NCBI GenBank assembly: GCA_028285595.1
Contig: JANQOW010000066.1
Coordinates: forward strand, 350-64,349
Origin: Hyphomicrobiales bacterium
GTDB lineage: Bacteria; Pseudomonadota; Alphaproteobacteria; Rhizobiales; CAJQND01
Reading direction: 5' to 3'
Length of the DNA stretch: 64,000 nt
Shown: positions 1-64,000 of the stretch, in pieces
How positions within the stretch are numbered: position 1 is the first letter of the stretch
How the letters are laid out: every line of letters begins with the position of its first letter
Position numbers and translations under genes: made by a program
Notes under the pieces: generated by a model
Told to the model about the DNA's origin: nothing
The model's database searches: none
What the model saw: the letters and a program-made list of their open reading frames with translations, nothing else

Positions 1-1
1 G

Positions 2-274
2 ACCAACTTCGGCACCCGCGGTAAGATGGACAAATGCACCTTCTGTGCAGGCGGTCCGGAAACGGCCCATTCCGATGCGGAGTTCAAGAAGTACGGCCGC
101 AACCGGATGGCTGAAGGCAAGCTGCCTTTGTGCGCAGAAATGTGCGCAACCAAAGCCCTCCTGGGCGGTGACGGCGACCAGCTGTCCGACATCTACCGCG
201 AGCGTGTGATCGCCCGCGGCTTCGGGTCGGGCGCCTGGGGCTGGGGCCGCGCCTATCCGGGCGGTGGCTCGTAA
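2..274 (+). CDS. 4Fe-4S iron-sulfur (beta) subunit of a formate dehydrogenase-N-like molybdoenzyme, C-terminal fragment; 5' end lies outside the window
   Basis: Frame of ORF 26..274 stays open back to base 2 (TNFGTRGK-MDKCTFCAGG). Cys clusters CTFCAG and PLCAEMCATKA are typical of DMSO-reductase-family FeS subunits. The next gene is an FDH-gamma-like cytochrome b. Confidence 0.7.
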   Translation, partial: TNFGTRGKMDKCTFCAGGPETAHSDAEFKKYGRNRMAEGKLPLCAEMCATKALLGGDGDQLSDIYRERVIARGFGSGAWGWGRAYPGGGS

Positions 275-298
275 GGTAGCCTCGTAGCACTCAACGGG

Positions 299-330
299 CG
301 GGGCGGCTCCACCAGCGGGCCGCCCCGTTT
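299..330 (+). terminator. GC-rich hairpin plus short T run between the FeS-subunit and cytochrome b genes (possible intrinsic terminator or attenuator)
   Basis: CGGGGCGGC (299-307) pairs with GCCGCCCCG (319-327) across an 11-nt loop, followed by TTT (328-330). Confidence 0.45.
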
Positions 331-415
331 CGCACCTTTGTTCTTTTGATCCTTTTTTGGTGGGACCGCTTTTTCGCGTAGCCCATATTGTTATTTTACG
401 CTCAAGGAGAGTGGG

Positions 416-1519
416 ATGACCAAGATCCTCGCCGCACTCAACATCCGATACTGGCTCACCGCACTTTTGTTTGTGGTGTTTGCCGCGATGGGCTCCACCA
501 TGGCCACAGCCGACGTGCGCGGGCCCGAGCCTCCCAAGCAGGATCTGCAATATCTCGATGAAGACAGCGACATCTGGAGCAAGATCAGACACGGCTACGA
601 AGGCCGCGGCGGTGTTCTCATCCAATCCCAGGGCGAAGACTGGCGCATTTTGCGCGAAGGCCCGCTGTTGCGCTACACCGCAACCGCTCTCTTGGTCACG
701 GTTGTGCTGCTGGCGCTCTTCTTTGCGGCCCGCGGACGTATCAAGATTGAGCATGGCTGGTCGGGTTGGACCATTGAGCGGTTCAACATGCCCGAACGCA
801 TGGGGCACTGGATCTTGGCCGTTTCGTTCATCATCCTCGCGATCACCGGGGCGAACATCAGTTACGGCAAATTCGTACTGATGCCCATCTTGGGCAAAGA
901 CATCTTTGCCGCGCTCTCAATCGGCGGCAAGTATCTGCACAACTATGTGGCCTTTGCGTTCATCCTGGGTCTGGTGTGGGTGTTCGTCGCCTGGATCAAG
1001 GACAACTTCCCCCGCAGGGCGGACCTCACCTGGCTGATGCAGGGCGGCGGCCTGTTTGTGAAAGGTGTCCACCCGCCCTCCCACAAATTCAACGCAGGCC
1101 AAAAGGTCATCTTCTGGATGACCATCCTCACCGGCATCTCCATTTCCCTGTCCGGCTGGGCGCTCCTGTTCCCGTTTGAAACCCAGATGTTCGCCAAGAC
1201 CTTCGCGATGATCAACGCGGTCGCCGGCACAGAATTGCCCACCACGCTGACCGGCATTCAAGAACAGCAATACGCGGTCACCTGGCACAAGATCATGGCG
1301 ATCTTCATGATCTGCATCATCATGGCCCATATCTATATCGGATCGGTGGGGATGCAGGGCGCCTTCGCGGCCATGGGATCCGGCCGGGTCGATCTGAACT
1401 GGGCCAAAGAGCATCATTCCCTCTGGGTGAAGAAGCTGGAGGATGAGGACAAGCTCGGCAAGCAGCCCGATGATGAGCATCAGGCTGAGGCCGGCGCCAA
1501 AGCGCAGCCCGCAGAATAA
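416..1519 (+). CDS. formate dehydrogenase gamma-subunit-like membrane cytochrome b
   Basis: 367 aa. GGAGAG Shine-Dalgarno-like sequence before ATG 416. Hydrophobic N-terminus followed by several TM helices carrying conserved His (HWILAVSF, HNYVAFAF, WHKIMAIFMI, AHIYIG). Sits directly after the FeS subunit. Confidence 0.7.
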   Translation: MTKILAALNIRYWLTALLFVVFAAMGSTMATADVRGPEPPKQDLQYLDEDSDIWSKIRHGYEGRGGVLIQSQGEDWRILREGPLLRYTATALLVTVVLLALFFAARGRIKIEHGWSGWTIERFNMPERMGHWILAVSFIILAITGANISYGKFVLMPILGKDIFAALSIGGKYLHNYVAFAFILGLVWVFVAWIKDNFPRRADLTWLMQGGGLFVKGVHPPSHKFNAGQKVIFWMTILTGISISLSGWALLFPFETQMFAKTFAMINAVAGTELPTTLTGIQEQQYAVTWHKIMAIFMICIIMAHIYIGSVGMQGAFAAMGSGRVDLNWAKEHHSLWVKKLEDEDKLGKQPDDEHQAEAGAKAQPAE

Positions 1520-1529
1520 CGGGCTGGCC

Positions 1530-2918
1530 ATGCTTGAGCGCAGGACCACCGCCCGCGTCTTGCTCTTGGTGATGTTCACGCTGGCCGGCATTTTCTCGGC
1601 CGCAGCGACAGGAAACCTGAAAGGCCATGGCGGCCCCGTGAAGGCCATCACCGTCTCTGAGGACGGCACCCGGGTGCTCTCCGGCAGCTTCGATTACTCC
1701 ATGATCCTCTGGGATCTGACCGGTGCTGAGCCCAAGGAGCTGCACAGTTTCGATGATCATGATGGCGCGGTGAATGACGCCGCGTTCTTACCCGGCATGA
1801 CGCGCGCCCTCTCCGCCAGCGATGATGGCACGGTGAGCCTATGGGACCTGGAAACCCGCTCCCTGATCAAGCGCTTCAAAGGCCATAGCCACAAGGTGGT
1901 GAAGCTTGCGCTCAATGGGGATGGGACAAAGGCCGTCTCCGCCTCTTGGGATCGCACGGCCAGGATTTGGGATCTCAAGACCCAGGAGCCAGGTCCGGTG
2001 CTGAAGGGGCACCGCAACACCATCAACGATGTCACCTTCTCTACCGACGGCGCGCATGTGTTCACGGCAGGCTATGACGGCACCATCCGTCAGTGGCGCA
2101 CGGACACCGGCGAAGAGGTGGGCGAGCTGTTCAGCCATGGCTGGGGCGTCAACGTATTGGCCGCCCTGCCAAACGGCGAGCAGCTCATGTTTGGCGGGCT
2201 CAACGGCTTCGTCGGGCTCGTGAACATCAAGACGGGCAAGATCGACCGGCCCTTGCGGCCCTCTGAACGTCCCTTCCTGTCGATGACCGTAAACCCCAAG
2301 CTGGGCCTTGCGGCAGCCGGCGCCGGGGACGGCCGTATCTCCGTTTGGGAGCTGGAGACGTGGAAAGAGAAGTTCTCTTACGACAACCCCTTCGGCCCGG
2401 CCTGGGCCCTGGCGTTCCGCCCCGACGGAAAGTCGCTTTATTTCGGCAGCTTGGATGACGAGGTGATTTTATGGCAGATGGAACCGGCCAAGCCGTTCGA
2501 GGTGGCCGAAGGCAAGTTCCCGCGCCGGTTCCAAATCACCGAGGGTATTGATCCCGGCGCTTTACAGTTCGCCCGCAAATGTTCCATCTGCCACACCCTG
2601 ACACCCGACACGGCCAACCGGGCCGGCCCCACGCTTTACAAAGTGTTCGGCCGCAAGGTGGGCACGCTGCCGGGCTACAGCTATTCCAAGGCGCTGAAGG
2701 ACCGCGATTTCATCTGGACGCCTGAAACGGTGGAAGCACTGTTTGCCGAAGGACCGGAAAACTATGTGCCGGGCACCAAGATGCCGCTGCAGAAGATGAC
2801 CAACGAGGAAGAGCGCAAAGCACTGATCGCCTTCCTCAAGCATGCCACCGAAACCGGCAAGCCCGCTGCTGAGGCCTATGTCTCCTACGAGGCGGCCAAG
2901 AAGAAGCAGAAGAACTAG
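1530..2918 (+). CDS. WD40-repeat beta-propeller protein with C-terminal class I c-type cytochrome domain
   Basis: ATG 1530 lies 10 nt after the upstream stop. N-terminal hydrophobic anchor (ARVLLLVMFTLAGIFSAAA). Repeated WD-like units ending LWDL, LWDL, IWDL, QWR, VWEL, LWQM. C-terminal CSICH haem-binding motif with a downstream GTKMP Met-ligand motif. Confidence 0.8.
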   Translation: MLERRTTARVLLLVMFTLAGIFSAAATGNLKGHGGPVKAITVSEDGTRVLSGSFDYSMILWDLTGAEPKELHSFDDHDGAVNDAAFLPGMTRALSASDDGTVSLWDLETRSLIKRFKGHSHKVVKLALNGDGTKAVSASWDRTARIWDLKTQEPGPVLKGHRNTINDVTFSTDGAHVFTAGYDGTIRQWRTDTGEEVGELFSHGWGVNVLAALPNGEQLMFGGLNGFVGLVNIKTGKIDRPLRPSERPFLSMTVNPKLGLAAAGAGDGRISVWELETWKEKFSYDNPFGPAWALAFRPDGKSLYFGSLDDEVILWQMEPAKPFEVAEGKFPRRFQITEGIDPGALQFARKCSICHTLTPDTANRAGPTLYKVFGRKVGTLPGYSYSKALKDRDFIWTPETVEALFAEGPENYVPGTKMPLQKMTNEEERKALIAFLKHATETGKPAAEAYVSYEAAKKKQKN

Positions 2919-2954
2919 CCTCCCCCTTCCCGGCACGGGTCCAACGAACCTCGC

Positions 2955-2990
2955 CGCGTTCCTGCGAAAGCAGGAACCTTCTCTGCCAGT
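2955..2990 (+). repeat. intergenic GAAA-tetraloop hairpin element, copy A
   Basis: GTTCCTGC-GAAA-GCAGGAAC (2958-2977) followed by CTTCTCTGC, 40 nt after the stop of the WD40-cytochrome c gene. Near-identical cores occur at 24367-24386 and 42218-42237. Confidence 0.7.
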
Positions 2991-3084
2991 GGACCGATCG
3001 CGCCGACTCGACTACTGACAGAAAGATGTCAGCACCCCCCGCGCTATAACGCTCCCGCACCCCGCACCAAACAGGAGCTCTCCC

Positions 3085-3372
3085 ATGTTCGTCATCCTTC
3101 TAAAGTTCTCCGACAACAAAGCCGAGGCCGGCACCCACATGGACGGCCACAATCAGTGGCTGAAGCAGGGCTTTGACGACGGCGTCTTCCTCCTGGCCGG
3201 CAGCATCAAGCCAGGCCTCGGCGGCGCCATCCTTGCCCACAACATCGCAGCAGAGGCGCTCCAAACCCGCGTTCAGCAAGACCCCTTCGTTGCGCAGAAT
3301 GTGGTCAGCGCCGACATCCTGGAGATCGCCCCAGCCAAGGCCGATAAGCGCTTGGAGTTCCTGCTCTCTTAA
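3085..3372 (+). CDS. YciI-like family protein
   Basis: 95 aa. MFVILLKFSDNKAEAG...H..WLKQG...GVFLLAGS...DPF pattern typical of YciI/DGPF small alpha+beta proteins. AGGAG precedes the ATG. Confidence 0.65.
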   Translation: MFVILLKFSDNKAEAGTHMDGHNQWLKQGFDDGVFLLAGSIKPGLGGAILAHNIAAEALQTRVQQDPFVAQNVVSADILEIAPAKADKRLEFLLS

Positions 3373-3434
3373 TGACAATCCGGCCCGGAGGCGGTAAAAC
3401 AAAGCCCAAGAACGTCCACGTTGCAGAGGATCAA

Positions 3435-3560
3435 ATGAAGGCTTTTATCGCAGCGCTCGCCGTGATCGGCATCGTCAGCACGATTGCCGCAGTTACCTTG
3501 GAAAACTTTGCCGGGTCGACCGAGAGCGTCAACACTTCAAACGCCGTGCGTTTGGACTGA
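3435..3560 (+). CDS. small single-pass membrane protein, hypothetical
   Basis: ATG 3435 preceded by GCAGAGGA. MKAFIAALAVIGIVSTIAAV forms a TM helix. No family recognised. Confidence 0.35.
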   Translation: MKAFIAALAVIGIVSTIAAVTLENFAGSTESVNTSNAVRLD

Positions 3561-3569
3561 GCCAAAGCA

Positions 3570-4520
3570 GTGAAGCGCACCAGTCTTGGTGGCCTTCTGG
3601 GCGCACTGGCCTTGACCGGGCTCGTGCTCCTCACCCCTGCACGGGCCGACAATGTGGAAGGTCTGCGCAATGTGATGGGCTCGGTGGTCTCCGTGTTACC
3701 GCGCACGGCACCAGGCAACGCCAACAAGGATGAACCGGAAGGCTCCGGAGTGGTGATCTTCGACGGCCGCCACATCCTCACGGCCCGGCATGTCCTGACC
3801 AATGCAGAAGAGATTGTGGTGAGAACCTTCGACGGTGTCGTTCACCGGGCCATATTGCGCGGACAGGACCCTGCCACCGATCTCGCCCTGTTGGAGATCG
3901 AAACCAAACTGAAGCCCATCGAACTGGGCGATGATGCCAAGATCGGCGAACAGGCCTGCGCCATTGGAAACGCCTTCGGTCTTGGCCTGTCGCTCACCTG
4001 CGGCATGGTGTCGGCGGTCCATCGCACCGGCACGGGCTTCAACCCGGTGGAAGATTTCGTGCAGACCGACGCCGCCGTGAACCCGGGCTCGTCCGGCGGC
4101 GCACTGGTGAGCAAGTCCGGAAGACTGATTGGCTTGCTCTCCGCCATCTTCACAAAGTCGGCTGATGCCAATATCGGCGTGAACTTTGCGATTTCGACCG
4201 CCTTGGCCTTAAGGGTCGCCACAGATCTGCGCACGGGCAAGCGGCCAAGGTGGGCGTTCGGCGGGGCTGGCCTTGGCACTGTCCCGGGCCGCGGCGGTCT
4301 GGGACGCATGGGCGCTGAAGTGCTGCGGCTCAGACCGGGTGGTGCGGCGGAGAAAGCCGGCCTGAAACCCGGCGACATCATCCGCTATGTGGACCGTCGG
4401 CGCATCAAAACACCGCGAGACTTCCGCTCGGCCATGGCGCGGCTTTTGCCAGGCGACAAGGTTGAGGTCGGTTTTGAGCGGGACGGCAAAGAAGAACGCG
4501 CCACCCTCACGGCGCAATAG
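3570..4520 (+). CDS. trypsin-like (S1C, DegP/HtrA-type) serine protease with one C-terminal PDZ domain, secreted
   Basis: Signal peptide (LGALALTGLVLLTPARA). Catalytic triad contexts TARHVL, DLALLE and NPGSSGGALV. PDZ-like GLKPGDIIRYVDRRRI. Confidence 0.8.
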   Translation: MKRTSLGGLLGALALTGLVLLTPARADNVEGLRNVMGSVVSVLPRTAPGNANKDEPEGSGVVIFDGRHILTARHVLTNAEEIVVRTFDGVVHRAILRGQDPATDLALLEIETKLKPIELGDDAKIGEQACAIGNAFGLGLSLTCGMVSAVHRTGTGFNPVEDFVQTDAAVNPGSSGGALVSKSGRLIGLLSAIFTKSADANIGVNFAISTALALRVATDLRTGKRPRWAFGGAGLGTVPGRGGLGRMGAEVLRLRPGGAAEKAGLKPGDIIRYVDRRRIKTPRDFRSAMARLLPGDKVEVGFERDGKEERATLTAQ

Positions 4521-4553
4521 AACGCTTAACATTCCAAGAAAGAAGGTAGACCC

Positions 4554-4745
4554 ATGGACGACGAAAAATTCAACATGTCGATGCGCAAATTTCTCAAGCA
4601 GGTGGGTGTGACGTCCCAGCAGCAGATCGAGAAAGCCGTGCGCGACAGCGGCAAAAGCTCCGGCACCGTGGCCGTCAAGGTCGTGCTCAGCGGCCCGGAC
4701 GTGGGCCTTGAGCACACGGTCGAAGGCGAGATTGACTTAGGCTGA
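4554..4745 (+). CDS. small conserved hypothetical protein (63 aa)
   Basis: AGAAGG Shine-Dalgarno-like sequence before ATG 4554. First ORF of a tightly packed same-strand gene series. No motif recognised. Confidence 0.5.
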   Translation: MDDEKFNMSMRKFLKQVGVTSQQQIEKAVRDSGKSSGTVAVKVVLSGPDVGLEHTVEGEIDLG

Positions 4746-4760
4746 CGCAAGGCCAGGCGC

Positions 4761-5498
4761 ATGCATCTGCCCGACCCCACATTCCCCCCTCTCCTCACCG
4801 GCCACGATGTGAAGGGAAAGCCCGGCCCGTTCGAGCTGGCCTGCGCCAAGGCGGCAGCGGGCGAAGCCGGCGCGGGTGATGTGTTTTGGGCCCGCGACAC
4901 TGCGCGCCTGGACTGGGCCTGCGTCCTGGAACCGGAGGTGGCAACAGCGCGTGCCTTGCAGATGCACTTCGTCGCCATGCTGGCGTTTGGCGATGCGTTC
5001 GGCGCAATCTCACCGCCTGAAATCGCGCTCCACTTCCGCTGGCCGTCTGACCTGTTGGTCAATGGCGGCAAGGCCGGTCAGGCCAAGGTGGCGGTGGGGC
5101 CGGAAAACGCAGAAGGCATAGCCGACTGGATGGCGGTCGGCATCACGCTCACGATCAAGCGCGACACAACCGGCTTTGAACCGGGCGATGCGCCGGAGGA
5201 AACCGCGCTCAATGAAGAAGGCTGCGGCGAGATCACCAGAACCGAATTGGTGAACTCCCTGTCGCGCCATTTCCTCAATTGGGTCCACACCTGGAACGAG
5301 GAAGGCTTTAAGGGCGTCCATGAAGGCTGGCTCGCCAAGGCGGAAAACTGGCAGCACGAGGTAAGCCTCACCTGGGACGGCGCCCGGCACACCGGGACCT
5401 TTGTGACCATTGACGACGAAGGCAACCTGCTTTTGAAAACCGATGACGGCATGATCTCCTTACCAATCGCCAAAGCCGTGGAGGCTGGGCCGGCATGA
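4761..5498 (+). CDS. biotin/lipoate protein ligase (BPL/LplA/LipB) superfamily-like protein, function unknown
   Basis: 245 aa. The N-terminal pattern (LPPTFPPLLTGH ... D.ARLD.A.VLEPE) resembles proteins I recall being annotated as biotin/lipoate--protein ligase family in alphaproteobacteria. This is recognition from memory and needs an HMM check. Its stop overlaps the next start (ATGA at 5495-5498). Confidence 0.5.
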   Translation: MHLPDPTFPPLLTGHDVKGKPGPFELACAKAAAGEAGAGDVFWARDTARLDWACVLEPEVATARALQMHFVAMLAFGDAFGAISPPEIALHFRWPSDLLVNGGKAGQAKVAVGPENAEGIADWMAVGITLTIKRDTTGFEPGDAPEETALNEEGCGEITRTELVNSLSRHFLNWVHTWNEEGFKGVHEGWLAKAENWQHEVSLTWDGARHTGTFVTIDDEGNLLLKTDDGMISLPIAKAVEAGPA

Positions 5499-5986
5499 AG
5501 TTCTTCAAGGCCATCCGGTTTGACGGATCAGACGACAATGTGTTCCCCAAGGGGGCGGAACCGGACGAGTGGACCGTGTCGGGGAGCTTTGCGTTCGGCG
5601 ATATGGAACCGGCCCAACTCACCGGAAAGATGAAACAGGCCTTTGCCAACGGTCTGCTCGGCCTTAGGAGCGGCGGACACACGACTTTCGTCACCGTGTC
5701 CGACATGACGGAGAGCGAATATGAGGAGGCGGTTCAGCTTTTGATAGAGCATTTTATGACCGCGTATGGGGCTCCTTCAACCGAGGCCGCCGAGCCGTAC
5801 GCCCGCGAGGAAATCGACTTCATCGCCGAGCTCTGTTCGGAAAAGCCGGTGAACACGCTTTTTGCCGTCAGCCGCGAAGTGGATGAGGAGGGCAATCTGC
5901 GCGAGGCCTTCCACGAGATCAAGCGGGGCAATCCGTCCGAAGCCGATCACGCGAAAATCTGGGAGGTGGTGCCCGATGACGGTTGA
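5495..5986 (+). CDS. conserved hypothetical protein (163 aa, acidic; DUF6505-like from memory)
   Basis: ATGA start/stop overlap with the upstream gene and an 11-nt overlap with the downstream gene. No catalytic motif recognised. Confidence 0.55.
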   Translation: MKFFKAIRFDGSDDNVFPKGAEPDEWTVSGSFAFGDMEPAQLTGKMKQAFANGLLGLRSGGHTTFVTVSDMTESEYEEAVQLLIEHFMTAYGAPSTEAAEPYAREEIDFIAELCSEKPVNTLFAVSREVDEEGNLREAFHEIKRGNPSEADHAKIWEVVPDDG

Positions 5987-7013
5987 ACAGGTCACCGCAC
6001 CCGACTTTTGGCTCACCTCGGGCTATCATCTTTTGAACGAGAACGAAGATGGTTCGCTGGCCCTGAGCGAGGACTATCTGCGCGCCTATCTGAAACGCGC
6101 AGAGCTGGCACCGGTCGAAGAAAGCTGCGCCAATGAGCGCACGCTTCACGCCAGTTTGCTGGACGATCCCTTCCAGACCGTTGAGGCGGCGCGTCTTTCC
6201 AGCCTGGCTGATGAGGACATGCAGCACAATTTTGGTGTGTTTCTGGGTTTTAGGGATTTCGTTCAAGACGCCGGCTCGCTGGAGGCGGCTTATCTCGCCA
6301 TTGCCCGCGGCAAGGCGCCCCTAGCGGTGCCTCCCCTGTTCGTGGATCAGATGGTCCATGCCATCCTGCGCAACGTTCTGCGCGAAGTGGGCGACCCCTT
6401 GCGCCTTCGGGCAGCAGAACTCTTTTTCCGCGATCAGAACGTTTCGACCGAAGAGGGCATCGTCATGCTGGCCGATGACGAGACCGTGGAGATGTTCGCT
6501 GAAACCGGTGGTTTCGGTTCACTGGGCCAGCTCATCAAGGAGGCCAATACGTCGCTCAGGCAAGTGCAACTCGATGTCTTGCACGAAGACAACAGCGCGC
6601 TCTACTGGCCGCGCTCGGACCGCTTTGACACCGTCATCGATTTCCGGTTCCTGCAACCGGCCAACGATGCCTTTTGCCGGGTCTTGGAGGCCTGGATGGC
6701 TCACTTCCTGGATCTCACCGTCAGCGTTCAACCCAAGCCGCGCATCGACGACGAGCGCTGGACCTGGCATATTGGGCTGGATGCGGAAGCCACCCGCATC
6801 CTGAACGCCCTGTATGAGGGCCACGAGGTGGGAGAGGCCGAGCTTGAGCAGATCATCGGCCTGTTTGAGATGCATGTGAAAGACAAAGGCGCGCTCAGCC
6901 CTGCGGTGGAGGGCCGGCCGATCTATCTGGGTCTTGCGAAAACCAAAAGCGGCAAGCTGAAGATGAAACCGCAAAACCTCTTGACCAACCTGCCCCTGGC
7001 GGCGGAGGCGTGA
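5976..7013 (+). CDS. conserved hypothetical protein (345 aa; DUF6352-like from memory)
   Basis: The internal ATG 5976 (MTVEQVTAPDFWLTSGYHLL) gives a coupled start. The longer track ORF from 5862 would overlap the previous gene by 125 nt. Confidence 0.55.
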   Translation: MTVEQVTAPDFWLTSGYHLLNENEDGSLALSEDYLRAYLKRAELAPVEESCANERTLHASLLDDPFQTVEAARLSSLADEDMQHNFGVFLGFRDFVQDAGSLEAAYLAIARGKAPLAVPPLFVDQMVHAILRNVLREVGDPLRLRAAELFFRDQNVSTEEGIVMLADDETVEMFAETGGFGSLGQLIKEANTSLRQVQLDVLHEDNSALYWPRSDRFDTVIDFRFLQPANDAFCRVLEAWMAHFLDLTVSVQPKPRIDDERWTWHIGLDAEATRILNALYEGHEVGEAELEQIIGLFEMHVKDKGALSPAVEGRPIYLGLAKTKSGKLKMKPQNLLTNLPLAAEA

Positions 7014-7019
7014 ACGATC

Positions 7020-7316
7020 ATGGCCGAGCCTGACAGCGTCCTAGATGGCCGAGGCTCCCGGATCGCAGCCGGGCTTCTGTGCGCCGTTTGCATCGGCCTG
7101 ATCGTCTTCCTCAATTGGCACGTGATGTTTCCCCCGCCGGTCAAGAAAGGCGAGGACGATGCCAAGCTGAACCCGGAGTATGTCGCCTGCCGCGACGCGC
7201 GCCTGGTGACGGTTCAGAAGATGAAGGATGATGGCGTCATCAACGAGGCGCAGTTTACGCAGTTCTCTGCCCGCGCGGAGGAAACCTGCGCCGGCCAGTT
7301 TCCACCTGGCGGCTAG
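7020..7316 (+). CDS. small single-pass membrane protein, hypothetical
   Basis: 98 aa. TM helix AAGLLCAVCIGLIVFLNW. Starts 6 nt after the upstream stop. Its TAG stop shares the tetranucleotide CTAG with the stop of the convergent NRPS-like gene. Confidence 0.45.
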   Translation: MAEPDSVLDGRGSRIAAGLLCAVCIGLIVFLNWHVMFPPPVKKGEDDAKLNPEYVACRDARLVTVQKMKDDGVINEAQFTQFSARAEETCAGQFPPGG

Positions 7317-10024
7317 CGACTCTCTTCCAAAGCCGATCTGACCAGATCCGCAAGCACGGCGAGATATCTCCCGCGGGTCATGGAGAAGTGTGATCCGGGA
7401 ACCCAATGGGTCCGAACCTGGCGCGCCAAGGCGGCCCAGCCCAGGGTGTCCTCGGCGAACCCTTGTGTTTCTGCCGAAGCCTGCTGGGCCCGGAACAAGT
7501 TGAGACGACCGCCATAGCCTTCAGGCAGGTAGGCCCGGCGGGCTTTGTCGTGGAGGCCGGTGAGCTGGATTGAGCGCCGAATTCCAGGCTGACGCATCAT
7601 CAAAAGACGCGAATTGCGGTCCACCGCCGAGGCCAGGCCGGACGCTTTGTGGAATGTGCGAAACATCGCATTGGTCCAAAGAGCGCTAAGCGTGGCCCCC
7701 CCCTCGCCTTTTGCTCGCTGGTAGCGCGCTTCGGCGCCGAACAAGACATAGAGCCCGTCCAGCGCCATGGGCCCGGCTTGGGTGAGAATCTGACCGAAAA
7801 ACCGCAGTTCACGCCAGGTGTTCTTGAGCGCCGGCAAGACACCCCGCCCCGTGCTGGATCGCGGCGGTGTGGGGGTATCGATCAGACCGAGGAACGAAAC
7901 AGCCTGTCCCTCGCGCTCAAGCTGCACGGCCATCTCATAGGCGAGCAAGCCGCCAAAGGAATGGCCACACAGCCGGTAGGGACCCAGGGGCTGCACAGTG
8001 CGGATTTGCTCGATCAAACTTACGGCCATGGCGGGCACCGTGCGTTGTGGCTCGGTGGCAAGGTCGCAAGCAGGGTCCTGCACGGCAAACACCGGAAAGT
8101 CGCCGCCCACGGCCTGGCCCAGCTCAAACACGGTGAACGCGAGACCTCCCGCACCATGGATTAAGAAGAGCGGCGGACCGTTGCCATCGGTCCGCAGGCT
8201 GACCAGCGCCGTTGACGGGCGAAAGGCCCTGGCTTCATTTATGGAGCGCGCCAGCGCTTCAACTGTAGGCTCCTCCAAAAAGCTGTTCAGCTCGATTTTC
8301 GCATCCAAGGTGGTCTCCAAAGCCAGGAGAAACTCCACCGTCATTAAGCTGTCACCGCCCAGATCAAAGAAGCTGTCGCATATCCCCACTGGCTTGACCT
8401 TCAACGCTTCGGCCATGAGCGTGGCCAGCCGCAACTCCAGCGCATCACGCGGCGCGATGTACGCCGTGGCAAGGTCCGGCCGAATGCTCTCCGGCGCAGG
8501 AAGCGCGTTACGGTCGATTTTGCCGGACGGGGTCAACGGCAGATCGCTCACCTCAACAAACTGCGCCGGACACATGGCGGCCGGCAGATGGGTCCTGGCG
8601 AGCTGCTGCAGCGCCGACGTTAGGGTTTCATCACCACCTCTCCCCGCGGCGGGCACAATGTAGGCCACCAAGCGCTTGGTCTCCTCATCGCCCTTCAGCG
8701 CCACGATCGCTTCACGCACGCCGGCATGGCGCAGCAGGACCGCCTCGATTTCAGCCGGTTCAATCCGCACGCTGTTGATCTTGATCTGATTGTCGATGCG
8801 CCCGTGGAAGCTGAGTTGACCATCGGTCCTGACCGCCACCCGGTCACCGGTCCGATAAGCTGTGCCTTGCGGCAGTTGCACGAAGCGCTCCGCCGTTAAG
8901 GCAGGCTGAGCCACATATCCCCGAGACAGCGTCGGACCCAGGAGCCAGAGTTCTCCCACGTCTCCATGGTTCACCGGCTTTCGGGCGTCATCCAAGATCA
9001 GCGTTTCGAAATGGGCAAGCGGCTTGCCAATGGGGATGCTGCCCTGCTCGACATCATCATCGGTAATCTCGCCCGCCGTTGCCCACAAGGTGGTCTCCGT
9101 CGGCCCATAGAGGTTCCAAACGCTCTTGGCACGCGCTTTCAGCTCGCCCGCCATGCGCGGACTGATCGCCTCAGCGCCGGTCAAAAGGGTCAACGCCGCA
9201 TCGCCTTGCCAGCCGGCCGCGAGCAGCAATCGCCAGGTTGCCGGTGTGGCTTGCAAAAGACTTGGCTGCTCAGCCTCAATGCGGCTTATCAGGCGACGCC
9301 CGTCGCGCGCTTCGCCGGCGGTGGCAAGCACCACGGTTCCCCCGGCCTGGAACGTTAAGAACAGATCGAGCAACGAGATATCAAAGCTCGGCGAACTGAC
9401 CGACAAAACGGACGCTAGCGCCTCGCTGGGCAAGACCGCAGCCATGGAGGTCAGGTAGGTGATCAGGGCCTTGTGATGGATTTGGATCCCTTTGGGCCGA
9501 CCGGTGGAGCCTGAGGTGTAGATGATATAGGCAAGATCATCGCCCTGTGCGCGCCACTTTGGAGAGCCTGAACTGCGCTCAGGTGGAGCTCCCTCGTTCG
9601 CCCCCACATACACGGTCGCTGCCCGGCAATTGAGGGCCAATGGATCTGTGTCCCGGGCCACCAGCAAGAGCTTGATCCCCACCTCATCGGCCATAGCGCG
9701 GAGCCGGGCTTTGGGATAGGCCGGATCCAAGGGCAGCCAGGCGCCGCCGGCCAGGGTGACCGCGAGGATCGCAATGACGCACTCAGCAGAGCGCCCCAAG
9801 TAGATCCCGCACACATCCCCTGCCTGGAGCCCCGCCCCATGCAGTTCCGCCGCCAGAGCACGGGCCCTGAGATCGAGCTCATCGTAGGAATACGTGGTCT
9901 CTTTGACCTTGATCGCCGTTCGGGTCCTGAACGCGGCGTGAGCCGTTGTCCAGAGTGCACCGAGAGTATCACCGGCCGTGGTCTCATCCAGGGTGAAAGG
10001 CAGAGAAGCAGCAAACGTCGCCAT
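7313..10024 (-). CDS. single-module NRPS-like enzyme: adenylation - peptidyl carrier - thioesterase (A-T-TE), no condensation domain
   Basis: A-domain motifs YIIYTSGSTGRPKG, YRTGD, GRIDNQIKINSVRIEPAEIE and PLTPSGKIDR. Carrier motif FFDLGGDSLM. Thioesterase GHSFGGLLAYEMA. ATG 10024 is chosen over GTG 10060, so the start is uncertain. Confidence 0.85.
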   Translation of the reverse strand: MATFAASLPFTLDETTAGDTLGALWTTAHAAFRTRTAIKVKETTYSYDELDLRARALAAELHGAGLQAGDVCGIYLGRSAECVIAILAVTLAGGAWLPLDPAYPKARLRAMADEVGIKLLLVARDTDPLALNCRAATVYVGANEGAPPERSSGSPKWRAQGDDLAYIIYTSGSTGRPKGIQIHHKALITYLTSMAAVLPSEALASVLSVSSPSFDISLLDLFLTFQAGGTVVLATAGEARDGRRLISRIEAEQPSLLQATPATWRLLLAAGWQGDAALTLLTGAEAISPRMAGELKARAKSVWNLYGPTETTLWATAGEITDDDVEQGSIPIGKPLAHFETLILDDARKPVNHGDVGELWLLGPTLSRGYVAQPALTAERFVQLPQGTAYRTGDRVAVRTDGQLSFHGRIDNQIKINSVRIEPAEIEAVLLRHAGVREAIVALKGDEETKRLVAYIVPAAGRGGDETLTSALQQLARTHLPAAMCPAQFVEVSDLPLTPSGKIDRNALPAPESIRPDLATAYIAPRDALELRLATLMAEALKVKPVGICDSFFDLGGDSLMTVEFLLALETTLDAKIELNSFLEEPTVEALARSINEARAFRPSTALVSLRTDGNGPPLFLIHGAGGLAFTVFELGQAVGGDFPVFAVQDPACDLATEPQRTVPAMAVSLIEQIRTVQPLGPYRLCGHSFGGLLAYEMAVQLEREGQAVSFLGLIDTPTPPRSSTGRGVLPALKNTWRELRFFGQILTQAGPMALDGLYVLFGAEARYQRAKGEGGATLSALWTNAMFRTFHKASGLASAVDRNSRLLMMRQPGIRRSIQLTGLHDKARRAYLPEGYGGRLNLFRAQQASAETQGFAEDTLGWAALARQVRTHWVPGSHFSMTRGRYLAVLADLVRSALEESR

Positions 10025-10146
10025 GGGCTCAAGTCTTAGATAGTCAAACCAGCCGCCCACGCTAACGCATCAGCGCGCACACGTGCGCACACGAAGTTTA
10101 ATGTTTTCGTGAGGCGCGAGTGCGCGCGACTTGAGACCGTTTCAAG

Positions 10147-10965
10147 TCAGGTCCCGGTCTTGACCGCCTTCCAATACTGCTGATTGAGGTAGTCGACCAG
10201 GCCGTCATGCTTCTCCTGAAGGCACTTCTTCAGGCTAATCCTGCGATTCACACTGGTGACATAGCGGCACAGCTCAAGCGCGCCACGCGCTTTATCGCGG
10301 GCTTCCGGCGTAAGCGGCTTTCCGGGTGCGGCGGCCGCGGTTGTGGCGCGGCGCCACATGGGCTCCACCTGATTTCGCTTGCTGCCACGATCGGGCAACA
10401 GATTGATCATGCGAGATGTGATGCGGGCAGCCTGCATGCGCGAAGAGTTGCTGTCCACGATCTGGCTCCCAAGCTTGCGCAAGGGCCCGGTGAAGAGATC
10501 AGCTTCAGCCTTCCCGATGGCGGTAGGATCCGCGCGGGTGGGCAGAGGCAGAAGCGCCGCATGGGCGGCCACGTGGACCGAAACATGAGTCAGGCCGTAA
10601 GACTTCAGCTTGGCCCGGTCAATGCTGACACGCACCGCCAAATGGCGCCGCTGGGAGACGAAGCGCGCAACTTGGCCGGCATCCAGTGAAATGCTCCGCC
10701 CGTCCGGCGTGGTCCCCACCAGTTGCACCAGACCTTCGGTGGCCAACTCATACTCGGTGCCCTTTGGCGGCGAGATGCGACTGGAATCAAGACAGAACGA
10801 TGTGAGTTCGGCGCTGCAGGTCGCACCGGCGCAGGCCAGATCGATGGTACCGCCGGTTTCCACCAACGCCAACGCCTGCGGTGCCGCAGCCGCCCCCGGT
10901 GCCCCCGCCACAAGGCCCGACAAGACTAATCCGGTGATCGCAAAGCAATGTTGGATGGACTTCAT
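10147..10965 (-). CDS. secreted hypothetical protein (272 aa)
   Basis: ATG 10965 is preceded by GAGGAGG. Signal peptide MKSIQHCFAITGLVLSGLVAGAPGAAAA. The upstream part of the track ORF (to 11241) has no coding character. Confidence 0.55.
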   Translation of the reverse strand: MKSIQHCFAITGLVLSGLVAGAPGAAAAPQALALVETGGTIDLACAGATCSAELTSFCLDSSRISPPKGTEYELATEGLVQLVGTTPDGRSISLDAGQVARFVSQRRHLAVRVSIDRAKLKSYGLTHVSVHVAAHAALLPLPTRADPTAIGKAEADLFTGPLRKLGSQIVDSNSSRMQAARITSRMINLLPDRGSKRNQVEPMWRRATTAAAAPGKPLTPEARDKARGALELCRYVTSVNRRISLKKCLQEKHDGLVDYLNQQYWKAVKTGT

Positions 10966-11142
10966 GTGCAAAACCTCCTCGTTAGAGCCATGTGGAGGGT
11001 GAATGCTAGCCACGATTCGGAAGCTGTTCAATGGTAAGAGCCGCCCTGGCTCATCAACTCTTGAGCTGAGGGCACGGCGTGTAACGGCTGCGATAGGGGT
11101 GAAACGGATGAAGACCGGCTTCGGTTGCAGGGTCCGGTGCCC

Positions 11143-11173
11143 TGAACAACAAACGGACGCCCCCGGCGTCCGT
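11143..11173 (-). terminator. rho-independent terminator downstream of the corrinoid-protein gene
   Basis: ACGGACGCC (11153-11161) pairs with GGCGTCCGT (11165-11173) across a 3-nt loop. On the minus strand the hairpin is followed by TTGTTGTT. Confidence 0.6.
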
Positions 11174-11256
11174 CCGTTTGCTTCCCTCCCCACCTGAGGG
11201 AATGGCGGCCCCACCCGCCGAGTGTTCAAAGCCCGGCTCAAAAGCCGGACGAGAGC

Positions 11257-11958
11257 TTAACCAGCAGCCAAGACGTTGTGCTTGCGGGTCATGAACTCTT
11301 TAGCTGTTTCTACCGCGACAGCTGCGTCGCGGCAATAGGCATCAGCACCAATGGCGTCCGCAAACTCTTCGTTCAGCGGGGCCCCCCCCACAAGCACGAT
11401 ATAGTCTTCGCGCATGCCTTTTTCTTTCAAGGTGTCGATGACCACCTTCATGTAAGGCATGGTGGTGGTCAGGAGAGCCGACATGCCCAAGATGTCAGGC
11501 TTGTGCTCTTCGAGCGCCTCCAAATAGTTCTCAACCGGGTTGTTGATGCCAATGTTGATGACCTCAAACCCGGCGCCTTCCATCATCATCGCCACCAGGT
11601 TCTTGCCGATGTCGTGGATGTCGCCCTTCACGGTGCCGATCACCATCTTACCCACACGCGGGGCGCCGGTTTCTGCGAGCAGCGGGCGCAAGATAGCCAT
11701 CCCGGCCTTCATGGCGTTGGCCGCCAAGAGCACCTCCGGAACGAACAGGATGCCATCGCGGAAGTCGATGCCCACGATGCGCATGCCCTCCACCAGGGCC
11801 TTTGTCAGAATGTCATAAGGCGTCCATTCGCGCTTTAAGAGAATGTGCACGGCCTCTTCGATTTCCTCTTTGAGGCCATCGTAGAGATCGTCATGCATCT
11901 GTTGGACAAGTTCGTCATCATCCAACGAATTGAGATCGAGATCTTCTTCCTCGCTCAT
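11257..11958 (-). CDS. cobalamin (B12)-binding corrinoid protein, MtbC/MttC/MetH-cap-plus-Rossmann type
   Basis: ATG 11958 with GGAG upstream. Helical cap region followed by the DIHDIGKNLV (DxHxxG) lower-ligand motif, then MSALLTTT and VGGAP motifs. Very acidic N-terminal tail. Confidence 0.8.
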   Translation of the reverse strand: MSEEEDLDLNSLDDDELVQQMHDDLYDGLKEEIEEAVHILLKREWTPYDILTKALVEGMRIVGIDFRDGILFVPEVLLAANAMKAGMAILRPLLAETGAPRVGKMVIGTVKGDIHDIGKNLVAMMMEGAGFEVINIGINNPVENYLEALEEHKPDILGMSALLTTTMPYMKVVIDTLKEKGMREDYIVLVGGAPLNEEFADAIGADAYCRDAAVAVETAKEFMTRKHNVLAAG

Positions 11959-12099
11959 AGCGCGCACTCCGTTTGGGGGCGGTCACATTCCGCCAACCCC
12001 TTATAGACGCATAAAAATACTGGGAACAGGTAAAATTCCGAGGGCCAGTCGCGACTTTTTTAGGGCGGAAATCGACATTGGCCGCAGCTCCGGCGCAGC

Positions 12100-13341
12100 C
12101 TACACAGCGCAATGATGGATCAATTGCCCACCGCCGTGTCGCCCTTGAGCCATAGTTTCGCGGTTGAGCCAAATGGAAAACCCGTAATCGTGTTCCGTTT
12201 CAGTTCCAACCAGCGGATCTGCCGCTATAGAGATCAGTGGATCTTGCCCGCGCAAATCCTCAAAATTGTTGGGAAATTCCGGCTCCAAGCCGAAGAGCCG
12301 ATGACCGCGCCAGTCGGTAATCTTTGCTTCGACAAACGGGCGGAACTCCGGCGGAATTGATGAGAAATCATGGTTCTTTTGCTCAGCCGGCATCTGTTTC
12401 AAGATCTCCGTCCACACCATGTGGGCGTTCCCGCCCATCAGATGCTTCGTCCCGTAGTTGTTCTGCATCTTCCCGGACAGGCTCATGCGGGCAGATAGGA
12501 CCGCTGCAAGTTCTTCTTGATCCACGGGCCCTTCTTTAGGCATGGAAACGGCCCGATCATGCCAGGCCTGGAGCGCTGCCATAACGTTTGGAGCATTCTC
12601 CTTCATCATGATCCAGTGGGCATGTTGCTGTTCAGCGTGGGCGGGCCAATTGCCGCCATTTCCCTCAGCCTCTCGCTTCCTGCGGAGCTCTGCTCTGCTC
12701 TCCAACATCCGAAGCTCTTTCTCCAAAGCCTGGACCACGACACCGGCTTCAAGAGCGGCAAGCCCCCAAGTTCCAATCCACTGGCTGGGCTGCGCAAAAG
12801 GATCAGGGAAAGCGGACGGCCGGATCTCCCCGTTGCGGCTGATAAAGGGAACCGGATCAACGGCCCAGGCATTGAACCTGTTACCCTGGCCCCAATAGCC
12901 CAGATCCTTCAAATCAGGCAGTCCCCAGGGCGGGCTTACCGGCTGGCTCTGCTCCACTTCAGCGCTGCTCAGGACCTGGACCGCATAGCCATCACCCGTG
13001 AACACCAAAAGCGCGCCCGCTTCAGGCAGGCCCGGTGCATCCGCCATTGCACTCAGATCGATTTGCGCAACAAAGCTCAGCGGACGTCCGTTGTCTCCTT
13101 TAGGCCAGGAGAAGGATCTTGGCGCACGTGGCACACCGCCCAGCCAACTGGTGGGCGCTGGATAGCTTTTGAACGGGGACCTGAACAACAACGCCCAAGC
13201 CGGCAGCTCGGCCGCCCGGGTGTCGGCGCCTGTGCGGGCGCGCATCTCTTCCAGAATGGCGTCGGTATCCATCACCGGCTTTGCGGGCGCCTCCGGCTGG
13301 GGCGCGGATTGCTTCTTCCATCCGAACAGTTTGAACACCAT
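12100..13341 (-). CDS. DUF1963 (YwqG)-like domain protein
   Basis: 413 aa. The pattern SWLGGVP..P....WP......PLSFVAQIDL in the N-terminal part resembles the YwqG family. Recognition from memory. Confidence 0.5.
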   Translation of the reverse strand: MVFKLFGWKKQSAPQPEAPAKPVMDTDAILEEMRARTGADTRAAELPAWALLFRSPFKSYPAPTSWLGGVPRAPRSFSWPKGDNGRPLSFVAQIDLSAMADAPGLPEAGALLVFTGDGYAVQVLSSAEVEQSQPVSPPWGLPDLKDLGYWGQGNRFNAWAVDPVPFISRNGEIRPSAFPDPFAQPSQWIGTWGLAALEAGVVVQALEKELRMLESRAELRRKREAEGNGGNWPAHAEQQHAHWIMMKENAPNVMAALQAWHDRAVSMPKEGPVDQEELAAVLSARMSLSGKMQNNYGTKHLMGGNAHMVWTEILKQMPAEQKNHDFSSIPPEFRPFVEAKITDWRGHRLFGLEPEFPNNFEDLRGQDPLISIAADPLVGTETEHDYGFSIWLNRETMAQGRHGGGQLIHHCAV

Positions 13342-13404
13342 GGCGGGTCTCCTCTTTCAGCCGGAGAAGTTGACGCCATTTGTCTCAAAAAACGCTTAAA
13401 CCGG

Positions 13405-14121
13405 TCAGGCTTCCCGGAACACCCCGTCCTGCGCCGCGACGCGGCCAAACCAGGGATGGTCCACATCCATGGTGAAGCGGAACTTGCCGCCCCCCTCACA
13501 CTTTTGCACCACGTGCAGTGTGCCGGGGCTGACCGCCATGGGCAAAACCAGCTTCCAATTGCCCGTCCGCAAGAAGAAATCTTCCGACTTAAAGTGCAGT
13601 TCGCCGTTCTCCTCAAAGACCTTCAACGTCATGCCCGCATGACGGCCAAAGCACTCCAACAGGCGCCCGCGGCCGTCGCAGCGTTTGGTGGTTTTGGCAA
13701 CAATCTCCCGCACGCCGGTGAAGGCATAGCGCCGCTCCCAAACCACGCCGCCGTCGGGGTCTGCGTAGACATGCACATCGCACGGCACGTTGCGCCCGGT
13801 CTTCCAGGCCATGGGCGCGCCCAGAAAGCGGCCCACATGCGCCAGGGCCAGACCAAACCAGGTGCAGGCCACTTTCTCCATAATGCCGCGGTAGATACGC
13901 ACCTCCCCCTCTTTGGGGCTCGTGCCAAAGCGCGCCTTGATCGCCGGCGCCAGACGGGTCCATGCGGCCGGTCCAATCAGGGTGCGGATACCCATGCCGT
14001 CGCTTTCATATCCGCTTTTCAGGCTCAAGGCCTCCAGGACCCGGTCGGCTGCATCCAGGCCTAAACGCTTCCTGGGGCGCGTGAAGGTATGAACCTTTTC
14101 AAACCGCTCAACAGCCCACAT
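13405..14121 (-). CDS. DUF4166-like domain protein
   Basis: 238 aa. LIGPAAWTRLAPAIKARF ... GIMEKV ... resembles stand-alone DUF4166 proteins. Recognition from memory. Confidence 0.5.
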   Translation of the reverse strand: MWAVERFEKVHTFTRPRKRLGLDAADRVLEALSLKSGYESDGMGIRTLIGPAAWTRLAPAIKARFGTSPKEGEVRIYRGIMEKVACTWFGLALAHVGRFLGAPMAWKTGRNVPCDVHVYADPDGGVVWERRYAFTGVREIVAKTTKRCDGRGRLLECFGRHAGMTLKVFEENGELHFKSEDFFLRTGNWKLVLPMAVSPGTLHVVQKCEGGGKFRFTMDVDHPWFGRVAAQDGVFREA

Positions 14122-14206
14122 TGCTCTTTCCTCCTACTCGTTTGCTCACCCTCGCTTTGCTCGCAGAAAGGTGTGCAGGTCCGTTTGGGAAATTGTGCAG
14201 AAGCGC

Positions 14207-14734
14207 CTATTTTTTCTTCACCAATTTCCCCACTTTTGCGCCCATTTTCATGAGCTTGATCAGAACCGGCTTGGGCAGCCGGCTGACCTGGCCGTACCAG
14301 TCGTTCATAGACTCCACAAACTCCAGCATGTCCTCCATGCGTTCGCGGGCCACGGACGGCGTGTTCTTCTCATCGCGCGCGTCCAGAACCGCCCTGCGCA
14401 TCATGGAGAGCGTGGGATCAATCTCGCGCTTCTTACGCCCATCCACCACGGTAAGGAGAATGTCCCAGAGATCGGATTTGGCCTCAAAGAAGTCGCGCCG
14501 CTCGCCCATAGCGTGGGTCATGGAGATGAGATCCCAGCTTTGCAGCTCCTTCAAGCTGGTGGACACATTCGAGCGGGCAATGCCCAGGGTCTCCACTATC
14601 TCATCGGCGCTGAGCGGACGGTCGGCCAGATAGAGCAACGCATGCACCTGGGCGACAGACCGGTTTACACCCCACCTGGAGCCCATTTCACCCCAGTGCA
14701 GGATGTAACGTTCCATGGCAGGTGTGAGGTTCAT
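14207..14734 (-). CDS. GbsR/MarR-family winged-helix transcriptional regulator
   Basis: ATG 14734 with GGAGA 7 nt upstream. ERYILHWGEMGSRWGVNRSVAQVHALLYL...PLSADEIVETLGIARSNVSTSLKEL matches the GbsR-type wHTH pattern. Confidence 0.75.
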   Translation of the reverse strand: MNLTPAMERYILHWGEMGSRWGVNRSVAQVHALLYLADRPLSADEIVETLGIARSNVSTSLKELQSWDLISMTHAMGERRDFFEAKSDLWDILLTVVDGRKKREIDPTLSMMRRAVLDARDEKNTPSVARERMEDMLEFVESMNDWYGQVSRLPKPVLIKLMKMGAKVGKLVKKK

Positions 14735-14755
14735 AGCGGTCTCCAAATTTCTCTA

Positions 14756-14775
14756 ATTTCTGTCTTAACAGAAAT
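14756..14775. promoter_or_regulatory. inverted repeat ATTTCTGT-N4-ACAGAAAT, candidate operator upstream of the GbsR-like gene
   Basis: Perfect 8-bp arms at 14756-14763 and 14768-14775, 22 nt upstream of the regulator start. Flanked by a direct AATTTCT repeat. Confidence 0.45.
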
Positions 14776-14830
14776 ATGAGAAATCAAAACCGATTTGTCA
14801 AGGTGCACGCGGCTCCCCGCCAAATGTTGG

Positions 14831-16060
14831 TTAAACCATTGCTATGCAATCGATTTCGATCAACATGTCCTTGTAAGCCAGGTACTCAAACGGAATGCCC
14901 GTAGAGACCGGACCGGGGTCCCGGTAGTAGCCGGCACGCACGCTGACGTTCTTTAGGAGATCCTCCTGGCCTTTCTCGCCCGCATAGAAGGTGTTGACCT
15001 TCACAAGGTGCTCAAAGTCCAGGCCGAACTCCTGCAGCACCTTTTGGATGTTCTGCATCGATGTGTGGGTCTGGGCCTGCACATCGCCCGGATCGATCAC
15101 GGCCCCTTCCGGCGTCAACGACACTTGGCCGCCCAGGAAAATGAGATCGCCCACTTTCAACCCATGTCGATAGGGCAGATGCACAGGCCAGTCCCAGTGG
15201 CCAGTGGGCCACACACCCTCGCGGTGCAAGCGGGCACCATCCGTGCCGCGCATGGCAATCACGTCATAGCGCACCATGGCGTCAGACTTGGGCAAACGGG
15301 TGAGCGAGAGGCCCGTGGCCGCGGGGCCAGGCTCCTTGTAGTAGCTCGCCCGGACGAGCGCGGCCTCTTTCCACTCCTCCTGATCACCAGGCTCCACATT
15401 GAACACATTGGCCTTGACCGCGTCATGAAGATCGGCGCCAAGGCCGGCCAGAAGGCGCTGCAGCTTGTCGAGCACCACATGGCTCTGGGCGGCCAGGCTG
15501 CCCGGGCTCTGCATGGCGCCGGTGACATCTTCTGCCGTCTGGCCGCTGGTGAAGATCATCTCCTCGCACCGCACCGCGTGGCTGAAGGTTGATGGAAGAT
15601 CAGGCCCGTCCGGGATCCAGGAGGCCGTGCGCGCGAGCCGCTCCCCATTGTGGCCGCGCATGGCGATGGCCTCGATCTCGATGGTCAGCCCGTCAAAGCA
15701 GTTGGTTTCAATCGGCACCAGCGTCACCGCCGGTCCGGGGCCCGCAAGCGGGCCCAACGTCTCCGCCATGGTCTCCAAGATCAGGCGCTCATCGGGCTTG
15801 TCGCCCAACACATAAAAGGCCGTGAGCTTCACCAGATCGCTGGGCTCGGCCTCCATGCCGGCCAGCACAGTCTTCACCCCTTCCATAGCCATACGGGTCT
15901 GCACCGCCACCTCGCCGGGCCGGGTGACCTTGGCGTCGGCGTTGATATCGGCCTGGCCGCCAATGAAGATCATCTGGCCAACGTTCAGCCCATGGGAATG
16001 GTTGAGATCGATACCGATCGACAAATGGTCTTTGGGATGGAAACGCTTACGGGGGAGCAT
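14831..16060 (-). CDS. triple-domain RidA/YjgF/L-PSP family protein (three tandem RidA-like domains in one chain)
   Basis: ATG 16060 with AAGGA upstream. Three units of about 137 aa each end in IEIEAIAMR, RYDVIAMR and IEIDCIAMV, and each carries the internal (I/L)F(I/T/L)(G/S)GQ motif. Confidence 0.8.
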   Translation of the reverse strand: MLPRKRFHPKDHLSIGIDLNHSHGLNVGQMIFIGGQADINADAKVTRPGEVAVQTRMAMEGVKTVLAGMEAEPSDLVKLTAFYVLGDKPDERLILETMAETLGPLAGPGPAVTLVPIETNCFDGLTIEIEAIAMRGHNGERLARTASWIPDGPDLPSTFSHAVRCEEMIFTSGQTAEDVTGAMQSPGSLAAQSHVVLDKLQRLLAGLGADLHDAVKANVFNVEPGDQEEWKEAALVRASYYKEPGPAATGLSLTRLPKSDAMVRYDVIAMRGTDGARLHREGVWPTGHWDWPVHLPYRHGLKVGDLIFLGGQVSLTPEGAVIDPGDVQAQTHTSMQNIQKVLQEFGLDFEHLVKVNTFYAGEKGQEDLLKNVSVRAGYYRDPGPVSTGIPFEYLAYKDMLIEIDCIAMV

Positions 16061-16076
16061 AAACAAAAGTCCTTTT

Positions 16077-17354
16077 CTAGCCGAGGGCGTCGCGGAGGCG
16101 ATAGTAGAGCATGCCCAGAACCAGCGCCGGGGTGCGCAAAGGACCGCCTGGGAACGGCTGGTGCTTGAACTGGGCCATCACATCAAAGCGCTCGGCCTGA
16201 CCGGCAATGGCCTCGGCCATCAGCTTGCCGCACATACCTGACAGCGCCACCCCCTGACCGGAATAGCCTTGCGCAAAATAGACCTTCTCGCCGATCCGCC
16301 CCACATGCGGGATGCGGTTCATGGTGATGCCGATATAGCCGCCCCAGGCGTAATCGATCTTCACGTCCTCCAGCTCGGGGAACACATTGGTCATGCGCGG
16401 GCGCATGAACGCGCCCAGATCCTTAGGCTCCAAAGTGGAATAGCTGCAACGCCCGCCGAACAGCATGCGGTGATCAGCGGAAAGGCGGTAGTAGTCCACA
16501 ATGAAGTTGGTGTTGGACACGGCCTCATCGCCGGCGATCAGGGCCCGGGCCCGATTCTCGCCCAGAGGTTCTGTGGCCAGAATAAAGGACCCACACGGCA
16601 TCAGCCGCTGATAGAGCGGTTTCACCAGTTTGCCCAAATAGGCATTGCCGCCCACCACCATGAATTTGGCTTTGACCGTACCCAGTTCTGTCTTGGCGGA
16701 CGGGTTGGCGCCGGTGTCCAGCTCCAGGGCTGGGGAATGCTCAAAGATCTTGGCGCCCGCCTTGGTGGCCGCATCGGCCAGGCCCAGGCAATAGTTGAGG
16801 GGATGAAGGTGGCCCGCGCCCTCCTCGCGGATCCCGCCATGATAGCGGGTGGAGCCCAAGCGCTCCTCCAGAGCTTGCTTGTCGAGGAAGGTCGCGCCCT
16901 TAGCCCCAAACCCTTCCAGATGTTCAACCTCATGGCGCAACGCGTCCACTTCGCCGGCATTCTCTGTGGCGTGCAGGTACCCCCATTTCAGATCACATTC
17001 GATCTCATGGGTCTGAACGCGAGAGCTGATCAGGCTCTTGGCCTCCTCGGAAATGTCGAAAACCTTTTGCGCTGCTTCGCGCCCCGCCACTTTCTCGATC
17101 TTCTCCATACCGCAGGAGACCCCGGTGCAGATCTGCCCGCCATTGCGACCCGAGGCGCCCCAGCCCACCACATCAGCCTCCAACACGATCACATCGTAGC
17201 CGCGCTCAGCCAATTCGAGCGCCGCGGAGAGCCCGGTGTACCCCGCCCCGATCACGCACACATCGCAGGTGTGATCGCCTTGCAGCTTCGGGTGCTCATA
17301 GGATGGATTGGCCGTGGCCCGGTAGTAGGACAGACCGTCAGATGGCCGCGTCAT
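16077..17354 (-). CDS. FAD-dependent oxidoreductase, gamma-glutamylputrescine oxidase (PuuB)-like DAO family
   Basis: DVCVIGAGYTGLSAALELAERG dinucleotide-binding motif with a DAO-family layout. ATG 17354 has GAGGA 5 nt upstream; the alternative ATG 17372 does not. Confidence 0.75.
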   Translation of the reverse strand: MTRPSDGLSYYRATANPSYEHPKLQGDHTCDVCVIGAGYTGLSAALELAERGYDVIVLEADVVGWGASGRNGGQICTGVSCGMEKIEKVAGREAAQKVFDISEEAKSLISSRVQTHEIECDLKWGYLHATENAGEVDALRHEVEHLEGFGAKGATFLDKQALEERLGSTRYHGGIREEGAGHLHPLNYCLGLADAATKAGAKIFEHSPALELDTGANPSAKTELGTVKAKFMVVGGNAYLGKLVKPLYQRLMPCGSFILATEPLGENRARALIAGDEAVSNTNFIVDYYRLSADHRMLFGGRCSYSTLEPKDLGAFMRPRMTNVFPELEDVKIDYAWGGYIGITMNRIPHVGRIGEKVYFAQGYSGQGVALSGMCGKLMAEAIAGQAERFDVMAQFKHQPFPGGPLRTPALVLGMLYYRLRDALG

Positions 17355-17467
17355 GGGCGTCCTCAAATTCATGCCATTAAGATCGAACGCAGAGTTTTAC
17401 CCCTAATTGGCCCGGTTGTGGTAGAGAGAAATCACGAGACGACTGAGACTTTCCAAGCAGACCCACC

Positions 17468-18817
17468 ATGTCCAAAAACAAACTCCAAGACTGGATCACA
17501 GAACGCGGCATTGAAGAGGTAGAGTGCCTCGTGCCCGACATGGGCGGGGTGGCCCGTGGCAAGATCATTCCGGCCAAGAAATTCCTCTCTGCCATCGGCA
17601 CGCAAGGCCTTAGGATGCCTGAGGAGATCTTCATTCTCACCGTCACCGGCCGCTATGTGCAAGAAGCGAACGTCACCAGCCAGGCCGCGTCGGACATCTA
17701 CCTGAAGCCGGATATGGATTCGATCCGGATGGTCCCGTGGTACTCTGAGCCAACCGCTCAGGTGATCTGCGATTGTTACTATCTGAACGATGAGCCCGTG
17801 GATATCTCGCCACGCTTCGTCTTGAAGAAGATCCTGGAGCTTTACGACGAGAAGGGCTGGAAGCCGGTGGTGGCGCCGGAACTGGAATTCTATCTGGTGG
17901 AGAAGAACACCGACCCGGACTATCCTCTGGAGCCGCCCGTCGGGCGTTCGGGACGCAAGGAGGCCGGCGGCCAGGCCTACGGCATCGACAGCGCCAACGA
18001 GTTCGATCCCATCGTTGAAGACATTTACGATTATTGCGAACCACACGGCATCAATATCGGCACCTTGAGCCACGAGAGCGGTCCTGCCCAGCTTGAAATC
18101 AATTTCGACCATGGCGACCCCATGGATCTGGCTGACCAGGTTTTCCTGTTCAAACGCGCCGTGCGCCAAGCCGCGATCAAGCATGATGTCTATGCGACTT
18201 TCATGGCCAAGCCGCATGAAAGCGAGCCGGGCTCGTCCATGCATATTCACCAATCGCTTGTGGATGCGAAAACGGGCAGGAACCTGTTCGCCACCAAGGC
18301 GGGCAAGCAGTCCCGTCTGCTGCTGTCCCACATCGCGGGTTTGCAGCGCTATCTGTCAGGCTGCATGCCGTTCTTTGCGCCCAGCGTGAACTCTTACCGG
18401 CGCCTGGTGCCCTATGCGGACGCGCCCACCAACTCCCACTGGGGCATTGATAACAGGACGGTGTCTTTGCGCGTGCCTGCGTCCGATCCGGCCGCAATGC
18501 GGGTGGAGAACCGGGTCCCGGGGGCAGATTCGAACCCCTACCTCGCATTGGCGGCCACTTTGGCCTGCGGCTATCTGGGGATGACGGAAAAGCTCAAACC
18601 CACCTCCCCGGTGGAAGGCTCCGCATATCGCTACGCCCACACGCTCCCGCTCAACCTGGAAGAGGCCATGAGCAAGCTGAATTACACCAAGCCCTTAAAG
18701 CAGGTCTTCGGCGAACGCTTCATTGAAGTCTACCAGGAAGTGAAGGATTATGAGATGCAGCAGTATCGCCGGGTGATCAGTTCGTGGGAGCGGGAGTATC
18801 TCCTGCTCAATGTCTAG
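17468..18817 (+). CDS. glutamine synthetase family protein, gamma-glutamyl-amine synthetase (PuuA)-like
   Basis: 449 aa. GS catalytic-domain motifs (PELEFYL, HESGPAQLEINF, KPHESEPGSSMHIHQSL, NSYRRL, ENRVPGADSNPYLA). Confidence 0.8.
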   Translation: MSKNKLQDWITERGIEEVECLVPDMGGVARGKIIPAKKFLSAIGTQGLRMPEEIFILTVTGRYVQEANVTSQAASDIYLKPDMDSIRMVPWYSEPTAQVICDCYYLNDEPVDISPRFVLKKILELYDEKGWKPVVAPELEFYLVEKNTDPDYPLEPPVGRSGRKEAGGQAYGIDSANEFDPIVEDIYDYCEPHGINIGTLSHESGPAQLEINFDHGDPMDLADQVFLFKRAVRQAAIKHDVYATFMAKPHESEPGSSMHIHQSLVDAKTGRNLFATKAGKQSRLLLSHIAGLQRYLSGCMPFFAPSVNSYRRLVPYADAPTNSHWGIDNRTVSLRVPASDPAAMRVENRVPGADSNPYLALAATLACGYLGMTEKLKPTSPVEGSAYRYAHTLPLNLEEAMSKLNYTKPLKQVFGERFIEVYQEVKDYEMQQYRRVISSWEREYLLLNV

Positions 18818-18841
18818 GCTCTCCAAGCATCGAGGTGTGCT

Positions 18842-20386
18842 GTGCTGACAGGGCAAATGCTGGAACGCTCTGCCAAGAGGTTCCCCGACAAGCCGGCGAT
18901 TATCTGCGCTGACACCGAACTCAGCTACCGTGCCCTGGACCAAAAGGCCAACCAACTGGCGAATGCGCTGCTGGACCTCGGCCTGGGCAAGGGCGCCAAG
19001 ATCGCCATGCTCAGCCGCAATCTCACCGAGTATGGCATTGTCTTCTTTGGCGTTGCGCGGACCGGCTATGTGCTCACCAATGTCTCAGTGCTCTATGCGC
19101 CCGATGAGTTGGTCTTTGTGCTGAACAAGGCCGATGTGGAGGTGCTGATCTTCGATGGCGCCTTTGCAGAGAAGGTGGCAGGCGTTCACGACAAGCTGCC
19201 AAAGCTGATGCATCTCATCGGCTTCGGCGATGGGGAGATGCCGGCCGGCACGCGCCGCCTTGACGAGGTGATCGCCTCTGCGCCCGAGACCCCGCCAGCG
19301 GTCGACTTACACGAGCAAGACGCGTTCTGCATGACCTATACCGGTGGCACCACCGGGCGCCCGAAAGGTGTTCTGTGCAACCACCGGGCCCGCGCCGTCA
19401 CCGCCCATACGGTGATGGTGGAAGAAGCGCTTGATGAGCGCGACCGGGTGGCCATTGTCACCCCTCTCTTCCATGTGGCGGCGCTCAACATCATGTTTCA
19501 GCCGGCGATCTTGGCCGGGGCCACCACGCTCTTCTTGCCCAAGTGGGATCCGGCCGCGTTCATGGACCTGGCAGAGCGTCACCAGATGACTGCCACCTTC
19601 ATGGTGCCCACCCAAGCAGGCATGCTGTTGAACCACGACGGTTTCGATCCTGGCCCGTTTAAGTCCTGGCGCAAACTCAGCTTTGCCGGCGCGCCAATGC
19701 CCGATTGGGTTCAGGTGGAGCTCATGAAGCGGTTGCCTGACCTGGCGCTCACTCAGATCTATGGCCAATCGGAGATGGGCGTGATTGCGGCTCTACGCCC
19801 CTGGTATCTGCCCGCCAAGCTGGGAAGCGTGGGCCGTCAACCTTACAACGTGGACACCCGGGTGGTCGACCAGGAGGGCCGAGATGTAGCACCTGGAGAG
19901 ATCGGCGAGATCGTCACCAAGGGCGATAACGTGATGCTGGAGTACTACGGCGAACCGGAACAGACAAAGGCGTTCTTCAAACTGGGCGATGGTTGGGGCT
20001 GGTCGGGAGATGTGGGCACCATCGACGCAGAGGGTTTCATCACGCTTATCGACCGCTCCAAGGACATGATCATCTCCGGCGGCGAGAACATCTACCCTAA
20101 GGAGATCGAAGAGGTGATCTACGAGCTTGAGCCCGTGGCGGAATGTGCGGTGTTCGGCATTCCTCATGACAAGTGGGGCGAAACGCCTGCAGCCTACGTG
20201 ATGATGAAGCCCGATGAGAGGATAAGCGAGAACGAGATCATCCAGCACTGCGAGCAGAAGCTGGCGCCCTTCAAGCGGCCGCAACTGGTGAGGTTCGTGG
20301 AGGATTTCCCCAGAACGCCCATCGGAAAGATACAGAAGAACATTCTGAAGGAGGCGTTCTGGAGCGAGCGCGAAAAGAAGATCTGA
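18842..20386 (+). CDS. AMP-dependent acyl-CoA synthetase/ligase (class I adenylate-forming enzyme)
   Basis: YTGGTTGRPKGV, YGQSE, GWSGDVG and the terminal PIGKIQK motifs. GTG start 18842 has GAGG 7 nt upstream; an alternative ATG lies at 18857. Confidence 0.8.
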   Translation: MLTGQMLERSAKRFPDKPAIICADTELSYRALDQKANQLANALLDLGLGKGAKIAMLSRNLTEYGIVFFGVARTGYVLTNVSVLYAPDELVFVLNKADVEVLIFDGAFAEKVAGVHDKLPKLMHLIGFGDGEMPAGTRRLDEVIASAPETPPAVDLHEQDAFCMTYTGGTTGRPKGVLCNHRARAVTAHTVMVEEALDERDRVAIVTPLFHVAALNIMFQPAILAGATTLFLPKWDPAAFMDLAERHQMTATFMVPTQAGMLLNHDGFDPGPFKSWRKLSFAGAPMPDWVQVELMKRLPDLALTQIYGQSEMGVIAALRPWYLPAKLGSVGRQPYNVDTRVVDQEGRDVAPGEIGEIVTKGDNVMLEYYGEPEQTKAFFKLGDGWGWSGDVGTIDAEGFITLIDRSKDMIISGGENIYPKEIEEVIYELEPVAECAVFGIPHDKWGETPAAYVMMKPDERISENEIIQHCEQKLAPFKRPQLVRFVEDFPRTPIGKIQKNILKEAFWSEREKKI

Positions 20387-20407
20387 CCCTCAGAGGCAGG
20401 AGACCCG

Positions 20408-21580
20408 ATGACCAATCCCCTCCCCCGGCGCGATGTGCCCTTAGACGATGTGTTGGCCGAGCTCAACGCCGCCGCGCAACAGCCCTTTGAAGCCGCAAAC
20501 CCGATCCCCCCTGCCGTCAACCACTCTGAAGCGTTCTTCGCCCATGAGCGCCGGCAGGTGTTTATGCGCGAATGGATCTGCGCGGGCCGGGCCGATGAGC
20601 TGCCGGACGCTGGCGATTACATGACCCATCAGGTTGCCGATGTGCCCCTGCTGATCGTCCGCCAGGAGGACGGGACCTTAAGCGCCTTCATCAACGCCTG
20701 CGCTCACCGGTTTGCGCAATTGGTGGCAGAGGGCAAGGGCCACGCGCGCAAGTTCACCTGTCCTTATCACGCCTGGACCTATGCGCCGAACGGCCGCCTC
20801 GTGCGCGCGCCCTATATGGAGATGAAGCCGGACTTCGATGTAAACGACCACAGACTGAGCCAAGTACCTTTGGAGGTCTGGGAGGGTTTCATCTACGTGA
20901 CCCTCAATCCGGACCCCCCTCTCACGGTCGCTGAGCGCGTGCAGGCCCTGCGCGATGAAGTGGTCGGCCGCTACGATATGGCCTGCTACAAAACGGTGAT
21001 CCGCGAGACCATGACCTGGAACGCCAACTGGAAAAACCTTATCGAGAATTTCACCGAGAGCTACCACGTGCCCATCGCGCATGGGCAAACCTTCGCTCAG
21101 CACAACAAGCCTTTGGACGACTATGTCTGCGGCGATGACAATCCCTATTTCGGCTACCATCGCGCACCCCAGGCGGCAGAAAGCGGATTGGGCGCCGCCC
21201 ACCCCGGAAATGACCGGCTGGAGGGCGCGTGGCGGCGGATGATGGTAGATTTCTGCGTCTTCCCCTGCCATCTGGTGACGTTGATGCCGGACTATGTGTG
21301 GTGGATCTCCGTTCAACCTGAGGGCATTAGCCAAATGCGCGCCACATGGGGCGCTGCCGTGCCACCGGAAGTTTTGGCTGATATTCCCGAGGGGGGCTAC
21401 GAGACCTGGCTGCAGGACTTCAAGACCTATCTGGACGTGGCCAATGCGGAAGATAAAGGCCTGGTAGAGGCGCTGCACCGGGGGTCCACCTCGCCGATCC
21501 TGCCGGAGGGGACCTTCCATCCGATTGAACGGAACCTGTGGCAGTTCACCAAGTATCTGGCGGCGACGTGTGCGGCTTAA
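20408..21580 (+). CDS. Rieske [2Fe-2S] aromatic-ring-hydroxylating-type oxygenase, alpha subunit
   Basis: CAHRFAQ...CPYHAW Rieske motif. ESYHVPIAH mononuclear-iron region. 390 aa. Confidence 0.8.
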   Translation: MTNPLPRRDVPLDDVLAELNAAAQQPFEAANPIPPAVNHSEAFFAHERRQVFMREWICAGRADELPDAGDYMTHQVADVPLLIVRQEDGTLSAFINACAHRFAQLVAEGKGHARKFTCPYHAWTYAPNGRLVRAPYMEMKPDFDVNDHRLSQVPLEVWEGFIYVTLNPDPPLTVAERVQALRDEVVGRYDMACYKTVIRETMTWNANWKNLIENFTESYHVPIAHGQTFAQHNKPLDDYVCGDDNPYFGYHRAPQAAESGLGAAHPGNDRLEGAWRRMMVDFCVFPCHLVTLMPDYVWWISVQPEGISQMRATWGAAVPPEVLADIPEGGYETWLQDFKTYLDVANAEDKGLVEALHRGSTSPILPEGTFHPIERNLWQFTKYLAATCAA

Positions 21581-21601
21581 GCCAGCGGTGCTCAAGCTCC
21601 C

Positions 21602-22558
21602 CTACCCCTGAAAGCGCCGCCGGTATTCCAACGGGCTGACCCCGAGGCTCTTGCGGAAGTGATAGCGCAAGGCTTCCGCCGTGCTCATTCCGACCGTATC
21701 ACTGATCGCCTCAACGCTGAGATCGGTGGTCTCCAGCAGTGTGCACGAGCGGGCCACCCGCTCCTGGGTCAACCATTGCATGGCGGGCACACCGGTGAGG
21801 CCTAGGAAACGCCGCTGAAAGGTGCGCGGGGACATGCCGGCCTGGCGGGCCATCGTCTCGATCCGATGAGCACCGGCAAGACTTTTGCGCACCTCATCCA
21901 TCATCACTGACAACCGATGCTGGCCGCCGGTCTTCGGCATGGGCTGCTCGATAAACTGAGCTTGCCCGCCCTGGCGGTGCGCGTGCATGACCAGGCGCCG
22001 GGCTACCGAATTGGCAACCTTGGAGCCATAGTCAGCGCGCACGATGTGCAGGCACGCATCAATCCCGGCCGATGATCCGGCCGAACTGATCACCGGTCCG
22101 TCTTCCACATAGAGTTGATCGGCCACCACAGTGACATCAGGAAACCGCGTTGCCAGAGCCTCCGCATAGCGCCAATGTGTGGTCACCTGGCGCCCGCCGA
22201 GCACCCCGGCCGCTGCGAGCACGAACACGCCGGAGCATATGGACAAGAGCCGCGCGCCCCGCCCAAACGCTTTCTGAATCTCTACCCTGATGGCCTGCGG
22301 CACATCTGCGTCCTGCCCCCGCCAGCCCGGCACCACCACGATATCGGCACTGGCAAGCTCTGAACGCTTTCCCGTTGCACGCACCTCAAGCCCGCCCGCC
22401 GCCCGGATGGGACCGTCCTCAAGCGCCACAGAGGAGAAGCGATAGAGATCGCCTCCCAACTCAGGGCGGGGCAGTCCGAATACCTCTGAGACAATCCCAA
22501 ACTCAAACGTACACAGGCCATCATAGACAAGGGCGACGACCTTGAGCGGTTTTGTCAT
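21602..22558 (-). CDS. GlxA-family (DJ-1/PfpI amidotransferase-like domain + AraC HTH) transcriptional regulator
   Basis: N-terminal KVVALVYDG...ICSGVFVLAAAG DJ-1-like domain. C-terminal AraC-type HTH (SPRTFQRRF...SLGVSPLEYRRRF). Start is uncertain: in-frame ATGs at 22558, 22579, 22594 and 22603. Confidence 0.75.
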   Translation of the reverse strand: MTKPLKVVALVYDGLCTFEFGIVSEVFGLPRPELGGDLYRFSSVALEDGPIRAAGGLEVRATGKRSELASADIVVVPGWRGQDADVPQAIRVEIQKAFGRGARLLSICSGVFVLAAAGVLGGRQVTTHWRYAEALATRFPDVTVVADQLYVEDGPVISSAGSSAGIDACLHIVRADYGSKVANSVARRLVMHAHRQGGQAQFIEQPMPKTGGQHRLSVMMDEVRKSLAGAHRIETMARQAGMSPRTFQRRFLGLTGVPAMQWLTQERVARSCTLLETTDLSVEAISDTVGMSTAEALRYHFRKSLGVSPLEYRRRFQG

Positions 22559-22647
22559 TTTTTCCGGCAAATTCGGCATGCTCACCAGTGGCATAATTTC
22601 CATATACAATCAAATACTGCCTCATCATTCACAGCGGAGAACACCTG

Positions 22648-23028
22648 ATGAGCAACACCGATGATCTGTTCGCAGCAGTACAGACCTACTTCGACGCCCT
22701 TTACGAGTGCGACACTCAGAAGCTGAACGCGGTGTTCCATCACCAGTCCAGCTTGTTTGACGGTGATGACGGCAAGATCTTTGTGGAGCCTATTGGGAGT
22801 TTCAGCGACGATGTAGGCGGGCGTATCTCGCCGGCCAGCAAGGGTCAGGTGCGTGAAGATGAGATTTTGATGGTGGATTGGCTCTCGCCCCTAAGCGCCG
22901 TGGTGAAGATCAGGCTGCGTGCCCATCAGAACGTGTTTGTGGACCATTTGGGTTTCGTGAAGGGCCCGGAGGGATGGAAAATCGTCTCCAAGATCTGGCA
23001 CCTGGAGCGGTTGCACGAAGGGCCGTGA
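22648..23028 (+). CDS. NTF2-like (SnoaL/lumazine-binding-like) small protein
   Basis: 126 aa. YFDALYECD...VDHLGFVKGPEGWKIVSKIW pattern of the NTF2-fold family. Recognition by eye. Confidence 0.5.
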   Translation: MSNTDDLFAAVQTYFDALYECDTQKLNAVFHHQSSLFDGDDGKIFVEPIGSFSDDVGGRISPASKGQVREDEILMVDWLSPLSAVVKIRLRAHQNVFVDHLGFVKGPEGWKIVSKIWHLERLHEGP

Positions 23029-23113
23029 GCGATCATGAAGCCGTCACAGGTCCTTTGCATACTTGTCATGGCCCGCGCTCATAACAGGCCGGCTTCAAAT
23101 TCGGGAGATCGTT

Positions 23114-24331
23114 ATGAAGACTACGCTTGCGCTTTCAGCCCTGGCGGCAGCCACCGCCTTCGCCCCGGCCCTCGCTACCGCAGAAACGGTGCAACTTGGC
23201 CCACGACCCTATTACCTGATCGACCGGATGGCCGATGGCGAGCTGAAGAGCAAGCTGGCCGCATGTGCCAAGGGGCCGTTCATGCACACGGACTTCTCCA
23301 TTGGCCATCGCGGCGCACCCATGCAGTTTCCAGAGCACACGGTTGAGTCCTACACCGCCGCCGCGCGCATGGGGGCCGGCATATTGGAATGCGATGTCAC
23401 CTTCACCGCCGACAAAGAGCTGGTCTGCCGCCATGCCCAGAATGATTTGCACACCACCACTAACATTTTGGCCACCGATCTTGCCGGCACCTGCGTGAAG
23501 CCGTTTGCGCCGGCCACGGCCGATAAGGACGCGGTTGCGGAGTGCCGCACCAGCGAGCTGACCCTGGCGCAGTTCAAGACCCTGCAAGGCAAGATGGACG
23601 CGGCCAACAAAAAGGCCACGAGCCTGGAAGGTTATATGGACGGCACCGCAGGCTGGCGTACCGATCTTTATGCAGCCGAGAACGGCACGCTCATGACCCA
23701 CGCGGAATCGATCAAGCTGTTCAAATCCCTCGGCGCAAAGTTTACCCCCGAACTGAAGTCGCCCTCGGTGACCATGCCGTTCAACGGCTTCTCCCAGGAG
23801 GACTATGCCCAAAAGCTGATCGACGAATATAAGGCCGCCGGCGTCCCGGCTACCGACGTATGGCCGCAATCGTTCAATCTGGATGATGTGCTCTACTGGA
23901 TCAAAGCTGAGCCGGAGTTCGGCAGGCAGGCCGTATTCCTCGACAACAACTACAACGATGCCGCGTTCGACCCCATGAAGCCGGAGACCTGGCGCCACAA
24001 GATGGAGGACCTGAAGGCCAAGGGTGTGAACTATCTTGCGCCGCCCATGTGGGTTCTGGTCACGGCCAAAGAGGGCAAGATTGTTCCGTCGGTCTATGCT
24101 GAGATGGCATCAGCCGCCGGCCTGAAGCTCATCACATGGACGCTGGAACGCTCCGGACCTCTGACCACGGGCGGTGGCTGGTACTATCAGTCCATCAAAG
24201 ATCTTACCAAGAGCGATGGCGTGATGTTCGAACTGCTGCACGTGCTGGCCCAGGACGTGGGCGTGGTCGGGGTCTTCAGCGATTGGCCCGCGACGGTCAG
24301 TTACTATGCAAGCTGCATGAAGCTGAAGTGA
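23114..24331 (+). CDS. secreted glycerophosphodiester phosphodiesterase family protein
   Basis: ATG 23114 preceded by GGGAGA. Signal peptide [36 protein letters not shown] (HRG...E) GDPD motif. Confidence 0.75.
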
Positions 24332-24363
24332 CCTGGCGCTTGTGACCCGAAGGCAGCTTGTTG

Positions 24364-24396
24364 CGCGTCCTTGCGAAAGCGAGGACCTTCTTAGCC
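24364..24396 (+). repeat. intergenic GAAA-tetraloop hairpin element, copy B
   Basis: GTCCTTGC-GAAA-GCGAGGAC (24367-24386; one T-G wobble position) followed by CTTCTTAGC, 36 nt after the stop of the phosphodiesterase gene. Confidence 0.65.
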
Positions 24397-24554
24397 AAGA
24401 AAACTGACCGAGCTATGGGCCCCCTCTTTCGCAGGGGCGCGATGAGCATCATTTCCGTACGATCCATCAAGAATCTCGGCCGATCAAGCATACATAGACC
24501 GGCACGGCGGACGCATATTGTGGGCCTTAACGCAACCGAAAAGGACCCATCCCC

Positions 24555-24923
24555 ATGGACCTCAGATTTGTCACCCGCTCCGTCCACGCCTTTCTTGACT
24601 ATCCCGTGGCGCTCTCGCTGATGGCCGCACCGTTCATCCTCGGCCTCGGCGCCTCTCACCCTCTGGCGTTCTGGCTGGCGCTGGTCACCGGCGCAGCAGC
24701 CTTCGTGCTCACCGTCTTCACCGACCATCACCTCGGTCTTGTCCGCGTTTTGCCCTATGGGCTCCACCTGGCGGTCGACCTCGCCGTTGGCCTGGTGTTT
24801 GTGGCAGCGCCCTTCGTGCTTGGGTTCAGCGGGATTGATGCCTGGTACTACTGGCTCAACGGCGCCGCTGTGCTCACGGTGGTGAGCTTGCATAAGCCGG
24901 ACGTGGTACCGGCCCGGGCTTGA
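24555..24923 (+). CDS. small polytopic membrane protein (about 4 TM), hypothetical
   Basis: 122 aa, almost entirely hydrophobic helices (ALSLMAAPFILGL, WLALVTGAAAFVLTVF, LAVDLAVGLVFVAAPFVLGF). Confidence 0.5.
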   Translation: MDLRFVTRSVHAFLDYPVALSLMAAPFILGLGASHPLAFWLALVTGAAAFVLTVFTDHHLGLVRVLPYGLHLAVDLAVGLVFVAAPFVLGFSGIDAWYYWLNGAAVLTVVSLHKPDVVPARA

Positions 24924-24938
24924 CCGTCGCCGCCAAGC

Positions 24939-24965
24939 GGGCCAGAGCGTATCCCCCTCTGGCCC
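24939..24965. terminator. hairpin between convergent genes (possible bidirectional terminator)
   Basis: GGGCCAGAG (24939-24947) pairs with CTCTGGCCC (24957-24965) across a 9-nt loop. No clear T tract on either side. Confidence 0.4.
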
Positions 24966-24968
24966 CAA

Positions 24969-25439
24969 TCACCGGGTGAGAGCTTTCTGCTGCGGCACCC
25001 AAACCGGTTCGAACGCGCCCTTCCAAAAGCCGCGTTTGGCCGCCTTGGCTCCGTTCATCTGGCCCCAATACCGCTGCGGCGCTCCGGCCTGCGGCACTGC
25101 CCAGCCGGTGTAGATCATGTTCTCCGCCAGATCGAAGCCTCCCGACGTACAGTGTGCAAACCCATCTGCGCCCAGCGTGCATCTGATGGCCGCGCCGGCG
25201 GAGAGGTCCATCAGAGAGGCGCGTGAGATCACACCGCAATCGCGCAGCTTGCCCCCCAGTTGGCAAGTGGTGCCTAAAGGCGGTGCGGAGATGTGGCGCA
25301 ACACAACGCGCGTCGACCCGAGCACAATCGTCATCCCATCTTCGACCGTGTATTCGCCCGATGCGGCCTTGATGGGGTCTGCCATCGCAGGCGCGGCCAT
25401 GAGGGCAACAGCCGCAATAAGAGGACTGAAGGATTTCAT
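24969..25439 (-). CDS. secreted thermonuclease (SNase)-like family protein
   Basis: Signal peptide MKSFSPLIAAVALMAAPAMA. SNase-like layout (VVLRHISAPP...C...AENMIYTGWA...AKAAKRGFW). Confidence 0.55.
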   Translation of the reverse strand: MKSFSPLIAAVALMAAPAMADPIKAASGEYTVEDGMTIVLGSTRVVLRHISAPPLGTTCQLGGKLRDCGVISRASLMDLSAGAAIRCTLGADGFAHCTSGGFDLAENMIYTGWAVPQAGAPQRYWGQMNGAKAAKRGFWKGAFEPVWVPQQKALTR

Positions 25440-25451
25440 CTCTCACCAAAT

Positions 25452-25489
25452 CAAAATGCCCGGGCTGGCAGTGAAGCCGGCCCGGGCAT
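25452..25489 (-). terminator. strong rho-independent terminator directly after the CNPC-repeat gene
   Basis: 14-bp stem ATGCCCGGGCTGGC (25456-25469) pairs with GCCGGCCCGGGCAT (25476-25489) across a 6-nt loop. On the minus strand the hairpin is followed by TTTTGATTTGG. Confidence 0.75.
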
Positions 25490-25518
25490 GATTGCTTGTT
25501 ACCGTCGTGCAGGGTTCG

Positions 25519-27594
25519 CTACTTCCGCACTTCTTCGGGCAGGAACAGCATGAAGTCGTTGGCCTCACCGCCCACATGGCAGTCGTGACAGAACTTCAGA
25601 CCCGCTGAGTTCTTGCCACCAGTCAGGCCAAACAGCTTGCCGCCCGGCATCACCATGGCATAGCGCCAGTTCGATGTTTCCGCGTTGAAGCCTCTGACCA
25701 TCTTCTCCATGATGAACAAGGGTCCGAGGGCCACTTTGCCATCGGGCTGGACGACGAAACTGGGTTTCGCCACCGTTGTTCCAATCGGCATCTTGCTGTC
25801 TTGCGCGTCATACTTGGTGTAGGCGCTGAGACCGACCTTGTTCACATGATTGGTCACGAACCGGCCACCATGAGTATCGGAGCGGTAGCCATGCTTGGAG
25901 ACCGTGTTGAAGCGCTTCCAGCGTGCTGTCGCCCAGTGGCCGGACTTGCCGTACGACTTGATCTGCGCCTTGCGGACACAGTCAGCCAGAGCGGCCAGTT
26001 CAGCAGCACTCACGTCAACCGCCGGTGCAGCACCGCAGGCCCCGCACGCTGCAGCGCAGGGATTGCACGCACCGCAGGCTTTCTTAGCCGCACAGGGATT
26101 GCAGGCACCGCAAGCGGCCTTGCACGGATTGCACTTCTTGGCGGCGCAGGGATTGCACGCACCGCAAGGATTGCACTTCTTGGCCGCGCACGGGTTGCAC
26201 GCGCCGCAAGCGGCCTTGCACGGATTGCAGGCACCGCAGGCGGACACCTTCTTAACCGCACAGGGGTTGCAGGCAATGCGCGGAACCACGCATTCCGTCA
26301 GAGCCGCTGCCGAAGCCGCGCCGCAAGGATTGCACGGATTGCAAGCACCGCATGCGCCACACGCCGCTTTACAGGGATTGCAAGCTGCGCAAGGGTTACA
26401 CTTCTTAGCCGCGCACGGGTTGCACGGGTTGCATGCGCCGCAAGCCGCCTTACACGGATTGCACTTCTTGGCAGCGCAAGGGTTGCACGCCGCACAGGCC
26501 GCTTTGCAAGGATTGCACTTGGCCGCTGCACAGGGATTGCAAGCCGCTTTGCACGGATTACACTTAGCTGCTGCACAAGGGTTGCAAGCTGCTTTGCACG
26601 GGTTGCACTTGGCTGCCGCGCAAGGATTGCAGGCCGCTTTACACGGGTTGCACTTGGCTGCCGCGCAAGGGTTGCAGGCCGCTTTGCAAGGATTGCACTT
26701 GGCCGCTGCACAGGGATTGCACGCCGCGCAAGCCGCTTTGCACGGATTGCACTTAGCAGCCGCGCAAGGGTTGCAGGACACGCGCACGCGCTTCACGGCA
26801 AAGCCGTTGCCCTGCTCCAGCGAAGAGCTCTTGCAAGGATTACACTTCTTGGCTTTGCAAGGATTGCACCCGCCACACTTTGCAGCGCAGGGGTTACATT
26901 TCTTGGCCGCACAAGGGTTGCACGCACCGCAAGCCGCTTTGCACGGGTTGCACTTAGCAGCCGCGCAAGGGTTGCAAGAGGTGCGCACGCGCTTCACGGC
27001 AAAGCCGTTGCCTTGCTCCAGCGAAGAGCTCTTGCACGGATTGCACTTCTTAGCCTTGCAAGGATTGCAACCGCCGCACTTTGCAGCGCACGGGTTACAT
27101 TTCTTGGCTGCACAAGGGTTACACGCACCGCAGGCCGCTTTGCACGGATTGCATTTCGCTGCCGCACATGGGTTGCAGGACACGCGCACGCGCTTCACGG
27201 CAAAGCCGTTGCCTTGCTCCAGCGATGAGCTCTTGCAAGGGTTACACTTCTTGGCTTTGCAAGGATTGCAAGCGCCGCAGGCGGCACCGCATGCTGCGCC
27301 GCACGGGTTACACTTCTTGGCAGCGCACGGGCTACATGCGCTTGCCGCACAGGGATTACATTTCTTAGCCGCAGAACAGGGGTTACAGGCGGCGACCCGA
27401 ATGCGCTTCTGCGCCGTCGGATTGCCCGGCTGTCCCGCACGCTTCTGGGCCACCGGGTTTTCACCCGAACGGTTGACAGCAGCCGGATTAGCCTTGCTGG
27501 CATTTGCCGGTCCGGAGACAGACAAGCCAATTGCAACGCCCAAGGCCACTGGCACAACGGCCACAGACGAGAGCAGTTCGTTTTTGCTGATCAT
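25519..27594 (-). CDS. secreted cysteine-repeat (about 45 x CNPC) protein with C-terminal cytochrome P460/c'-beta-like haem domain
   Basis: ATG 27594 preceded by GGGAGGA. Signal-peptide-like MISKNELLSSVAVVPVALGVAIGLSVSGPANA. Residues about 78-529 (track numbering) consist almost only of C/N/P/A/K/G. The C-terminal about 160 aa carry NWRYAMV...FCHDCH...DFMLFLP, the only CXXCH in the protein. Confidence 0.85.
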   Translation of the reverse strand: MISKNELLSSVAVVPVALGVAIGLSVSGPANASKANPAAVNRSGENPVAQKRAGQPGNPTAQKRIRVAACNPCSAAKKCNPCAASACSPCAAKKCNPCGAACGAACGACNPCKAKKCNPCKSSSLEQGNGFAVKRVRVSCNPCAAAKCNPCKAACGACNPCAAKKCNPCAAKCGGCNPCKAKKCNPCKSSSLEQGNGFAVKRVRTSCNPCAAAKCNPCKAACGACNPCAAKKCNPCAAKCGGCNPCKAKKCNPCKSSSLEQGNGFAVKRVRVSCNPCAAAKCNPCKAACAACNPCAAAKCNPCKAACNPCAAAKCNPCKAACNPCAAAKCNPCKAACNPCAAAKCNPCKAACNPCAAAKCNPCKAACAACNPCAAKKCNPCKAACGACNPCNPCAAKKCNPCAACNPCKAACGACGACNPCNPCGAASAAALTECVVPRIACNPCAVKKVSACGACNPCKAACGACNPCAAKKCNPCGACNPCAAKKCNPCKAACGACNPCAAKKACGACNPCAAACGACGAAPAVDVSAAELAALADCVRKAQIKSYGKSGHWATARWKRFNTVSKHGYRSDTHGGRFVTNHVNKVGLSAYTKYDAQDSKMPIGTTVAKPSFVVQPDGKVALGPLFIMEKMVRGFNAETSNWRYAMVMPGGKLFGLTGGKNSAGLKFCHDCHVGGEANDFMLFLPEEVRK
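26497..26721 (-). repeat. in-frame 45-bp tandem repeat x5 (15-aa unit CNPCAAAKCNPCKAA)
   Basis: Units start at 26497, 26542, 26587, 26632 and 26677. The first and last units are nearly identical; the middle units differ at synonymous sites. Confidence 0.85.
26700..27260 (-). repeat. in-frame 201-bp tandem repeat, about 2.7 copies (67-aa unit containing KSSSLEQGNGFAVKRVR plus six CNPC motifs)
   Basis: The phase marker GGTTGCA(G/A)GA recurs at 26769, 26970 and 27171. Two full units differ at 21 of 201 nt by hand alignment but at only one amino acid. Confidence 0.85.
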
Positions 27595-27795
27595 TAGGTT
27601 CCTCCCGAAAATGATCAATTGAGGTCAGTGTGCGAATGCACAAAGGAAAGTCGGTCAGGATGCGGACTATATGTACGCCGGACAACAGAGACGGCCTTCC
27701 GACGGACAACCTATCAAAGCCGTCGCGCACGTGTTTTCACATGAGGAGTTCAGTGGTTCACTAAAGCGTGAGGATTATAAACCGTCCGTAAACGG

Positions 27796-28659
27796 CTATT
27801 CGCGCACCAAACGGAAGCCAACCAAAATGTGCTTAATCGCCTTCGGCCGCCCGTGACGTGCGGCCGGGCGGCAGACGCCGCAGCCGCTGTCATCCCACGA
27901 TCCACCCTTGACCCGGAAGCGGTCTTTGCCCGTCGGCGTCGACGTCCATTCAAACACCTGACCCGCCGCATCCAGCAGACCGAAGGGGCTGGCACCCTTT
28001 GGAAACTTGCCCACGTTCACGGTGTCAAACGGACCCTTATCGTGACTGTTGAGCAGCTTGGCATCATAGGTGTTGCCCCAGGGGAAGTAGCGGCCATCGG
28101 TGCCGCGCGCGGCCTTCTCCCACTCCTTCTCCGTGGGCAGGCGCCACTTATGGCCGGTTTGTTTGGAGAGCCAGGCCGCGTAAGCCTGAACATCGTCGTG
28201 GGACACCATCACCACGGGATGTTCGGCGCGGCCTTCCGGGTAGGTGCCCTTTGACCAGGCGTGGCGCAGCGCCCGCTCATAGGGGTGAATGAGCTTGTAG
28301 GACGCCCAAACGCGCGGCTTCACCCGAGGGATCCGGTGGCCCGTGGCTTTCGTGAAGGCCCGATACTGAGCGTTCGTAATCGCCGACTTGGAAATGGCGA
28401 AGGCCGGCAGACTGATTGTCCGCCGCTTGTCCTCAAAGTCGTACCAGCGCTGCTTGCGGGTCACCGAATGGCCATAGGCTTTCTCGTCCAACCTGTAGGC
28501 AGCCTCACGTTCAGCTTGATCGGATCCGGTGATGAACGCGCCGGCAGGGATGGAGATCACCTCAGGCACCAGCTCTGGGGCGAGGGTGTCGGCACCCGCG
28601 TTGACCGCCAGCCAAATGAGGAGGGCAATGTTCACGGTTATAGATGAAATCAACCGCAC
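27796..28659 (-). CDS. secreted formylglycine-generating-enzyme (FGE/SUMF1/EgtB/PvdO) family protein
   Basis: Signal peptide MRLISSITVNIALLIWLAVNAGA. FGE-sulfatase-fold motifs (IPAGAFITGS, ITNAQYRAFTKATGH, HPVVMVSHDDVQAYAAWL, VFEWTS, VKGGSWDDSGCGVCRPAARHG, VGFRLV). Confidence 0.8.
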   Translation of the reverse strand: MRLISSITVNIALLIWLAVNAGADTLAPELVPEVISIPAGAFITGSDQAEREAAYRLDEKAYGHSVTRKQRWYDFEDKRRTISLPAFAISKSAITNAQYRAFTKATGHRIPRVKPRVWASYKLIHPYERALRHAWSKGTYPEGRAEHPVVMVSHDDVQAYAAWLSKQTGHKWRLPTEKEWEKAARGTDGRYFPWGNTYDAKLLNSHDKGPFDTVNVGKFPKGASPFGLLDAAGQVFEWTSTPTGKDRFRVKGGSWDDSGCGVCRPAARHGRPKAIKHILVGFRLVRE

Positions 28660-28680
28660 CAGATCAGCCGGCCCGGCGCA

Positions 28681-29400
28681 TCAAGCCGCCTTGCCGTGCG
28701 ACAGGATTGCCTGGCGCACCGCGGATATCTGCTTGGGCACATCGATCGACGTCTCCGACGTCACTTCAAGGTCGCGGTCTTCATAGACGTCACGGTCCGG
28801 GTGTTTCTCCTGCCACTCGGCCATCACTTGGTCGCGCTCGCGAATCAGCGCCTCGATCTGCGGGCGGAACAACACCATCATCGAGGAGACCCAGCGGTTG
28901 GTGGCAAGACAGGGATAGGTGTGGTCCATCTTGAACTTGCCAAGCAGTTCGATCGTGTCCTCTGCGGAGTAGTAGCTCTCATCGGTCACCCACCTGTTGG
29001 TGGTGAACAGACCAATGGGCTTGCCCGGCGCGTTCATGGAAATCGCTACGAAGTGGCACAGCGCATCCTTGCCCAGAGGCCGCTCCCCCTCGCCCTCATA
29101 GGGTGCCGGCTGGATACGCTTGGGCATGGCCTTGGCGCGCAGGAACGTATGGAAGTGGCCGTGCTCCTCGTCCCGGTGGGCATGGTAGTAATATTGTGAG
29201 CCATACTGGTCGTCGTAAATGTCGCCCGACGGATAATGGTCGAACTCATAAAACGTGCCCTGATTGGCAAGGCACTGCCCCACCACATTCGCGTTGGTCT
29301 TGCCTAAGAGGCGGTAGCATTCCTCAATCTCCGAACCGGCAGCGGCCATTTCTTCCAGCTGCTCACGAGGCAAATCGCTGAGTTTCACTTTAAGGCTCAT
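28681..29400 (-). CDS. His-rich hypothetical protein (239 aa, no signal peptide)
   Basis: ATG 29400 (MSLKVKLSDLPREQLEEM). Motif FDHYPSGDIYDD..GSQYYYHAHRDEEHGHFHTF suggests a metal site. Its stop is 21 nt from the FGE-like start. Family not recognised. Confidence 0.55.
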   Translation of the reverse strand: MSLKVKLSDLPREQLEEMAAAGSEIEECYRLLGKTNANVVGQCLANQGTFYEFDHYPSGDIYDDQYGSQYYYHAHRDEEHGHFHTFLRAKAMPKRIQPAPYEGEGERPLGKDALCHFVAISMNAPGKPIGLFTTNRWVTDESYYSAEDTIELLGKFKMDHTYPCLATNRWVSSMMVLFRPQIEALIRERDQVMAEWQEKHPDRDVYEDRDLEVTSETSIDVPKQISAVRQAILSHGKAA

Positions 29401-29633
29401 TTTGAGTTTAGGCGTCTTATACGTTGGATTTGCGGACCAATTTACTCCGCCGTGTGCGGACGAACAGCCCCTAGCGATCATATAACGCACAAACTTGCGT
29501 GATCGGCCCCCATGTTTTCGCCATTTTTGGCACAAATGTAGGGAAAACGACTGGCCGTTATGGTTAATAATAGCTTAACAAAAAAGTGGCACCACAGCGG
29601 CAAGGACGGTGGATTGGGAGGAAGGTCAAGCAA

Positions 29634-31280
29634 ATGATAGACAAACCGGTTGGACGCCCGCTTCGAACACTGGCCGCCACTTTGGCGCTGGCAACGCTGA
29701 CAGGTCTCGGCGCCTCCCCGGCGGTCGCGCAAAAGGGCGACAGCTTCTCCACCCGCAATGAAGTTTCTGCTCAGGTGGCCACCATCCTCAATTCTGAGGG
29801 CCGGCTGCCCATGCCCGTTCAAATCGTGCGCCCTGCCCTTACCAAGCACTACGTGGACAATGAGGGGCGTCTGTTCTGGGTCGGCTCGCCGCGGATGGAC
29901 CAGTTGATCGAGCGCCTGTCGAACGCCGCGCGCGACGGCCTCTTCACGCGGGATTACCCGATCGAATATCTCACCACACTCAAAGACAGCCTGCAGGCCG
30001 GCGAAGCGTTCACGGAAGCCTATGCGGAACTCGCCTTCAGTGCGTTCTTTCTGAAATATGCGTCCGATCTGAAAATCGGACGCTTTGTGCCGCGCAAGAT
30101 CGACCCTGAACTGTTTGTCTCCCGTAAGAAGCTGGACCTGGTGCCGGTTCTCGCCAAGCTCAACACCTATCCGTCGCTTGATGCCTTCTTCACCGATTGG
30201 GAACCCCAGAACTCTGAATATCGCACCTTGCGCAACGCGCTGCGCCAATACCAAGCCATCGTGGCTAAGGGTGGCTGGCAGGCGGTGGACCCCGGCGAGA
30301 CCTTAAAGCCCGGCATGATCGACCCACGGGTGGCGCAGGTGCGCGCGCGTCTGATGGCCTCTGGCGACCTCACCCAATCGGCAGATGATCCCAACCTCTA
30401 TGATGAGGGTCTGGAGATTGCCGTGCGCCAGTTCCAAACCGAACATGGGCTGGACAGCGACGGCGTTGTCGGCAAACAGAGCATCTTTGCCATGAACGTT
30501 TCGGCCGAAGAGCGGGTGCGCCAGATCATCGTAAACCTGGAGCGCTGGCGCTGGTTGCCGGAAGACTTGGGCGACCGCCACATTCTGGTGAACGTGGCCA
30601 GCTTTGAGCTGCGCCGCGTGGAGTATGGTTCGCTGCAGGAAGTCATTCGTGTTGTGGTGGGCAAACCCGGCACGCGCACGCCCGTGTTCTCCAACAAGAT
30701 CCGCTATCTGGAGCTGAACCCCACCTGGACCGTGCCGCGCTCCATTGCCACAAAAGAGATGCTGCCGAAGCTGCAAGCCAATCCTGGCTATCTCGGCAAC
30801 AATTTTGAGCTGCTCCAGGGCGGTCAGTCCATTCCGTTCGGGGCGGTCGACTGGGCCTCTGTCACGCGGTCCAACTTCGCGTACACCATTCGCCAGAAAC
30901 CAGGTCCGAAGAACGCGCTGGGCCGGGTCAAGTTCATGTTCCCCAACAAGCATGCGATCTATCTGCATGACACCCCGTCACGCAGCCTGTTCGGCCGCAC
31001 CACACGGGCCTTCTCGCACGGCTGCATCCGTGTCGGCCGCCCGCTCCATCTGGCCAATCAACTGCTTCAGGAGGCGCCGGGTAAATGGTCATTGAAGAAG
31101 ATCCAGACGGTTCTGGACTCTGCCAAGATCACTCGGGTCAATCTGCCCGAGCCCTTGCCGGTGCACCTCACCTATTCCACAGTGTTCCGTGGCCTCAACG
31201 GCGCCATCAACTTTCGGCCGGACATTTATGGCCGCGATAAACGGCTCTATCGTGCCCTCTTTGGCAAACATACCCCCTGA
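29634..31280 (+). CDS. L,D-transpeptidase family protein (YcbB-like: PG-binding domain + YkuD catalytic domain)
   Basis: ATG 29634. Signal peptide LRTLAATLALATLTGLGASPAVA. PG_binding_1-like LEIAVRQFQTEHGLDSDGVVG. Catalytic HDTP...SHGCIRV motif. Confidence 0.85.
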   Translation: MIDKPVGRPLRTLAATLALATLTGLGASPAVAQKGDSFSTRNEVSAQVATILNSEGRLPMPVQIVRPALTKHYVDNEGRLFWVGSPRMDQLIERLSNAARDGLFTRDYPIEYLTTLKDSLQAGEAFTEAYAELAFSAFFLKYASDLKIGRFVPRKIDPELFVSRKKLDLVPVLAKLNTYPSLDAFFTDWEPQNSEYRTLRNALRQYQAIVAKGGWQAVDPGETLKPGMIDPRVAQVRARLMASGDLTQSADDPNLYDEGLEIAVRQFQTEHGLDSDGVVGKQSIFAMNVSAEERVRQIIVNLERWRWLPEDLGDRHILVNVASFELRRVEYGSLQEVIRVVVGKPGTRTPVFSNKIRYLELNPTWTVPRSIATKEMLPKLQANPGYLGNNFELLQGGQSIPFGAVDWASVTRSNFAYTIRQKPGPKNALGRVKFMFPNKHAIYLHDTPSRSLFGRTTRAFSHGCIRVGRPLHLANQLLQEAPGKWSLKKIQTVLDSAKITRVNLPEPLPVHLTYSTVFRGLNGAINFRPDIYGRDKRLYRALFGKHTP

Positions 31281-31318
31281 GCCGACCAGGTCTTAAGGCG
31301 TGGTGCTCAGACTTCAAA

Positions 31319-32104
31319 TCAGCCGAACTGCTGATGGGCTCTCAGCTCGGACGAAGCTGGAACGAAAAGGCAATCAATCTGCCACAGCGCGCCATCCAGT
31401 GGCCGCCGGTGAAATTCGAGAATATCGTATAGTACAAAGCCTCGTTCTGACATGAACTCGATCATTTCATGGAAGATTGGCGCGCCTTTGTTCACGGCGA
31501 TCAATGAGAGCTCAAGCACAACAGCATTGACGCTTGATAGAACGTCTTGAGCCCCCTTCAGAACTTCAAGCTCATATCCTTGAACATCAATCTTCAGGAT
31601 ATCTACCGTCCGTCCGCCAACGAGTTTATCAAGGGCTTGCAAGGTTCGGTGTTCAATTTCCCTGTCGATAGCGCTTTGTTCAGCGTACACAGATGATCCG
31701 GTTTCCATCACGTGAAAATCAACGGCCTCGCCCGACTGCGCTCCCAGAAGCTCGCAAGCAACATCTCCATTGATTTCCTTGGCCACCTTTTCGAGGATCG
31801 GCAGTTTACTCTCATTAGGCTCAATCATGAGGACTGTGGCGGACGGCCATATGCCGTGGATCATCCGCGCCCAATCGCCCTCATAAGCCCCCACATCAAC
31901 CACAAACTCAGGAGAAAAGTTCAATTTGGCCAACGCGCTCAGGGCCTGCGCTTGGTCAGGCGCATTGGCGCGGCGGTGCGCTTCTAACAGAAATTGTTCC
32001 TCTGCCAGGGCGATACCAAGTTTAAGAATGAACTTTCGGATCGAAAATGGAAGTAAAGTGGTTAGCACCCTCACCAGTGTCGTTTTTAAGTTCTGGCTCG
32101 GCAT
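31319..32104 (-). CDS. FkbM-family SAM-dependent methyltransferase
   Basis: VVDVGAYEGDW ... ILKIDVQGYELEVLKG pattern of Methyltransf_21/FkbM. Lower GC than flanking genes. Confidence 0.7.
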   Translation of the reverse strand: MPSQNLKTTLVRVLTTLLPFSIRKFILKLGIALAEEQFLLEAHRRANAPDQAQALSALAKLNFSPEFVVDVGAYEGDWARMIHGIWPSATVLMIEPNESKLPILEKVAKEINGDVACELLGAQSGEAVDFHVMETGSSVYAEQSAIDREIEHRTLQALDKLVGGRTVDILKIDVQGYELEVLKGAQDVLSSVNAVVLELSLIAVNKGAPIFHEMIEFMSERGFVLYDILEFHRRPLDGALWQIDCLFVPASSELRAHQQFG

Positions 32105-32365
32105 GGTTTAGTCTCGAATAGAAGGGTTCAAAATACATGCCTTGTACTCAGCACGTGATTTCGATTTTGGCTTATGGATTTGGGATTGTTAATCCGAACC
32201 ACCGCACGCAATTAGGCGAACCCATATAACAAAGTCAACGCTAATTCCATTGCCGGTCAGAGACGGCCAAGTGGATGGATCAGCGGCGAGATTGTAAATG
32301 TTGCGGCGCGCCCGGCCACCGCCAGCATGCATGGAGTGCGACGGCGGTTTGTCCGCAAGGACGTC

Positions 32366-32404
32366 TCCAAACAAAAGAAAAGCGGCCTCGCGCGGCCGCT
32401 TTTC
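32366..32404 (-). terminator. strong rho-independent terminator after the VPLPA-CTERM protein gene
   Basis: GAAAAGCGGCC (32377-32387) pairs with GGCCGCTTTTC (32394-32404) across a 6-nt loop. On the minus strand the hairpin is followed by TTTTGTTTGG. Confidence 0.8.
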
Positions 32405-32426
32405 CATAGTGTCTTGTGATAAAGGA

Positions 32427-33197
32427 CTAGGCTTTACCGAGCTTCCGCTTGCGCCGCCAGCCCATGAGGCCCATCAGTCCAAGACCACCCGCCAAGAGCG
32501 GCAGAGCGGCCGGGACCGGAACTTCAGGCACATTGTTGCCGGGATCTGTGAAGTCCACCGTGATGGATTTCAACTTCCATTTGTCGTTGCCGTCGAAAGC
32601 GCCGAACATGTACATAGCGCTTTGAACGGTTCCGAAATTCGTGAACGGGTTATCGTCTTGCCTGAAGCTCAGATAGTCGTCCGTTCCGTAAGTCCCGTCG
32701 TCGTTGGCATCGAAGCCCCAACGGAAGTCGTCGCCGTTAGAAGGGTTGAACAACCCAAAAGACACCGATGACATTCCCACGTCTATATCATTGCCGTTGA
32801 AGGTGAAGGCAGCGGTGATGAAGTTGTCCCAGCCGTTACCGTCAACCTGATGATTATCGCCAGGACGTGTTGTAACGCCGGCACCGCCAACGTAACGCCC
32901 GATCCGAATATCACTGGCAGGGTTTAAAGTTTGGTTCGGTCCACCAATGGTGTAACCGTTAGGAATTGGATCAATGTTCCTATTGCCGCCGGTGGCATCC
33001 AAACTATTTGTGAACGCTCCAGCGGTGAACGTACCAGTAAGCCCGCCCACCGTCAGCGAGAACGATTGTGACAGTGAGTTATAGTTCGTCGAATCTTGTT
33101 GGCCTGGTGGTACCGAGAGATCGAAAGTGATAGGCACTGCGCCTACAGCACCAGCAGTCAGCACCAGAAAGGCGCCACTTAACACCATACTTTTCAT
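32427..33197 (-). CDS. secreted protein with C-terminal VPLPA-CTERM-type exosortase sorting signal
   Basis: Signal peptide MKSMVLSGAFLVLTAGAVGA. The C-terminus VPVPAALPLLAGGLGLMGLMGWRRKRK reads as motif, then TM helix, then a basic cluster. Confidence 0.8.
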   Translation of the reverse strand: MKSMVLSGAFLVLTAGAVGAVPITFDLSVPPGQQDSTNYNSLSQSFSLTVGGLTGTFTAGAFTNSLDATGGNRNIDPIPNGYTIGGPNQTLNPASDIRIGRYVGGAGVTTRPGDNHQVDGNGWDNFITAAFTFNGNDIDVGMSSVSFGLFNPSNGDDFRWGFDANDDGTYGTDDYLSFRQDDNPFTNFGTVQSAMYMFGAFDGNDKWKLKSITVDFTDPGNNVPEVPVPAALPLLAGGLGLMGLMGWRRKRKLGKA

Positions 33198-33603
33198 TGG
33201 CTTTCCCCAATAAATTACAACTCAGCTTCCCCGTTAATAAATTGTTAACGGAAAATAGAAAAGAACGCAAGTCTTGAAACACAATAAGTAGACAAAATGC
33301 GATAACCTTAAAATCACCTTTTTAGTGGCATATCATCCAATGCCCATCAGATTAACGATTGTGTTGCGCTCTCTGGAGTAGAAGATCACAGAATTTCACC
33401 CAAGTATGATGCACTTCATACTGCCGGATACATCGACACTCATTCAATAGATACTTAGATATCATAACATATAGCTATCGCATGAACTCTTAGGCGCCAT
33501 GATCATTCGTCGCCCAACTACGTTCCGTCCTTAACTTCGGGAAGTGTCGTGGCTGTTGTCGCCTATCCGCTTAATCTGGGGGCAATCCGTCAGCATGCTT
33601 GGG

Positions 33604-34233
33604 TCATCGCGCCGGCAACGATCCAGCGGCAGATTGAACCCATTCCTCCCGCGTCACCTCAAAGCCGGGACATTGGGTCCCGTACGCCCGGCGCAGGCCC
33701 ACGTCCCTCAATCCTGACTTCTTCAGAACGTTTTGCGAGGCAAAGTTTTCCGGGTCAGTGCAGGCCACAACCTCTTCAAGCGCCGTCATTTCAAAGGCAA
33801 AGCGCAACAGGCGCGTGCACACCTCCGTCGCAATCCCGCGGCCCCAGGCGGAGCGTTTCAGCATGTAACCGATCTCGATCTCGGCATCCGGATAGCGGTC
33901 ATCGACCAAAAGCGACCAATCCGTGTCATCTTCATCGAGAGGCAAGGGTAAGAGCACGCTCGTGCCATACTTTTCCGCCGTCGCCTTGTCTATCACGCAC
34001 CAAACGCCCAGCCGGCCGCCGGCACCTCTCGCCATTGCTGTTTCCAGTTCGCCGGCCACGTCTTCCGGCTTACTCAACCCGCACACATATTTGACAACTT
34101 CCGGGTCAAGAAACAGATCGCGGGCGATATCGATATCGTCCTCACAGAGCGGACGCAGGCGCAGGCGCTCGGTTTCCAGCACCAGAGCACTCGGCTCAAG
34201 CGGCTCAGGGCGTATGTCTGGCAAAGAGGGCAT
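33604..34233 (-). CDS. GNAT-family N-acetyltransferase (RimJ/RimL-like)
   Basis: LRLRPL..DD...... and RGIATE GNAT motif A region. ATG 34233 is preferred over the TTG at 34269. Confidence 0.7.
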   Translation of the reverse strand: MPSLPDIRPEPLEPSALVLETERLRLRPLCEDDIDIARDLFLDPEVVKYVCGLSKPEDVAGELETAMARGAGGRLGVWCVIDKATAEKYGTSVLLPLPLDEDDTDWSLLVDDRYPDAEIEIGYMLKRSAWGRGIATEVCTRLLRFAFEMTALEEVVACTDPENFASQNVLKKSGLRDVGLRRAYGTQCPGFEVTREEWVQSAAGSLPAR

Positions 34234-34305
34234 ACTAAAGCCGTTTATCACGGCCAAGCTTCTGGCCAATCATCATTTGCTGGGCGAAATCGATCAACAA
34301 AGCCT

Positions 34306-35961
34306 CTACCCGCTTAGCTTCGATAGCGTGGTGAAAGCCGATAGAGATTCCTTGCTCGACATGACCTCCACCACAACCGGTCCCTCATTATAGTCCATAG
34401 CCTGCTGCACCACATCATCCACATCCCCATCAGCGGCAACGCGGAACGCCTTGGCGCCGAAGCTCTCCGCCCACCTGCAGAAGTCCGGATTGGTGAGATC
34501 CGTCGCCGATACCCGCTTGGGGTAGAACTTCTCCTGATGCAGCCGGATGGTGCCGTAGGAGCCGTTGTTGGAGATCACGATCTTCGGCGCCGCGCCGATA
34601 TGCATCGCGGTGGCGATTTCCTGACCGGTCATCATGGTGCCTCCGTCTCCCACCACCACGATGGCCGGACGGTCCGGATTCAGATAACTCGCCGCGGTTG
34701 CCGCCGGCACCCCAATGCCCATGGCTCCGGCAATCGCGCCGATCAGCGTATTATCCGGCGTCATCTTCCAATACCGATGCACCCAGCTTGAGAAGTTGCC
34801 GGCATCGGTGAGCACAATGGCATCCTTTGGCGCAAGCCGGGCAAAGGCGTCCACCACACGGCCATAATCCACTCCATCCTCCGTCTCGCGCGGGACAAAG
34901 GCTGTAAAGCCGGAGATGAAGCTGTTCACCTCCTCTACCCACGACGCGCGGTTCTCTGGAACCTCGACAGCCGCTGCTGCCAGCATTTCAAGGAAGGCCA
35001 CCGGGTCGCCCGCCACGGCCACGTCGGTTCGGAAGTTCCGGCCAATGGTGTCAGCATCTTCATGCACGTGCACCAGCGTTTGCTCCGGCTCCGGTGATTT
35101 GGGCAGCTTGTAGTTTTGGGTGGCAACGTCCCCCAACCGCGTTCCCACAGCCACGATGAGATCAGTCTGGCTGAGAAGCGCAAGGTGATCGGCCGGCGTG
35201 CCGAAGCCCAGATGGCCCGCGTAGAGGGGTGAGAAGTTGTCGAAGAGATCCTGATGCTTCCACATGGCTGCCACCGGCACCTGGTGGGCCTCAGCGGCCG
35301 CCGCCAGAGCCTCCACCCCGCCGGCAGCTCTGAGCGATCCGCCCGCCATTAAAACCGGACGCTCCGCCTTTGCGATCAGGGCGGCCACCTCGGCCACCGT
35401 GGCCGCGTCGGGTGCCGCAGGCGCCGCAATCTCCAGTGCCCGCGGAGTGCCCGCAGCAGCATCCTTCAGCATGTCTTCAGGCACCGAAATCACCACCGGG
35501 CCGGGCGTTCCGCCCATGGCGGTCTCAAACGCCTCGGCCATCACGGGCACAATGTCCTGAGCTTGGGTGATCTCCCAAACGCCCTTGGCAATGGAACCGA
35601 AGAACTCCTGATAGTCGATCTCCTGCCAGGATCCCTTCCCGCGCTCATGGCGCGCCACCTGACCGATAATGTGGATGATGGGCGTTGCGTCCTGTTCGGC
35701 AACATGGAGGGCGATGGAACCATTGGTGGCACCGGGTCCGCGGCTCACCATGTAGACGGCGGGCTTGCGCGTCAGCTTGGCCTCGGCAACGGCCATGAAG
35801 CCCGCGCCGGATTCGTGCCGGCAGGGAATGGTCTCAATCTTGCCCGTGCCGTGCAGCGCATCAAGCAGCGCCAGGTAGCTCTCGCCGGGCACGCACCACA
35901 CGCGCTCCACCCCATAGGCCTCCAAGGCCTCTACAATCAAATCTGCTGCCCGCTTGGCCAT
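34306..35961 (-). CDS. thiamine-diphosphate-dependent enzyme, acetolactate-synthase-large-subunit-like
   Basis: 551 aa. N-terminal TPP-pyrimidine domain (AADLIVEALEAYGVERVWCVPGES) and C-terminal GDGG...NNGSYG TPP-binding motif. Confidence 0.8.
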   Translation of the reverse strand: MAKRAADLIVEALEAYGVERVWCVPGESYLALLDALHGTGKIETIPCRHESGAGFMAVAEAKLTRKPAVYMVSRGPGATNGSIALHVAEQDATPIIHIIGQVARHERGKGSWQEIDYQEFFGSIAKGVWEITQAQDIVPVMAEAFETAMGGTPGPVVISVPEDMLKDAAAGTPRALEIAAPAAPDAATVAEVAALIAKAERPVLMAGGSLRAAGGVEALAAAAEAHQVPVAAMWKHQDLFDNFSPLYAGHLGFGTPADHLALLSQTDLIVAVGTRLGDVATQNYKLPKSPEPEQTLVHVHEDADTIGRNFRTDVAVAGDPVAFLEMLAAAAVEVPENRASWVEEVNSFISGFTAFVPRETEDGVDYGRVVDAFARLAPKDAIVLTDAGNFSSWVHRYWKMTPDNTLIGAIAGAMGIGVPAATAASYLNPDRPAIVVVGDGGTMMTGQEIATAMHIGAAPKIVISNNGSYGTIRLHQEKFYPKRVSATDLTNPDFCRWAESFGAKAFRVAADGDVDDVVQQAMDYNEGPVVVEVMSSKESLSAFTTLSKLSG

Positions 35962-35975
35962 ATGTGGCTCCTCAA

Positions 35976-36773
35976 CTAGCGCGGTGAAAGGAAACCGATA
36001 ACCTGGGTGCGGAATGTCTCCTTCCGCGTCATCGGGTAAAAGTGGCCGCCGCTTGGAATAAGGTCGAGCTCGGCACCCGGGATAAGATGTGCAAGTTCCA
36101 CCGAAAGATGTTTCGGCGTCACCAGATCATCTTCCGCGCACGCCACAAGCGTCGGCACGTCAAGCCCCGGCAGGTCCGCCCGCCGGTCAAAGGCGCGGAT
36201 CGCATCCATGCGTGCGGCAAAGCAGGTGACATCCGGCACCGCCAAGGCCACATCTTCAGGGCTCGGCGCAAGGCTGATCTCGGGGTTGTCGCGCAGCCAG
36301 TCCGCCGGATAGCCGATAATGGAGAGCGTGCGTACATATTCATCCGGTCCAAGTTCCAAGATCATGCGCTTGCGCGAACGGAACAGCTCCTCAAAGTAAG
36401 GGTCTTTGCCGCCCCAACTTGACGCCAGCATAAGCCGCGACACCCGGCCGGGATAATCGAGCGCCAGCGCCTGTCCAATGGCCCCACCTGTGGAATGGCC
36501 AATGAAAGCTGCGCTCTCAACTCCCAAATGGTCCAAGAGTGCAGCCACATCGCCGGCCATCTGCTCAACCGAATACTCCATATGCGTGAGGCTGGAGTGG
36601 CCGCAGCCACGATGATCATGGAGGATAACGGTGAAGTGCGGTGTCAACGCCTCCAGGTGCGGTTGCCAGAACCCGGCACGTCCCCCCAGCCCGGTCACCA
36701 CCAGCAGGGGCGGTCCTGAGCCGTGTGTCTCATAGTAAAGCTGATCGCCGTCCGGCAGGGATGTGAAAGGCAT
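35976..36773 (-). CDS. alpha/beta-fold hydrolase
   Basis: HGSGPPLLVVTGLGG and the nucleophile elbow GHSTGG. 265 aa. 14 nt upstream of the TPP enzyme gene on the same strand. Confidence 0.75.
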   Translation of the reverse strand: MPFTSLPDGDQLYYETHGSGPPLLVVTGLGGRAGFWQPHLEALTPHFTVILHDHRGCGHSSLTHMEYSVEQMAGDVAALLDHLGVESAAFIGHSTGGAIGQALALDYPGRVSRLMLASSWGGKDPYFEELFRSRKRMILELGPDEYVRTLSIIGYPADWLRDNPEISLAPSPEDVALAVPDVTCFAARMDAIRAFDRRADLPGLDVPTLVACAEDDLVTPKHLSVELAHLIPGAELDLIPSGGHFYPMTRKETFRTQVIGFLSPR

Positions 36774-36904
36774 GTGTTAAGCGGTTGGCCTGAAAAGATC
36801 GCGTGGGGTGGCTCCATCTATTGAACTGTTTTTCCTGGTTTTCAAGGTCCGTTTATGCCTTTTTCGCCCCAACAGCCGACAGCAGCGGATTTTAGGGCAA
36901 ACCG

Positions 36905-37858
36905 ATGGATATTCTTGAGCGCTCCAAGCAACAGATCAAAGGCACCGGCAAGCGGGTGGCTCTGCCGGAAAGCAGCGATGAGCGGATCCTCACGGCAGCC
37001 CGGCGCTTAATCGATGAAGATCTGGCTATTCCGGTTTTAAGCGCGGACGGCGAGCGGATCAAAGGCGCTGAATATATTGATCCCGTTACAGACCCACGCC
37101 GGGCGGGTTACGCGGAAAGTCTTGCTGCCGGCAGCAAGAAGCTCGATGCGGCGGGCGCCGGGGCGCTGCTGGAAGATCCGCTCTATTTCACCGGAATGAT
37201 GGTCCGCGAGGGCGAGGCCGATGCCCTGATTGCCGGCGCCGCCGCCCCCACCGCCGATGTGCTGCGGGCGGGCCTGCGAACCGTCGGCCTGGCAGAGGGC
37301 ATCCGCCGCATGTCGAGCTACTTTCTGATGGAGGTGCCCAACTTCCTCGGCGAAGGACCGGCGAGCTTCATCTTTGCCGATTGCGCCGTGAACATCGATC
37401 CTACTGCCGATGATCTCGCTGACATCGCCATCGCCTCGGCGGCCAGTGCCGCCAAGCTCTTGGACGAGGAGCCATGCATCGCCCTCTTGTCATTCTCTAC
37501 AATGGGCAGCGCGCAGCATGAGTTGATTGACAAAGTCACCGCAGCCCTCGCCATCATCAAGGAGCGCGCGCCGGATCTGGTTGTGGACGGCGAGTTTCAG
37601 GCCGACACAGCGCTGGTCCCTCGGGTTGCGGCCACCAAAGTAAAGCGTGACAGTGCGGTTGCGGGCCGGGCCAACGTGCTGATCTTCCCCGATCTCAACT
37701 CCGGCAATATCGGCTACAAGCTCACCCAATACATGGCCGGCGCCCAGGCCATAGGCCCGCACCTTCAGGGCTTTGCCAAGCCGGTCTGCGATCTCTCCCG
37801 CGGGGCCAGCGTAGACGACATCGTTGCCGCCACCTCAATCACTTTGGCCAATTGCTGA
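36905..37858 (+). CDS. pta: phosphate acetyltransferase (short PTA_PTB type)
   Basis: 317 aa. RVALPESSDERIL..A and FPDLNSGNIGYKL motifs typical of Pta. Confidence 0.75.
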   Translation: MDILERSKQQIKGTGKRVALPESSDERILTAARRLIDEDLAIPVLSADGERIKGAEYIDPVTDPRRAGYAESLAAGSKKLDAAGAGALLEDPLYFTGMMVREGEADALIAGAAAPTADVLRAGLRTVGLAEGIRRMSSYFLMEVPNFLGEGPASFIFADCAVNIDPTADDLADIAIASAASAAKLLDEEPCIALLSFSTMGSAQHELIDKVTAALAIIKERAPDLVVDGEFQADTALVPRVAATKVKRDSAVAGRANVLIFPDLNSGNIGYKLTQYMAGAQAIGPHLQGFAKPVCDLSRGASVDDIVAATSITLANC

Positions 37859-37941
37859 AAGTTGTGCTATAAAGGGCATACTACCGGGTTGTACTAGACT
37901 GAACGCAAGCGAGGGGACCGCTTGTTCAACACGTTGGCAGC

Positions 37942-38211
37942 GTGGGTGATGGGCTGGTCACAATCGTTATGATCACAGACGACGGCAAAAGGGCGTTTGC
38001 TAAACTCGGACTGCGCACCCAGGCGCATACGCTTGATATGGTGAGCCAGGGCGCACGGCAGATCGAGATTGCCCATAAACTTGGCATCAGCTCAGAAACG
38101 GTGAAACAGCACCTGCAGCGGGGCCGCGCCATTCTGGGCGTTCCCAACACGGTGGCCTTGGCAGCCGTGGTTGTGCAACAAGGCTGGGTCAAAGTTGACC
38201 GCTTGACTTGA
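37942..38211 (+). CDS. stand-alone LuxR/FixJ-type HTH DNA-binding protein (no receiver or ligand domain)
   Basis: 89 aa. L...LDMVSQGARQIEIAHKLGISSETVKQHLQRGRAILGVPN matches the LuxR C-terminal HTH. Confidence 0.6.
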   Translation: MGDGLVTIVMITDDGKRAFAKLGLRTQAHTLDMVSQGARQIEIAHKLGISSETVKQHLQRGRAILGVPNTVALAAVVVQQGWVKVDRLT

Positions 38212-38263
38212 AGGCGTTTCGGCAAACAGTTGCAGTTTCAGGAAAATCCCCTAATCTGTTGCA

Positions 38264-39694
38264 ATGCAGCAGAATGCCAGTTTTTTTGACGAGATGTTTC
38301 AGCCCGGGGAAGACGAACCGCGCGAGCCCTACCGGAACTACAAGGCCTGGATCAACCAGGAGAACCCGGCACACCTGAAACGCAAGGCCTCTGAGGCGGA
38401 AACCTTCTTCCGGCGCACCGGGATCACCTTCAACGTCTATGGAGAGGATGAGGCGACCGAGCGATTGATTCCGTTCGACATTGTGCCGCGCATCATCTCC
38501 GCGCGCGAGTGGTCCAGGCTCTCGCGCGGCATCGAACAGCGCGTGCGCGCCATCAACGCTTTCCTTCATGACATTTATCACCGCCAGGAGATCCTGCGCG
38601 CCGGCCGCGTCCCGGCCCGCCTGATCGCAGAGAACGAGGCCTTCCTGCCGCAGATGATCGGCGTCTCACCCCCCGGCGGTGTTTACACGCACGTGGTCGG
38701 CGTGGACTTAGTGCGCACCGGAGCTGATGAGTTCTATGTACTGGAGGACAACGCCCGCACCCCTTCCGGTGTCTCCTATATGCTGGAGAACCGGGAGACC
38801 ATGTTGCAGATGTTCCCAGAGCTCTTCAGCGCCAACAAGGTGGTGCCGGTGGGCAGCTATCCTCAGAACCTGCGCCGCTCGCTGGCGGCCAGCACGCCCG
38901 GAAAGCATGACGGCAAGCCGGTGATCGCCGTGCTCACCCCCGGCATTCACAACTCGGCCTATTTCGAGCACTCTTTCCTGGCCGATCAGATGGGCACCGA
39001 GCTGGTGGAAGGCCATGACCTTAAGCTGGTCGACGGGCGCATCGCCATGCGCACCGTGCGCGGCTACAAGCCTATCGACGTGCTCTATCGGCGGGTGGAT
39101 GATGACTTCCTCGATCCGCTCAACTTCAACCCGGACTCTGTCCTGGGCGTCCCCGGCATCATGGACGTCTACCGCGCCGGCAACATCACACTCGCCAACG
39201 CGCCGGGCACCGGGATCGCCGACGACAAGGCAATCTACTCCTATATGCCCGACATCGTGGAGTTCTACACCGGTGAGAAGGCTCTGCTGCAGAACGTGCC
39301 CACCTGGCGCTGCTCAGAAGCAGATTCACTCGCCTACGTGCAGGAGCATCTGTCCGAACTGGTGGTCAAGGAAGTGCACGGCTCCGGCGGCTATGGCATG
39401 CTGGTGGGCCCGGCCGCCAGCAAGAAGGAGCTCTCTTCCTTCGCCAAGAAGCTGGCAAAGGATCCTGCCAACTACATCGCCCAACCCACTTTGGCGCTCT
39501 CCACCGTGCCTATTCTCACGCAGAAGGGTCTGGCGCCGCGCCACGTGGACTTGCGGCCCTTTGTGCTGGTCTCGCCGGAGAACATCAAAATCACCCCGGG
39601 CGGCCTCACACGAGTTGCCCTGAAGCAAGGCTCCCTGGTGGTAAATTCCAGCCAAGGCGGCGGCACCAAAGACACTTGGGTGCTGGAGGAGTAG
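38264..39694 (+). CDS. circularly permuted type-2 ATP-grasp protein (DUF404/DUF407 type)
   Basis: 476 aa. Layout and motifs (YVLEDNARTPSGVSYMLENR, VVKEVHGSGGYGM) match the CP-ATP-grasp family that heads Anbu-type operons. Confidence 0.75.
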   Translation: MQQNASFFDEMFQPGEDEPREPYRNYKAWINQENPAHLKRKASEAETFFRRTGITFNVYGEDEATERLIPFDIVPRIISAREWSRLSRGIEQRVRAINAFLHDIYHRQEILRAGRVPARLIAENEAFLPQMIGVSPPGGVYTHVVGVDLVRTGADEFYVLEDNARTPSGVSYMLENRETMLQMFPELFSANKVVPVGSYPQNLRRSLAASTPGKHDGKPVIAVLTPGIHNSAYFEHSFLADQMGTELVEGHDLKLVDGRIAMRTVRGYKPIDVLYRRVDDDFLDPLNFNPDSVLGVPGIMDVYRAGNITLANAPGTGIADDKAIYSYMPDIVEFYTGEKALLQNVPTWRCSEADSLAYVQEHLSELVVKEVHGSGGYGMLVGPAASKKELSSFAKKLAKDPANYIAQPTLALSTVPILTQKGLAPRHVDLRPFVLVSPENIKITPGGLTRVALKQGSLVVNSSQGGGTKDTWVLEE

Positions 39695-39697
39695 CGC

Positions 39698-40639
39698 ATG
39701 CTGGGCAAAACCGCAGGCGGGCTCTTCTGGATGTTCCGCTATTTGGAGAGAAGCGAGAACACGGCCCGGCTGCTGGAGGCTGGCTTCCGTATGTCCCTGA
39801 CACGGTCAGCGGTCGGAGAAGACGAGTGGCGGTCCATTGTCAGTGCAGCAGGCGTGCGCAGCCAGTTCGAAGAGCGTCACAACAGCTATGCAACGCGGAA
39901 CGTAATCGACTTCCTGTTGCGCGATCCGGCCAACCCTTCGAGCGTCAAATCCTCTATTGAGGCGGCCCGTATCAACGCCCGCATGGTCCGCATTGCGCTC
40001 ACACGTGAGGTCTGGGAGGCCACCAATGAAAGCTGGATGACCCTCACCAAGCTGCTTGCCGACCCCATCCGCGAGCGCGACCTGCCGGCGGTGCTGGGCA
40101 CCATTCGCCAGCAGAGTGCCCTGGTGCGAGGCGCCCTGCATGGCACCATGCTGAGGAACGACATCTACGACTTCGCCCGCATCGGCACCTTTCTGGAACG
40201 GGGCGACAGCACGGCGCGCATCTTGGATGTGAAGTACTACGTTCTGCTGCCTTCCATTTCCTTTGTGGGCAGCTCGCTGGACAATGTGCAGTGGGAAACC
40301 ATCCTACGCTCCGTCTCCGCCCACCGCTCCTACCGCTGGCTCAATGGTGGAGAAATTACGCCAAAGGGCATTGCCAATTTCCTCATCCTGGATCGCCGCA
40401 TGCCGCGGTCCCTGGCCTTTTGCGCGGCCAAGCTGGCGGACAATCTGGGCTATCTGGAGGGCGACTATCAGACCCGCCTCCCCTGCCACGATCTGGCCGA
40501 ACACCTGCGCGACCGCCTGCGCAACAATACCATCGACATGATCATGGAAGACGGCCTGCATGAGTTTGTGCAAGGCTACATCCGAGACAATCTCGCCATC
40601 GGCAATGAGATCGAACGCAACTACCGGTTCACCGGATAG
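39698..40639 (+). CDS. alpha-E domain protein (DUF403)
   Basis: MLGKTAGGLFWMFRYLERSENTARLL is the classic alpha-E N-terminus. Starts 3 nt after the ATP-grasp stop. Confidence 0.75.
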   Translation: MLGKTAGGLFWMFRYLERSENTARLLEAGFRMSLTRSAVGEDEWRSIVSAAGVRSQFEERHNSYATRNVIDFLLRDPANPSSVKSSIEAARINARMVRIALTREVWEATNESWMTLTKLLADPIRERDLPAVLGTIRQQSALVRGALHGTMLRNDIYDFARIGTFLERGDSTARILDVKYYVLLPSISFVGSSLDNVQWETILRSVSAHRSYRWLNGGEITPKGIANFLILDRRMPRSLAFCAAKLADNLGYLEGDYQTRLPCHDLAEHLRDRLRNNTIDMIMEDGLHEFVQGYIRDNLAIGNEIERNYRFTG

Positions 40640-40643
40640 CACG

Positions 40644-41444
40644 ATGCTTCTGAAAATCGCACATACCACCCGCTACACCTATGATGCACCTGTCCCGTAT
40701 GGCATGCAGCAGGTGCGTCTGACCCCCAAAACGCGCGCCAGCCAGAAGATTATCGACTGGTCTGTGGACACCGAAGGCGGTCAGGTGCAATTGCAGTTCG
40801 AAGATCAGCACCGCAACACAGTGCTGCTGGTGGTGTTCGAGCCGGACCGGAGTGAGATCACCATTCGTTGCACCGGTGAAGTTGAAACCTCTGACAGCAG
40901 CGGCGTGATGGGCGAACATCGGGGCTATGCCCCGCTCTGGTACTTCAAGCGCACCACCGACCTCACCCGGGCAGGACGCGGGGTGAAAGCCCTGGCCGCC
41001 GCGGTGGACAATGCTGGCGATGATGCCATTGCCCAGCTTCATGCCCTGTCGACCGAGGTCTTGACCAGGGTGGCCTACGAGCCCGGCGAAACACATGTAA
41101 GCACCTCCGCTGAACGCGTTCTGGAGCAGGGCAAGGGCGTTTGCCAGGACCACGTGCATGTGTTCCTGAGCGCTGCACGGTTGCTGGGATTTCCGGCGCG
41201 TTATGTCAGCGGCTATCTTATGATGAACGACCGGGTGGCTCAGGACGCCACCCATGCTTGGGCTGAGGTATATGTGAAGAATGTGGGGTGGATCGGCTTC
41301 GATATCTCCAACGCCATTTCGCCGGATGAGCGTTATGTCTGCGCTGCCACCGGGCTCGACTATCTGGAAGCCGCTCCGGTGTCGGGCATGAGGCTTGGGG
41401 ATGGAAACGAATCCCTTTACGTGGACCTGCAGGTGCAGCAATAG
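40644..41444 (+). CDS. transglutaminase-like cysteine protease family protein
   Basis: ATG 40644 (MLLKIAHTTRYTYD, Bact_transglu_N pattern). Catalytic core GKGVCQDHVHVFLSAARLLGFPARYVSGY...HAWAEVY..GWIGFD. Confidence 0.8.
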   Translation: MLLKIAHTTRYTYDAPVPYGMQQVRLTPKTRASQKIIDWSVDTEGGQVQLQFEDQHRNTVLLVVFEPDRSEITIRCTGEVETSDSSGVMGEHRGYAPLWYFKRTTDLTRAGRGVKALAAAVDNAGDDAIAQLHALSTEVLTRVAYEPGETHVSTSAERVLEQGKGVCQDHVHVFLSAARLLGFPARYVSGYLMMNDRVAQDATHAWAEVYVKNVGWIGFDISNAISPDERYVCAATGLDYLEAAPVSGMRLGDGNESLYVDLQVQQ

Positions 41445-41479
41445 TTGCGCGCTGAGTTAGACGGGTCTGGCAACGCTCT

Positions 41480-42208
41480 ATGACGTATTGTGTGGGATTG
41501 AAATTGAAGCGCGGCTTGGTGTTCATGTCGGACACCATGACCAATGCCGGCGTGGATAATGTCTCCAGGTTCAAGAAGATGTTCACCTGGGCCAGCGAAG
41601 GCGAGCGGGTGATCACGCTGATGACCGCCGGCAATCTCGCCACCACGCAAGCCGTTGCCAGCATTCTGGATGAACGCACGAAAGCGCCCGAAGAGCGCAA
41701 GCCTTCCATCTTGGAACTCCCGTCCATGTTCCAGGTGGCCCAACTGGTGGGGGAAACTCTGCGCGACGTGATTGCTGCCAACGAAGGCCATGGCCAATCG
41801 GCTGATGCGTTCAACGCCAGCATCATTGTCGGCGGGCAAATTGGCCAGAGCGCCCCTCGGCTGTTCCTGATCTATCCTGAAGGCAACTTCATTGAAGCCT
41901 CCGACGATACACCGTTCTTCCAGATTGGCGAGACCAAGTATGGCCGCCCCATCCTGGTGCGCGCCTACAATGCAGAGATGAGCTTTGAGGAAGCGGTGAA
42001 GCTGTTGATGGTGTCGTTTGATTCGACGCTGAAAGCCAATCTGTCCGTCGGCCTGCCGTTTGACTTACAGACCTATGACACGGGCAGTTTGAAGGTGGGC
42101 CACGAGATGAGGATTGAGGAGGATGATCCCTACTACCAGGCGATCTCCTCAGGCTGGGGCGAAGCGCTGAAGCAGGCCTTCGCGTCGTTGCCGGGATTCA
42201 AATTTTAG
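41480..42208 (+). CDS. proteasome-type protease, Anbu (ancestral beta subunit) family
   Basis: MTYCVGLKLKRGLVFMSDT (Thr after Met as the Ntn nucleophile context). 242 aa. Fourth gene of the ATP-grasp / alpha-E / TGase operon. Confidence 0.75.
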   Translation: MTYCVGLKLKRGLVFMSDTMTNAGVDNVSRFKKMFTWASEGERVITLMTAGNLATTQAVASILDERTKAPEERKPSILELPSMFQVAQLVGETLRDVIAANEGHGQSADAFNASIIVGGQIGQSAPRLFLIYPEGNFIEASDDTPFFQIGETKYGRPILVRAYNAEMSFEEAVKLLMVSFDSTLKANLSVGLPFDLQTYDTGSLKVGHEMRIEEDDPYYQAISSGWGEALKQAFASLPGFKF

Positions 42209-42213
42209 CTTGC

Positions 42214-42250
42214 CCGCATTCCTGCGAAAGCGGGAATCTTCTCTGCGAAC
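42214..42250 (+). repeat. intergenic GAAA-tetraloop hairpin element, copy C
   Basis: ATTCCTGC-GAAA-GCGGGAAT (42218-42237; T-G wobble at the same position as copy B) followed by CTTCTCTGC, 10 nt after the Anbu stop. A second hairpin GGCCCT-N10-AGGGCC follows. Confidence 0.65.
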
Positions 42251-42299
42251 GGAAAGGGGCTGGCAATAGGCCCTCGCGTTCGCAAGGGCCCGAAGCTTT

Positions 42300-42923
42300 C
42301 TAAGGCTCCAACTCGCTGTCCCAGTAGAGGTAGTCCATCCAGCTCTCATGCAAATAGTTCGGCGGGAAGAGCCGCCCGTTGGCGTGGAGTTGATAGACTG
42401 TCGGCTGCACCGGATGTTGACGCGGCCACATCTGCGCGTCTTCGGGCATCTTGCCCCCTTTACGCAAGTTACAGGGCGAACAGGCCGCCACCACATTGTT
42501 CCATAAGGTCTTACCGCCCAGCGACCGTGGGATAACATGGTCGAAGGTAAGATCTTCGGCGGCTCCGCAATATTGGCATTGAAACTTATCGCGCAGGAAC
42601 ACGTTGAAGCGAGTGAATGCAGGGTATTTTGCCGGCTTCACGTAATTCTTCAAGGACACAACGCTGGGCAGTTTGAACTCAACGCTTGGACTGTGAATGA
42701 CCTTCTCGTAGTGCGAGACAATGTTCACCCGATCAAGGAACACCGCCTTGATCGCATCCTGCCAGTTCCACAAAGACAGTGGGTAGTAGCTGAGCGGACG
42801 AAAATCCGCATTCAGCACGAGAGCCGGACAGCTTTCCGGCGAAACGGATTGGGGGTCTGGAATATCCCTTACAGCTACGTTCACGGCGCCTCCTATGCCA
42901 GAGGGTAGTGGGCCCTCGAGCAC
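42300..42923 (-). CDS. HNH endonuclease family protein
   Basis: CQYCG....LTFDHVIPRSLGG...WNNVVAACSPCNLRKG. The start is a GTG and is uncertain. Confidence 0.75.
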   Translation of the reverse strand: MLEGPLPSGIGGAVNVAVRDIPDPQSVSPESCPALVLNADFRPLSYYPLSLWNWQDAIKAVFLDRVNIVSHYEKVIHSPSVEFKLPSVVSLKNYVKPAKYPAFTRFNVFLRDKFQCQYCGAAEDLTFDHVIPRSLGGKTLWNNVVAACSPCNLRKGGKMPEDAQMWPRQHPVQPTVYQLHANGRLFPPNYLHESWMDYLYWDSELEP

Positions 42924-43194
42924 ACCCTGTTGATCGAACCATCTGCCGCTGACCGCCCGCAGCCGCCGCCTGCATCAACAGGCAAAAGCTCAAGTGAATC
43001 AGCTGCCTCGTTCTTACTATATCCGGTGTGACAGTTCCTTGAAAGCCTCATGGACGGCATGTCACATCCGGTGTGGGGATCCTCAGTTCACGTCTTATTT
43101 CTGCCAAAAGTTAACGGCAACAATTGACTCAGATGACCGGGATGAGTCATCTTTTTGGTACATTGCCGGAAAAACCGTTGGAGAGGGGAATCTC

Positions 43195-43959
43195 ATGCCG
43201 GTTTTGTCACGTGCACGTTGTGTGGTGTCTGCCGTTGCCGTCGCGTTGGCCTTGCAAGTGGGGCCGGCCAATGCTGAGCCTTTGACAAAGGAACGGTTTG
43301 AGCAGGCGATGGAAGACGTCTTCTCAGGCAAAATCTTCGAAGCCGCCGTCAAGCAGGTTCGTGAAGCCCATCAGAAGTATGTTGTTAAGCCGGCCAGCAA
43401 AAACAGTAACTGGCCGTTTTATATACCTGATCAAACCGACAAACCTGTACGGCTCGTCCCCAAACCTGCTCCGACCGCGGCAGCCGTTCAACCCCCTAAA
43501 GCCAAACCTATTGTGGCCGACCCAAAGGTGCGCCGCATGCAAAGCGCCTTGAACACTCTTGGATATGATGCAGGTGCGCCCGACGGGATCTATGGACGCA
43601 AAACCGCGCAAGCTGTGGAACGCTATCAAAGCACTATTGGAGAAGAGGTGACGGGCTCGTTGACGGACGATCAAAGCGCTCTGCTGTTGTCCTCGGCGCA
43701 AAACAAACGTCGAATCGCAGCGGTCCAGCCCAAAGATCAGCCCGCAACCGGCGGCCATACCGTGGTTATGAAGCAGACCGACACCTTGACCGTTCCCCGA
43801 CCATCAGGGGCAAGCAAGCAAGCACGGACCATTGGTGTGAAGTCGGCAAAGAATGGACCGGTTCCGGTTGACGATGCCAAGTCAACCCTGCCGCAAAACT
43901 CCGATGCCAATCCCTTTGATGCGGACGATCCGGACGACGTGCTTGAGCCGACCCAATAG
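43195..43959 (+). CDS. secreted peptidoglycan-binding (PG_binding_1) domain protein
   Basis: ATG 43195 preceded by GGAGAGGGG. Signal peptide ...AVAVALALQVGPANA. RRMQSALNTLGYDAGAPDGIYGRKTAQAVERYQ. Confidence 0.7.
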   Translation: MPVLSRARCVVSAVAVALALQVGPANAEPLTKERFEQAMEDVFSGKIFEAAVKQVREAHQKYVVKPASKNSNWPFYIPDQTDKPVRLVPKPAPTAAAVQPPKAKPIVADPKVRRMQSALNTLGYDAGAPDGIYGRKTAQAVERYQSTIGEEVTGSLTDDQSALLLSSAQNKRRIAAVQPKDQPATGGHTVVMKQTDTLTVPRPSGASKQARTIGVKSAKNGPVPVDDAKSTLPQNSDANPFDADDPDDVLEPTQ

Positions 43960-43965
43960 GCTCCG

Positions 43966-44607
43966 TCAAAGCCCCTGATCCTGACGGCCCGCCATCAGAG
44001 CATAGTAGGCCCAAAGCACCCGCGCCGCGACGCTACGCCAAGGACGCCAAGCTTCGGCCATCTCTGCCATCACCTTTGCATCTGGCCTGGCAGCCAGTCC
44101 GAACGCCTCAGCCGCAGCAATCTGCAAGGCGAGATCACCCCCAGGCCACGCATCACGCCGCCCAAGACACGTAAGCAGGTAAACCTCCGCCGACCAGGGG
44201 CCGATGCCCTTGAGCGCGCACAGGCTGTCTGACACGGCTTGGTCGTCCTCGGCCTCCAATGCCTCAAAGTCCAAATCGCCCTGCGTAATCGCCTCCGTCA
44301 GCGCCTTCACAGCCTTGATCTTCGGGCCCGACAGACCTGCTGCCCGGAAGGCCGCCTCATCCAGCTTGGCCACATGGCCTGGCTCCATGGGGGCCAGCGC
44401 CTCTTCCATTCTAACCCAAATAGCGGCAGCGCTGGCTTTGGAGACCTGTTGTCCGGCAATAATCTTCATCACACCACGGTATCCGGCTTCTGAGCGGCGC
44501 AAGGGTGGGCACCCGGTCTTGGCGACCACGGGCTCAAACCGGGCATCGGCCCTCACGAGAGCGGCGATGCCCCGTTCCAAATCAGCAATATCATCAATTA
44601 TGTGCAT
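43966..44607 (-). CDS. DNA-3-methyladenine glycosylase II (AlkA-like, HhH-GPD superfamily)
   Basis: LKGIGPWSAEVYLL helix-hairpin-helix followed by AWPGGDLAL, the catalytic Asp context. Confidence 0.75.
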   Translation of the reverse strand: MHIIDDIADLERGIAALVRADARFEPVVAKTGCPPLRRSEAGYRGVMKIIAGQQVSKASAAAIWVRMEEALAPMEPGHVAKLDEAAFRAAGLSGPKIKAVKALTEAITQGDLDFEALEAEDDQAVSDSLCALKGIGPWSAEVYLLTCLGRRDAWPGGDLALQIAAAEAFGLAARPDAKVMAEMAEAWRPWRSVAARVLWAYYALMAGRQDQGL

Positions 44608-44654
44608 GATTGAGAATTGACCTGGATGGTGTGACTGAAGGATATAGCCATGAA

Positions 44655-45536
44655 ATGAGCGCTGCAGAAAAGCAACCCGTATTCCGATTTGCCCCCAGTC
44701 CCAACGGCCGGCTGCATCTGGGTCACGCCTATTCGGCTCTCTTCACCGCAGCCGAAGCCAAGAAGGCAGACGGGCGCTTTCTGCTCCGCATTGAGGACAT
44801 TGACCTTGTGCGGTGCCGCTCTGAATTTGTGGACGGTATCTTGGAAGATCTCGCCTGGCTTGGCCTGTGCTGGGACGTGCCGGTGCGCCGCCAATCAGAG
44901 CATTTTGAAACCTACTTCAAAGCGCTCGACACTCTAGAGGAACTCGGCGCCCTCTATCCCTGTTACGCCACACGTTCTGAAATCCGCGCGGCGGTCGAGA
45001 GCAAGGCGGATCATCCACGCGATCCTAACGGGGCACCGGTCTATCCCGGTCTTTACCGGAACGCTTCTGCGCGTGCGGAGCCGGAGCGGCCATACGCCCT
45101 TCGGCTGAACCATGCCCTTGCACTAAAGCTTGTACGAGAGAAGCTGGGGCATCGTCCCAGTTTTCAGGAGCTTGGGTGCGGGCCGTCCGGTGAGAGCGGC
45201 TCCTTGCCAGTCACTCCGGAAATCTGGGGGGATGTGGTGCTGGCCCGAAAGGACATCCGCACCAGCTATCATATTGCCGTGGTGGTGGATGACGCACTTC
45301 AGGGTGTTACCCACGTCACCCGCGGGCAGGACCTTTTTGCCGCCACACATATTCACCGGGTGCTGCAAGTCTTGTTAGACCTGCCCGAACCCATCTATTG
45401 CCATCATCCCCTGATCAGCGACGATACTGGAAGAAAGCTTGCCAAGAGCGCGAACGATCAAAGCCTTGCCAGCTTACGCGAAAGCGGTGTGAGCGCAGAC
45501 GAGATCAAACAGGAGCTGGGGTTCGCTGGCCTTTGA
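44655..45536 (+). CDS. gluQ: tRNA glutamyl-Q(34) synthetase
   Basis: FRFAPSPNGRLHLGHAYSA (HIGH-type motif), RIEDID, and a truncated GluRS-like length (293 aa) with no anticodon-binding domain. Confidence 0.8.
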   Translation: MSAAEKQPVFRFAPSPNGRLHLGHAYSALFTAAEAKKADGRFLLRIEDIDLVRCRSEFVDGILEDLAWLGLCWDVPVRRQSEHFETYFKALDTLEELGALYPCYATRSEIRAAVESKADHPRDPNGAPVYPGLYRNASARAEPERPYALRLNHALALKLVREKLGHRPSFQELGCGPSGESGSLPVTPEIWGDVVLARKDIRTSYHIAVVVDDALQGVTHVTRGQDLFAATHIHRVLQVLLDLPEPIYCHHPLISDDTGRKLAKSANDQSLASLRESGVSADEIKQELGFAGL

Positions 45537-45545
45537 CCACGCCGA

Positions 45546-46520
45546 TCAGGCAGCCACCAGATCCATGGCCTGAGCAGCCTCTTCCAGCACCGAGACCGTT
45601 GCCCCGTCCCGGTGCATGTGCTGAGACAAGTAACGGCGCCAATGCCGTGCGCCAGGCTCTCCCTGGAACAGGCCGAGCAGATGTCGGGCGATGTGATGCA
45701 GCCGGGCACCGGCTGCCACCTGGGCATCCACATAAGGCAAGAAACGCTCCAGTGCTTCGCGTCGCGCGGTGACTTGGGGCGTGTCTCCAAACACGCGTCT
45801 GTCTACATCCGCGAGAAGCCACGGGGTCTGGTAGGCCGCCCGTCCGACCATCACCCCGTCCACGACATCAAGCTGATCAAGCGTCTCATCAAGGCTCACA
45901 ATCCCACCATTAATGGCAATCTGTAGATCAGGCCGGCGGGCCTTCAGCCGGTGGACACGGGCGTAGTTGAGCGGCGGTATATCCCGGTTCTCCTTGGGGC
46001 TCAGCCCCTGGAGCCAAGCCTTGCGGGCATGCACGATAAAGGTGGAGCAGCCCGCCTCAGACACGGTGTCGATAAAGGTGTTGAAGTCTTCTTCTTCGTC
46101 CTGATCGTCGATCCCGATCCGGCATTTCACCGTGACCGGGACGGTTACTTTTGACAGCATCTCCGACACGCAGGCCCCCACCAGCTCCGGCTCTGCCATG
46201 AGGCAGGCCCCGAAGCGGCCCGATTGAACCCGGTCCGACGGACAGCCGACGTTTAGGTTGATCTCATCATATCCCCAGTCTGCCCCGATCTTTGCCGCCT
46301 CGGCACACTCTCCAGGCTCCGAACCGCCGATCTGAAGGGCAACGGGATGTTCGGCGGGCGCGAAGTCCAACAACCTGTCTCTGGGGCCGTGCAGGAGCGC
46401 GCCTGTTGTCACCATCTCGGTGTAGAGCAAGGCACGGCGCGTCAAGACGCGGTGGAACGCCCGGCAGTGCCGGTCGGTCCAATCCATCATGGGCGCGATG
46501 GAAAAGGCATGGGCCTGCAT
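45546..46520 (-). CDS. dusA: tRNA-dihydrouridine(20/20a) synthase
   Basis: FSIAPMMDWTDRHCR, EINLNVGCPS and VTVKCRIG motifs plus the DusA-type C-terminal helical domain. ATG 46520 is preferred. Confidence 0.85.
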   Translation of the reverse strand: MQAHAFSIAPMMDWTDRHCRAFHRVLTRRALLYTEMVTTGALLHGPRDRLLDFAPAEHPVALQIGGSEPGECAEAAKIGADWGYDEINLNVGCPSDRVQSGRFGACLMAEPELVGACVSEMLSKVTVPVTVKCRIGIDDQDEEEDFNTFIDTVSEAGCSTFIVHARKAWLQGLSPKENRDIPPLNYARVHRLKARRPDLQIAINGGIVSLDETLDQLDVVDGVMVGRAAYQTPWLLADVDRRVFGDTPQVTARREALERFLPYVDAQVAAGARLHHIARHLLGLFQGEPGARHWRRYLSQHMHRDGATVSVLEEAAQAMDLVAA

Positions 46521-46788
46521 GTGAGAGCAACGAGATTTTACCATACCGTCAAAGGCCTGAATTGAGCGCACGCAGTCTTTTGATCTTGCTATGCCGCGAT
46601 CGAATATCGTGGTTCGGAACGTCGTTGCTCGCGCTTATAGCAGATATTGTTTTGAAGCTGGCAAACTGTGATTATTCTTCAAGGCGGCCGGTGGCGCCGT
46701 AAGCATTCTGCCGTTCCAGCCAAAAATCCGCTATGCTATGCCACCATGAACGGCAGACTAGACCGACGGAATGAGAGCACTTTTATAG

Positions 46789-48939
46789 ATGATCCATCGC
46801 AATTCGTGCCGAATATCGGAAGTTGTATGTCCACATAGCTTCCGTAGCGCCGTTAAATTGAGCTGCACCAAACTGGTAATTTGGTGTGTGCTGGTGTTGC
46901 TTGCAGGCGCACAAACCCCGGCCAGCGCGGCGGCTAAAGACGAGGAACCGTCGTTAAATCTGTTCCGGATGCCAGAATACGCAGTTCAACAGGCTAACTT
47001 GGCGCGCCGTTTGGGGCCACTTTTTCGACAGGGAAAGTTTGCCGAAGCTGAGAAAGCTCTCCGGAACATTCTGGCAAGTCATCCGTATTGGCCGGTTCAT
47101 CATTACATGCTTGGCGCGGCGCTGGCCCATCAAGGAAAGATTGAAGGGGCGTTTGAAAGTCTCGAATCCGCGAAAACTCTTGGTTTCTCGAATGCTGCGA
47201 TGTTGCAACGAGATAGTAGTTTTCTCTTGCTGAGAGGCCATCAAAGGTTCCGAGAGCTGTTGGCAGAGATTGCAGATCCAAACAGACCAGTGCCCGATGC
47301 CTTTCAAAAGAACAAGATCCCAGGGAAAGTCTCGGGGGGACGTGCCCTTGTTGAGAGTTCGAACACTGTCTGGGACCCACGCAACAATCTGCTTCTATCG
47401 GCTTTTCAGTTTCCTAACTCCGAGAAACCTGAAACTGTCTACACCGGCTCCAATCCAGAGCTGAAACTCCTGAACCAATTGTACAAGGAGGGAAAGTCAG
47501 CTGGGAATTACGGGGATCTGTACGACAATCGAGACAATGACCATTCCTCGCTCTCGCAGAAAACGTTTCAGCAGCTTACACACGTTGAATATAGCAAGCC
47601 GGCGAAAGCCGTGCGGCGCCACTACGGCTTAAACTCGAACCAGATGTTTAACGCCATCACAATTGGAAACTCTTCCACTGCCGTAACCGGACAGTATTGG
47701 AGGAGCCAAGCAAGATTGATGCTATCGTCGCCAACTCTGGCCGCCCACGCCTATCGTCAGTATGCGAACAATCAACTTTACGTCTATCCAGAACACCAGG
47801 ATCACGACCCAGAGCGCGGAGATCTGTTCCCGGTGAACACGCCCTATTTGTTGATATCGCAAGGCTCGTCAGGTTCTGATCAACCTTTCTTGCAAGCGCT
47901 TGCTGCGATACTTGCAGCACTTCCGCCTGATGTGAAGCCATGGTTGAGACAGCGAAGGTTAGTTGCGCCAACTCTTCAATGGATATTCAGAAAAGGATTG
48001 AAAACCGTCCGGTCAACAGGTGATTACTTAAGCGCAAGGGCGCATCCCACGGTCTTCGATGCCAACGAAATAGATTTAGGTCGCATGATCGAATTTGCCA
48101 GCAATCTGCGCTCAGATGTGGTGCCGCCCAGTGTCCAGCTACGCGTTCAGTCGGAGAGCACACCAACTCCCGGGCTGAACTATTTTGGCCCTTCGAGACG
48201 AGACGAAGTCTTGTTCAATACCCCCAGCGCAATTGCGCGAATACACAGATCAACGACTCAGGAACGAGTGATGATCGTAAGCGCGGAAGCGACTCAAGAT
48301 CCAAATGGGAGGGCGCTCAAATATTCATGGAAACTGCTACGCGGTGACCCGGACAAGGTCTCAATCACGCCACTAGGGAACAGTGGGGCGAAAGCCGAAA
48401 TCCGTATCAAGTGGCACGCTCAAAATCTGGTGCCATTTCGCGGAGAGCTCAGAACACACAGAGTAGATATTGGCGTATTCGCTCACAATGGTGTCAATTA
48501 CTCGAGCCCCGCATTCGTCACCGTTTACAACGCGCCTAATCAGTTTCGCAGATACGACGATGAGGGCCGAGTTATGCAAATTACGTATGACGCCGCCCTG
48601 CTCTCAGACCGGTACGTGGACCCAACGTTGTTCGCCAGTCGAAATTGGCAAGATCACTACAGCTACACAGAACAAAACGAGTTGATCGGATGGCAGCGTA
48701 AGTCTGATGAAGGTACTCAGACGTTTACGCGCCATGGGGCGCGGGCCGTCGCATTTGACGGAGCCGGCAGACCGATTAGGGCTGAACTCATCACGTATCG
48801 CAGAACAAGCATCGCAAATGCAAAAGGGATTGTCCAAATGGTTCCGCAAAACCGATTTGTTCACTATCGTTATAGGGATGCGTCGGATCGCCTTGGAGTC
48901 GCAACCTTCTGTGGTCAACCCATTTGCAACCATCACTAA
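46789..48939 (+). CDS. large secreted hypothetical protein with N-terminal TPR-like repeat region
   Basis: 716 aa. Signal-like LVIWCVLVLLAGAQTPASA. TPR-like AEKALRNILASHPYWPVHHYMLGAALAHQGKIEGAFESL. The remainder is unrecognised. Start uncertain. Confidence 0.55.
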   Translation: MIHRNSCRISEVVCPHSFRSAVKLSCTKLVIWCVLVLLAGAQTPASAAAKDEEPSLNLFRMPEYAVQQANLARRLGPLFRQGKFAEAEKALRNILASHPYWPVHHYMLGAALAHQGKIEGAFESLESAKTLGFSNAAMLQRDSSFLLLRGHQRFRELLAEIADPNRPVPDAFQKNKIPGKVSGGRALVESSNTVWDPRNNLLLSAFQFPNSEKPETVYTGSNPELKLLNQLYKEGKSAGNYGDLYDNRDNDHSSLSQKTFQQLTHVEYSKPAKAVRRHYGLNSNQMFNAITIGNSSTAVTGQYWRSQARLMLSSPTLAAHAYRQYANNQLYVYPEHQDHDPERGDLFPVNTPYLLISQGSSGSDQPFLQALAAILAALPPDVKPWLRQRRLVAPTLQWIFRKGLKTVRSTGDYLSARAHPTVFDANEIDLGRMIEFASNLRSDVVPPSVQLRVQSESTPTPGLNYFGPSRRDEVLFNTPSAIARIHRSTTQERVMIVSAEATQDPNGRALKYSWKLLRGDPDKVSITPLGNSGAKAEIRIKWHAQNLVPFRGELRTHRVDIGVFAHNGVNYSSPAFVTVYNAPNQFRRYDDEGRVMQITYDAALLSDRYVDPTLFASRNWQDHYSYTEQNELIGWQRKSDEGTQTFTRHGARAVAFDGAGRPIRAELITYRRTSIANAKGIVQMVPQNRFVHYRYRDASDRLGVATFCGQPICNHH

Positions 48940-49373
48940 ACCTGCTGATCGCTCCATTCAGACGTCATGCCTGCGGGCGCGCAATTGCGAACCGGAGATG
49001 TATAGGCACCGATCCGCTCACACATGAACCCAAAGAGAGCAACACAAGCTCGGCCTAAACTATATGACAAAGCATTCGCGCTTAGTCGCGGCTTCGGCGA
49101 TCGCAAACATTTTAATTGGACAGATGTTTGATAACATTGGCAAAGTCTACTAAGACTCGCCAAGAAACAATTGGGGAGCATTCACCTCTAAAGTGGGAGC
49201 CAGGTTCGAAATTTATTGCCACAGGTAGGACTGCCCGCTCGTGCATCAATGAATCATAGGCCCCGCCGAAGACTTCTTTGCCCAAAATCTCGCAACGGTC
49301 AGAATGCTGCGGACCAAGTTTAATCCGTGTACAACCATTGCCGAGATGCTGAAAACAGATGATTGGAAGTAAG

Positions 49374-50330
49374 ATGAGTAAACTTAGCTTCAGCAGGAAG
49401 CGTGTCCTCGTGACTGGAGGTGCCGGATTTCTCGGCTCGCACCTGACAGACCGCCTGCTGAATGACGGGCACGAAGTGCTCTGCCTCGACAACCTCTTTA
49501 CAGGCAGCAAGCGCAATGTGGAGCATCTGCACCAACACCCGCGTTTTGAGTTCATGCGGCACGATGTGTGCTTTCCGCTCTACGTTGAGGTGGACGAGAT
49601 CTACAACTTAGCCTGCCCGGCTTCCCCAGTTCATTATCAGCACGACCCGGTTCAAACGACCAAGACATCCGTGCATGGCGCCATAAACATGCTGGGTTTG
49701 GCGAAACGTCTTAAGTGCAAGATATTCCAAGCGTCCACGAGTGAAGTGTACGGAGACCCAACCGTTCACCCGCAACCAGAACGTTATTGGGGAAATGTCA
49801 ATCCGTTGGGACCGCGTGCCTGCTACGACGAAGGCAAGCGTTGTGCAGAAACCTTATTCTTTGACTACCATCGTCAGCACAAGCTGGAGATCAAGATCGC
49901 CAGAATTTTCAATACTTATGGCCCTCGCATGCATCCAAACGATGGCCGCGTTGTGTCCAATTTCATTATGCAAGCGTTGATGGGGGAGCCCCTCACCATA
50001 TTCGGCGATGGCACTCAAACGCGATCATTCTGTTATGTCGACGATCTGGTCGATGGCTTTGTCAGGCTCATGGATACGGATGAATCCGTTACGGGCCCAA
50101 TCAACCTCGGCAATCCGACTGAATTCACAATGATTGAGTTGGCAGACAATATTCTGTCCCTGACCGGTTCAAAGTCAGAACTGGTGCACATGCCTCTACC
50201 TCAAGATGACCCCAAGCAACGTCGCCCAGACATTTCGCTGGCAAACAGCGAGCTGAGCTGGACCCCGAAAGTTGCATTAAAAGAGGGACTTAAGGAAACC
50301 ATCGCCTATTTCAGAACAGTAATTGGTTAA
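49374..50330 (+). CDS. UDP-glucuronate decarboxylase (UDP-xylose synthase), SDR family
   Basis: [21 protein letters not shown] and the CYDEGKR (YxxxK) motif. N-terminal region [21 protein letters not shown] is typical of UXS. Confidence 0.85.
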
Positions 50331-50367
50331 GTCTGCGATTATGTGGATGGGACCATTTCGGCTGGCC

Positions 50368-51510
50368 TCATCTAACGAAAGGATAGCGCTGTAGCAGTTT
50401 GAGCCGCTCGTCATTGAGGACCTCTGCTTTGCGCTCCAAACCTCTCGCGATGAGTTCTAGGAACTTGGGATCAGGGAACCAATGGGCATGATGGACCACC
50501 TGGGGTAAGAAGCCTCTGGCCACCTTATGTTGACCTTTCGCCCCAGCATCAATGAAGTCCAAACCATCCGCCAGCGCGATGTCAATTGCCTGATAGTACG
50601 CTGACTCATAGTGCGCGAATTTCACATAGCTGGAATACCCCCAATGCTGAGCGTATAGTCCGCGCCTGCTTCGAAAATAGAATGTTCCGCATATATACTC
50701 ACCTTCGCGCTTTCCGAGCACCAGCAGCACATTTTCGGGCATTTTCTCAGCCAATTTCACGAAGTACTCTTTGTTTACAAAAGCTTTTTCACCGTTTCTT
50801 TGGTGGGTCGATTGATAGAATCCCAGCATTCTATCCGCAACATCACTGGAAAGCTCGTTCCCGGTCAGCCGCTCCCACGTTAAACCGGTTGTTCCCAGTC
50901 GACGCCGTTCGCTGCTCACCATTTGCCGTGGCTTTCGCTTCAGGTTTGCGAAGTAGTCATCTAGGTCTTGATAGCCATTGTTGCGCCAAATGAACTGTGT
51001 TCCCTGCCCTGGAACCAGGCCCATTTTCGCTGCCAGCTGTTGCTCTTCTGCCCGCATGTACGTGATGTGCAGCGATGAAAGATTGAGCTGATCGCTGATT
51101 GCGATTAATTCTCGAACGAGCCTTTCACGAAGCTTCTCTTCGGAACAACCAGCTCGAACGAGCAGCCGTGAGCCGGGAAACGGACAAAAGGGCACTTCCA
51201 CTTGCAGCTTCGGATAGTAGGGACCGCCGGCTCTCTCATAAGCCAGGCTCCAGCCCATATCTGCGCCCAGTTCCGCATGGGAGTGCTCTTTGACATAAGC
51301 CGGCGCCGCCGCAACCACTTCACCTTTGTTGTCTCGCAACACCAGATGATTGGGCTTGAAGCCGGTCGCCGGAGATACGCAGTCACTGCTCTCAAGGGCG
51401 TGAAGATGTGCGTGGCAGACAAAGGGATCATCGCCGGCGCAGGCATCCCAATCTTCGGCTTCGATGTCCGATATGCTGTCGAGAGTTAGTGCTGTGTAGT
51501 TCTGTTTCAT
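50368..51510 (-). CDS. FemAB_like (DUF482-type) GNAT-fold acyl/aminoacyl-transferase
   Basis: WDACAGDDPFVCHAHLHALESS...TGFKPNHLVL...APAYVKEHSHAELG...YYPKLQVEVPFCPFPG matches the FemAB_like family pattern from memory. Confidence 0.7.
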   Translation of the reverse strand: MKQNYTALTLDSISDIEAEDWDACAGDDPFVCHAHLHALESSDCVSPATGFKPNHLVLRDNKGEVVAAAPAYVKEHSHAELGADMGWSLAYERAGGPYYPKLQVEVPFCPFPGSRLLVRAGCSEEKLRERLVRELIAISDQLNLSSLHITYMRAEEQQLAAKMGLVPGQGTQFIWRNNGYQDLDDYFANLKRKPRQMVSSERRRLGTTGLTWERLTGNELSSDVADRMLGFYQSTHQRNGEKAFVNKEYFVKLAEKMPENVLLVLGKREGEYICGTFYFRSRRGLYAQHWGYSSYVKFAHYESAYYQAIDIALADGLDFIDAGAKGQHKVARGFLPQVVHHAHWFPDPKFLELIARGLERKAEVLNDERLKLLQRYPFVR

Positions 51511-51930
51511 GTTTGTTTTCGACAAGCGGCCTCGTCTCAAAGGCCTACCTTTTCAGTTTCGATATTCCTGCATCTCCCAACAGTTGAATTCGGTTGCTCT
51601 CAGACCTCCTAGTCCATGCCAACTGTGTGTCGCAAGGGCGGAAGCTGGCCACACGCCCCAACAAAACGCTCCAGCCGGTCAAGTTGGAGGTCTTCGGCCC
51701 GGTTCTTGCTTAGCCAGCGAGTCAATTAAATAAACTGACATAGAGAGTATCTTTGTAATGCGAGATCAATGGTCCATCCAATAGGTAGAAAGCTTGCCCG
51801 TTTTTCAGTACAACTTTTGCAACAAGTGGTTAACTTTAACAATTTGTATGCGATAGACTTTCCAACGGTTAAACGGCTTGGTCTTAGTGACCGATAAACT
51901 CGCAGGAAAACATCAACCGGGGCTGGAGCT

Positions 51931-53748
51931 GTGGAGTTGAACACGATAACGAACGAAAACTCGAGCATGATAAGGGACATCGACAAGGTGCTCGCACGGG
52001 TTGACGCGGACCGGCCCCTGATGATGTCACCGGATGGCGTTCTCACGTACGGAAATCTGAAGAAACGAATAAGCAAGCTGCGTGGTTTGTTCGGAGCATT
52101 GGGCCTTACGCCCGGCAACCGTGTGGTTATCGCCTCAGACAACGATGAGACCGTTGTTACTGTCTTCTTTGCACTTCTGACATCGGGTTTGACCGCAATC
52201 ATTAGTGATGGACGAACAACTCCGCACGAATTGTCCACTCTCATCGCCTCGGCAGATCCAGCCGCTGTTTTTGTCGATGAGGATCTGTTGGCCGAATTCT
52301 CCAAGCACCACCAGTTCCCTGCGTCTAAGACAGTGTGCCTCAATGCCCGGGAAAACCAAGGGGCAAGAGCAACTCACGCGGGCAAGGTATACCCGGACGT
52401 CCTGAACGAGGTGCCCGAGGTTGCCCAGTCTCCTCACGTCGCGCCGGACACCCTCGCCCTCATCGTGTTCACATCGGGCACAACATCCAATCCAAAAGGA
52501 GTTTGCCTTAGCCACGCTAACCTCCAGGCACAGCTTGAAACGTTTCGGGAAATCTATGGTTTTGACGCAAAGTCCAGGCTCCTGAACATATTGCCCCTTC
52601 ATCACGTCGACGGGCTGATCCGTGGACCATTGGCTGCGCTTTGGTTCAACGCTCAATTGTTCCGCCCCATGCGGTTTGGCGTGACGGAAACGGGAAATCT
52701 GCTGGACGTCATACTTGCCGAACAGATTACGCATTTCATCACTGTTCCGGCACTGTTAACGCTCGTAGACAGGTTGGGATCCGCCGCGGCAGGCGCCTTC
52801 AGCGGACCAGATTTTCGCTACATAATCTCTAGTGCGGACGCGCTGGACACCAATCTATGGACGCGCCTCGAAGCTCGCCTGGGGACCAAGATCGTCAATG
52901 CATACGGCTTGAGCGAGGTGGTTTGCGACGCTCTCTTCTGTGGACCGAATGAAGCTTCGCGCAAGGTCGGCACGCTGGGCAAGCCTGTTGGCTGCAAAGC
53001 ACAAATCGTTGATCTCGATGGTGCCGAGGCTGGTGTAGGCGTAACGGGCGAGCTCATATTGAGTGGCCCCATGGTGATGCAAGGATACTTCCGTTCTCAG
53101 GCGGACACAGATCGGGTGTTGAGAAACGGCTGGTTCTATACCGGGGATTTGGTGAGCTGTGATGGTGAAGGCTTCTATCACTTCAAAGGCCGCAAGAAAT
53201 CGGTCATTGTCTCGCGCGGCGTGACCATCTATCCCGAAAGCATAACCAATGCTGTCTTGAAAATGCCTGGCATCGCAGAGGCGGTGAGTTTCGGCGTTGA
53301 CGACGAATTATGGGGGCAGAGCGTCGTCGCTTGTGTCGTAACGGCAGCCGGCGCAAATATCAGCAAGATCGATGTCATCGACCACTGCCGCACACATCTG
53401 TCGCCGGAGAAGATCCCGTCCGACGTCTATTTTCTTGATGAGCTTCCCAGAGGCCCCTCCGGGAAAATTAAGCTCGACTTGATCCGGCATACGGCAAAAG
53501 CTGCTGAACCCTCGTCGGATCCATCGCAAGATGTGTTTCAAATCGCGGCTGACTGTTTCAACGTCCCACGGGAGAGCCTGTCTCTGGAATCGAGCCCCTA
53601 TAACACAGAAGGCTGGGACTCCCCGGCTCATCTCGACTTCATTATTCGATTGGAAACACATTTTGGTGTCAGTCTGTCGCCTGAAGACATCATCGAATTG
53701 GGAACATTAGCGGATGCCGAAACCAAAATTCAGCACCTCTTGTCTTAA
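51931..53748 (+). CDS. adenylate-forming (acyl-CoA-ligase-like) enzyme fused to a C-terminal acyl carrier protein domain
   Basis: FTSGTTSNPKGV, YGLSE, YTGDL and PRGPSGKIK motifs. The C-terminal about 80 aa carry GWDSPAHLDFIIRLE, a candidate phosphopantetheine Ser. GTG 51931 or ATG 51967 start. Confidence 0.8.
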   Translation: MELNTITNENSSMIRDIDKVLARVDADRPLMMSPDGVLTYGNLKKRISKLRGLFGALGLTPGNRVVIASDNDETVVTVFFALLTSGLTAIISDGRTTPHELSTLIASADPAAVFVDEDLLAEFSKHHQFPASKTVCLNARENQGARATHAGKVYPDVLNEVPEVAQSPHVAPDTLALIVFTSGTTSNPKGVCLSHANLQAQLETFREIYGFDAKSRLLNILPLHHVDGLIRGPLAALWFNAQLFRPMRFGVTETGNLLDVILAEQITHFITVPALLTLVDRLGSAAAGAFSGPDFRYIISSADALDTNLWTRLEARLGTKIVNAYGLSEVVCDALFCGPNEASRKVGTLGKPVGCKAQIVDLDGAEAGVGVTGELILSGPMVMQGYFRSQADTDRVLRNGWFYTGDLVSCDGEGFYHFKGRKKSVIVSRGVTIYPESITNAVLKMPGIAEAVSFGVDDELWGQSVVACVVTAAGANISKIDVIDHCRTHLSPEKIPSDVYFLDELPRGPSGKIKLDLIRHTAKAAEPSSDPSQDVFQIAADCFNVPRESLSLESSPYNTEGWDSPAHLDFIIRLETHFGVSLSPEDIIELGTLADAETKIQHLLS

Positions 53749-53938
53749 TGCTCTCGTCGCGAGTGTGATTGGACATGCTGATTGACCGCGCGCTTCCGGT
53801 GAACCCTGGCTGCAGATTATGTGTCTTCACGGCTACCTCCAGGCAAGGGCCAGTGCGCCGGGTCCATCCGCAGCGCCAGGCTCCCTTCAGACAGTATTCC
53901 AGCGAACAAATGGTCCACCAAAATCATGAGAGACAGCT

Positions 53939-54751
53939 ATGAGCAGTGTTCCCGATCATAGTTCCTCTCAATCCACCCTGCTTTGCATAAGAAAGGGCGA
54001 GCCGAACGTTTGCGTCATTTTTGCACCGGATATTGGAGGCGGTGTCATTTATTCACGCAAGATCCTCTCTCAAATCGACGATAGCATAAGTGCGCATGGC
54101 TTCAGGCTCACACCAGATTTGGTGCAATCGCTTCCGCAACTTTCGATACAGGACATTGCCAAGCGATTTGCGACCGATCTAAGGGCTTCCGCGCTTCCTG
54201 AGCCTTATCACCTTGTTGGACACTCGTTTGCCGGGCTGTTGGCGTACGAGATTGCCTGCCACCTGCATGAGCTTGGTTCAGAGGTTGGTGTGGTGGCCCT
54301 GTTGGATACCGCAGCGCCCACACAATTCTATACAGGATATTGGTTTCGTTTCGTGGCCAGCGCGCGCAGATTGAGAGACAAACTTCATAGATTTGTTCTG
54401 ACAAGTCGCTTGTTCCAGTCGCCCGAAAAGGCTGCGACGATCAAGTTATACCCAGGTTTCATTCTTCTGGATTTGTCGAAACACACGGCCTCTCATGTCT
54501 TCATTATCGAGAATTTGTATGATTCCCTGGTGCGGTACAAACCAAGCCGCTCAGATTTCAGAATCTCAATATTTGCATCACAAACGCTATGGCGGAGAAG
54601 TTTGTATCCAAAATACTTAGGATGGGAAGTGTTCTCCACGAACAAAGAACTGATTGGACTCAATTTCGGCCATAACGATTTCGTTGGCAGTGATATTGCC
54701 GCTCAGCAGGTTGCTGCCCATCTACAATCGCTGGTAAAGCAAAGGTGCTGA
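53939..54751 (+). CDS. stand-alone thioesterase-like alpha/beta hydrolase
   Basis: GHSFAGLLAYEIA nucleophile elbow followed by LLDTAAP. Resembles the TE domain of the 915-aa NRPS-like protein (GHSFGGLLAYEMA ... LIDTPTP). Confidence 0.7.
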   Translation: MSSVPDHSSSQSTLLCIRKGEPNVCVIFAPDIGGGVIYSRKILSQIDDSISAHGFRLTPDLVQSLPQLSIQDIAKRFATDLRASALPEPYHLVGHSFAGLLAYEIACHLHELGSEVGVVALLDTAAPTQFYTGYWFRFVASARRLRDKLHRFVLTSRLFQSPEKAATIKLYPGFILLDLSKHTASHVFIIENLYDSLVRYKPSRSDFRISIFASQTLWRRSLYPKYLGWEVFSTNKELIGLNFGHNDFVGSDIAAQQVAAHLQSLVKQRC

Positions 54752-55067
54752 GAGCTAACCAACAAACCGCACGCGTTGCCACGATTGCATCCTGGTCCAC
54801 AACCGTGCGCGAAGAGGATGAGAGTACGTCAAGCACCAATCTTAAACCTATCAACAATTGATATGGAGAACCGTAGTCAATATGGCATGCCGGAAATGTC
54901 TTTAAGAATGCGTGGCCTTTCGGCTTCCGTTAAGTGTCAGATTTACAATAGCACAGCTACTCAACCATCGTTCTGGAGCGTCGGCCAGCTTGAGGCGGCA
55001 CGCAATCAGATAACTCCAACAGACCTCCAAACATAAACAGCTCTGCAGAGATGCGCTGCACAACACG

Positions 55068-56390
55068 TCATAGGTCGCCCGTCTCGAAAACTGAATTTGA
55101 GAGGGCACGCGCCAACTGCCGGCCTTCTCGGATCGCATAGTTTGTACCACGGTCTTCGGGATAAATCTGCGCCATCGAACAAATGTATAGACCCGGCGCC
55201 GGCGCCTCTATCGCGGGAATAAGCCGAGAATAGTATCTTTCAACGATCGGCTGCGCCCATCTCGCCTTCCAGACGTGCCAATTGCGGATCCAGTCGCGGG
55301 AAAATTCTGGAAACATGCACCGGATATGAGGAATTGAAAACTCTAGTATTTCCTCATCGGACATACCATAGAGCGTCTCCGTGTGGGGTAGATACCGTGA
55401 CAGGTAGACAACGTGATCACCACCATAGTCACTGGGATTCTGGAAGTTGGTGTGTTCGATCACGCCCACATATGGAAAGCTCGTGTCGTTCACGTTAAGC
55501 CAGTAGGTCGAGGAAAGCGACCTGTCCAGCCTGAGCACCAGACAGACATTCGCCAAATATTCGATGCGCCTTAACTCTGCGATATACTCAGAGCTCGACC
55601 AGCCCTCAATCATATCGGCTATGACGGGTAGAGCCGGAGTGGCGATCACAACATCGCTTTCGCGCTGACCCCATGCCCCGCTCGCAAGCCACCGACCTGT
55701 GGCCGAATCCCGAGTGAGCCGTTTTACAGTTCTATCCGTGCAAACCACGCCGCCATGGCCTTCCACCGCGCTGGCAACCGCTTCTGCAAGACGGGCAAAG
55801 CTGCCCTTGAAATATGCCAGTCGCTCCTCTCCCCCCCTTCCTCGGGAGCCTCCTCGCAGCTTGATCTTGTTCCAGAACCAAACCGCGGAAACTGACTCCG
55901 CGTGGGGCCCAAATTTGCCCTTCAAGAGCGGCTCCCACATCACATCATACACCCGCTGACCACCAAGTTCGCGAAGCCAGTCAGCAGCGGTCACACCTTC
56001 CAGGGATCGCCAGTCAGTCACACGGCGGGCTTTGAGCGTGAGAAGACCGAGGCGAATTCGATCAAGGAGCGTCAGAGGTTTGAATTTCAACAGATCGAGC
56101 GGCGTGGACAGCTTCAGAATGCTGTTGGCATAGTAGACTCCGGTATTCGTAGGGCTGGTCACCACCTGATCCTCAAGACCGAGTTCTTTGATCAAACCCA
56201 TGACTTCGAGATCGTTGGTGAACCAGTGGTGATAAAAACGATCCAGACGTTCTCCGTCGGTTTCAAAAGCGCCTGCGAGACCGCCCACAGAGCTATCAGC
56301 CTCAAGTACGGTTACATTGTGCCCTCGACGCACCAAGTCATAAGCCGCAGAAAGACCGCTAAATCCTGCACCAATGATGGTGATCTCCAT
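55068..56390 (-). CDS. NAD(P)/FAD-dependent oxidoreductase (amine-oxidase / phytoene-desaturase superfamily)
   Basis: MEITIIGAGFSGLSAAYDLVRRGHNVTVLEADSSVGGLAG dinucleotide motif. 440 aa. Confidence 0.7.
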   Translation of the reverse strand: MEITIIGAGFSGLSAAYDLVRRGHNVTVLEADSSVGGLAGAFETDGERLDRFYHHWFTNDLEVMGLIKELGLEDQVVTSPTNTGVYYANSILKLSTPLDLLKFKPLTLLDRIRLGLLTLKARRVTDWRSLEGVTAADWLRELGGQRVYDVMWEPLLKGKFGPHAESVSAVWFWNKIKLRGGSRGRGGEERLAYFKGSFARLAEAVASAVEGHGGVVCTDRTVKRLTRDSATGRWLASGAWGQRESDVVIATPALPVIADMIEGWSSSEYIAELRRIEYLANVCLVLRLDRSLSSTYWLNVNDTSFPYVGVIEHTNFQNPSDYGGDHVVYLSRYLPHTETLYGMSDEEILEFSIPHIRCMFPEFSRDWIRNWHVWKARWAQPIVERYYSRLIPAIEAPAPGLYICSMAQIYPEDRGTNYAIREGRQLARALSNSVFETGDL

Positions 56391-56410
56391 TGCGCGGCGC
56401 CCCCGGAGCA

Positions 56411-57424
56411 TTACTGAGTGGACGCTGCCACTTTTGTTGCACTGCCGCCATTACGATAGACGATCCAAATCAGAATACTTATTCCGCCTGCCAATGTGGC
56501 CGTAATCCACAAGATCATGTGTACCAGTACAGCGAATGCAAAAGCAGCGGCGGGCGGATTGCCGGCAAGTTCGGCCATGCGGATTGCAAAGAAATCGAAT
56601 GTTCCCAAATAGCCGGGCGCAGAGGGCAGCAACGTCGCGAGCGTCGCAACGGGAAAGGCGAGAACTGCACCAGCCAACTCGGTAATCGCTGGCAGAGCGC
56701 GGCCCGCGGCGTAGAACACGGCTCCTTCCAACATCCAGGCCAAAGCTGACCAGGTCATCAGCTTTAGCATCTGTTTGCCTTTCGCCTGATGCTGAAGAGT
56801 TTCGAGCATCTGGTCAAAAACCCGACCGAGCCGGGCCCCATACCGCGCACTAATGTGGTTGGTAATGATGACCATCACATGGGCCGGGCCAGCAAAGAGT
56901 CTTGGATAAAGCAACAGCACCAATATCGCGAGCGCACCTATTGTAAGCAAATGACCACCTACCCCGAGAATGTTCCATGCCCCGTGTAAATCCTGAGCCA
57001 ATAGCCTCAAAACTAGAGCGGCGCAGACCAGCAGACTCAAAAGGTCAAGCATGCGTTCAACAAACAACGTTGCGATCACCCTAGAAGTACCAACACCAAG
57101 CCACTTGCTGAAAGCGAAGGCGCGCAAAGCATCACCTGCGCGGAACGGGAGGACATTGTTTGTCGCAACTGAAGCCAAAAGCGGTACGGCAGATCTCCAG
57201 AAGCCAACTTTGGAACCACTAGACAACAGCATAACACGCCAACGTTGAACCCTGCACGCATATGCGAAAACAAACAACACGACGGCAATGCTAACCCACC
57301 ACGAAGACGCATCCGCCAAGGACAACAGAAACGCATCCCAATCGAGATTACGCGCCGCTAAGTATGCAAAGCCCAGCGAAAAGCCGAGCCCCAAAATCAG
57401 TTTCAGGAACTGGCGTGGTGTCAT
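56411..57424 (-). CDS. flippase-like polytopic membrane protein (LPG_synthase_TM / UPF0104 type)
   Basis: ATG 57424 lies 4 nt after the GT2 stop. Multiple TM helices. The RVQRWRVML motif after TM2 is typical of UPF0104. Confidence 0.6.
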   Translation of the reverse strand: MTPRQFLKLILGLGFSLGFAYLAARNLDWDAFLLSLADASSWWVSIAVVLFVFAYACRVQRWRVMLLSSGSKVGFWRSAVPLLASVATNNVLPFRAGDALRAFAFSKWLGVGTSRVIATLFVERMLDLLSLLVCAALVLRLLAQDLHGAWNILGVGGHLLTIGALAILVLLLYPRLFAGPAHVMVIITNHISARYGARLGRVFDQMLETLQHQAKGKQMLKLMTWSALAWMLEGAVFYAAGRALPAITELAGAVLAFPVATLATLLPSAPGYLGTFDFFAIRMAELAGNPPAAAFAFAVLVHMILWITATLAGGISILIWIVYRNGGSATKVAASTQ

Positions 57425-57428
57425 TAGC

Positions 57429-58445
57429 TCATGCACCGCGCTGCCGACGTAAAATTGTAGGCTCTTGGGTTTCTGCCGGCGTTGGGAGACAGTCCGCTGA
57501 GGAGAAGCCATAGCTGGCGCGCTCGTCCACAACATACAGCGGTCGAGATTTTGTCTCCGTGTAAACGCGAGCCAGATACTCCCCAATCACGCCGAGGGCA
57601 ATCAATTGAATTCCGCCAATGAACAGGACCGCGATCATTAATGCTGTCCAACCTTCCACCCAGGCAGCGGTGAAGATTCGCATGTAGAATGCGTACACAA
57701 TTCCAAAACAAGCCAGAAACGACGAAATAATGCCCAGCATCATCGCCAATCGCAGGGGTTTTGAGGAAAAGGAAAGTATGCCGTCTAGCGCAAAAGCTAT
57801 CATCTTCCTGAGTGGATACTTTGATATGCCAGCCAGGCGTTCGGCTCTCTCATACGGCAATTCTATCTGTCGAAATCCGACCCACGTGACCATGCCGCGG
57901 ATAAAGCGATGGCGTTCTGGCATGGACTTCAACACATCTACCACACCACGGTCCATTAAGCGGAAGTCTCCGGTATCTAGGGGGATCGGGATCTCCGATA
58001 AACGGTTCAATAATCGGTAGAAACAGCGCGCCGTTGCAAGCTTGAAAGCGCTCTCGCCGGAGCGGGAGATCCGAGTTCCATACACCACATCGTAGCCTTC
58101 CTCCCAGCGCGAGATCATTTGCGGAATGACTTCTGGGGGATCCTGCAGATCGGCGTCAATGAGCACAACGGCATCTCCGCGTGCAGCGTCAATGCCAGCC
58201 GTTACTGCGATCTGATGACCAAAATTGCGAGCCAGCGCCACAACGTGAACCGTTCTGTTATCTTCGGATATTCGCCTTAGAATTTCCCTTGTCTTATCAG
58301 AACTGCCATCATCGACAAAGATCAATTCGAACTGGTACTTCTTCAGGCCGGCGGCCATCTTGCCCAGTCTCTCTATTGTGTTCGCCACTACCTCCTCTTC
58401 ATTGTAGCAGGGAACAACCACAGAGATAATCTTTTGACCAGTCAT
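57429..58445 (-). CDS. family-2 glycosyltransferase with C-terminal TM helices (polyprenyl-phosphate sugar synthase, ArnC/GtrB/DPM1-like)
   Basis: VVVPCYNEE and DADLQDPP (DxD) motifs, plus two C-terminal TM helices. Confidence 0.8.
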   Translation of the reverse strand: MTGQKIISVVVPCYNEEEVVANTIERLGKMAAGLKKYQFELIFVDDGSSDKTREILRRISEDNRTVHVVALARNFGHQIAVTAGIDAARGDAVVLIDADLQDPPEVIPQMISRWEEGYDVVYGTRISRSGESAFKLATARCFYRLLNRLSEIPIPLDTGDFRLMDRGVVDVLKSMPERHRFIRGMVTWVGFRQIELPYERAERLAGISKYPLRKMIAFALDGILSFSSKPLRLAMMLGIISSFLACFGIVYAFYMRIFTAAWVEGWTALMIAVLFIGGIQLIALGVIGEYLARVYTETKSRPLYVVDERASYGFSSADCLPTPAETQEPTILRRQRGA

Positions 58446-58678
58446 GCAATCTATACCTAAACCAAGTTAGTGTTAATATGCAGTATCGAAACGATTTTTT
58501 GAATACCCCACTGGCTAAATTATAAATTTTGACGTAGATAAGCCTCTATAAAACCTGAACTTTAATCGGTGAATAGGGAGAGTATCTTGTGTCACCCAGT
58601 GAATTCTGTGGAGGCTCAGTTGCGTACGTGCCTTTCTGAGATAGAGGCAATCGTTGATCCCGTTCAAGTAAGGCTGCG

Positions 58679-60220
58679 ATGATGCTGCGCGTAATCTCGG
58701 GGCTTTCGATTGCCGGGCTCGCGTTTCTCTTACTTCTCATGCCTGCTCTATACAATGGGTCCCCAATTTATTGGTACGATTCCATGGCGTATCTTCACGG
58801 CGGCAGTTCCGCGCTAAACACAACCATTGGTTTTGAGACCCGATTTAGAAACATGGAGCGGGCAACGCCTCCCAAGTTGGAGATAGCTGGATCGCAACAC
58901 AAGGACGCAAAACGCGAGCCTTCTTCCTCAGCGGCGACCGAGTCCCATGCGCCGGAGACGGAGTACCGGATATCTATGGCTCGGTCCCCTTACTACTCGG
59001 CGATCTTGGTGTTCTTGTCTGGAACTTACGGACCGTTCGCACCCGTCGCCGGGAAAGCACTCCTTATTGTAGCGATCGGATTCTTGTTGCTCCGAGCTGT
59101 GTTCAAGAGCCGGATTACGACGCCAGCATTGTATCTCCTGGCAGCATTATCCGTTAGCACGGCAGGCGTGTTTTGCGCCACGCTCTTGCCGGATATACTT
59201 GCGCCAGTAGGAATAATATCAGTTGCGGTTTTGTTTTGCTTTTACGACAACCTAAGCAACCTGGACAGAGGATTATGGTTCGGTATCCTTGTGTTCTCAA
59301 TTGTGTCGCATACTTCACACATCGCGATCACCTTCATTCTCATTCCAATCGGCGTTGTTTTGGCGGTGCTGCGCCAAAACGGTCGCGCACGTGCTCCATT
59401 GCTGATCTGCCTGCTTGCAGTCGCTGTTGGGTTTTTGAGCCTTCAGACGTTCTCTCGAGCAGTCGAGAGCATTTACGGGTATAAGCCGCGACCATTTCCA
59501 ATGATTGCCGCAAGCGTTATCGTTGATGGGCCTGGGCTGAACTACTTAATGTCAACTTGCCCTGAAAACGGTTACGTCTACTGCGACTACATTGATACCA
59601 AAGCGCAGAATATCGACGAGTTTCTCTGGTCGACGGATAAAGCCACGGGCGTGTACGTCTTAGCTGACCGGGAGGCCCGCACCCAAATGTCAGATCAGCA
59701 AGTTCAGTTTCTTATCGACGTACTAACCTTTGATTTTGCGGCGCAGTTCCGAGCCTCCTTCGAGCGCTTTCTCGAGCAACTTCAAAAAAACTCCCTCGCC
59801 CATTTGACGTATACCAAAAGCCTTACGAAGGAGCTGACACGTGTTCTACCAAACCCCGAGCGTCAGTTGCTGGTTGAAAGTGCCGCCTACTTCGACCGTT
59901 TTCCGTTCAGGGGATTTAGTATTCTGACACAGGTATTCTCAGTTCTGGCACTTATCGGCACGCTGATCGTACTCGCCAGAGCGAGAAGCCTTGGCACCTC
60001 AAATGGCTCATCCATCCTCGTCCCGCCATTGGCTGTAATGATTTCATTCGTAGTTATCGTGCTTTGCGGCATTGTTGCCAATGCTGGCATTACAGGCGTC
60101 GTGTCTAATCCACAGGGACGGTACGGGGCGCGTGTCATATGGCTTCTGCTCGTAATGTTTGCCGTGGTATTGGCCTGGTACCACCGCAACTCGGAGCGCG
60201 AAGCAAAAACGATCGACTAA
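58679..60220 (+). CDS. large polytopic membrane protein (513 aa, 10 or more TM), hypothetical; possible GT-C-type glycosyltransferase or polymerase
   Basis: Hydrophobic helices throughout, with a soluble loop of about 130 aa (residues about 290-420). Divergent from the GT2 operon. No motif recognised. Confidence 0.55.
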   Translation: MMLRVISGLSIAGLAFLLLLMPALYNGSPIYWYDSMAYLHGGSSALNTTIGFETRFRNMERATPPKLEIAGSQHKDAKREPSSSAATESHAPETEYRISMARSPYYSAILVFLSGTYGPFAPVAGKALLIVAIGFLLLRAVFKSRITTPALYLLAALSVSTAGVFCATLLPDILAPVGIISVAVLFCFYDNLSNLDRGLWFGILVFSIVSHTSHIAITFILIPIGVVLAVLRQNGRARAPLLICLLAVAVGFLSLQTFSRAVESIYGYKPRPFPMIAASVIVDGPGLNYLMSTCPENGYVYCDYIDTKAQNIDEFLWSTDKATGVYVLADREARTQMSDQQVQFLIDVLTFDFAAQFRASFERFLEQLQKNSLAHLTYTKSLTKELTRVLPNPERQLLVESAAYFDRFPFRGFSILTQVFSVLALIGTLIVLARARSLGTSNGSSILVPPLAVMISFVVIVLCGIVANAGITGVVSNPQGRYGARVIWLLLVMFAVVLAWYHRNSEREAKTID

Positions 60221-60699
60221 GCAGAACCTCGTACGCGTTACGCGAAAACAGACACAAGATTCGCGCGCGCCAATTCGATTTGGCCCTGACCCGGCCTCGT
60301 GATTGCCGTGTCTGTCTTTCCACTCACATCTGTTGGCGACCGCGTAAAGCACGAAAGTTGGTTGACATAATGCACCCAATCTCGCGTCACGTGATCTAGC
60401 ACATCCCACCACATGCCAGCCGTGTTTCTTCAAGCATTATGCCTGCAGAACGAACAATCATCGAGATCCCAATGCGAGACTGCCACTCGATTTGAACGCA
60501 ACCTACACGCAGAGCTGTGAAATTTTCGGATTTAGTTAAGCTATGGTAAACGCCGATCAATGCTATTTCGCTTTTGTGCATATGGTTACTATGCTGACTA
60601 CTTGCGCTGTAAACTTTAATCAAAAAAAATTCCACTTAGAGCTTCAAGAGTTGGCATAAACTGATATAGGTATCAGGTAATTAGTATTTCGGTGCAAGT

Positions 60700-62304
60700 A
60701 TGGCTCAGATTTCGGAAGTGTCCGATGAAACACCGAGGGAAAGCGGTTCGTGGGTAGCGCCGGGCTTGTTTTGGCTCGCCGTCGCCTCTTTGGGCGCCGC
60801 AGTGTTCTTCGCAGATGGGCTTGACGCGCTTTTTGTCGCTTGGTCCCTGCCAGAGTATTCACACGGACCGCTGATTCCCGTTCTCTCAGCACTCCTTTTT
60901 CTTCGCCAGCTCAAATCATTTCCGCCCGAGCCGGGACCAATACGCAATCGATGGATCGGAGTGACAATCATTGTTGTGTCGCTTGCCATGGCAGTTCTTG
61001 GCAAGCTGTCGAATATTTCCGACGTGGTGGCCTACGCAACCATTGTCTGGGTCGGCGGTATCCTGCTGGTCGGATTTGGGTGGTCCACCGGCAAGCACTT
61101 CTGGCCGCCCGTGCTGCACCTCGTCTACATGTTGCCGCTGCCAGGCGTGATCTACTACAAGATGACAACGTGGTTGCAGTTCGTTTCGTCAGAATTGGGT
61201 GTCTACTTCCTCCGGCTGCTATCCATTCCGGTTTTTCTCGACGGAAACATCATCGATTTGGGGATTACTAAGCTACACGTTGCCGAAGCGTGCTCTGGAT
61301 TGCGGTACCTGTTTCCCATTTTATCATTCAGCTATGTCTTCGCGGTGCTTTACAAGGGCCCAACTTGGCACAAGGCGGTTCTGTTGGTTTCAGCGGCACC
61401 CATCACGGTGTTCATGAATTCGGTCCGGATTGCAGTGGCCGGTGTAATTGTGGAGTACTGGGGCCTGGATTGGCTGGAGGGCTTCACACACTTTTTCGAA
61501 GGCTGGGTGATCTTTATCGCCTGCATACTGATACTCTTCGCATTGGCTCGGGTCATGCTCTTGTTCAATAAAGAGAAGATGAGCCTCCCGGAAGCGTTAG
61601 ATCTCGACACGAGCGGACTGTGGCCCCAGGCGAAACGACTTCAGTTCACCCAAGCTTCGAGGGCAATGGTTGCAAGTGCGCTTCTAATGTCAGCGGCCGC
61701 GCTGGGATGGCAGACCATTCCTGACCGCGAGGTGAGTACGGTGACCCGAGAAAGCTTCGTCTTGTTCCCCCGCCAGTTAGGTGACTGGCGTCAGCAGGGA
61801 TCGCCGCGAGCGCTGTCACAAGCCGTTGCCCGGGTGTTGGCAGCCGACGATTATCACTCGGTCAACTTCCATAAGCCAGGTGCCGCAGCCACCGTTGAGT
61901 TCTTCTCCGCATGGTATAGCGATCAAAGCAAGGGTGGCGTGCATTCGCCCGAAATCTGTTTACCTGGAGGGGGATGGGAGATCGCTTGGCTTGAGCGCAC
62001 GGATCTGACCGAAACATTGGGCTGGAAAACACCCTTTAAAATCAATCGAGCGATTATCCAAAAGGGCACCAACCGGATGATGGTCTATTACTGGTTTGAC
62101 CAGAAAGGCCGGAACGTTGCCTGGGACTTAGCCGCCAAATTCTATCTGCTTGTTGATGGGGTGCGGACGGGACGAACTGATGGCGGGCTTGTGCGTCTGA
62201 CGACTAAGATCATGCCTGGTGAAACTGATGCCGCCGCTGAGGCGCGTTTAATCAACTTGATGCGCGAGGCGCTTAAATCGATTGATCGGTTTATACCGTC
62301 CTGA
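60700..62304 (+). CDS. xrtD: exosortase fused to an EpsI-family C-terminal domain, XrtD (VPLPA-CTERM-specific) type
   Basis: Exosortase motifs AEACSGLRYL (Cys), NSVRIAVAG (Arg) and FTHFFEGW (His) in a polytopic N-terminal half. C-terminal about 200-aa periplasmic EpsI-like domain. A VPLPA-CTERM substrate gene lies at 32427-33197. Confidence 0.8.
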   Translation: MAQISEVSDETPRESGSWVAPGLFWLAVASLGAAVFFADGLDALFVAWSLPEYSHGPLIPVLSALLFLRQLKSFPPEPGPIRNRWIGVTIIVVSLAMAVLGKLSNISDVVAYATIVWVGGILLVGFGWSTGKHFWPPVLHLVYMLPLPGVIYYKMTTWLQFVSSELGVYFLRLLSIPVFLDGNIIDLGITKLHVAEACSGLRYLFPILSFSYVFAVLYKGPTWHKAVLLVSAAPITVFMNSVRIAVAGVIVEYWGLDWLEGFTHFFEGWVIFIACILILFALARVMLLFNKEKMSLPEALDLDTSGLWPQAKRLQFTQASRAMVASALLMSAAALGWQTIPDREVSTVTRESFVLFPRQLGDWRQQGSPRALSQAVARVLAADDYHSVNFHKPGAAATVEFFSAWYSDQSKGGVHSPEICLPGGGWEIAWLERTDLTETLGWKTPFKINRAIIQKGTNRMMVYYWFDQKGRNVAWDLAAKFYLLVDGVRTGRTDGGLVRLTTKIMPGETDAAAEARLINLMREALKSIDRFIPS

Positions 62305-62756
62305 TCATCGTCCCGCACAAATGCGCTGAGACTGTCTTCCAGCGCTCTGATAGAAATCCGTCAAACCCAGCGACAAAAAACCCAGACGCAAAGTTTTCAG
62401 AGCAACTGGATTTAGGTGCATCTGATAGCTGACGTCACCGCGTTTCCATTCCCTAACCAAACTCGGAATTACGCCCGGGCCATGTTTCACTTCACTTGAA
62501 GCTTTGTATCTAGGTCAATGCAGGCATTGATCTCTGACCCGAGCAGCCAACGATACATCATCCGACTGCGCGGGGTCTTGGGCACGCACCACCGGCGACT
62601 GCGATTACATTGTCGCGACTAACCGTAAAGCAGGGCCTCGCAAAAGGAGTCCGAATGGCAGGGGCATGGTGCTGCCAACAATCCACTTCGGACGCAATAA
62701 GGAGGCCGCCACCGTCCGTGCGTGTAGCGGCGCCAAACAGAGCGGCGCCTATTCAC

Positions 62757-64000
62757 TTAGTAGGCATGTTTACCAAACAAGCACACCACGACGGTTCGAA
62801 TGAGAATTTGAACATCCAGCGACAGGGACCAATTCTCTGCATAAACGTTATCGCTTCGAATGCGGCCCTCTAACTTTTCGTCTGTGTCTGTCGGACCGCG
62901 AAAGCCTCTTACCTGAGCCAATCCTGTAATCCCCGGCTTAACCCGATGACGGGCAAAGTATTCCTTTGTACGCCGAGAGAACTCATCATTGTGATCAAGC
63001 GCGTGGGGGCGCGGTCCAACCAGCGACATGGTGCCACCGAGGACATTGAACAGTTGCGGCAGCTCGTCCAGGCTCCATCGTCTGAGGAACTTGCCAAACC
63101 TCGTGACACGCGGATCGTCTTCAGTGGCTTGAACGGTTACGGCTACGGGTTCTGTTTCGCATCGCATCGTTCGAAACTTCAATACCTCGAACTCTTCATT
63201 GTTGAACCCCAGACGCTTCTGCCGAAAGAGGATCGGCCTGCCACTGTCGATCCAAACTCCAATCGCAATGAGCAGGAGCAGCGGTGCAATGGGGATAAGA
63301 ATTAACGTGGCCAAGACATAGTCCTCGACCGCCTTGATCACCGCATCCCATCCCGCCACAGGTTTACCAACAACCTGATACAAAGGCGCAGCGCCAAAAT
63401 GACTGGGCGGTTTCCTGAATTGAGCGCGATAGCCGATGAGATCTGTGCCCAAGTAAATGTTAACCGGCAGCTCCCTCAGTTTGGAGATAGCTCCAGCAAT
63501 ACGCTCCTCTTCTGCCCAAGGCATGGCGATAATCACGTCATCAATCAGCCCGCTTCTGGCCTCGCGCATGAGATCATTCAAGCTTCCTCGTACCAACACA
63601 CCTTCTGGCAGCGCCTCCTCCAACGCTGCATCCGGCCGCATCAAATCATCATAGATACCTTGGATTTGAACAACTTGGCGACTTTCGTGCGAAAGGACAT
63701 CAACCAGCTTAGAGCATTGCTTGCCGGCACCAAGAATCGCGATCGAGCGCTTGCTGGCAACTTCGCCCCAAAGCTTGCTGACGGCAATTGAAAATCCCAG
63801 GCGAACCACAATGAGCGATACAAAACTCGAGGCCGCAAAGGCGATAAACCAGATCCGTGAGAAGGTCTCCGCCACCTTAATCGAAAACGCTGCAGCCAGC
63901 AGAAAGAAGTACGCGGTGATGACCGCAACAAAAATGCCAGACAGAAACTTCAGTGGTTTCGAAACCGCATCATGACGATACAGTCCGCCAAAATGCATCA
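62757..64000 (-). CDS. polyprenyl-phosphate hexose-1-phosphate (priming) sugar transferase, WcaJ/EpsB-like; 5' end probably outside the window
   Basis: C-terminal bacterial sugar transferase domain ([46 protein letters not shown]), central Rossmann-like domain and N-terminal TM helices. Confidence 0.85.

Follow-up and report, generated by a model that had tools for sequence, protein, structure and literature searches.

A FemAB-like protein of family PF04339 (COG3146; hereafter the Fem-like protein), an adenylation enzyme fused to a carrier domain (A-carrier) and a stand-alone thioesterase (TE) are encoded side by side in a 64,000-nucleotide stretch of DNA from a Hyphomicrobiales bacterium, which was analysed as a whole and is called the window below. 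Judged from sequence, the three genes form a conserved, uncharacterised cassette. We tentatively favour a reading in which the A-carrier would load an acid onto its carrier domain, the Fem-like protein would transfer an amino acid to it in a tRNA-dependent manner, and the TE would release the product, the cassette being an autonomous, horizontally mobile unit and no exosortase accessory.

Gene content of the window

The three neighbouring genes had been proposed in a first-pass annotation, and their claimed domain content was confirmed by Pfam matches (Table 1). The reverse-strand ORF 50368-51540 matches PF04339 at profile positions 1-367 of 369 (371 bits); its start is the ATG at 51510 (gene call, independent assembly of the same DNA, Logan contig). 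The forward ORF 51931-53748, with a called start at the ATG at 51967, matches AMP-binding (210.6 bits), AMP-binding_C (57.8 bits) and, marginally, PP-binding (cut-off 20.8 bits). The intergenic region between these genes has no Rfam match at E <= 1, and its promoter-like and terminator-like signals are not above those of shuffled sequences.

The cassette is located in a low-GC island with housekeeping genes on its left flank (dus, 45546-46571, and a GluQ-RS-like gene). It had been placed between a UDP-xylose synthase gene and a GT2 operon, about 6 kb from an exosortase gene. The exosortase is XrtD by TIGR04152, and the placing is correct with respect to the SDR gene and the GT2 operon, but the name UDP-xylose synthase is unsupported; the SDR protein reaches no NCBIfam model at cut-off and has Pfam matches only.

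Table 1. Positions of the cassette genes, their parts and the surrounding island in the window
Feature	Position	Strand	Remarks
FemAB_like (PF04339 / COG3146) gene	50368..51510	-	380 aa; Pfam E 7e-111
Basic helix between GNAT domains	50899..50940	-	residues 191-204, KRKPRQMVSSERRR
Divergent intergenic region, Fem-like / A-carrier	51511..51966		456 bp
A-carrier gene	51967..53748	+	593 aa
Adenylation (ANL) domain of A-carrier	51967..53529	+	AMP-binding + AMP-binding_C
Fused carrier (phosphopantetheine-binding) domain	53530..53748	+	PP-binding 21.3 bits; Ser552 codon 53620-53622
Stand-alone thioesterase	53939..54751	+	270 aa; PF00975 47.4 bits
Low-GC island (context)	46572..64000		GC about 0.52 vs 0.60
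TPR protein	46789-48939		island
SDR sugar-nucleotide enzyme	49359-50330		island; Epimerase / GDP_Man_Dehyd Pfam
Amine oxidase / LPG_synthase_TM / GT2 operon	55068-58445	-	island
Polytopic membrane protein	58679-60220		island
XrtD	60700-62304		TIGR04152 649 bits, cut-off 400
Bac_transf sugar transferase	62757-63998	-	island

Conservation of the cassette in other genomes

A relative of the A-carrier was found at 64 genome loci. The TE gene is adjacent at 26 of them, and 21 of the 26 also contain a Fem-like gene, in the order FemAB_like, TE, A-carrier. Two of the remaining five loci are truncated by contig ends, and at the other three (L014, L026, L042) the TE and A-carrier are present and no Fem-like gene was found within 6 kb; the Fem-like gene is directly upstream, on the same strand, at 21 of the 24 untruncated loci. 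The same gene order occurs on three metagenome contigs. In Sneathiella and Palleronia the cassette genes abut or overlap, and the TE and A-carrier are naturally fused both as TE-A-carrier (L004, 878 aa) and as A-carrier-TE (L042, 846 aa, and five representatives of 837-878 aa). Because of this synteny and these fusions, the three proteins are taken to function together, so that the carrier-dependent activation module suggested by the first-pass annotation is retained as a functional unit, but not its attachment to XrtD. A GGT-like gene without an evident signal peptide is upstream of the cassette at 16 of the 26 loci and is absent from the window. In this genome the cassette is rearranged and its Fem-like gene is divergently oriented.

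In the neighbour-joining tree the A-carrier proteins fall into a Fem/TE clade, to which the window protein belongs, and an MBOAT clade. The partner types are mutually exclusive (26 Fem/TE loci and 28 MBOAT loci, zero overlap). The partner in the latter clade matches PF03062 (86 bits), and this clade also has a neighbouring membrane-anchored protein (about 280-300 aa).

The Fem-like protein

The AlphaFold2 model (mean pLDDT 93.1, pTM 0.91) contains two GNAT domains, at residues ~1-176 and ~211-344, followed by a long C-terminal helix; it has no transmembrane segments, and the protein is therefore presumably cytoplasmic. The helix that the model places between the GNAT domains, at residues 192-206, has eight positions occupied by K or R in 66-100% of 32 family members. 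Such a basic inter-domain helix has been described as a hallmark of aminoacyl-tRNA transferases that is required for the use of aminoacyl-tRNA (PMC8913301).

In the Foldseek comparison with PDB, ranks 1-9 are all aminoacyl-tRNA transferases, among them FemX with peptidyl-RNA and Sba18/Sbb17, described as 'aminoacyl-tRNA-dependent peptide synthase'; rank 10 is an acetyl-CoA-binding tandem GNAT of the clavulanate pathway, and from rank 11 onward there are the aminoacyl-phosphatidylglycerol synthases L-PGS, A-PGS and MprF. The best matches have E-values of 1e-14 to 1e-9. The TM-scores are moderate (0.56-0.72) at 12-15% identity, which weighs against a tRNA-dependent transfer. The sole match of the sequence profile in PDB is FemX (E 0.008), and NCBIfam yields zero matches even at E <= 10. 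On reading the sequence by eye, no Q/RxxGxG/A CoA-pyrophosphate loop was seen after strand beta4 in either GNAT domain. We infer that the protein is an aminoacyl-tRNA-using transferase. There are no experiments on PF04339 / COG3146 members, and the literature searched yielded only a pterin-related guess that has been refuted (PMC3223725).

The adenylation-carrier protein

The attachment residue, Ser552, is in the motif GWDSPAH. W550 and S552 are invariant and D551 nearly so in an 18-member alignment, and all 41 clade-assigned sequences (48 aligned) share W-D-S. Since this motif is conserved across the family, the fused carrier domain is considered genuine despite its marginal PP-binding score; in NCBIfam it has weak acyl-carrier-protein matches.

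The adenylation domain has the ANL core motifs TSGTTSNPKG, HHVDGLIRGP, NAYGLSEVVCDA, GELILSG, YTGDL, GRKKS and PSGK (Lys500). Its nearest solved structures are oxalyl-CoA synthetase, FadD5, FadD13 and malonyl-CoA synthetase. The protein scores 167 bits with TIGR01733 (cut-off 317), and DltA models are absent from its best 25 NCBIfam matches. The pocket residues were mapped by motif alignment, which tentatively places His213 at the position of the amine-binding Asp of amino-acid adenylation domains. The charged residues R219, D291 and D321 are invariant in the Fem/TE clade; these positions are Q, G/A/S and G/S, respectively, in the MBOAT clade. The substrate would be a small polar carboxylic acid and no canonical alpha-amino acid, and it is probably no plain fatty acid.

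The thioesterase

The predicted catalytic triad consists of Ser96 (54224, GHSFAG), Asp123 (54305, LLDTAAP) and His245 (54671, GHNDF). All three positions are kept in the cassette homologues, and on account of this conservation the enzyme is predicted to be active. In NCBIfam it matches solely the TE regions of Pks13 and EntF, and in a sensitive search NRPS/PKS-type TE domains align to its N-terminal half only. It belongs to a small dedicated family that includes the A-carrier-TE fusions.

The window also encodes a 915-aa A-T-TE enzyme, which spans 7313-10060 and not 7313-10024 as first given. Its TE, claimed to be paralogous to the stand-alone one, is indeed similar (27 identities in 68 residues, 40%, E 1e-11), but the similarity is confined to the nucleophile elbow and likewise covers the N-terminal half of the stand-alone TE only. 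With adenylation domains 26% identical and a TE likeness of 68 residues only, there is no support for the earlier view of the two systems as the fused and the split version of one A / carrier / TE unit.

Proposed mechanism

The ANL domain would activate a small polar acid and attach it as a thioester to the phosphopantetheine arm at Ser552 of the fused carrier domain. The Fem-like protein would then add an amino acid from aminoacyl-tRNA to a nucleophilic group on the tethered acid, taking the part of an NRPS condensation domain, much like PacB in the assembly of pacidamycin. The Ser-Asp-His thioesterase would set free the product, probably an amide on the carrier-bound small acid. In most other genomes a co-operonic GGT-like Ntn enzyme would process the product or a precursor.

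Alternative explanations

It is possible, if rather doubtful, that the acyl-S-carrier is itself the donor, the Fem-like tandem GNAT acylating a separate amine (e.g. an amino acid, an amino sugar, a lipid or a polyamine) and the TE serving in type-II editing or recycling. The MBOAT gene always adjoins the sister-clade A-carrier (28 loci), so the tethered acyl group there is evidently a donor, and parsimony allows the same role here. The adenylation domain resembles acyl-CoA synthetases and not amino-acid adenylation domains, and the fold at rank 10 binds acetyl-CoA. GNAT-fold enzymes with acyl-ACP donors exist, namely N-acyl amino acid synthases, OlsB and LuxI. The first of these have been linked to PEP-CTERM systems, according to the passage of PMC4897644 that cites Craig 2011. 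Against this, the top folds and the conserved basic helix favour an aminoacyl-tRNA donor, no canonical CoA/pantetheine pyrophosphate loop was seen, and the TE, being strictly conserved, translationally coupled and sometimes fused, accords better with obligatory release than with optional editing.

An accessory role for XrtD or exopolysaccharide, in which the module decorates the exopolysaccharide or VPLPA-CTERM proteins in the manner of the XrtA set, is improbable, despite the position of the cassette in the island. None of the three proteins is a member of the exosortase-A-associated NCBIfam models (the ligase scores 175 bits with TIGR03098, cut-off 592). No A-carrier or TE gene was found at 80 metagenome XrtD loci (XrtD 59-83% identical, about 30 loci with at least 7 kb upstream), an absence that the first-pass annotation had itself named as speaking against its proposal; nor were XrtD, the GT2 operon or Bac_transf found within 10 kb at any of the 26 cassette loci of other genomes (tblastn at 1e-5, by which distant exosortase types might be missed). 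Cassettes elsewhere are flanked by housekeeping genes (Thr synthase / DsbD, ParA / ClpA, FadAB). In favour of such a role, one cassette (L070) is in a polysaccharide locus, adjoining a homologue 77% identical to the window SDR, and the closest XrtD locus (L074, 83% identity) retains, directly after XrtD, an N-terminal fragment of a Fem-like gene about 70 codons long (E 5e-7). Because many bacteria have the cassette but no exosortase, its placement beside XrtD looks lineage-specific; whether or not at this site, its product might serve the polysaccharide polymer of the island or have no part in it. Less probable still is that only the A-carrier and TE cooperate, e.g. to form or hydrolyse an acyl thioester, next to an ordinary stand-alone COG3146 gene. 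PF04339 genes are mostly stand-alone housekeeping genes (>4000 matches), the window copy is on the opposite strand, L014, L026 and L042 have the pair without it, and one cassette (L071) shares its ClpS / ClpA / Peptidase_S11 site with a stand-alone Hyphomicrobium PF04339 gene. On the other side are the upstream position of the Fem-like gene at 21 of the 24 untruncated loci, its adjacency in the window despite rearrangement, and the greater identity of the window protein to cassette-linked copies (P0125 and P0126, 46-51%) than to stand-alone ones (~40%).

Comparison with known systems

The accessory genes of XrtA/EpsH reportedly comprise a TIGR03098 ligase, an ACP, hydrolases and a TIGR03019 FemAB-related protein, to which the N-acyl amino acid synthases linked to PEP-CTERM systems can be added. 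As in that set, an ANL ligase, a carrier, an alpha/beta hydrolase and a Fem-related GNAT are encoded near an exosortase gene; the families are different, the Fem-like protein and the TE having no match to its models, and the exosortase association of the cassette is not conserved.

In butirosin biosynthesis (BtrI/J/K/H/G), a carrier-tethered amino acid receives a transient gamma-glutamyl group. There, one operon brings together a small acid bound to a carrier, its own acyltransferase and an enzyme that processes gamma-glutamyl groups. The cassettes are alike in that 16 of 26 carry a GGT-like gene, which the window lacks. An ATP-grasp enzyme and a gamma-glutamyl cyclotransferase are used in butirosin, and an ANL enzyme and a GGT/Ntn hydrolase in the cassettes.

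The Dlt (DltA/DltC/DltB/DltD) and AlmEFG systems aminoacylate envelope polymers in a carrier-dependent manner. In both, a small dedicated carrier is charged by an adenylating enzyme and serves a transferase, and the MBOAT and membrane-anchored proteins of the sister clade exactly match the DltB/DltD arrangement. Unlike Dlt, the window clade has no MBOAT (0 of 26 loci), an added TE, a fused carrier, an adenylation domain that is not DltA-like and a partner without transmembrane segments in the model.

FemX/FemA, MprF-type synthases and Sba18/Sbb17 share with the window protein two GNAT domains linked by a basic helix, at TM-scores of 0.5-0.7. They belong to PF02388 or DUF2156 and not to PF04339, act on peptidoglycan precursors, lipids or an amino sugar, and none is known to be encoded alongside an A-carrier fusion plus a TE.

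PacB is reportedly a Fem-like, alanyl-tRNA-dependent transferase that acts on a carrier-tethered peptide in pacidamycin assembly. It is outside PF04339 as far as tested, and the pacidamycin pathway has far more NRPS components; the window adenylation domain is acyl-CoA-ligase-like and carrier-fused, and tRNA dependence is here a prediction. Both systems combine a Fem-type GNAT, replacing a condensation domain, with a free-standing A / carrier / TE-type assembly line, and in both the acceptor would be a thioester-tethered intermediate, as predicted for the window system.

Domain content of the cassette

The cassette comprises a FemAB_like gene (Fem-like), an adenylation (ANL) enzyme with a fused phosphopantetheine carrier domain (A-carrier) and a stand-alone thioesterase (TE). 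Pfam and NCBIfam scans and conserved motifs confirmed the domain content proposed for the three genes in the first-pass annotation. The carrier-dependent module that it suggested is real, as judged by domain content, conserved synteny and gene fusions.

Features of the window discussed in the text
Feature	Position	Strand	Profile matches
dus	45546-46571	-	
Fem-like ORF	50368-51540	-	full-length PF04339 FemAB_like, E 7e-111
A-carrier ORF	51931-53748	+	AMP-binding, AMP-binding_C, marginal PP-binding
TE ORF	53939-54751	+	PF00975, 47.4 bits (gathering score 26.4)
Amine oxidase / LPG_synthase_TM flippase-like / ArnC/PgfS-like GT2 operon	within 55068-60220	-	
Polytopic membrane protein, 513 aa	within 55068-60220	opposite to GT2 operon	no Pfam or NCBIfam match
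XrtD exosortase	60700-62304		TIGR04152, 649 bits
915-aa A-T-TE enzyme	7313-10060	-	

The called start of the A-carrier gene at 51967 yields a protein of 593 aa, with scores of 210.6 bits for AMP-binding and 57.8 bits for AMP-binding_C. The PP-binding score is 21.3 bits against a cut-off of 20.8. Despite this marginal value the carrier domain is genuine: residues of its GWDS motif are invariant in family alignments, W550 and S552 in an 18-member alignment, and W-D-S across both branches of the family, the Fem/TE clade (which includes the window) and the MBOAT clade, in the 41 clade-assigned sequences of a 48-sequence alignment. The ANL core motifs were located, and the A10 lysine K500 is invariant in both clades.

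The substrate of the A domain was mapped at the motif level. Among solved structures, its closest relatives are oxalyl-CoA synthetase, FadD5, FadD13 and malonyl-CoA synthetase. An NRPS amino-acid adenylation domain was rejected (TIGR01733, 167 bits against a cut-off of 317). The invariant His213 lies at what we take, from the GrsA motif alignment, to be the position of the amine-binding Asp (motif A4) of amino-acid A domains. The Fem/TE clade has invariant R219, D291, C320 and D321, where the MBOAT clade has Q, G/A/S, a variable residue and G/S. Because of these clade-specific residues, the invariant His, the relatives and the failure of TIGR01733, we tentatively read the substrate as an acid that is small and polar, possibly zwitterionic, and not a plain fatty acid.

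The predicted catalytic triad of the TE (Ser96 of GHSFAG, Asp123, His245) is conserved in its closest relatives, the cassette homologues. Its NCBIfam matches at E <= 10 are the TE regions of Pks13 and EntF, plus two at chance level. A word-indexed search returned only two homologues, since the family diverges fast; exhaustive phmmer found 170 representatives at E <= 1e-10. The family is small and dedicated: those that match over their full length are stand-alone proteins of 250-305 aa or A-carrier/TE fusions.

The 915-aa protein is a conventional A-T-TE enzyme with strong PP-binding and TE matches. It had been paired with the cassette as fused and split versions of one unit, and this pairing did not hold. 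The two TEs share 27 of 68 residues (40%) at the nucleophile elbow alone, and the A domains are 26% identical over 455 aa. Recent paralogy was rejected, as similarity is not spread over the A, carrier and TE regions. The cassette and the 915-aa enzyme belong to common superfamilies and are not two versions of one unit. The neighbours of the 915-aa gene encode a DUF6352 protein (5862-7013, + strand), a 364-aa protein without a family match (10147-11241, - strand) and a B12-binding-domain protein (11257-11967, - strand); the region 5862-11967 may be a separate small biosynthetic unit. Elsewhere in the window, a 411-aa protein with three Ribonuc_L-PSP (RidA-like) stretches (14831-16066) lies beside genes for a DAO-family FAD oxidoreductase, a glutamine-synthetase-like protein, an ANL ligase and a Rieske oxygenase (16077-21580).

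Conservation of the cassette across genomes

Among 64 fetched genome loci with A-carrier relatives, the TE gene lies directly upstream of the A-carrier gene in 26, and in 21 of these the Fem-like gene is upstream of the TE gene, with all genes on the same strand. The hosts include Sneathiella, Palleronia, Paracoccus, Solirhodobacter, Burkholderiales and Gemmatimonadota; cultured strains with the cassette are Sneathiella chungangensis KCTC 32476, Paracoccus endophyticus SYSUP0003 and Solirhodobacter olei Pet-1. In Aliiroseovarius YM-037 and Paracoccus lichenicola the cassette has no Fem-like gene. The same Fem-TE-A-carrier order was found on three metagenome contigs, with housekeeping surroundings in L068 and L071 and a polysaccharide locus in L070. 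TE and A-carrier are fused in both orders, TE-A-carrier in one genome locus (L004) and A-carrier-TE in another (L042) and in five further representatives (837-878 aa). The window keeps the three genes side by side, with the Fem-like gene in inverted orientation and without a GGT gene.

In 16 of the 26 cassettes (L066:6288-8012, L067:6334-8016 and 14 more) the gene immediately before the Fem-like gene belongs to the GGT family (PF01019), and the four genes of the Sneathiella and Palleronia cassettes overlap or abut. The GGT-like proteins begin at the mature fold and are probably cytoplasmic, since inspection of their N-termini showed no evident signal peptide. The Sneathiella and Aliiroseovarius cassettes also have ApbA-like reductase genes and extra ANL ligase genes upstream. 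The window has none of these genes.

The cassette of the metagenome contig L071 (L071:5928-16980; compare L154:6001-11285) shares a ClpS / ClpA / Peptidase_S11-SPOR neighbourhood with a lone Hyphomicrobium COG3146 gene. This suggests that a housekeeping Fem-like gene was already resident and that the TE and A-carrier genes joined it on its downstream side. Neither the window, including the 456-bp intergenic region between the Fem-like and A-carrier genes, nor the sequences upstream of seven other cassettes contained a riboswitch or other RNA leader, and a promoter and terminator scan gave nothing above shuffled sequences. The cassette, a conserved, mobile and so far uncharacterised unit, is predicted to pair tRNA-type with carrier-type chemistry in an unusual way.

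Genomic island and the XrtD exosortase

At about 46.57 kb, where the 5' end of dus lies, the GC content of the window falls from 0.60 to 0.52. On the left, dus, a GluQ-RS-like gene and a circularly permuted ATP-grasp / Alpha-E / transglutaminase operon form a housekeeping flank. On the right, genes for a TPR protein and an SDR sugar-nucleotide enzyme are followed by the cassette and the GT2 operon, and then by genes for XrtD and a Bac_transf priming transferase. The amine oxidase of the GT2 operon belongs to the FAD amine-oxidase family (NF005560, 513 bits). Because of this composition shift and gene content, the cassette is placed in a polysaccharide/exosortase island, which looks acquired. 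The shift at 46400-46700 is either the island boundary or an assembly break point. A chimeric assembly is unlikely, as a Logan contig from the same sample crosses the shift by about 120 bp; it stems from the same reads and is not independent proof. This island-bearing contig (SRR20820731_7486) stops at window position 46452, having entered dus by about 120 bp. A local dip in GC to 0.517 also occurs at 32001-34000 inside the 0.60 region.

The cassette had been likened to the accessory gene set of exosortase A. Homology was not borne out, and only the list of parts is shared. The ligase model TIGR03098 (ligase_PEP_1) scored 175.4 bits against a cut-off of 592.35 and ranked 19th among generic acyl-CoA ligase models; neither TIGR03019 (pepcterm_femAB) nor the PEP-system hydrolase models matched the Fem-like protein or the TE. 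A wider association with XrtD had also been proposed. None of 80 metagenome XrtD loci (59-83% identity, about 30 of them with at least 7 kb upstream) contains an A-carrier or TE gene, and none of the 26 cassette loci has an XrtD match within 10 kb, in a tblastn search with XrtD at 1e-5 that covered other exosortase types by this query alone. By the criterion set in the first-pass annotation, these counts refute a general association. An XrtD match within 10 kb is likewise missing from all 64 genome loci with A-carrier relatives.

Other island genes are sparse in the 80 XrtD loci: SDR occurs in five (one close, 77% identical), Bac_transf in six, and GT2 and TPR in one each. The genes of the 55068-60220 segment have no counterparts there except one weak GT2 match (26% identity, L102). 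In the closest XrtD locus (L074, 83% identity), a Fem-like N-terminal remnant of about 70 codons lies between XrtD and Bac_transf (L074:2143-2359, E 5e-7, two pieces of 61% and 33% identity). It is the sole cassette trace among the 80 loci, and the corresponding spacer of the window (62312-62773) has no such remnant. Gene content around XrtD is highly variable, and annotation of the cassette as an XrtD accessory should be avoided.

Fold and possible donor of the Fem-like protein

An independent assembly of the same DNA places the Fem-like start at an ATG at 51510, which gives a protein of 380 aa. It scores 371.3 bits with PF04339 (gathering score 27) over profile positions 1-367 of 369. PF04339 is its only Pfam match, with neither FemAB (PF02388) nor DUF2156 detected, and NCBIfam yielded no matches even at E <= 10. 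The PF04339 / COG3146 family is large (more than 4000 matches at E <= 1e-10 among the candidates scored), and most members are lone genes in housekeeping surroundings. The family has no assigned function, and its conservation stretches from alphaproteobacteria to plant plastids. It reaches into plants (At2g23390) and is listed among the conserved plant-prokaryote 'unknowns'; the sole published functional guess, a pterin-related enzyme, was refuted (PMC3223725). A literature search for PF04339, DUF482, FemAB_like, COG3146 and IPR007434 found no functional study. In the argolaphos cluster, AlpO, a weak COG3146 match, is presumed to act as a peptide aminoacyl-tRNA ligase.

An AlphaFold2 model built with a 32-sequence alignment (pLDDT 93.1, pTM 0.91) has two tandem GNAT domains, each with the order beta1-alpha1-alpha2-beta2-4-alpha3-beta5-alpha4-beta6. 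The top Foldseek neighbours are FemX (with peptidyl-RNA), Sba18/Sbb17, a clavulanate-pathway tandem GNAT and L-PGS / A-PGS / MprF; of these, Sba18/Sbb17 are aminoacyl-tRNA-dependent peptide synthases. A phmmer search of the PDB gave no sequence match, and the family profile matched FemX alone (E 0.008). The helix between the GNAT domains (residues 191-204, KRKPRQMVSSERRR) is strongly basic, and its basic character is conserved family-wide, with K/R kept at eight positions in 32 homologues. Such a positively charged helix has been described as the hallmark of aminoacyl-tRNA transferases and as a requirement for their use of aminoacyl-tRNA (PMC8913301). Tandem GNATs and a basic helix, two features of the two-GNAT aminoacyl-tRNA transferases (Fem, MprF/DUF2156, Sba18), are both present in the Fem-like protein. 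No CoA-type pyrophosphate loop was seen in it. Based on the fold neighbours, the FemX profile match, the conserved helix and the absence of this loop, we favour aminoacyl-tRNA as the putative donor.

The MBOAT sister clade

The distant A-carrier relatives (28-40% identity) occur in 28 loci (among them L015, L022, L027-L034 and L043-L057), always followed by genes for an unannotated protein of about 280-300 aa and an MBOAT protein (PF03062). A representative of the former (c5 of L043) has a hydrophobic N-terminus. Frequent additional members are a hexapeptide transferase, an ApbA-like reductase or a second large ANL enzyme (950 aa). These Dlt-like systems were found in MAGs of Proteobacteria, Bacteroidota, Planctomycetota and Acidobacteriota. 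The Fem/TE and MBOAT clades are cleanly apart in a neighbour-joining tree, and their partners are never mixed; one loading module has therefore been coupled in some loci to a Dlt-like membrane acyltransferase and in others to the Fem-like/TE pair.

Possible mechanism and comparison with known systems

The best supported scheme, which we advance tentatively, has three steps. The A domain would self-load its acid onto Ser552, the Fem-like enzyme would aminoacylate the tethered substrate from aminoacyl-tRNA by a PacB-like logic, and the TE would release the product. Three observations favour this scheme: the fold neighbours of the Fem-like protein, its basic helix, and a TE that is obligatory and in some cases fused. 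They count against the main rival, in which the acyl-S-carrier acts as donor, the Fem-like protein works as an N-acyltransferase and the TE has an editing role. The MBOAT sister clade speaks for that rival, which we rate only somewhat below the three-step scheme; neither reaches even odds.

The three-step scheme, if true, would provide the first testable function for COG3146 / PF04339, where the earlier functional guess failed (PMC3223725), and a compact three-gene route to an aminoacylated small acid that combines tRNA- and carrier-dependent chemistry. A bolder version seems rather unlikely: PF04339 / COG3146 would be a new class of aminoacyl-tRNA transferases, whose cassette member aminoacylates a carrier-tethered small acid and, in this genome, supplies the product to an XrtD-linked polysaccharide. 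If so, the cassette would be a minimal peptide/amide synthase without a condensation domain, in which tRNA meets a phosphopantetheine carrier.

The split of the A-carrier clades shows the same loading module joined to two different transfer chemistries. In Dlt-like systems, which combine A, carrier, MBOAT and DltD-like genes, the MBOAT gene stands beside the A and carrier genes, as in the 28 sister-clade loci, whereas no MBOAT gene is present in the window or in any of the 26 Fem/TE-clade loci.
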